Part shown: positions 1 to 21,763 of the stretch, one piece after another
Numbering within the stretch: position 1 is the stretch's first letter
How the letters are laid out: each line of letters opens with the position of its first letter
NCBI GenBank assembly: GCA_044870765.1
Contig: JBIOZG010000003.1
Location: 1-21,763, forward strand
Direction: 5' to 3'
DNA: 21,763 nt
DNA from: Nitrososphaeraceae archaeon
Lineage (GTDB): Archaea > Thermoproteota > Nitrososphaeria > Nitrososphaerales > Nitrososphaeraceae
Notes under the pieces: model-generated
The model's input: the letters and a program-made list of their open reading frames with translations, nothing else
Databases searched by the model: none
Told to the model about the DNA's origin: nothing
Translations under genes and position numbers: made by a program

Positions 1-792
1 ACCGAGAGTATCGTATCCTATAAACTTGAGAGTGGTAGTTGTGCTGATGGGAATAGGACCTGTATATAATGTACTTGATGATGAAGGAGTGTCTCCGTTA
101 GTGGTATAGTAGATAGCGTCAAGGTCACCAGCGGTAGATGATAATGTTACCAATTGAGACGTTGCAAATGTACCACTCGTTGGTGAAGCAGTAACTGTTG
201 GGCCGATAGTGTCGGCTAGTGCATTTTCACAGTCTATTAGAGTATCCTCTGAGGGATTATAGTCAGTGACTAGGTCCGGGCCATGACCGCAGTCGAATGT
301 ATCTTTACCGGGGCCACCAGTCATTGTATCATTCGCATTTCCACCATTTAAAATATCGTCACCCTTACCACCATCTAAAACATCCTTACCATTTTGGCCG
401 TTAAGAGTATCATCTCCTCCACATCCAAATAAGTGGTCTTCACCATTACCACCATTAATTGTCTCACCATCATCAGTTCCATAAATGGTATCAGATGAAC
501 CAGTTCCTGCTGGAACAGGGAACGAACCCGGACAGGATGTACTAACAGTGACGGTAAGAGAGAAGGAATCAGATGGCGGACTTCCGGATTTGTCGCTTTG
601 AGCAAATGCAACATTCGGAATTAAGGGGAAGAAAGCAGATTCAGGACTTCCAGTCTTGAAAGTTTGAGCAAAGGCATCACTATGACCTTTATGACTATAA
701 AATAGAGGGGACGAAATAGCAGGAGAAATCGCAAGAGAAAACGAAATAATGAAGATAAATAAAAGTGAGGAAATCCGATTAGCTGAAATCAA
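1..792 (-). CDS. Secreted RTX (hemolysin-type Ca2+-binding) repeat protein with a chitobiase/beta-hexosaminidase C-terminal-like (Fn3-associated) domain; 3' end outside window
   Basis: Not in the ORF track; translated by hand from TTG at 792 and open to position 1. MISANRISSLLFIFIISFSLAISPA (signal peptide), then nonapeptide repeats GGNGEDHLF, GCGGDDTLN, GQNGKDVLD, GGKGDDILN, GGNANDTMT, GGPGKDTFD, then PTVTASPTSGTF...IYYTTNGDTPSSSSTLYTGPIPISTTTTLKFIGYD. Start codon uncertain. Confidence 0.85.
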   Translation of the reverse strand, partial: MISANRISSLLFIFIISFSLAISPAISSPLFYSHKGHSDAFAQTFKTGSPESAFFPLIPNVAFAQSDKSGSPPSDSFSLTVTVSTSCPGSFPVPAGTGSSDTIYGTDDGETINGGNGEDHLFGCGGDDTLNGQNGKDVLDGGKGDDILNGGNANDTMTGGPGKDTFDCGHGPDLVTDYNPSEDTLIDCENALADTIGPTVTASPTSGTFATSQLVTLSSTAGDLDAIYYTTNGDTPSSSSTLYTGPIPISTTTTLKFIGYDTLG

Positions 793-1070
793 TAGTCTAA
801 ATTAGTTGTAGTAAGACATATATTAACTTAATAACTAAAACTAGCTAAAATTCTATTATTTGAAGGAATTTTATCGAAAATCTGTTTTACCACTGCCGAA
901 CAACATAGTATTTATTCTCATCATCTAGAAGGTCACATAGATTATGTGTTAAATGCCGATACATTTGCTGACTTTAAATTCCGTATAGTGATTAGAATTA
1001 ACCATCATCTCCTTTCAAGGTTAACTAAGTCAGTTTATGACATACATTTTTTATTCCCAAAATCAGTGTC

Positions 1071-2537
1071 TTATGGTACCAATCTTACTACAAAATTATG
1101 CTTACCAATTTCCATTGGATATGTCATCGGAGAACTGCAGGTATTGAATGATTCGTCATCTAGCGCACACTCAAACTCATAATCATTTGGACCCTCTTCC
1201 TCAAAAGCTTGGGATGTCTCGTTCGCCTGAGCCGAGAATCTAAAGGTTACTTTCTGCGGAACAATCAGGTCATCTGGAGATAAATTGTTACCTGCCTGAT
1301 CCACTGCTGAATCAATGACTACATCCGGCTCCAATATAGGACAATTAATCGTGCCAGTAGCATTATTGTCTGCACCACTGTCGCAAGTATCAGAGACCGG
1401 TGGAGGACAGGCTACGTTAATCATGCTGTTAGTCGTGCCAGTAGCATTATTGTCTGCACCACTGTCGCAAGTATCAGAGACCGGTGTTGTAGTAGGAGCA
1501 CAGCCTTCATTACTGATAGAGGCAATAGTGCCATCAGTACTATTGTCTGCACCAATGTCACATGTTTCAGATGCTGGTGGTGAAGTAGTTGCATTTGTAT
1601 TTGTATTAGCATCAGTAGTATTGGCAATATTATTTGTACTAGTGTCAGTGGAATTGGTATTAGTATCAATATTTGTACTAGTGTCAGTAATAATGGCATT
1701 AATGTTAGTGTCAGGAGCACAACCTTCATCGCTGACAGTCGCAATCATGCCGTCAGCATTGCCTTCTACGTTATTGCCACATGTTTCAGGAATTTGAGCG
1801 TTCTCAGTTTCTTGTTTTAGGTCCACCAGGTTAGAAACAATTCCCGGATCCGTTGTTTCATCATTAATTACATTTTCTAAGATAGTTTGATCACTAATTA
1901 TCTTATCTAGTAGAGTGAATTCTGTGCCATCGGTTTCAGAGTCGGTTTTTTCATCTCGTTTTTCATCATCTTTTTCTTTCTTGTCATTAGATGTTTCTTT
2001 CTTATCATCAGTTACTTGATCATCTGTATCATCGGTTGTTTCTTTTTCATTGCACTTTTGGTCGGTTGTTTCATCGGTTGTTTCATCGGTTGTTTCATCG
2101 GTTGTTTCATCGGTTGTTTCATCGGTTGTTTCATCGGTTGTTTCATCGGTTGTTTCTTTTTCCTTACATTTTTGGTCAACTGTATCATCAGTTATTTTTT
2201 CGTCGGTTGTTTCGTCGGTTGTTTCATCGGTTGTTTCGTCGGTTGTTTCATCGGTTGTTTCGTCGGTTGTTTCGTCGGTTGTTTCGTCGGTTGTTTCATC
2301 GGTTGTTTCGTCGGTTGTTTCGTCGGTTTTATCATCGGTTGTATCATCGGTTGTTTCGTCGTCGCCAGAGTCGTCTTTCTCGTCGTCGCCAGAGTCTCCG
2401 CCGTCACTGTCCGATGATTCTTCTCCTAAGGCCAGAGAGATAACTGTAAAGCCAGGAATCCCATTTTTAATGAATAAAGGATTTAAAGCAATAGAGCTAA
2501 AAATAGCAATTAGAAATATTATAGAAAATTTGTTCAC
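1071..2537 (-). CDS. Secreted/surface protein with acidic TTDE low-complexity region, Cys-pair repeats and C-terminal Ig-like domain
   Basis: 488 aa. Hydrophobic N-terminus, (TTDE)n arrays, four E/D-T-C...C repeats, C-terminal beta-rich segment VTFRFSA...YEFECALDDESFNTCSSPMTY...HNFVVR. Confidence 0.85.
   Translation of the reverse strand: MNKFSIIFLIAIFSSIALNPLFIKNGIPGFTVISLALGEESSDSDGGDSGDDEKDDSGDDETTDDTTDDKTDETTDETTDETTDETTDETTDETTDETTDETTDETTDETTDEKITDDTVDQKCKEKETTDETTDETTDETTDETTDETTDETTDETTDQKCNEKETTDDTDDQVTDDKKETSNDKKEKDDEKRDEKTDSETDGTEFTLLDKIISDQTILENVINDETTDPGIVSNLVDLKQETENAQIPETCGNNVEGNADGMIATVSDEGCAPDTNINAIITDTSTNIDTNTNSTDTSTNNIANTTDANTNTNATTSPPASETCDIGADNSTDGTIASISNEGCAPTTTPVSDTCDSGADNNATGTTNSMINVACPPPVSDTCDSGADNNATGTINCPILEPDVVIDSAVDQAGNNLSPDDLIVPQKVTFRFSAQANETSQAFEEEGPNDYEFECALDDESFNTCSSPMTYPMEIGKHNFVVRLVP
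1349..1486. repeat. 54-bp exact direct repeat (1349-1402 and 1433-1486; period 84 bp) encoding PVSDTCDSGADNNATGT
   Basis: tcgtgccagtagcattattgtctgcaccactgtcgcaagtatcagagaccggtg occurs twice. Confidence 0.9.
2062..2156. repeat. 12-bp coding tandem repeat, block 2 (TTDE)
   Basis: Seven identical ttcatcggttgt units (2070-2153) plus partial flanks. Confidence 0.95.
2199..2360. repeat. 12-bp coding tandem repeat, block 1 (TTDE/TTDD)
   Basis: Ten ttc(g/a)tcggttgt units (2199-2318) followed by about three degenerate units. Confidence 0.95.
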
Positions 2538-2703
2538 TCTTTAGTTTAATAAAAATCAGTTGTTTAAACTTTTTGAAATCCTTTTATAGCTATTGATCTG
2601 AGAAAAGTTTTATTTCTTTGTAATGAATTAATTCTGACACCAAAATTAACAGTGAATGATCTTGAATATCAATTTTGCAAAATCTATTAATTTTCTACCA
2701 TGA

Positions 2704-3456
2704 TTGTGTATGACAGAAACAATTTTAAATAAATATATTTATGCCATGATATTGGAGAAATCTGAATTAGCCTCAAGAGCAAAAAAGTATAGGTACTTCC
2801 TAGCCTCATTGTTCTTGCTTGTCTGTTTGATGTCATTGTTGGTATCCATAAAGTCTCAAGAGGTCCCGACAGAGAATCAAGCGGATGAGACTCACTCTAA
2901 TCAAAATCCAATTTCATTAGCTGTGATTAAAGAATATTCTGAGATACTAGGAGTGGTATTAGAAGCAGCGGTTGTTGTGCTTTTGTTGAAGACTGTGAAA
3001 GATTTTGCAGAATTAGCGAAGGTAAGCAAATTACAGACTGAAGTAAGGTTTAGACCATGGGTTGGGCCAAGTGGTGGATTTGAGTTTTTGCGAGAGGATG
3101 ATAACAAAAAGCAGTACTCTATAGCAATGAAGAATTTCGGAGAAGTTCCTGCATCAAATGTAACAGTAACCTGTACTATCTCAGACACAAAACCACAGAA
3201 ATCGAAACCTATGGAGGATTCTACAATTGATAATAATCAATTTCACATAGGGCCTCTTTTGCCCGGAATGGAAAAGAGATATTGGGTCTTTATAGAAAAC
3301 GAAAGATACAGAAAAACAATGGAAGGAACCTCAAACACATTCATTTTCATTTACTTTTCATATGTATTCTCTGGTGGCAAAAGCGGATACGGTATGATAA
3401 GTCAACTGGACAGTAAGACTAGCAATTTCATTCATAGGGAAATGTGGATAGATTAA
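2704..3456 (+). CDS. Hypothetical membrane protein (about two TM segments plus soluble beta-rich C-terminal domain)
   Basis: 250 aa. Hydrophobic YFLASLFLLVCLMSLLVSI and ILGVVLEAAVVVLLL, then RPWVG...KNFGEVPASNV. True start may be ATG 2710 or 2746. Confidence 0.75.
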   Translation: MCMTETILNKYIYAMILEKSELASRAKKYRYFLASLFLLVCLMSLLVSIKSQEVPTENQADETHSNQNPISLAVIKEYSEILGVVLEAAVVVLLLKTVKDFAELAKVSKLQTEVRFRPWVGPSGGFEFLREDDNKKQYSIAMKNFGEVPASNVTVTCTISDTKPQKSKPMEDSTIDNNQFHIGPLLPGMEKRYWVFIENERYRKTMEGTSNTFIFIYFSYVFSGGKSGYGMISQLDSKTSNFIHREMWID

Positions 3457-3571
3457 TCGGTTATTTCAAAATGGTGGTTAAGAATAAATTCCATCTCATT
3501 AGCCAGGATGGTAGTGAAGCATAAAAGACGTCCACAAATAGGCTTGTACACAGGAGTCTAAATATACTATG

Positions 3572-3579
3572 TTTATATA
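3572..3579 (+). promoter_or_regulatory. Putative archaeal TATA box for the 3602 peptide gene
   Basis: TTTATATA 23-30 nt upstream of ATG 3602. Confidence 0.55.
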
Positions 3580-3601
3580 CTATAATATTAAATCGATATC
3601 T

Positions 3602-3817
3602 ATGTCACAAAATAAAATTTGGATGGCACTTACCATAATTGGAGGATTATTCCTTTTGATTGGCGTGCAAAGTATGGCATACGCACAGATGCCAAATGAT
3701 ACGTCCATGATGGGAAATGCAACAAATGCAACTGGCTGGATGGGAAACGCGACTAATGCAACCAGTGCAGGCAATATGACTGGAAATATTTCTGGTTGTG
3801 CCGATAGAGGCTGTTAG
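3602..3817 (+). CDS. Small secreted peptide precursor, N-x-S/T rich, with C-terminal CADRGC
   Basis: 71 aa from ATG 3602 (track starts at 3569, overlapping the TATA box). Signal peptide ending AYA-Q, MGNATNAT twice, ends TGNISGCADRGC. Confidence 0.8.
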   Translation: MSQNKIWMALTIIGGLFLLIGVQSMAYAQMPNDTSMMGNATNATGWMGNATNATSAGNMTGNISGCADRGC

Positions 3818-3848
3818 TCTAACAGTAGACACAACTACATGAGTTTTG

Positions 3849-5190
3849 ATGTCTAAAAAAAATTTTTTTTTTAACAAGTAATTCTAGTAAAATAATTTCT
3901 GTTTTCTTTTTAGTGATTCTTGCAACACTTGTTATTGAGAACGTAGATTATATCGTTGCAGACTTTATAGTAACATTCAACACATCATCAGCAGGAATTA
4001 TTTTGTTTGTCTTTATATCTGTCGCTTACATACTGGGACAAACCATTTTAATGAAATTCATGAATTCTAGTAGTAGTGCCATAAAGTCAAGATCTATTCT
4101 TATCGCAACTTTACACAGAGCTGTATCAATAGTACAGTACGTACTAGCTGCCAACGTAATTCTGATAATTATTCAGATATTTCTTTTCTCAAGATATTCG
4201 ACTTTTAATTTATTGTTTGTTACTTTTATTAGTAATTTTTTTACTGCGTCTCTTCTTGTCATATTCGCATTAAGTTTCCTATCATGGTATAAAAACAAGA
4301 AACAAAGTATAGGAATCTTACTGTATGCTCTTGCTTTTTTAATCCTTGCCGTATCTGAAGTGGTATCTGGTTCAGGTTCCGCATACTTGCTCTCTCAAAA
4401 GGATCAATGGATTACGCCTACGTCGGAGATTAAATTCAGTGATTTTCCGGATGGGACTTTTTTTGATATTTTCTTCTCATTTTATCGTTATATTGACTAC
4501 TCATCATTCCTATTAGTGCTAATTGCCAGTGCGATATTGCTATATCATTACAGCAAGAAAACTAGTAACCCAAAAATAATATTAATTATTGCATTACCAA
4601 TTTTAGGTTACACGAGTTCAATACTTGATGCACTCCACATACTTAGTGCAGATACAAATCCCAATCTCTTCTATTATTATATCTACATAGCACTAGTTTC
4701 AGCATCAGTAGGTATCCTCTTTGCCTTTTCGTTTTGGATTGTTTCAAAGAAATTGCCTGAAAGTCCTGTCAAAACCTTTCTAAAAATAACTGCTTATGGA
4801 TTTGTTCTTTTGTATTTTTCAAACAACATAAGCGTGACCATTGCCGCATATCCTCCGTTCGGCGTTAATTCCCTTTCGTTACTATCACTTTCGTCCTACT
4901 TTGTCTTGTTTGGCTTATACTCATCTGCCCTGTCTCTCTCTCAGGACTTAACTTTACGTCAACACTTGAGATCTTTGGCGAAAAATGACAATAATTTACT
5001 TTCAAGTATTGGAACCGCTCAAATGGAGTCGGAGGTTAAAAGAGCGGTGGGAGAACTTAAGGATGTAGCAGATGAACACGAAAAGGAATTAGCAGAAAAA
5101 TCAGGAATTGAAACACCGGTACCTGAATCAGAAATCGAAGACTATTTGAAACAAGTTATTGAAGAGGTTGCTAAAACTAGAAAAAAATGA
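3849..5190 (+). CDS. Polytopic (~10 TM) membrane protein with helical cytoplasmic tail; putative sensor/receptor; 5' end frameshifted in an A8T10 tract
   Basis: Track ORF 3913..5190 begins inside a TM helix. Removing one base from the tract at 3855-3872 joins ATG 3849 in frame (MSKKNFFLTSNSSKIISVFFLVILATL). About ten hydrophobic segments, then SQDLTLRQHLR...LLSSIGTAQMESEVKRAV...IEDYLKQVIEEV. Confidence 0.8.
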
Positions 5191-5246
5191 ATAAATGATT
5201 TGCATTGTTTGTTCCCGATAGACATGAGTAAAGGTTACAAGTCCCA

Positions 5247-5621
5247 TTAAAGGTAATCCTTTACGTAACTTGAAATAATATGCTGTATCGCAGACTCAAT
5301 TATTTTTCCATGGTCTGCATCTACTTCCGTGCTGATTAAAAGTAAATGTTCATCTTGCAATGGCAAAGTGATTTGTTTAACCTTTTCATATTCTTCCATG
5401 GCGTATCTTGCTTTGCCAATTCTATCTGCCAGGGTATTATGAAGTCTCCATCTTTGGAGTGTAATTAGGTTTGCTTTTTTGATTTCTTCATCGGTTAGGA
5501 GGCTTTTGATACCATCTCTGAGTCCACCGCTTATTATGTCGCCGGTTTTATCACAAATTCCAACAAAACGCACCTTTGGATCAAGTTCAAGCACATCATT
5601 GCAAAGTTTTTGAAAATCCAT
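5247..5621 (-). CDS. Roadblock/LC7-like (profilin-like fold; DUF6659-like) small protein
   Basis: 124 aa from ATG 5621. LCNDVLELDPKVRFVGICDKTGDIISGG...IGKARYAMEEYEKVKQITLPL...LLLISTE fits the helix, beta-hairpin, helix, three-strand pattern. A minus-strand TATA favours 5621 over 5663. Confidence 0.75.
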   Translation of the reverse strand: MDFQKLCNDVLELDPKVRFVGICDKTGDIISGGLRDGIKSLLTDEEIKKANLITLQRWRLHNTLADRIGKARYAMEEYEKVKQITLPLQDEHLLLISTEVDADHGKIIESAIQHIISSYVKDYL

Positions 5622-5641
5622 ATCGAATTCATTATAGTGAC

Positions 5642-5699
5642 TATTTAAAATACTATACTGCATATATCCATGCGCAAACTAAAATTAGACACCTTTATA
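5642..5699. promoter_or_regulatory. Divergent promoter region with two TATA boxes
   Basis: TTTAAATA on minus (5649-5642), 21-28 nt before ATG 5621; TTTATA on plus (5694-5699), 26-31 nt before ATG 5725. Confidence 0.55.
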
Positions 5700-5724
5700 C
5701 CTCCGGCGCGGAATTTATGGAAAC

Positions 5725-6597
5725 ATGACTAAATGCATCGCTTTCCACTCATATAAGGGAGGCACCGGCAAATCAACCATCAGCTCAAACCTTTCAGCCA
5801 CGCTGGCAAGAAAAGGATTGACGGCCGTCTTACTGGATCTTGATGTCTACGCTCCGAGTCTCCAAGATTACTTCCAATGGCAACCTCAAAAATCAATAAA
5901 TGACTATCTCTTTGAAAATGCCACTGTTGAGGAGGTAATACACGATTTAACTCCGGTTTTAAACAAATTTCCATCTAATAATGGTGAGCAATCTGATTCA
6001 AAAGGAAAGCTATTGGTAGCATTTTCTAGTACGTCAAAAGACGAAATATACAAGCTTGATGGTGCAGTAAGGCAAGAAGGTTCCAAGATACAATTATTAC
6101 GAAAATTTCTAATGTTAAGAGAAGAGATTGTTTCTAAGTATAATGCAGATTTTATTATAATTGACACAAGTCCCGGTATAAGGTATTGGTCTATCAATTC
6201 TCTTGCCATTGCAGACACAATTCTTCTTTCCCTAAAGCTAGACGGTATAGATCTCAAAGGAACCCGCTTGCTCGCCAAGGAAATTTATGACAGCCTGACG
6301 AAGCTTGGAACTAAATCATATTTGCTTTTGAATAGAGCCGCGGGGTATTGTTTGCCCCCTAATCTGTCCGGTGAAAATAATTCCTCCAATCAAGAATTAT
6401 ACAAAACTACAGTAGACAATCAGAGTACAGTAATTTCTAAACTTAGTGCAGACATTAGTATGGATACAATACTTTCGATTCCCTGTTATTGCGATATCCA
6501 ATTTGATAGTAATGAATTTTTGACAGCGTTAAGATATCCCGATCATCCGTTTGCAGGTAAGATTGATGCACTTATTGAACAACTTAAAAAAATTTAG
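5725..6597 (+). CDS. MinD/ParA family ATPase
   Basis: Deviant Walker A SYKGGTGKST, switch I LLDLD, Walker B IIIDTSPG, LLLNR. Confidence 0.92.
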   Translation: MTKCIAFHSYKGGTGKSTISSNLSATLARKGLTAVLLDLDVYAPSLQDYFQWQPQKSINDYLFENATVEEVIHDLTPVLNKFPSNNGEQSDSKGKLLVAFSSTSKDEIYKLDGAVRQEGSKIQLLRKFLMLREEIVSKYNADFIIIDTSPGIRYWSINSLAIADTILLSLKLDGIDLKGTRLLAKEIYDSLTKLGTKSYLLLNRAAGYCLPPNLSGENNSSNQELYKTTVDNQSTVISKLSADISMDTILSIPCYCDIQFDSNEFLTALRYPDHPFAGKIDALIEQLKKI

Positions 6598-6641
6598 AGG
6601 AAAATTTAAAAAATCGAGGCCACTCAAGATGAATCAATATA

Positions 6642-8150
6642 ATGCCTGAATTAAGTATACCAGGGCTTTCAAGCTTGGTAGGACAAGCAGCAACTGAAAA
6701 GTTCGATTCTGGAATAATATTACTCATGAGTCCTCCTGGAGGAGGCAAAACGCTCTTCTGTAGGCAGATGATTATAGAGAGCCTGCAAAATGGATCTGCC
6801 TGTATATATATTAATTCGAGTATGACCCGCAAGGAATATCAAAATCTCTTTGACACTATAACTGATGAAAAAATTGACAAACTGAAATTTCTGAATCCCT
6901 ATTTAGTATCCACTAGTAATAAAGAATCAGATCCGTCAGCTAGTATAAACGAACCCAAGCTCTCAGCTACTCTTCAAGAGATACAGAATACAATAGATCA
7001 ATGGTCCTCTGTTACCAATACAAACACAGAAACGACTCAGGAATCTACATCTTCTCTAAATGACCATACAAAGTATGCCATAGTCCTTGATTCTCTGACA
7101 CATATGTTTACCCTATTTGAGGAAGACAAAGTATTGAAGTTTGTAAACGCACTATCATTCCTTATTAAAGAATTAGAAGCCACCGCACTTATTACAATGT
7201 CGGGTACTCAATCTAGTAATGGAGAAATTCTGAACAAGCTGAGTTCAATATTTGACATTGTCGTTGAGATAGAAGCTCAAGAAGATTCAGATAAGATAAA
7301 GCGAAAACTAAAATTAGTATCAATCAAGGGAGGAGGTAGCAAATCAGCCTCAGCCCCTTTCAATATAGAAGAAGACGGCAAATTGAAATTTGAATCAGAA
7401 GCAAGCGCAAAATCAAAATTATCTATATGTGGTCTTTGTAAGGCACCCATTTTAGAAGAACCGGAGTATTATCTAGATATGCCCTTCCATCACAACCATG
7501 TAAGTATTTACATGAAGCTTGCCGGCGCCTTTGGTCAAGCACGTGTATCGGACGTTGGTCCTTCGGGGGTTATTGATGCTGCATTTTTCTTTGTAGATGT
7601 AGTGGGGTTATCAGACCCAGCTCTGTCGGTAAGAAGACAAATAGAAAAGATTGAGGCATTAAATGATATGATAGGTCATTGCGATACCTTCAAAAAAGCA
7701 TCTGACAAACGAGTTCTGCCCACAGGTGATGGTATGGCAATAGGTTTTATGTTAAGTCCTGAATCTCCGCTTCAACTGGGAATCGATTTGCATCAGGCTT
7801 TAAAAAAGTATAACTCTCACACCAATAAACAAGACGGATCATTTCTCGATGTTAGAATCGGTCTCGCTTCAGGATCAGTCTTTATTGTTAATGATGTTAA
7901 TTCTAACCAGAATATTTGGGGACCAGGTATAATTTTTGCGAGAAGAGTCATGGATGTTGGGGACGGAGGTCATATTTTGTTAGCAGGACCACTAGCCGAA
8001 TCCTTATTGGCATTGGATGACAAGTACAGAAGTATTGTCAACCTACTTGGTGATTTTCAGGTAAAGCATGGCCAGATAATAAAGATATATTCAGCATATT
8101 CTCCAAATGAATTTGGCAATTCTGCAATACCCGGACGTTTCAAATCATAA
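6642..8150 (+). CDS. KaiC/RAD55-like RecA-superfamily ATPase fused to a Zn finger and a class III adenylate/guanylate cyclase domain
   Basis: Walker A SPPGGGKT, Walker B IVLDSLT, KaiC-like SSIFDIVVEI...RKLKLVSIKG; CGLC-x16-HHNH; cyclase motifs FFFVDVVGLS, PTGDGM, VRIGLASGSV, NIWGPGIIFARRVMD, GHILL, VKHG. Confidence 0.9.
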   Translation: MPELSIPGLSSLVGQAATEKFDSGIILLMSPPGGGKTLFCRQMIIESLQNGSACIYINSSMTRKEYQNLFDTITDEKIDKLKFLNPYLVSTSNKESDPSASINEPKLSATLQEIQNTIDQWSSVTNTNTETTQESTSSLNDHTKYAIVLDSLTHMFTLFEEDKVLKFVNALSFLIKELEATALITMSGTQSSNGEILNKLSSIFDIVVEIEAQEDSDKIKRKLKLVSIKGGGSKSASAPFNIEEDGKLKFESEASAKSKLSICGLCKAPILEEPEYYLDMPFHHNHVSIYMKLAGAFGQARVSDVGPSGVIDAAFFFVDVVGLSDPALSVRRQIEKIEALNDMIGHCDTFKKASDKRVLPTGDGMAIGFMLSPESPLQLGIDLHQALKKYNSHTNKQDGSFLDVRIGLASGSVFIVNDVNSNQNIWGPGIIFARRVMDVGDGGHILLAGPLAESLLALDDKYRSIVNLLGDFQVKHGQIIKIYSAYSPNEFGNSAIPGRFKS

Positions 8151-8244
8151 TACTAGTTGCTAGTATATGATATTGATACTGCAAAATAGACCTTTAGTAG
8201 ACTATAAAAGAATCCCGATAAAAGAACAAAACATTTGTAAGTCC

Positions 8245-9231
8245 TTATTGAATCTTTAGTACAGCCCTGAATCTCAATTCTCCTTTAACTACTTTGTCAT
8301 AAGCAGTATTCATGTCGTCCAATGGAAACGATTCAGTCATAACACGAACCTTACCTTCTGCTACATAATCCAGTGCTTCATACAGATATTCTCTATCATT
8401 TTGAAGTGATCCTATGATGCGTCCTCTGCCCATAAGTAAATGTCCTGTCACAATTAGAGGCTCATTAGATATTCCCATTAAGACTAGTCTTCCATCTGGT
8501 CTCAAACCCTTTAGTGTCTCACCTGTTGCTTTGTAAGAGTTACTTGTCGCTAGGATCACATCTGCCCCGCCGGCGTTTTTTAGACCCTTTCCATCTGACA
8601 CCACAACATCAGCTCCGAGTTTGTATGCTAATTCTTCTTTATCTTTGGAATGAGTAACAGCAATTGTTTCAAAACCGCAAACTTTGGAATATTGAATTGC
8701 CAGATGACCCAAACCACCTACGCCAACAATTGCTACACGTTCATGGGGCTTGGGTTCAGCAATTCTCAAACCACTATATACTGTATATCCTGCACAAAAG
8801 ATTGGTGCTGCCTGTTCATACTGCAACCCATCAGGAAGTAGCTGTGTAGCATCTGCATAAGCCACCATATATTCTGCATGACCTCCGGCAATGTTAACAC
8901 CCGTACCTATTTGTTCTAGACAAAAAAGTGACTTTCCTCTCTGGCACCATTCACATCTGCCGCAAGTATTTTGAACCCATGGGACGCCAACCCTATCCCC
9001 TATCTTCCTAGTTGTTACATTTTGACCCAATTCTACTATTTCACCAACTGGTTCATGACCTATCGTATTGGGAAAACTAGCAGGAAGCACACCTTCTGTC
9101 ATGTGTACGTCAGTATAACAGATACCGCTTGCATGCATCTTGATGAGAACCTGATCAGGTCCAGGCTTGGGAATCGGTACATCTTTTAATTGCCACGTGC
9201 CATGCACTTCTGGAACTACTGCTGCTTTCAT
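8245..9231 (-). CDS. adh: Zinc-dependent alcohol dehydrogenase (MDR family, AdhP/CAD-like)
   Basis: GICYTD, GHEPVG, structural Zn site CGRCEWC-x7-C, FCAG, Rossmann GVGGLG, C-terminal RFRAVL. Confidence 0.95.
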   Translation of the reverse strand: MKAAVVPEVHGTWQLKDVPIPKPGPDQVLIKMHASGICYTDVHMTEGVLPASFPNTIGHEPVGEIVELGQNVTTRKIGDRVGVPWVQNTCGRCEWCQRGKSLFCLEQIGTGVNIAGGHAEYMVAYADATQLLPDGLQYEQAAPIFCAGYTVYSGLRIAEPKPHERVAIVGVGGLGHLAIQYSKVCGFETIAVTHSKDKEELAYKLGADVVVSDGKGLKNAGGADVILATSNSYKATGETLKGLRPDGRLVLMGISNEPLIVTGHLLMGRGRIIGSLQNDREYLYEALDYVAEGKVRVMTESFPLDDMNTAYDKVVKGELRFRAVLKIQ

Positions 9232-9345
9232 TTTGATTCAAACTCTTTGTAAGGTAGGCCTAAATTATATCTTTTGAGTACGTGAAATAAAATGAAAATG
9301 GTATTATTGGATATCCATAAATAAAATAAAGCTCTTTAGATCTCA

Positions 9346-9540
9346 ATGCAACGAAAAATTATTAAATTATCGTTGATAGTATTGCTATTTGTCTTTTCAG
9401 CAATAACAATTGGTATTACGGGCGTTGATGCAATTTGGCCATTTGATCAGATGTTTTCACCACAATCGCCGCCACAAAATAATCAAACTAACAGCTCAAG
9501 CCAATTATCGGGTTCACCTGCAGGCCAACCTCCATACTGA
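9346..9540 (+). CDS. Small secreted hypothetical protein
   Basis: 64 aa. Basic N-terminus, hydrophobic core, VDA cleavage-like site, P/Q/S-rich tail. Confidence 0.6.
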   Translation: MQRKIIKLSLIVLLFVFSAITIGITGVDAIWPFDQMFSPQSPPQNNQTNSSSQLSGSPAGQPPY

Positions 9541-9590
9541 AAATATCAATTGTATATACTGTTATAAATTTTTGTGAGTATACATATAAC

Positions 9591-10208
9591 ATGCGCTACA
9601 TTTTGACGGTGATAACTATTGCAATCATATTCTCGTTACCAAATATAGGTTTTGCCCAGAATTCTGAAAATGCGTCACAATCAGTTGGAGCAGAAGTAAA
9701 ATTGATTACCCCTATATTGCAAAAGATATCTGATAACGGAACATATTTAATTGCCATAAAGTCTGGACAATCACCCATTTCAACAGGATTAAATTTGGAA
9801 ATTTTATTTTTAAATAAAACGTCCCCATACCTGAATGCTCCACCTCCTAACGCCGAGTCCAATCTCTCGAGTACTGAATACAATAAAAGTAGCGGTTTGG
9901 TAATACCATCCGTGATAGAAAGAACACTTCCTGTAAAAAGTTATGATATAATGATAAATTCAAGTGACGGCAAAGAAATATGGAAGAAGACAAATCAGGT
10001 ACCTCAAGGAGGAAGAGGACCTCAGACGATAATGCTAGAGAATTATGGCATTGGAAATATAACTATAATTCTAAAGAACATAGTACCTAGCCCCGAACTT
10101 GCTGATACAATGAATGTCCAAAATAAAAGCAACTTTACTCTTTCACTTCCAGACACCAATTCTCCAACTGACTCTGTAGAGTTTAAGACAAAGATCATTA
10201 TTGTCTAA
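9591..10208 (+). CDS. Secreted hypothetical protein (beta-rich)
   Basis: 205 aa. Signal peptide ending GFA-Q, several N-x-S/T sequons, TTATAAAT at 9562-9569. Confidence 0.8.
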   Translation: MRYILTVITIAIIFSLPNIGFAQNSENASQSVGAEVKLITPILQKISDNGTYLIAIKSGQSPISTGLNLEILFLNKTSPYLNAPPPNAESNLSSTEYNKSSGLVIPSVIERTLPVKSYDIMINSSDGKEIWKKTNQVPQGGRGPQTIMLENYGIGNITIILKNIVPSPELADTMNVQNKSNFTLSLPDTNSPTDSVEFKTKIIIV

Positions 10209-10439
10209 TATGTTAAACGAGGTCTGTAGTACAGTGACGATATTACAAAATTACTACTGATGTTTCACAAGCTTGCTTTGGAAACAGTACATCTAACAAC
10301 TTTTTTGCTTCCTATATCTTAGGCTAATCTTGACAAATCCACAATTAATGACTCGAACAGCTATCTCTAATCGGTTTTTGAGCAGAAATTTGATCTTTTC
10401 AACTATAATCCTTTAATACTTTATAGGATTGACAAGTAT

Positions 10440-10679
10440 GTGGACCCAAGAATAATCATGATTGGAATTGCCATTGCTATAGTCCTTTCAGGTGGAACAG
10501 GCGTTATGGCGGCCAGTAACAATACTGGAAACAACACGGATATCGGAACAGCTCAGCAACTTGAGCAACTAACCAGCAATAATTCGTTAGCAAACGCTAG
10601 CACTATGACCAGCTTTAATGACACAACTAATCAAACTTCCAATCAAACCTCAAATCAGACTGGAAATATGTCTGGATAA
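10440..10679 (+). CDS. Small secreted N/T/S-rich protein ending TGNMSG
   Basis: 79 aa, GTG start. Signal peptide, NQTS/NQTG repeats, TTTAATA at 10411-10417, downstream T7. Confidence 0.75.
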   Translation: MDPRIIMIGIAIAIVLSGGTGVMAASNNTGNNTDIGTAQQLEQLTSNNSLANASTMTSFNDTTNQTSNQTSNQTGNMSG

Positions 10680-10687
10680 AGCCCTAA

Positions 10688-10694
10688 TTTTTTT
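10688..10694 (+). terminator. Oligo-T terminator candidate
   Basis: T7 starting 9 nt after the stop codon. Confidence 0.45.
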
Positions 10695-10803
10695 GGCTGT
10701 GTATTTATTCTCGTTAACCCAATCAGACTGACATATTGTTCTAATTAATAAACAAATCAGATAGTTAATATTGATAAACTTTAATGCCCATTATATTTCT
10801 GGA

Positions 10804-11025
10804 ATGATGTCAAACAATAAGGAAATTCTCAAGATGATAGCAATTTGCCGGGAAGTTAGGGACGTAGCAAGTAAATCTCAGATCTTGAATCGTATCAATC
10901 ATGCGCTCCCTGTGGAATCGCGTATATCGATTCCTTCACTTATTACTGGCGACGGAATCGACAATCTATTGAGTTGGATCGAAGTAAAGATCTCACCACC
11001 AATCTATGGACTAACGTCAGCCTAG
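10804..11025 (+). CDS. Small helical hypothetical protein
   Basis: About 73 aa from ATG 10804/10807 (track starts at TTG 10771); globular-looking composition. Confidence 0.6.
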   Translation: MMSNNKEILKMIAICREVRDVASKSQILNRINHALPVESRISIPSLITGDGIDNLLSWIEVKISPPIYGLTSA

Positions 11026-11144
11026 GCGATGCCCTAAGGTAGAGCACAATAGGCGACGTAAAATGCGATAATTTTTTAGCGTCCGGAACGTACAGGTGCA
11101 GGTTACTTATCCCAGAGGTCAAGTTCTAAAATTAGTAAACGTGC

Positions 11145-11270
11145 TCAGCGTTTTTCATCGTCTTTTGGTTGTCCTGGTTCTGGTGCCGGCTCAGGTTCGA
11201 CATCACCTGGCTCTTCTGGTTCGGGTTCTACCTGCCCCATTGTATAACAAATATCTGTTATTTTTGACAT
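11145..11270 (-). CDS. Small acidic Pro/Glu-rich protein
   Basis: Below the track cutoff. (MSKITDICYT)MGQVEPEPEEPGDVEPEPAPEPGQPKDDEKR*, with in-frame ATGs at 11270 and 11240. Purine-rich coding-like composition on the minus strand. Confidence 0.55.
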   Translation of the reverse strand: MSKITDICYTMGQVEPEPEEPGDVEPEPAPEPGQPKDDEKR

Positions 11271-11372
11271 GCTATAACTGAGGCTTAAAACTATTTATGC
11301 TTTATAGTAACAGGGACCTGCACCTGAGTACAAAAATAAAAAAATTCTAGGATTGTTTAAAAAATGAATGGA

Positions 11373-11587
11373 TCAAGCAGGTTCGCTTGAACCTTCTTCA
11401 TCTACCATTTCGCCTGCTTCTTCGCAAGCAGGTTCGCTTGAACCTTCTTCATCTACCATTTCGCCTGCTTCTTCGCGTAGGTTTTCTGGCGGACCACTGG
11501 TTTCGGGGTCATTCTCTGCAGCTCCTATTTTTTTCTGGTTTTATGTGCAGTTTCTATGTCTTCACTTTCGTTTTTTCTGTCACTCAT
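11373..11587 (-). pseudogene. Small acidic hydrophilic protein gene, frameshifted at an A7 run and carrying a 51-bp duplication
   Basis: ATG 11587 gives MSDRKNESEDIETAHKTRKK* (TAG 11527-11525). The -1 frame continues IGAAENDPETSGPPENLREEAGEMVDEEGSSEPACEEAGEMVDEEGSSEPA* (TGA ending 11373). Confidence 0.65.
11374..11475. repeat. Perfect 51-bp tandem duplication
   Basis: caagcaggttcgcttgaaccttcttcatctaccatttcgcctgcttcttcg at 11374-11424 and 11425-11475. Confidence 0.95.
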
Positions 11588-11746
11588 TGTTAACATTGTT
11601 AAGTATGTATCAACTTCAATCTGTTTCTCGGTACAACGAATTTATCATTACCTAGACAAGGAACAAATGACTGTTGGGCACCTATCTAAAATAAACATCT
11701 AAATTTTCTCTTCTCAACTCAATTACTTATGCGAACGTTTCGATTT

Positions 11747-13114
11747 TCATGTTAATTTAGACAATATTTCAAATGAGGCTAGTCTAAAAGCAGAAATACC
11801 CGTCCTGAAAGGATAAGCACCGCCACCCTTGAGAGTTCTTGGATTTAACCATTCGTAGAAAATTCTGTCGTGATTAGCATTGTTGTTAGGATTAGAGTAC
11901 AGTAAATTTGAAAGTAAAATAGTACATTCACTAATTTGTCCAAAACGAAATCTGGTTAGCAACTCGATTGCTGTTATCCACGGCCAGTGAGTGTAATTAT
12001 GATATTCGTTTGATTGTAGAATCCAAGGGCCAGTTTTTTGAAGCGGCTTTTCTGTTACCAATGGGATGTCTTTAACCCAAATTCTTTTTCGTAGTGATTC
12101 TAGTGCTAGTATCATTCTTTTCTGAATTTTTTCATAATAATATCTTTGATTTAACGATTCTTTTTTTTCTGGTTCAGGACTAATCTTTTGCAAATTGTTA
12201 TTGTTATTGTTATTGGTAACCAACGACGTATCAATTAGCTCCTCGGTCATGGCGAATACATAAAAAATAATATCTTGATAAAGAATCTCTGACGAGCCAT
12301 TCCTGGTAGTTTTACCGGAGTCAATATTGACATAGCATTTACTTTTTTCAGACCACATTTTGGATTCGATGGAATTTATGAGACGTGCCGCGATTGATTG
12401 TATTCTTCGTGCATCTTCTTTTTTGCCAACTAGATTTAATAAATTAGCAAAGCCGGACAAGCCCAATAACCAGCAGCCTTGACTATAGACTACGTTACCA
12501 TCACGCAGAACAGTATCCATCCAATCCTCATTGTACTCCTGTTCAAGCAACCCGTCACTATCTTCATCCCTTGAAAGAAGATAATCTACACTTCGAAAAA
12601 GGTACGGTAGTATGAATGAAATCATTTCGGAAGTTTGCCCAGATTTATTTTTACTTTTACCATCATTTTGATTTATCATTTGCACGAGAATCCAGGAGGA
12701 TACATAGATCATTAATGCGGTAGAATCAATATCAGGATTAAGAGCATAAATCTCTGAAAAGTTATCATAGATTGTAGTGGGAAGCGCACCGCAAAAATTC
12801 TTGATGGTTTCCTTGCTGGCTCTTAACGGAGTAAATTCAGTCTTTGGAGAACCTCTTCCGTAAATTAGATTGTTAGAATCACTTCCTATTTGATTCTTCC
12901 ATATGTGCTTTAATTGACTAAATACTTCAATGTGATTACCCGTAACAAATTGGTCTCTTAGTATATACGCTGCATCCCTGCACCAGACTGCCTTATAGTA
13001 ATCTCCAGGTTCTGTGCTTTGTGTGATATATTTGTCAGTACTAGCCAAAAAGTTCGCTAGGGAACTCACTGTCTTGCCCTGTACATTAATCCCATCCATC
13101 TCTGCAACTTTCAA
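11747..13114 (-). CDS. Six-hairpin (alpha/alpha)6 glycosidase, amylo-alpha-1,6-glucosidase/GDE C-terminal-like
   Basis: YYKAVWCRDAAY, DIDST, DEDSDGLLEQ...EDWMDT, YHNYTHWPW, FYEWLNP. Exact GH family not assignable by eye. Start TTG 13114 or ATG 13099. Confidence 0.8.
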   Translation of the reverse strand: MKVAEMDGINVQGKTVSSLANFLASTDKYITQSTEPGDYYKAVWCRDAAYILRDQFVTGNHIEVFSQLKHIWKNQIGSDSNNLIYGRGSPKTEFTPLRASKETIKNFCGALPTTIYDNFSEIYALNPDIDSTALMIYVSSWILVQMINQNDGKSKNKSGQTSEMISFILPYLFRSVDYLLSRDEDSDGLLEQEYNEDWMDTVLRDGNVVYSQGCWLLGLSGFANLLNLVGKKEDARRIQSIAARLINSIESKMWSEKSKCYVNIDSGKTTRNGSSEILYQDIIFYVFAMTEELIDTSLVTNNNNNNNLQKISPEPEKKESLNQRYYYEKIQKRMILALESLRKRIWVKDIPLVTEKPLQKTGPWILQSNEYHNYTHWPWITAIELLTRFRFGQISECTILLSNLLYSNPNNNANHDRIFYEWLNPRTLKGGGAYPFRTGISAFRLASFEILSKLT

Positions 13115-13204
13115 GTCTTTGCTGTGCTGACATTAGTGTAGCTTATTAATTATACTATTGTCGTGGCAACTCCTACAAGCCTTGCAGACTAAATTAGATT
13201 TGAT

Positions 13205-14353
13205 TTATGATGTCACGCGGCTGGCAAGTAAATTCTTAAGACCGTCCTTGAAACGCTTTTTGCCGAATTTCTTAACAGAATTGCTCAAGTGTAGTCGTTG
13301 GTGAAGACTTGCGTTCATGGATCGCATAATAATTTTGGCCGCTTCTTTGGAATTATTATACCTAAGACTTTCAGGCACAAATTCTGTGTTACCACCAAAG
13401 CTGGGTACTACAGGTACTAACCCTGCGGACATTGCCTCAGCAACACACATTCCAAATGGCTCTCCTACTGTTGGATGGAATAACACTTTTGACTTTGCAA
13501 AGACATGTAACAAATCATTTATGTCGACATTTGTTTTCAGTTCGACCATGTCGGAAAGTTCGTATTTCTTGACAAGTTTTTGAAGATAACTATAGTAAGG
13601 ATAATATGATTTTGAAAGATTCCCAACAATAGACATCTCAAACTTAATGTTCATGTTTTTAAGAACTTTGGCGACTTCTAGGGCCAGCTCAATGTTTTTA
13701 TCGGGATTATATCGTCCGAGAACCACTATTCTATTCTCTCTGGAATTAGAAGTGACTACCCGACTAAAAAATTCAATATCAACTGGAGGGTAAATTATGA
13801 GAGGTTGTGCATATGGGTAATACAATTGAACTGCTTTTGAACTAAATACAGAATTGGTTATTACCGTGGAATTATTGATCATTTGGTTATATACCGCAAG
13901 AGCTTTTGAACGAAGTTTATCCAGAGATGTATCTTTGTAATCGGACATATGTAAATAGTTTCGTAAAACAGTATCGTACTTTAAATTGTGAATCAACTCT
14001 GGAACAAGTGGATAATGACAATATGTGATAAGCATTTGTCTATTGGCAGCAAGCATATGGGATGGAAGGATATCTCCATGTGCATTCATGATTATATCAT
14101 ACTCATTATTATCATATTGCACATTGGAGTCCCCTAACAAAGAATTGATATCCGTTTTAATGACAGTATTGACAAATTTCCGCAGTTTGGAAATTCCAAA
14201 AATTCTTTCAAGTTCAGTCCAGTTCGGTTTAGTAAAAGTAACTAGATCTACTGAAAAATCCAGTTCCTTTAGTGTCTCAAGTGACGCTGCGGCCAAACGC
14301 TCGGCACCGCCCCCGGCGTTAAGGTCTTCGTGAATTAACTTGACCCTTTTCAT
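13205..14353 (-). CDS. GT4 family glycosyltransferase (ALG11/ALG2-like motifs)
   Basis: GGGAERL, YCHYP, NSVFS, IIYPPVD, GRYNPDKN, EPFGMCVAEAMSAG (E-x7-E). Confidence 0.92.
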   Translation of the reverse strand: MKRVKLIHEDLNAGGGAERLAAASLETLKELDFSVDLVTFTKPNWTELERIFGISKLRKFVNTVIKTDINSLLGDSNVQYDNNEYDIIMNAHGDILPSHMLAANRQMLITYCHYPLVPELIHNLKYDTVLRNYLHMSDYKDTSLDKLRSKALAVYNQMINNSTVITNSVFSSKAVQLYYPYAQPLIIYPPVDIEFFSRVVTSNSRENRIVVLGRYNPDKNIELALEVAKVLKNMNIKFEMSIVGNLSKSYYPYYSYLQKLVKKYELSDMVELKTNVDINDLLHVFAKSKVLFHPTVGEPFGMCVAEAMSAGLVPVVPSFGGNTEFVPESLRYNNSKEAAKIIMRSMNASLHQRLHLSNSVKKFGKKRFKDGLKNLLASRVTS

Positions 14354-14702
14354 CTCACTAGTTTAACTTCATATTTTATTAGCAGGTTCACTAATTTAAT
14401 TCTTAAGTAGTATGTCCCACTGAATAGTACATGGAAGTTCTCAAACAATCTAAATTCCTTATTGAAAATTATCGATGTTCCCTGTGTCGACTTTACTTTA
14501 AAAGCCTTGGAGAGATGCAAAAGCATATGTTAAAGAGCCATATGCTTAAACTAAATAACTTGCAAGTTTCGCCATCCTGATTCAACCAGTTATGATTCCG
14601 TACCTTTAACATTTGAAATTTTGATCTGCTAACTAGCACTTAACCCATTTCGAATAATATAGTTGATATAATAATTGATACTCATTCAAAAAATATCAAT
14701 TC

Positions 14703-15116
14703 CTATTTTTTCAATATTTTCTCAATGGTTTGAGCAAGATATTGCATATGAACTGGCTTTTCCATAAAATTATCGTATCTAATATTTATTAAATCCTCGC
14801 CGTTTAACTCAAAAGCGCTGATAATAATCACCTTAATATCGTGGTTAATCTTGCGAATTCTGCGTATCAGTTCAATACCCGAGATTCCGGGCATCCTTAC
14901 GTCTGTTATGATTATCGAGTATCTTTGTGGTCTTCGATGTATTTCTTCAAGAGCTTTCAAAGGATCAAGAAACGAGGTTACACCGTATCCTTCCTTTTTG
15001 AGAAAATCACTAAACAAATTCAGTATGTCCGCATCATCGTCAATAACAAGTATTCGTGCAGGTGATTCACTAGAGCGAGACGATGTCATTTTTGTTGTCA
15101 AACTATTATCAGGCAC
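14703..15116 (-). CDS. Stand-alone response regulator receiver protein
   Basis: ILVIDDD, ITDVRMPGISG, ISA, EKP; no output domain. Confidence 0.93.
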   Translation of the reverse strand: MPDNSLTTKMTSSRSSESPARILVIDDDADILNLFSDFLKKEGYGVTSFLDPLKALEEIHRRPQRYSIIITDVRMPGISGIELIRRIRKINHDIKVIIISAFELNGEDLINIRYDNFMEKPVHMQYLAQTIEKILKK

Positions 15117-15490
15117 AATCTCTTAACTGCACACTAATTTCAAGCTATTTGCATCACTATCCTCTTTTGGAGTTCTGTTGGTTAGTTTGTACTAAAGAAT
15201 AATCCGATCCTGAAAAAAATTTTGATTCTAAAATAGAAGCCCTGATACTCTATCATATTATGATGATTAATAATTAATAAATATAAACATACATTGTGAT
15301 TCAGCCATTCAAAATTGATCGAAATATAATTTACGATGGGCATCTCATCCTATGGGCTAATACCGAATATGATTAGTTGTCAATCTATGTTCAGCATGTT
15401 TCAGCTTGCTTTCATTCATTTTTATGAAACATATCTCCTCAAACCAAAATTGTTGAAATCTTAATAAAAGATGTCAAAGATATATAATTA

Positions 15491-15637
15491 ATGCCAAGAG
15501 GAGTAAAGAAGGGTCTAGACACAAAAAAGTTTGACAGGTGTGTTACTAAAGTCAAGCGCAAATCAGGGAAGAAAGTCAATCCGTACGCAGTCTGTAACGC
15601 AAGCATGTCAGGCAAAACGAGGCGCAGAAGAAAATAG
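15491..15637 (+). CDS. Small highly basic two-cysteine protein
   Basis: Below the track cutoff. MPRGVKKGLDTKKFDRCVTKVKRKSGKKVNPYAVCNASMSGKTRRRRK* (48 aa, 18 K/R). TTAATAAA at 15461-15468. Locally higher GC than its flanks. Confidence 0.7.
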   Translation: MPRGVKKGLDTKKFDRCVTKVKRKSGKKVNPYAVCNASMSGKTRRRRK

Positions 15638-15847
15638 GTACAATTTAAATATTTGTTCCTATTTAAAGAACATACATTCTACATTTTTCCTCCAACTTTT
15701 ATATTATCTGAACGTATGACACAATATTCGAGATAATATTCTGACAGTCATAAAACAATTGCATATATAAACGAATTTCAAAGCAGACGAAGTAATCTCT
15801 AGGTTTACTTTGAATCTAAACTTTCTATGAAGAAATTTTATTTGTCT

Positions 15848-15855
15848 AAAAAAAA
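15848..15855 (-). terminator. Oligo-T terminator candidate for 15877..16107
   Basis: A8 on plus (T8 on minus) about 22 nt past the stop codon. Confidence 0.4.
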
Positions 15856-15876
15856 TGTTATTGTGGATAACAAATA

Positions 15877-16107
15877 TTAGTCTTTTCTATAGTTTTGAGC
15901 GTCCTCTTTGGTGATAGAAAACCAAACTTTGTGTCCGTCAAATCGCTCGACAAGGCTTTTTGGTAAGTAAAATTTGTCTTTATCTACAACTCCTTTTTTC
16001 GTAACCACAATTTCAGGTTCGACTTCGTGCACTTCGCCCAAATCATAGTCGTTCGTACCTCGTGCTTCTTTTTTTAAGATATCATCCCAGTTAGTTATGT
16101 TGTTCAT
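15877..16107 (-). CDS. Small PRC-barrel-like protein
   Basis: KKEARGTNDYDLGEVHEV...IVVTKKG...FYLPKSLVERFDGHKVWF resembles the PRC-barrel pattern; TTATA about 25 nt upstream. Confidence 0.75.
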   Translation of the reverse strand: MNNITNWDDILKKEARGTNDYDLGEVHEVEPEIVVTKKGVVDKDKFYLPKSLVERFDGHKVWFSITKEDAQNYRKD

Positions 16108-16301
16108 GATACATAACGCTCAACATTCGATATAAGCATTCAAGGGACGTATCAACGCGAGCCAATTAATTCAATCGGATCTTACTATGTTCACATTTTA
16201 AGATATTTAGATATGATAAAATTAGATGGAGAAATAATCCCAAAATAAGAAACTTGAGAATTTCACATCGATATATAAAGTTTGTAGTACTAAATTATTT
16301 G

Positions 16302-16514
16302 ATGAAATCATATAGGAATTCAACTATCCGATTGACACTAATGATGTGTATGATCACGATAACTGGAATCTTTTCTAGCGCAGAATTTGTATCCGGTCAG
16401 CAAACAGTAGACTTGAAGACTCCAGGTGGCAATAAGGCATTTGGTGGAGATAACAAAGGAAGTGTATCGATTGTTCCCAAAGAACATACTGTTAATATAG
16501 TTGCAGAGCAATAA
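16302..16514 (+). CDS. Small secreted protein, possibly truncated
   Basis: 70 aa from ATG 16302 (TATATAAA at 16272-16279). Signal peptide, then a short beta-rich segment that ends abruptly. Confidence 0.55.
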   Translation: MKSYRNSTIRLTLMMCMITITGIFSSAEFVSGQQTVDLKTPGGNKAFGGDNKGSVSIVPKEHTVNIVAEQ

Positions 16515-16516
16515 CA

Positions 16517-16534
16517 TTTTCTTTTTTTTGTTTT
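16517..16534 (+). terminator. Oligo-T terminator candidate
   Basis: TTTTCTTTTTTTTGTTTT just after the stop at 16514. Confidence 0.55.
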
Positions 16535-16632
16535 ATTCTGTATTGATTGAAAGTTAAAATGATCATCTGATTTGACTGTTCCTAGTTACTGCTTTTATAT
16601 TTTGTTGATTATAATTCATCCGGTGTTGGGAC

Positions 16633-17616
16633 TTGAGCTCTATCCTCTCTTATAATAAGAACGAAGTTAGAGAAAACGGTTCTCTTGAAGATTTGGATGA
16701 AGGTTATAATGTTTGGGTCGATGTCATAAATCCGGATCAATCAGAACTTGATAAATTGGCAAAAAAATTTCACTTAAATGAGGAAGCCATTCAAACTTGC
16801 ATAAATAAATCAAAAAAGCCAGAAATTCGTCAACTAGAGAATCATACGTTTACTGTAATAGTAGACATGAAAAATAAAGATCCAGAGACTCTGCTTATAG
16901 AGGCCGTATACTTTTTTCTGGGTACAAATTGGTTAATAACAATTCATACGGCTGAGGTTGACATTAAGCTAATCGTTCAGAGACTCCTTAACATACAAAA
17001 TGAAACAATAAAGCAAACACGTATAGACGCTTTATATTATAATATACTGGCAGGTCTTGTTACCAAATATGAACAATTGCTTACGGCTCTCGAACTATCT
17101 GTAAATGAGTATCAGAGAAGGTCATTCGTACGCCCACTCCCAGAAATATTTGAAAGCATAGATATTTTATCAAGGCAAGCCATAATGCTACGCAGACAAT
17201 TTTGGTATGTAAGAAATATAATTAATTTTCTGCTGCATACAGAAAAGGACAAAGAAGATGTGAAATATGTAGAGATGGTGTATGACGATATGACGCAGTT
17301 GATTGATTTTGTGGAATCCTATGAGGGGACGATCAATTCAATTAGAGAGCTATACGTGGCCAAGGTATCACTCCAAATAAACGAAACTATGAGAATCCTC
17401 ACTATATTTACAGCCATATTACTCCCACTTGCACTAATTGCAGGTATATACGGAATGAATGGAATAGATTTGGAAAATATTACACAAGTACCCTTGGGCT
17501 TCATAGTCGTATTGGTAACTATGGCAATAATAGTAATTGGATTTGTTTTGTTTTTTGTCAAGAAAGGATGGATAGTTCTTAAAAGAGACAAGTCCAAGCA
17601 AAAACCAGAATCCTAA
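16633..17616 (+). CDS. corA: CorA family Mg2+/Co2+ transporter
   Basis: WVDVINP, LITIH, long helical stalk, NETMRILTIF...GIYGMN signature between two C-terminal TM helices. Confidence 0.95.
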   Translation: MSSILSYNKNEVRENGSLEDLDEGYNVWVDVINPDQSELDKLAKKFHLNEEAIQTCINKSKKPEIRQLENHTFTVIVDMKNKDPETLLIEAVYFFLGTNWLITIHTAEVDIKLIVQRLLNIQNETIKQTRIDALYYNILAGLVTKYEQLLTALELSVNEYQRRSFVRPLPEIFESIDILSRQAIMLRRQFWYVRNIINFLLHTEKDKEDVKYVEMVYDDMTQLIDFVESYEGTINSIRELYVAKVSLQINETMRILTIFTAILLPLALIAGIYGMNGIDLENITQVPLGFIVVLVTMAIIVIGFVLFFVKKGWIVLKRDKSKQKPES

Positions 17617-17800
17617 TAAATTATTTAGCAACGCTTACGTATATGCGGTAGATTATAATGTACTGCATATTGGATTTGGTTATTTAATGGCAAATTATTG
17701 GCAAACCCTAGGTTATCCGGAATTAAATTCAAAATGTGAATCATTATTTCGATTCGAAACAATACCAAACACGATTGGTTTAAATCGTATATTGAACTAG

Positions 17801-19489
17801 ATGTATCGACCGATGCCCTCTCAGTATCGAGAAAACACCCAAGCTCATACCAACAATGAACAAACGGACATGACACTGAACGATATCGTATGCAACGCAA
17901 ACCAGGAGCTGTGTATTTGCGGCGATTTTACTTTACCGGATTTCATATTGACTGAACGAATCAGGCAGGCACTTCAAGATGCTAAAGCCAAGGGAACAAG
18001 AATTAGATTGATAACGGAGATTACAAGAGTTAATTTGAGTTCGTGTAAACAAATAATGAAATTTGCAGAAGTTAGGCACCTCGAAAAGCTAGTTGGAAAT
18101 TTTGCAATAAACGATCTCGAATATTTTGGTCAAGCTCAAGGCAATGCTTTTACATCAAATCTAATTTATCGCAACGATGGTGCAATGGTGGAGCAACAAA
18201 AATATATTTTTGAAAATCTATGGAACAATGCTGACACTCAACATGACAAAATGTCCAGTTTAGAGGTAGGTGTGGATCCGGAGGAGATCAAAGTGTTATC
18301 AGACCCGTACGAAATTCGCAAAACTTACTTGGATTTGATAAAATCTGCAGTTTCCGAAATATCACTAATAATAGCAACTCCAAATGCACTCCAAAGAAAT
18401 TACAGGGGAGGGATAATATCCATGTTAATAGAAGCTTCAGAAAAAAGGAACGTTAATGTCAACTTAGTTATTCCTACTTATGAAATCGACACACAGAATG
18501 ATTTCTTCCCCTTCGAGTCACTCTCAAATATTTCAAATTTTAAAATAAAATCTATTGCTCCGCCGACTAGAAAAACTCACTTGATAAAAACTACTTTTTT
18601 GATCGTGGATAAAAAATCCATATTGATAATAGACGTAAAGGATGATACTCAAGAAAATTTTATAAAGGCTGTAGGATATGCTACTTATCATACGAGCAAG
18701 TCCCGCACAGAATCATACAATTTCATATTTGATACCATTTGGAGACAGGCTGATTTGCATGAATCATTAAGAGAAGCAAACAGGAATCTTTTGTACTCAT
18801 ATCAAAAGCTAGAAGAACATGATGCGATGGAGAAGGAATTTATCAATATTGCGGCCCACGAGTTAAGGACGCCGTCCCAATCCATTATTGGTTATTCAGA
18901 GATGCTTAAAAATCTCCCAGAAAGGAACAAACAATATGAGGCAGCTATTCTCCGAAATGCTGAAAGACTATTTTCTTTGGTAACAAACATGTTGAATATT
19001 GCTAGAATAGAATCTCAAACTATGAAACTAAATAAGACAGTTTTTGATTTAAATGTAAAAATTCAAAATGTTATTAAAGACATCAGTCAACAAACACAAT
19101 TAAGTAACATTGACAAAGTTAAAATTGAATTTATTCCGATTAAAACAGTTGATATCATAGCTGATAAAGAAAAAATATTTGAAGTGTTCGCAAACTTGGT
19201 AAATAATGCAATAAAATTTACAAAACAGGGCACAATTACTATAAATCTAAGGAGGGAAGACAAAACAAATCAAGCTATTGTTACTGTTAAAGATAGTGGT
19301 CCTGGCATAGATCCAGAAATAATTCCCCACTTATTTTCAAAATTTAAGACTAAATCGGAGAAAGGTCTTGGACTTGGATTGTATATTTCAAAAAATATTG
19401 TTGAAGCTCATGGGGGAATGATCGAAGCGTATAATAACCCGAATTCAAAAGGCGCCACTTTTATAGTTACGTTACCCCTAAAAGCATAA
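17801..19489 (+). CDS. Soluble sensor histidine kinase with tandem N-terminal PLD/TrmB-like domains
   Basis: H-box AAHELRTP, N-box NLVNNAIKF, G1 DSGPGI, F-box LFSKF, G2 GLGLGLYISK; no TM segment. Confidence 0.93.
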   Translation: MYRPMPSQYRENTQAHTNNEQTDMTLNDIVCNANQELCICGDFTLPDFILTERIRQALQDAKAKGTRIRLITEITRVNLSSCKQIMKFAEVRHLEKLVGNFAINDLEYFGQAQGNAFTSNLIYRNDGAMVEQQKYIFENLWNNADTQHDKMSSLEVGVDPEEIKVLSDPYEIRKTYLDLIKSAVSEISLIIATPNALQRNYRGGIISMLIEASEKRNVNVNLVIPTYEIDTQNDFFPFESLSNISNFKIKSIAPPTRKTHLIKTTFLIVDKKSILIIDVKDDTQENFIKAVGYATYHTSKSRTESYNFIFDTIWRQADLHESLREANRNLLYSYQKLEEHDAMEKEFINIAAHELRTPSQSIIGYSEMLKNLPERNKQYEAAILRNAERLFSLVTNMLNIARIESQTMKLNKTVFDLNVKIQNVIKDISQQTQLSNIDKVKIEFIPIKTVDIIADKEKIFEVFANLVNNAIKFTKQGTITINLRREDKTNQAIVTVKDSGPGIDPEIIPHLFSKFKTKSEKGLGLGLYISKNIVEAHGGMIEAYNNPNSKGATFIVTLPLKA

Positions 19490-19647
19490 TTTATTGAAAT
19501 ACTTCAATTTTTATAATCAAATAACTTTTTAAAAGCTTACTATTTCATTCTTTTGTGTATCCTCATCAGTAGAATAAAAATAATAACGATAATCTAATTT
19601 TCAATTTCCATTGCAAGCGTTAAATAAAATGTCGTAGAAAGAATTAC

Positions 19648-19920
19648 ATGGAAAGTTTAAAACAAGAAACCTCGAAGGTAACAAACGAAGATAAAAATGA
19701 AGAACACAATGTTTCAAATTGGTCCGATGTTGTCAGAGACATTGTAGACAAACTAACTGGAAAGGATATGGAGGTTACATATGATTTTGATAATTTAGAA
19801 ATCGATATACCGAAAGCAACTGGACCAGAGGGAAAGGAATTAGGCAGCGCAAAATGGAAAATTAATGGCAAGTTCGTAATTTCTACTCAGCTTCATGACA
19901 AACCTGAAACAAATGAATAA
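19648..19920 (+). CDS. Small hypothetical protein
   Basis: 90 aa. Globular-looking core WSDVVRDIVDKLTGKDMEVTYDFDNLEIDIP...AKWKING; TTAAATAA about 25 nt upstream. Confidence 0.75.
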   Translation: MESLKQETSKVTNEDKNEEHNVSNWSDVVRDIVDKLTGKDMEVTYDFDNLEIDIPKATGPEGKELGSAKWKINGKFVISTQLHDKPETNE

Positions 19921-20379
19921 TTTCCTTGACAACATCTCGTAGTAACATGAGGAGGACGATTTATCAAGGCATGACATATCTTTACTTCTGATGGATTCAG
20001 ATCTTGGCAATACCCTATACGTTGGGTATAAAGCAAAAGTGGTAGCAGGTATCAAGAACGTATTAAGGTTTAGATGTTTAATTTTTTAAAATTGGCTGGT
20101 GCCTAATGTCACAATAATATGGTCCCAGCCAATCGGATGTGTTCATCTACTATCAGATGAATAGATGACAACAAATACACAAATAATTTCTATTTAAGCC
20201 TTGATTTATTGTGTCAATTTTGGAAGAGATATTACCCTTTTCTTGAAATTGCATGTATATTATGGCACATTACATCAGCATACTGGAAATTTTTATCCAT
20301 TTAGAATCAAATAAACTTTATAGGAAACCTTTTTTTTAATTAATAATCTTCATGTATTACTTGTCAGAGGGCTATTGAA

Positions 20380-20790
20380 ATGTCTGACAGATTTGTTAGT
20401 ATTGTGGATGATGAGATTGATATTACAGAAACGTTTCAGGCTGCTATTTGTGGCTCAATTCAGGGCATTTCCGTATTTACTTTTAATGATCCGGTCCTTG
20501 CTTTGGAACACTTTACAACAAATATGAAAAACTATGCGCTTATTATTTCAGATTTAAGGATGCCTGGCCTTAACGGTTTAGAGCTTTTAAAAAGGATAAA
20601 AGGAGCGAATCCTAACGTAAGAACGATACTTATGAGTGCATATAATTTTGAATTAGATAATTTATATCAGACTTATTTGAATGAAGGAATTATAGACTCA
20701 GCTATTGAAAAACCTGTGACTATACCTGCTCTATGTCAGAGAGTAAGAGACGAATTTCAGGTTTATCAATTAAAATCACATCTAAAATGA
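20380..20790 (+). CDS. Stand-alone response regulator receiver protein
   Basis: IVDDE, ISDLRMPGLNG, MSA, EKP. Confidence 0.93.
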   Translation: MSDRFVSIVDDEIDITETFQAAICGSIQGISVFTFNDPVLALEHFTTNMKNYALIISDLRMPGLNGLELLKRIKGANPNVRTILMSAYNFELDNLYQTYLNEGIIDSAIEKPVTIPALCQRVRDEFQVYQLKSHLK

Positions 20791-20885
20791 AATATTTGTA
20801 TATGATGCATTTCTATAAAATAGAACCGATATCTGAAATGATTCTTTAAAAGCACTACTTCAATATTTTATCACCATAGCAAACA

Positions 20886-21317
20886 CTATTCATCACTCAC
20901 ATAATTCTTGTTCATTCTTTGGGATTTATTTACAAGATGAAAAATTGTACTTTCAATTATATCTAGTTTAACAGGTTTCACTAGAACTTCAATATTCTTG
21001 TTGTAAAAAACTGGGTTTTTCGAAATCTCTTTGTGTAAATGTTCATAAGCGGTTATGAATAGTATGGGTGCTGATGGAAACCTGGTTAATATTTCAATAG
21101 CTATATCGATTCCATTTTTGTTCCCTGGCAATCTAAAATCTATCATGTATATATCAGATCTTAGACTATCTATTTCCTTTATCACTTCATCACCGGTTTT
21201 GTATGCAGTTGTTATCTCATGTCCCTTTCCCACAAGGAAGTCTTTGTAAAGTATTAAAATGTCTTCTTCATCTTCAAGAATCATTATCTTTAGTTTTTTG
21301 TTATTTGGTTGAGACAT
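20886..21317 (-). CDS. Stand-alone response regulator receiver protein
   Basis: ILEDEED, IDFRLPGNKNG, ITAY, VKP. Confidence 0.93.
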   Translation of the reverse strand: MSQPNNKKLKIMILEDEEDILILYKDFLVGKGHEITTAYKTGDEVIKEIDSLRSDIYMIDFRLPGNKNGIDIAIEILTRFPSAPILFITAYEHLHKEISKNPVFYNKNIEVLVKPVKLDIIESTIFHLVNKSQRMNKNYVSDE

Positions 21318-21658
21318 AGATTATCAAATTGCAGAACTAGCATTATAGATAAGATATAACTACCATCTTAACAAATAATTGATAGATTCCGACAACTGCT
21401 AACCTTAGAACTACATAACTTAAAAGGTTATCAATGTTTGAACCCATAATTATTGTTCGATAAAAAGTCATCAATAAGAAAGGTAAACTTTATCGACTCC
21501 CTCTAAATCACCTTGATTATTTCTTTTGACCGTCTAATAGAATTGTAATTTTTACAGTTAGTAACGAATCTATCTCCTAGCTTATTTGCAGCTGTATAGA
21601 TAATATAGGTCGAAGTCGTAGTATTATTTATATGAGTATTGGAGGCTGAGATAGACCA

Positions 21659-21763
21659 ATGATAAAAGACCTGGTAAATCCAACTAATTTTAATCTCTTG
21701 GTTGGAAAACTCGGAGACGTTCTTATAAGAGCGTTGGATCTTCCTTTAGGATATGCAATAAAC
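21659..21763 (+). CDS. 5' fragment of a possible CDS running off the window
   Basis: MIKDLVNPTNFNLLVGKLGDVLIRALDLPLGYAIN, open to the end. TTTATAT at 21627-21633 and GGAGG at 21641-21645. Confidence 0.45.
   Translation, partial: MIKDLVNPTNFNLLVGKLGDVLIRALDLPLGYAIN

Follow-up and report, generated by a model that had tools for sequence, protein, structure and literature searches.

The stretch analysed (hereafter the window) comprises 21,763 nucleotides from a soil ammonia-oxidising archaeon of the Nitrososphaeraceae (GCA_044870765.1, contig JBIOZG010000003.1, positions 1 to 21,763). Between positions 3,602 and 8,150 it contains five contiguous genes, preceded by a possible accessory gene:

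2704..3456 (+), 250-aa protein with two N-terminal hydrophobic helices and no Pfam match, possible accessory gene
3602..3817 (+), predicted secreted peptide precursor, 71 aa from the ATG shared with orthologues
3913..5190 (+), 425-aa membrane protein with 10 predicted transmembrane (TM) helices, here termed TM425
5247..5663 (-), DUF6659 protein with a predicted Roadblock/LC7 fold, 124 aa if it starts at 5621
5725..6597 (+), ParA/MinD-type deviant Walker A ATPase, 290 aa
6642..7391 (+), KaiC/RecA-like ATPase domain (residues ~1-250) of a 502-aa KaiC-cyclase fusion encoded by 6642..8150 (+)
7428..7499 (+), linker of the fusion with C-x2-C...H-x2-H, a possible zinc knuckle
7554..8081 (+), class III nucleotidyl cyclase-like domain (residues ~305-480) of the fusion

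The gaps between the five genes are 95, 56, 61 (or 103) and 44 bp, the alternative value reflecting the probable true start of the DUF6659 gene at Met15 (position 5621), where most relatives begin. The gene content and spacing given in a preliminary description of the locus, five genes separated by about 30-100 bp, are thus confirmed. That description erred, however, in presenting the peptide and membrane protein genes as convergent with the rest. These genes are co-directional with those of the MinD-like ATPase and KaiC-cyclase, and only the Roadblock-like gene is on the other strand.

Predicted properties of the encoded proteins

The peptide precursor has an N-terminal hydrophobic, signal-like helix ending AYA-Q, seven N-x-S/T sequons and a C-terminal T-G-N-I-S-G motif followed by C-x4-C. 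Contigs from RNA libraries cover the gene. TM425 has no Pfam or NCBIfam match. Hydropathy combined with the positive-inside rule, and a structural model, both indicate 10 TM helices with the N- and C-termini inside the cell, and an ~85-residue cytoplasmic helical tail. A Foldseek search of the PDB found nothing with E<=0.001, while the ESM Atlas returned only unnamed Nitrososphaerota clusters, consistent with a Nitrososphaerota-specific family. Across 63 TM425 proteins no Asp, Glu, His, Cys or Lys is conserved; the conserved positions are F, Y, W, G, P, L, A and S, together with Q75 and R349.

The protein described initially as Roadblock matches only DUF6659 by sequence (PF20364, 26.4 bits against a cut-off of 27), a family with 612 representatives in a 1.8-billion-protein library and about 10 paralogues in this genome. 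Its AlphaFold model (pLDDT 96), however, matches Roadblock/LC7, MglB and LAMTOR structures at TM scores of 0.64-0.75 (E about 2e-7), supporting the original assignment. The DUF6659 domain also occurs in histidine kinases (HisKA-HATPase), wHTH proteins and STAND NTPases, and at the C-terminus of TIR-, caspase- and trypsin-NACHT proteins; no REC fusion was found among the 19 proteins scanned.

The MinD-like ATPase matches AAA_31 (68.5 bits), with ParA and CbiA hits, and scores 73.3 bits against the NCBIfam KGGVGR-variant model, below its cut-off of 90. Its best PDB relatives, Soj, ParA and MinD, match only the N-terminal and Walker B regions. In 43 sequences K11, K16, D38, D40 and D147, which include the Walker A signature lysine and the switch aspartates, are invariant, as are C209, C254, C256 and H274.

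The KaiC-cyclase matches KaiC (PF06745, 55.2 bits) over residues 24-246 and Guanylate_cyc (PF00211, 28.4 bits, cut-off 21.9) over residues 314-475. In an alignment of 51 sequences of 35-94% identity, G35 and K36 of the KaiC-like domain are invariant, and D150, S151 and R221 are present in 46, 51 and 50 sequences, respectively, while the catalytic Glu pair of KaiC aligns with S60-M61 and is therefore absent. The ‘Zn finger' of the preliminary description corresponds to C263-x2-C266...H283-x2-H286, in which these residues occur in 51, 44, 37 and 27 of the 51 sequences, respectively, and is thus only partly conserved. The closest PDB relative of the cyclase domain is Ma1120 (E 1.7e-5). Both metal-binding aspartates (D319 and D363) and R405, R434 and R435 are invariant. 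In contrast, comparisons that included the other 7 cyclase domains of the genome showed that the canonical base-specifying pair (Lys/Asp or Glu/Cys) and the transition-state Asn are lacking, with L359 (49 of 51) and N424 (50 of 51) at the base-specifying positions. The genome contains 9 cyclase-domain genes and 1 cNMP-binding-domain gene.

Two conserved gene pairs and their co-occurrence

Comparative genomics splits the locus into two pairs. The KaiC-cyclase fusion occurs in 182 of 238 Nitrososphaeraceae genomes, in 98 of the 116 of high quality and in 18 of 18 genera, and the MinD-like gene lies in the same locus in 33 of 40 loci from 14 genera other than that of the window (genus g1; other genera are numbered likewise). 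The window's own genome holds a second such pair at about 40% identity, and this paralogous type B pair is intact in 10 of 10 loci. The TM425 family occurs in 190 of the 238 genomes and is multi-copy. A matching peptide gene lies just upstream of 22 of 68 TM425-family ORFs, compared with 0 of 442 other ORFs of at least 250 aa in the same loci. Nine of the 22 are close g1 orthologues, while 13 come from g1 paralogues, g24, g36, g37, g38 and g39. Among g1 orthologues the peptide diverges faster than its neighbours, at 56-79% identity compared with 87-90% for the MinD-like ATPase.

The two pairs lie together in g1 and in 12 genomes of 8 other genera. TM425 is within 6.5 kb of KaiC-cyclase in 4 of the 40 loci from other genera, which were chosen without regard to it, and in 8 further loci that were found because both genes sat on one contig, and then confirmed. 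Gene order varies between loci (numbered with the prefix L): L116 has TM425>MinD>KaiC-cyclase with a 23-bp gap, L113 and L114 have KaiC-cyclase>TM425>MinD, and L095 has MinD>KaiC-cyclase>TM425. Tight, same-strand arrangements occur in g30, g36 and g39. Homologues of the 250-aa protein, which in g1 is syntenic upstream of the peptide gene, lie between TM425 and MinD in L109 (g34) and L115 (g38). In a quick tree, a clade of 16 peptide-linked TM425 proteins (SH-aLRT 98) holds 15 module-linked members from g1, g36 and g37, although five further module-linked TM425 genes (L087, L095, L109, L117 and L168) are scattered in the peptide-less part. The preliminary description would have been refuted had the two pairs never co-occurred; this is not what was observed. 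The enrichment is only modest, however, as TM425 reaches at least 7-8 scored copies per genome, such that some adjacency is expected by chance (a rough expectation of 0.9-1.7 of the 40 unbiased loci against 4 observed), and genomes of one family are not independent samples.

By contrast, the Roadblock-like gene is near the module in only 1 of the 40 loci from other genera, about the chance rate (some 2.6 expected from roughly 10 copies per 2 Mb). Its subfamily does lie next to other TM425 genes in L118 and L137, and 2.4 kb from one in L142.

A possible membrane-to-cytoplasm signalling route

We propose, with a probability of roughly 0.5, that the locus joins the two conserved units into one signalling route. 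In this view the precursor is exported and cut after A-x-A, before Q, giving a mature peptide of ~42 residues with up to seven N-glycosylation sequons and a conserved G-x-I-S-G end, which would act on, or with, the 10-TM protein encoded directly downstream. As TM425 has no conserved catalytic-type residues, a receptor or scaffold is more likely than an enzyme or transporter, and it would expose its helical tail to the cytoplasm. There, the ParA/MinD-type ATPase, which should form an ATP-sandwich dimer and has a subfamily-specific 3-Cys/1-His site that may hold a metal or an Fe-S cluster, would work with the KaiC-cyclase. The KaiC-like domain keeps Walker A, Walker B and the arginine finger but lacks the catalytic Glu pair, and therefore probably acts as an ATP-dependent oligomerisation switch that brings the cyclase domains into the dimers they need for activity. 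The product would be a nucleotide messenger of unknown identity, although either domain of the fusion could be non-catalytic. The Roadblock-fold DUF6659 protein would be a lineage-specific adaptor or sensor attached to TM425 or to the ATPase. The gene identities, both pairings and the co-occurrence of the pairs are demonstrated by these data, whereas export, glycosylation, the ligand and receptor roles, all contacts between the proteins and enzymatic activity are inferred.

The preliminary interpretation, a ligand, receptor, NTPase switch and cyclase module, is therefore partly supported. The component identities, the pairings and their co-occurrence hold, but a Roadblock switch is not supported by gene linkage and no small GTPase partner is present, while a cNMP product is not established given the substitutions in the cyclase domain.

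Comparison with other systems indicates where the proposed route differs. In receptor-coupled class III cyclases, such as membrane-anchored bacterial adenylate cyclases and the mammalian GPCR/G-protein/adenylate cyclase, an extracellular cue, a polytopic membrane protein and a P-loop NTPase likewise stand between the outside and a class III cyclase domain that needs dimerisation, and the metal-binding Asp pair and the Arg are shared. Here, however, the membrane component is a separate protein with no fold match, the NTPases are a ParA/MinD ATPase and a KaiC-like domain rather than a Ras-like GTPase, and the base-specifying pair and transition-state Asn are missing. KaiC-like ATPases are regarded as archaeal signalling hubs, exemplified by ArlH/FlaH (Makarova, Galperin and Koonin 2017, cited in PMC5847659). 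The fusion likewise has a single RecA/KaiC-like domain with Walker A, Walker B and the arginine finger joined to a signalling output domain, and gives weak NCBIfam FlaH/ArlH matches. It differs in its cyclase partner, a fusion found named only in automatic JGI annotations, in the absent Glu pair and in its constant pairing with a MinD-like gene. As in Roadblock/MglB systems with small GTPases and the actinobacterial conservon (CvnA-D), a protein of predicted Roadblock/LC7 fold is encoded next to a P-loop NTPase and a membrane protein, but no Ras-like GTPase or histidine-kinase-like CvnA gene lies in the locus, the protein belongs to DUF6659 rather than Pfam Roadblock, and its linkage to the module is limited to one genus. 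Peptide pheromone systems of Gram-positive bacteria (AgrD/AgrB/AgrC type) share a small, fast-diverging precursor encoded immediately upstream of a polytopic membrane protein, in multiple cassettes per genome. The archaeal peptide, however, has a Sec-type signal and many sequons, TM425 lacks a kinase domain and conserved catalytic residues, and the output would be an ATPase-cyclase pair. NitrOD3, an output domain of Nitrososphaera response regulators (Galperin et al. 2018, PMC5847659), is, like DUF6659, a domain of about 120 residues in Nitrososphaera-type archaea that is related to Roadblock/LC7 and used in signal-transduction proteins. DUF6659, however, was found fused to HisKA-HATPase, wHTH and STAND NTPases, with no REC fusion among the 19 proteins scanned.

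It remains possible, although we consider it less likely, that two unrelated units merely lie next to each other, with the peptide-TM425 cassette serving as a cell-surface or competition device, such as a small glycopeptide with its membrane partner or an archaeocin-like peptide with an immunity protein, and the MinD-KaiC-cyclase pair as a purely cytoplasmic regulator with other inputs. Indeed, 36 of the 40 module loci in other genera lack TM425, type B pairs in g1 have none of the other three genes (0 of 10 loci), showing that the module clearly works without the cassette, and 39 of 40 TM425-centred loci have no KaiC-cyclase within 4 kb. The rapid divergence of the peptide fits pheromone-receptor or toxin-immunity pairs alike. 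This view sits less easily with the tight, same-strand arrangements in different orders, including TM425 inserted between KaiC-cyclase and MinD, with the clade that keeps the linkage across three genera, and with neighbourhoods rich in response-regulator genes.

A role for TM425 in processing, exporting or anchoring a peptide that acts elsewhere, in the manner of AgrB with AgrD, appears unlikely. The gene order is that of precursor-processing pairs and the G-x-I-S-G motif could be a recognition site, but the residue conservation argues against a protease or transpeptidase, and 46 of 68 family members have no such peptide gene upstream. An anti-virus system of the Pycsar or CBASS type, with the cyclase as sensor-generator, is very improbable. 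Pyrimidine cyclases also have non-canonical base-specifying residues, Pycsar cyclases being adenylate cyclase homologues with altered active sites (PMC10249747), and the occurrence of DUF6659 in NACHT proteins could be viewed in the same light. PADLOC, however, gave no Pycsar or CBASS hit for any of the five proteins, only weak PDC-M28B, mad8 and ZorD matches to the P-loop regions. No effector gene is adjacent, and the fusion is near-universal and syntenic rather than patchy like defence islands. On present evidence, the two conserved pairs of this ammonia-oxidising archaeon may form an outside-to-inside signalling route that appears new.

Gene content of the locus and properties of the encoded proteins

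The window, contig C3 of a 2.0-Mb, 96.7%-complete genome, contains the five adjacent genes listed in the preliminary description, and ORF listing together with profile searches confirmed each of them:

3602..3817 (+), peptide gene
3913..5190 (+), 425-aa membrane protein, here called TM425
5247..5663 (-), DUF6659 protein
5725..6597 (+), ParA/MinD-type ATPase
6642..8150 (+), 502-aa fusion of a KaiC-like ATPase and a class III cyclase domain (KaiC-cyclase)

The gaps between the genes are 44-103 bp. In contrast to the final statement of the preliminary description, which held the peptide/receptor pair to be convergent with the rest, four of the five genes share the + strand; only the DUF6659 gene is opposite, being convergent with TM425 and divergent from the MinD-like gene. 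Upstream of the peptide gene lies a 250-aa two-helix membrane protein (2704..3456, +), homologues of which are placed between TM425 and MinD in genera g34 (locus L109, 10065-10667) and g38 (locus L115, 2154-2753), and which may be a further component. Further upstream are a 488-aa extremely acidic secreted protein with long T-D-E-T repeats, repeated Cys-containing modules and no Pfam match (1071..2537, -) and, next to it, an RTX-repeat/chitobiase-C-domain protein (1..792, -), both of which are syntenic with the locus in relatives from the window's genus (g1). The downstream genes (11747..19489) comprise a GH116-like hydrolase, a GT4 glycosyltransferase, a stand-alone response regulator (14703..15116), CorA and a histidine kinase.

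The DUF6659 protein scores just under the Pfam cut-off of its family (26.4 bits against 27), and no match to Pfam Roadblock was reported. It has 612 representatives in a library of 1.8 billion proteins, most of which start at the query's Met15. An AlphaFold model built on 84 of these has a pLDDT of 96 and displays the order alpha-beta-beta-alpha-beta-beta-beta-alpha, and a Foldseek search matched the model to Roadblock/LC7 proteins, including 3kye, 7yh1, 6hjm (MglB) and 1veu (LAMTOR/p14-MP1), at TM 0.64-0.75. The earlier designation of this protein as Roadblock-like is therefore right at the level of the fold, although none of the five genes or the ten flanking ORFs scanned gave a small-GTPase Pfam hit. 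The domain also occurs at the C-terminus of large proteins after pentapeptide repeats (P0127, P0137, P0147 and P0220), at the N-terminus of HisKA-HATPase histidine kinases and after a winged helix-turn-helix, positions that are typical of sensor or interaction modules. Of the large proteins, three are STAND NTPases (P0137 trypsin-NTPase, P0147 TIR-NACHT and P0127 NACHT alone), while P0220 is a caspase-pentapeptide protein in which no NTPase domain was detected; the domain thus has a sensor-like position in what look like conflict or cell-death proteins. A Roadblock-related domain, NitrOD3, is described in Nitrososphaera response regulators (Galperin et al. 2018, PMC5847659).

TM425 is predicted to have ten helices, with both termini inside, and an ~85-residue helical cytoplasmic tail. 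It has no Pfam or NCBIfam match, and a Foldseek search of its model against the PDB returned nothing at E<=0.001. The best rows were rhodopsins and GPCRs at E 0.1-1 and TMq 0.24-0.34, which we regard as generic helical-bundle resemblance. The ESM Atlas returned only unnamed Nitrososphaerota clusters, the nearest named cluster, HisKA_7TM at 0.81, being below the threshold for a lead. Across 63 family members (20-89% identity) the conserved positions are aromatic, Gly or Pro, including a Y-P-P-x-G motif in the last outer loop, whereas no conserved acidic, His, Cys or Lys residue is present, which argues against an enzyme or an ion-coupled transporter.

The MinD-like protein displays the deviant Walker A motif KGGxGK[ST] with its signature lysine, both switch aspartates and the Walker B Asp (K11, G12, G13, G15, K16, D38, D40 and D147 are invariant in 43 sequences), and it matches AAA_31 (68.5 bits), ParA (46.2) and CbiA (38.7). 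It is, however, far below the NCBIfam cut-offs for MinD proper, scoring 43.6 bits against 201.75 for minD_arch and 30.1 against 212.9 for minD_bact, and no MinC or MinE gene is found in the locus. Three invariant cysteines and one invariant histidine (C209, C254, C256 and H274) are located in a C-terminal half that matches nothing in the PDB.

The N-terminal part of the fusion protein scores 55.2 bits against PF06745 (cut-off 26.6) over residues 24-246 and retains the Walker A motif GxxGxGK[ST] and the Walker B motif hhhhD, with G35 and K36 in 51 of 51 sequences, T or S at position 37 in 42, D150 in 46 and S151 in 51. The catalytic glutamate pair that follows the strand after Walker A in KaiC is absent: in a local alignment to KaiC (8zn5_B), which is weak on its own and is anchored by Walker A, the segment 'afees' aligns with 'nssmt', placing the pair over S60-M61, and columns 60 and 61 of the family alignment are S/N/T and L/I/F, never E. 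R221, a possible arginine finger conserved in 50 of 51 sequences, aligns with the Arg-rich segment of KaiC. The linker carries C263-x2-C266...H283-x2-H286, conserved in 51, 44, 37 and 27 of 51 sequences, respectively. The C-terminal domain scores 28.4 bits against PF00211 (cut-off 21.9) and was also recovered by a whole-genome search at 30.6 bits. Both metal-binding aspartates, D319 and D363, are present in 51 of 51 sequences and align with the F-x-D and G-D-G motifs of the genome's other cyclase domains. Canonical class III cyclases stabilize the transition state through an Asn and an Arg in the motif G-x-x-V-N-x-A-x-R, and select their base through a Lys/Asp pair (ATP) or a Glu/Cys pair (GTP). 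In the fusion protein the Arg is retained (R434 and R435 in 51 of 51), but no Asn is present in the corresponding segment, W-G-P-G-I-I-F-A-R-R, and in the alignment to Ma1120 'grnvamaarv' lies over 'gpgiifarrv'. The base-specifying positions are occupied by L359 (49 of 51) and N424 (50 of 51). By contrast, most of the genome's seven other cyclase domains have Lys at the first of these positions and keep an Asn in the transition-state segment.

Conservation of the two gene pairs

The MinD-like gene and the KaiC-cyclase gene form a family-wide module. The fusion was found in 182 of 238 Nitrososphaeraceae genomes at E<=1e-30, comprising 98 of 116 high-quality genomes and 18 of 18 genera, whereas only single-domain matches, and no fusion, appeared in the 24 genomes searched from 19 other families of the order. 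The gene is interrupted by in-frame stops in some genomes (one TAA in G194, contig C14, locus L109; TGA and TAG in G209, contig C70; TGA in G112, contig C9), which may be pseudogenes or assembly errors. In 40 loci from 14 other genera, chosen for the length of their contigs and for spread, a MinD-like gene lies in the locus in 33, mostly directly upstream on the same strand and sometimes divergent or downstream; the seven loci without it belong to g25, g31, g33 and one g37 genome. The window's own genome has a second pair (type B) on contig C25, at about 40% identity. The type B pair and the g29 pair (L003, 4319..2260; L070/L071; L108) are followed by a conserved trio, a 209-aa single-helix protein, a ~255-aa multi-helix membrane protein and a ~370-aa protein (clusters c8, c12 and c17), which looks like the older genomic context of the module.

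Other genes recur beside this module. Response-regulator genes flank it in 8 of the 40 loci from other genera. A ~360-aa domain family with no Pfam match (cluster c9; 17801..19489 (+) in the window, C22:15092-16129 and C54:51623-53737 elsewhere in the genome) lies beside it in 12 of the 40 (L083-L087, L096 and L102-L107, from g30, g32, g34 and g37), often accompanied by a small SCO4226-like protein. The same domain forms the N-terminus of the window's histidine kinase and, in the own genome, lies within 4 kb of two other cyclase-domain genes, on C22 and C54. It may be a sensor or nucleotide-binding domain tied to cyclases. Upstream membrane proteins in other genera, initially considered as possible distant TM425 relatives, proved to be a V-ATPase subunit I and an amino-acid permease-Usp fusion, and are thus ordinary neighbours.

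The peptide and TM425 genes form a recurrent cassette. TM425 is a multi-copy family found in 190 of 238 genomes, with at least 7-8 hits in the richest genomes, these counts being lower bounds. Inspection of upstream regions revealed small ORFs of the same design in many genera, with a hydrophobic N-terminal helix ending A-x-A|Q (or S|Q), repeats of N-x-T/S and a C-terminal G-x-I-S-(G) motif. When fixed criteria were then applied (40-120 aa, hydrophobic start, at least 2 sequons and G-x-[IV]-[SA] in the last 16 residues), such a gene lay upstream of 22 of 68 TM425-family ORFs and of 0 of 442 other ORFs of at least 250 aa in the same loci. Nine of the 22 are close orthologues of the window's locus, and 13 come from g1 paralogues, g24, g36, g37, g38 and g39. 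The criteria are conservative, as loci L130 and L131 carry the same design with the G-x-I-S motif further from the end. Among g1 orthologues the peptide diverges faster than its neighbours (56-79% identity, against 87-90% for MinD). Within the own genome a scan for further copies of the peptide family found only the window's peptide and one loose look-alike on C2, and the two TM425 paralogues on C32 have no such peptide upstream.

Six RNA libraries contained 24-44% of the sampled words of 3500-8200, and contigs from four of them were aligned to the locus. In two soil metatranscriptome runs from two studies (X17 and X18) contigs cover the peptide gene, DUF6659, MinD and KaiC-cyclase, and the summed contig depth over 3496-3943 is 46-154, against 0-25 in every other bin. 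As all four runs are contigs, depth is a poor measure of expression and cannot rank genes, and several of the contigs over the peptide gene end in sequencing adapters inside it; these data are thus only a weak hint that the peptide message is abundant. Likewise, the lack of cover of bins 3944-4615, inside TM425, in X17 and X18 is not evidence of silence. The two oligo-dT libraries (X15 and X16) cover everything evenly, intergenic DNA included, and may therefore hold DNA.

Linkage between the two pairs and to DUF6659

Within g1 the whole arrangement (250-aa gene, peptide, TM425, DUF6659, MinD, KaiC-cyclase) is kept in all 10 of 14 loci whose contigs reach that far, although these genomes are close relatives; one g1 relative (L054, G002 contig C41) has about 2 kb inserted between TM425 and DUF6659 (2298..4392). 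In the 40 loci from other genera, which were chosen without regard to TM425, this gene lies within 6.5 kb of KaiC-cyclase in four (L087, L095, L100 and L109). Comparison of the genomic hits for the two families gave eight more cases in which both lie on one contig, and retrieval of these loci confirmed all eight, making 12 genomes in 8 genera outside g1. The gene orders differ, as follows:

L116 (g39): TM425>MinD>KaiC-cyclase, with a 23-bp gap
L113 and L114 (g36): KaiC-cyclase>TM425>MinD
L095 (g30): MinD>KaiC-cyclase>TM425
L115 (g38) and L109 (g34): TM425>250-aa homologue>MinD>KaiC-cyclase
g37: divergent or 1-2.5 kb apart

In a quick maximum-likelihood tree of 63 TM425 proteins, one clade of 16 (SH-aLRT 98) holds 15 module-linked, peptide-associated members from g1, g36 and g37, with the g39 member in the next clade out.

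Against a functional coupling, 36 of the 40 loci chosen without regard to TM425 lack the gene, as do 10 of 10 type B pairs in g1, while 39 of 40 TM425-centred loci lack the module. Five linked TM425 genes are scattered in the peptide-less half of the tree. Furthermore, with a multi-copy family, a rough chance expectation for the 40 loci is 0.9-1.7, against four observed. The genomes compared all belong to one family and are not independent, and several counts are minimum values. The tallies of the fusion in the 238 family genomes and in the 24 genomes of other families, and that of TM425, include genomes flagged unpublished (G020, G034, G149-151, G191, G240 and G258), on which no other claim depends. 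A complex prediction with MinD, KaiC-cyclase and the TM425 tail (residues 338-425) as partner gave a median score of 0.44, but a control in which KaiC-cyclase was replaced scored 0.50, and this is no evidence either way. On balance, we put the probability that one TM425 lineage really works with the module at about one half.

The linkage of DUF6659 is narrower. The genome has about 10 paralogues, the closest of which, on C5, has no TM425, MinD or KaiC neighbour. Near the module DUF6659 was found in g1, including a diverged locus (L056, 52-64% identity) where it has flipped to the same strand as MinD, but in only 1 of the 40 loci from other genera (L082, which has no MinD), which is no more than chance. 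The window's copy does, however, belong to a subfamily sharing 40-56% identity, against 23-33% with the other copies compared, and members of this subfamily lie directly beside TM425 genes in L118 (convergent, as in the window) and L137 (73 bp downstream), and 2.4 kb from one in L142. Although post hoc, this observation suggests that DUF6659 partners with TM425 rather than with MinD.

A tentative signalling model and its significance

The preliminary description interpreted the locus as a ligand, receptor, NTPase switch and cyclase module, a reading that is partly supported by these data. In the model we favour, an exported, probably glycosylated peptide would act on a 10-TM receptor or scaffold, the cytoplasmic tail of which would engage the ParA/MinD-type ATPase and, in this genus, the Roadblock-fold adaptor as well. 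The ATPase would control assembly of the KaiC-like domain, which in this view binds ATP but probably hydrolyses it poorly, and assembly would pair the cyclase domains, which then make a nucleotide messenger whose base the sequence does not specify. While the identities of the genes, the two pairings and their co-occurrence rest on the sequence comparisons, every contact and activity in this chain, including peptide export, glycosylation and the oligomeric state of the KaiC-like domain, is inferred. Cyclic-nucleotide signalling is plausible in this organism, as the genome encodes 9 class III cyclase-domain proteins, all above the Pfam cut-off, and one cNMP-binding-domain protein (C4:16939-17199). 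As there is only one of the latter, most receptors of the messengers must be of another kind. A role in Pycsar- or CBASS-type defence was rejected, as PADLOC gave no such hit for any of the five proteins.

Parts of this system have been recorded before. Automatic annotation already labels the fusion 'FlaH/class 3 adenylate cyclase', and one genomics paper lists class III cyclases among Nitrososphaeraceae-specific clusters (PMC13577086). Literature searches returned no description of the MinD-KaiC-cyclase module, the peptide-TM425 cassette or their linkage, although they did not extend to the most relevant paper, that of Makarova et al. (2017, mBio) on KaiC-like hubs. A 2023 review of archaeal second messengers (PMC10249747) names no class III cyclase in archaea and reports that the archaeal 'class IV' candidates are phosphatases.

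Nitrososphaeraceae are the main archaeal nitrifiers of soils, yet almost nothing is known about how they sense their surroundings or each other. The KaiC-cyclase is a conserved candidate enzyme that could be expressed and assayed directly, and the MinD-like protein with three invariant Cys and one His, and DUF6659 as a predicted Roadblock-fold signalling domain, are two further families whose roles could now be tested. The peptide and 10-TM cassettes provide a concrete, testable candidate for peptide-based communication in archaea. It remains possible, though we consider it unlikely, that soil ammonia-oxidising archaea use secreted N-glycosylated peptides as cell-to-cell or self signals, each read by a cognate 10-TM receptor of a family found only in Nitrososphaerota, and that one receptor lineage signals through a ParA/MinD ATPase, possibly gated by redox or metal, to a KaiC-gated cyclase that makes a non-canonical cyclic nucleotide. 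This would be the first peptide-sensing pathway and the first class III cyclase pathway described in archaea.
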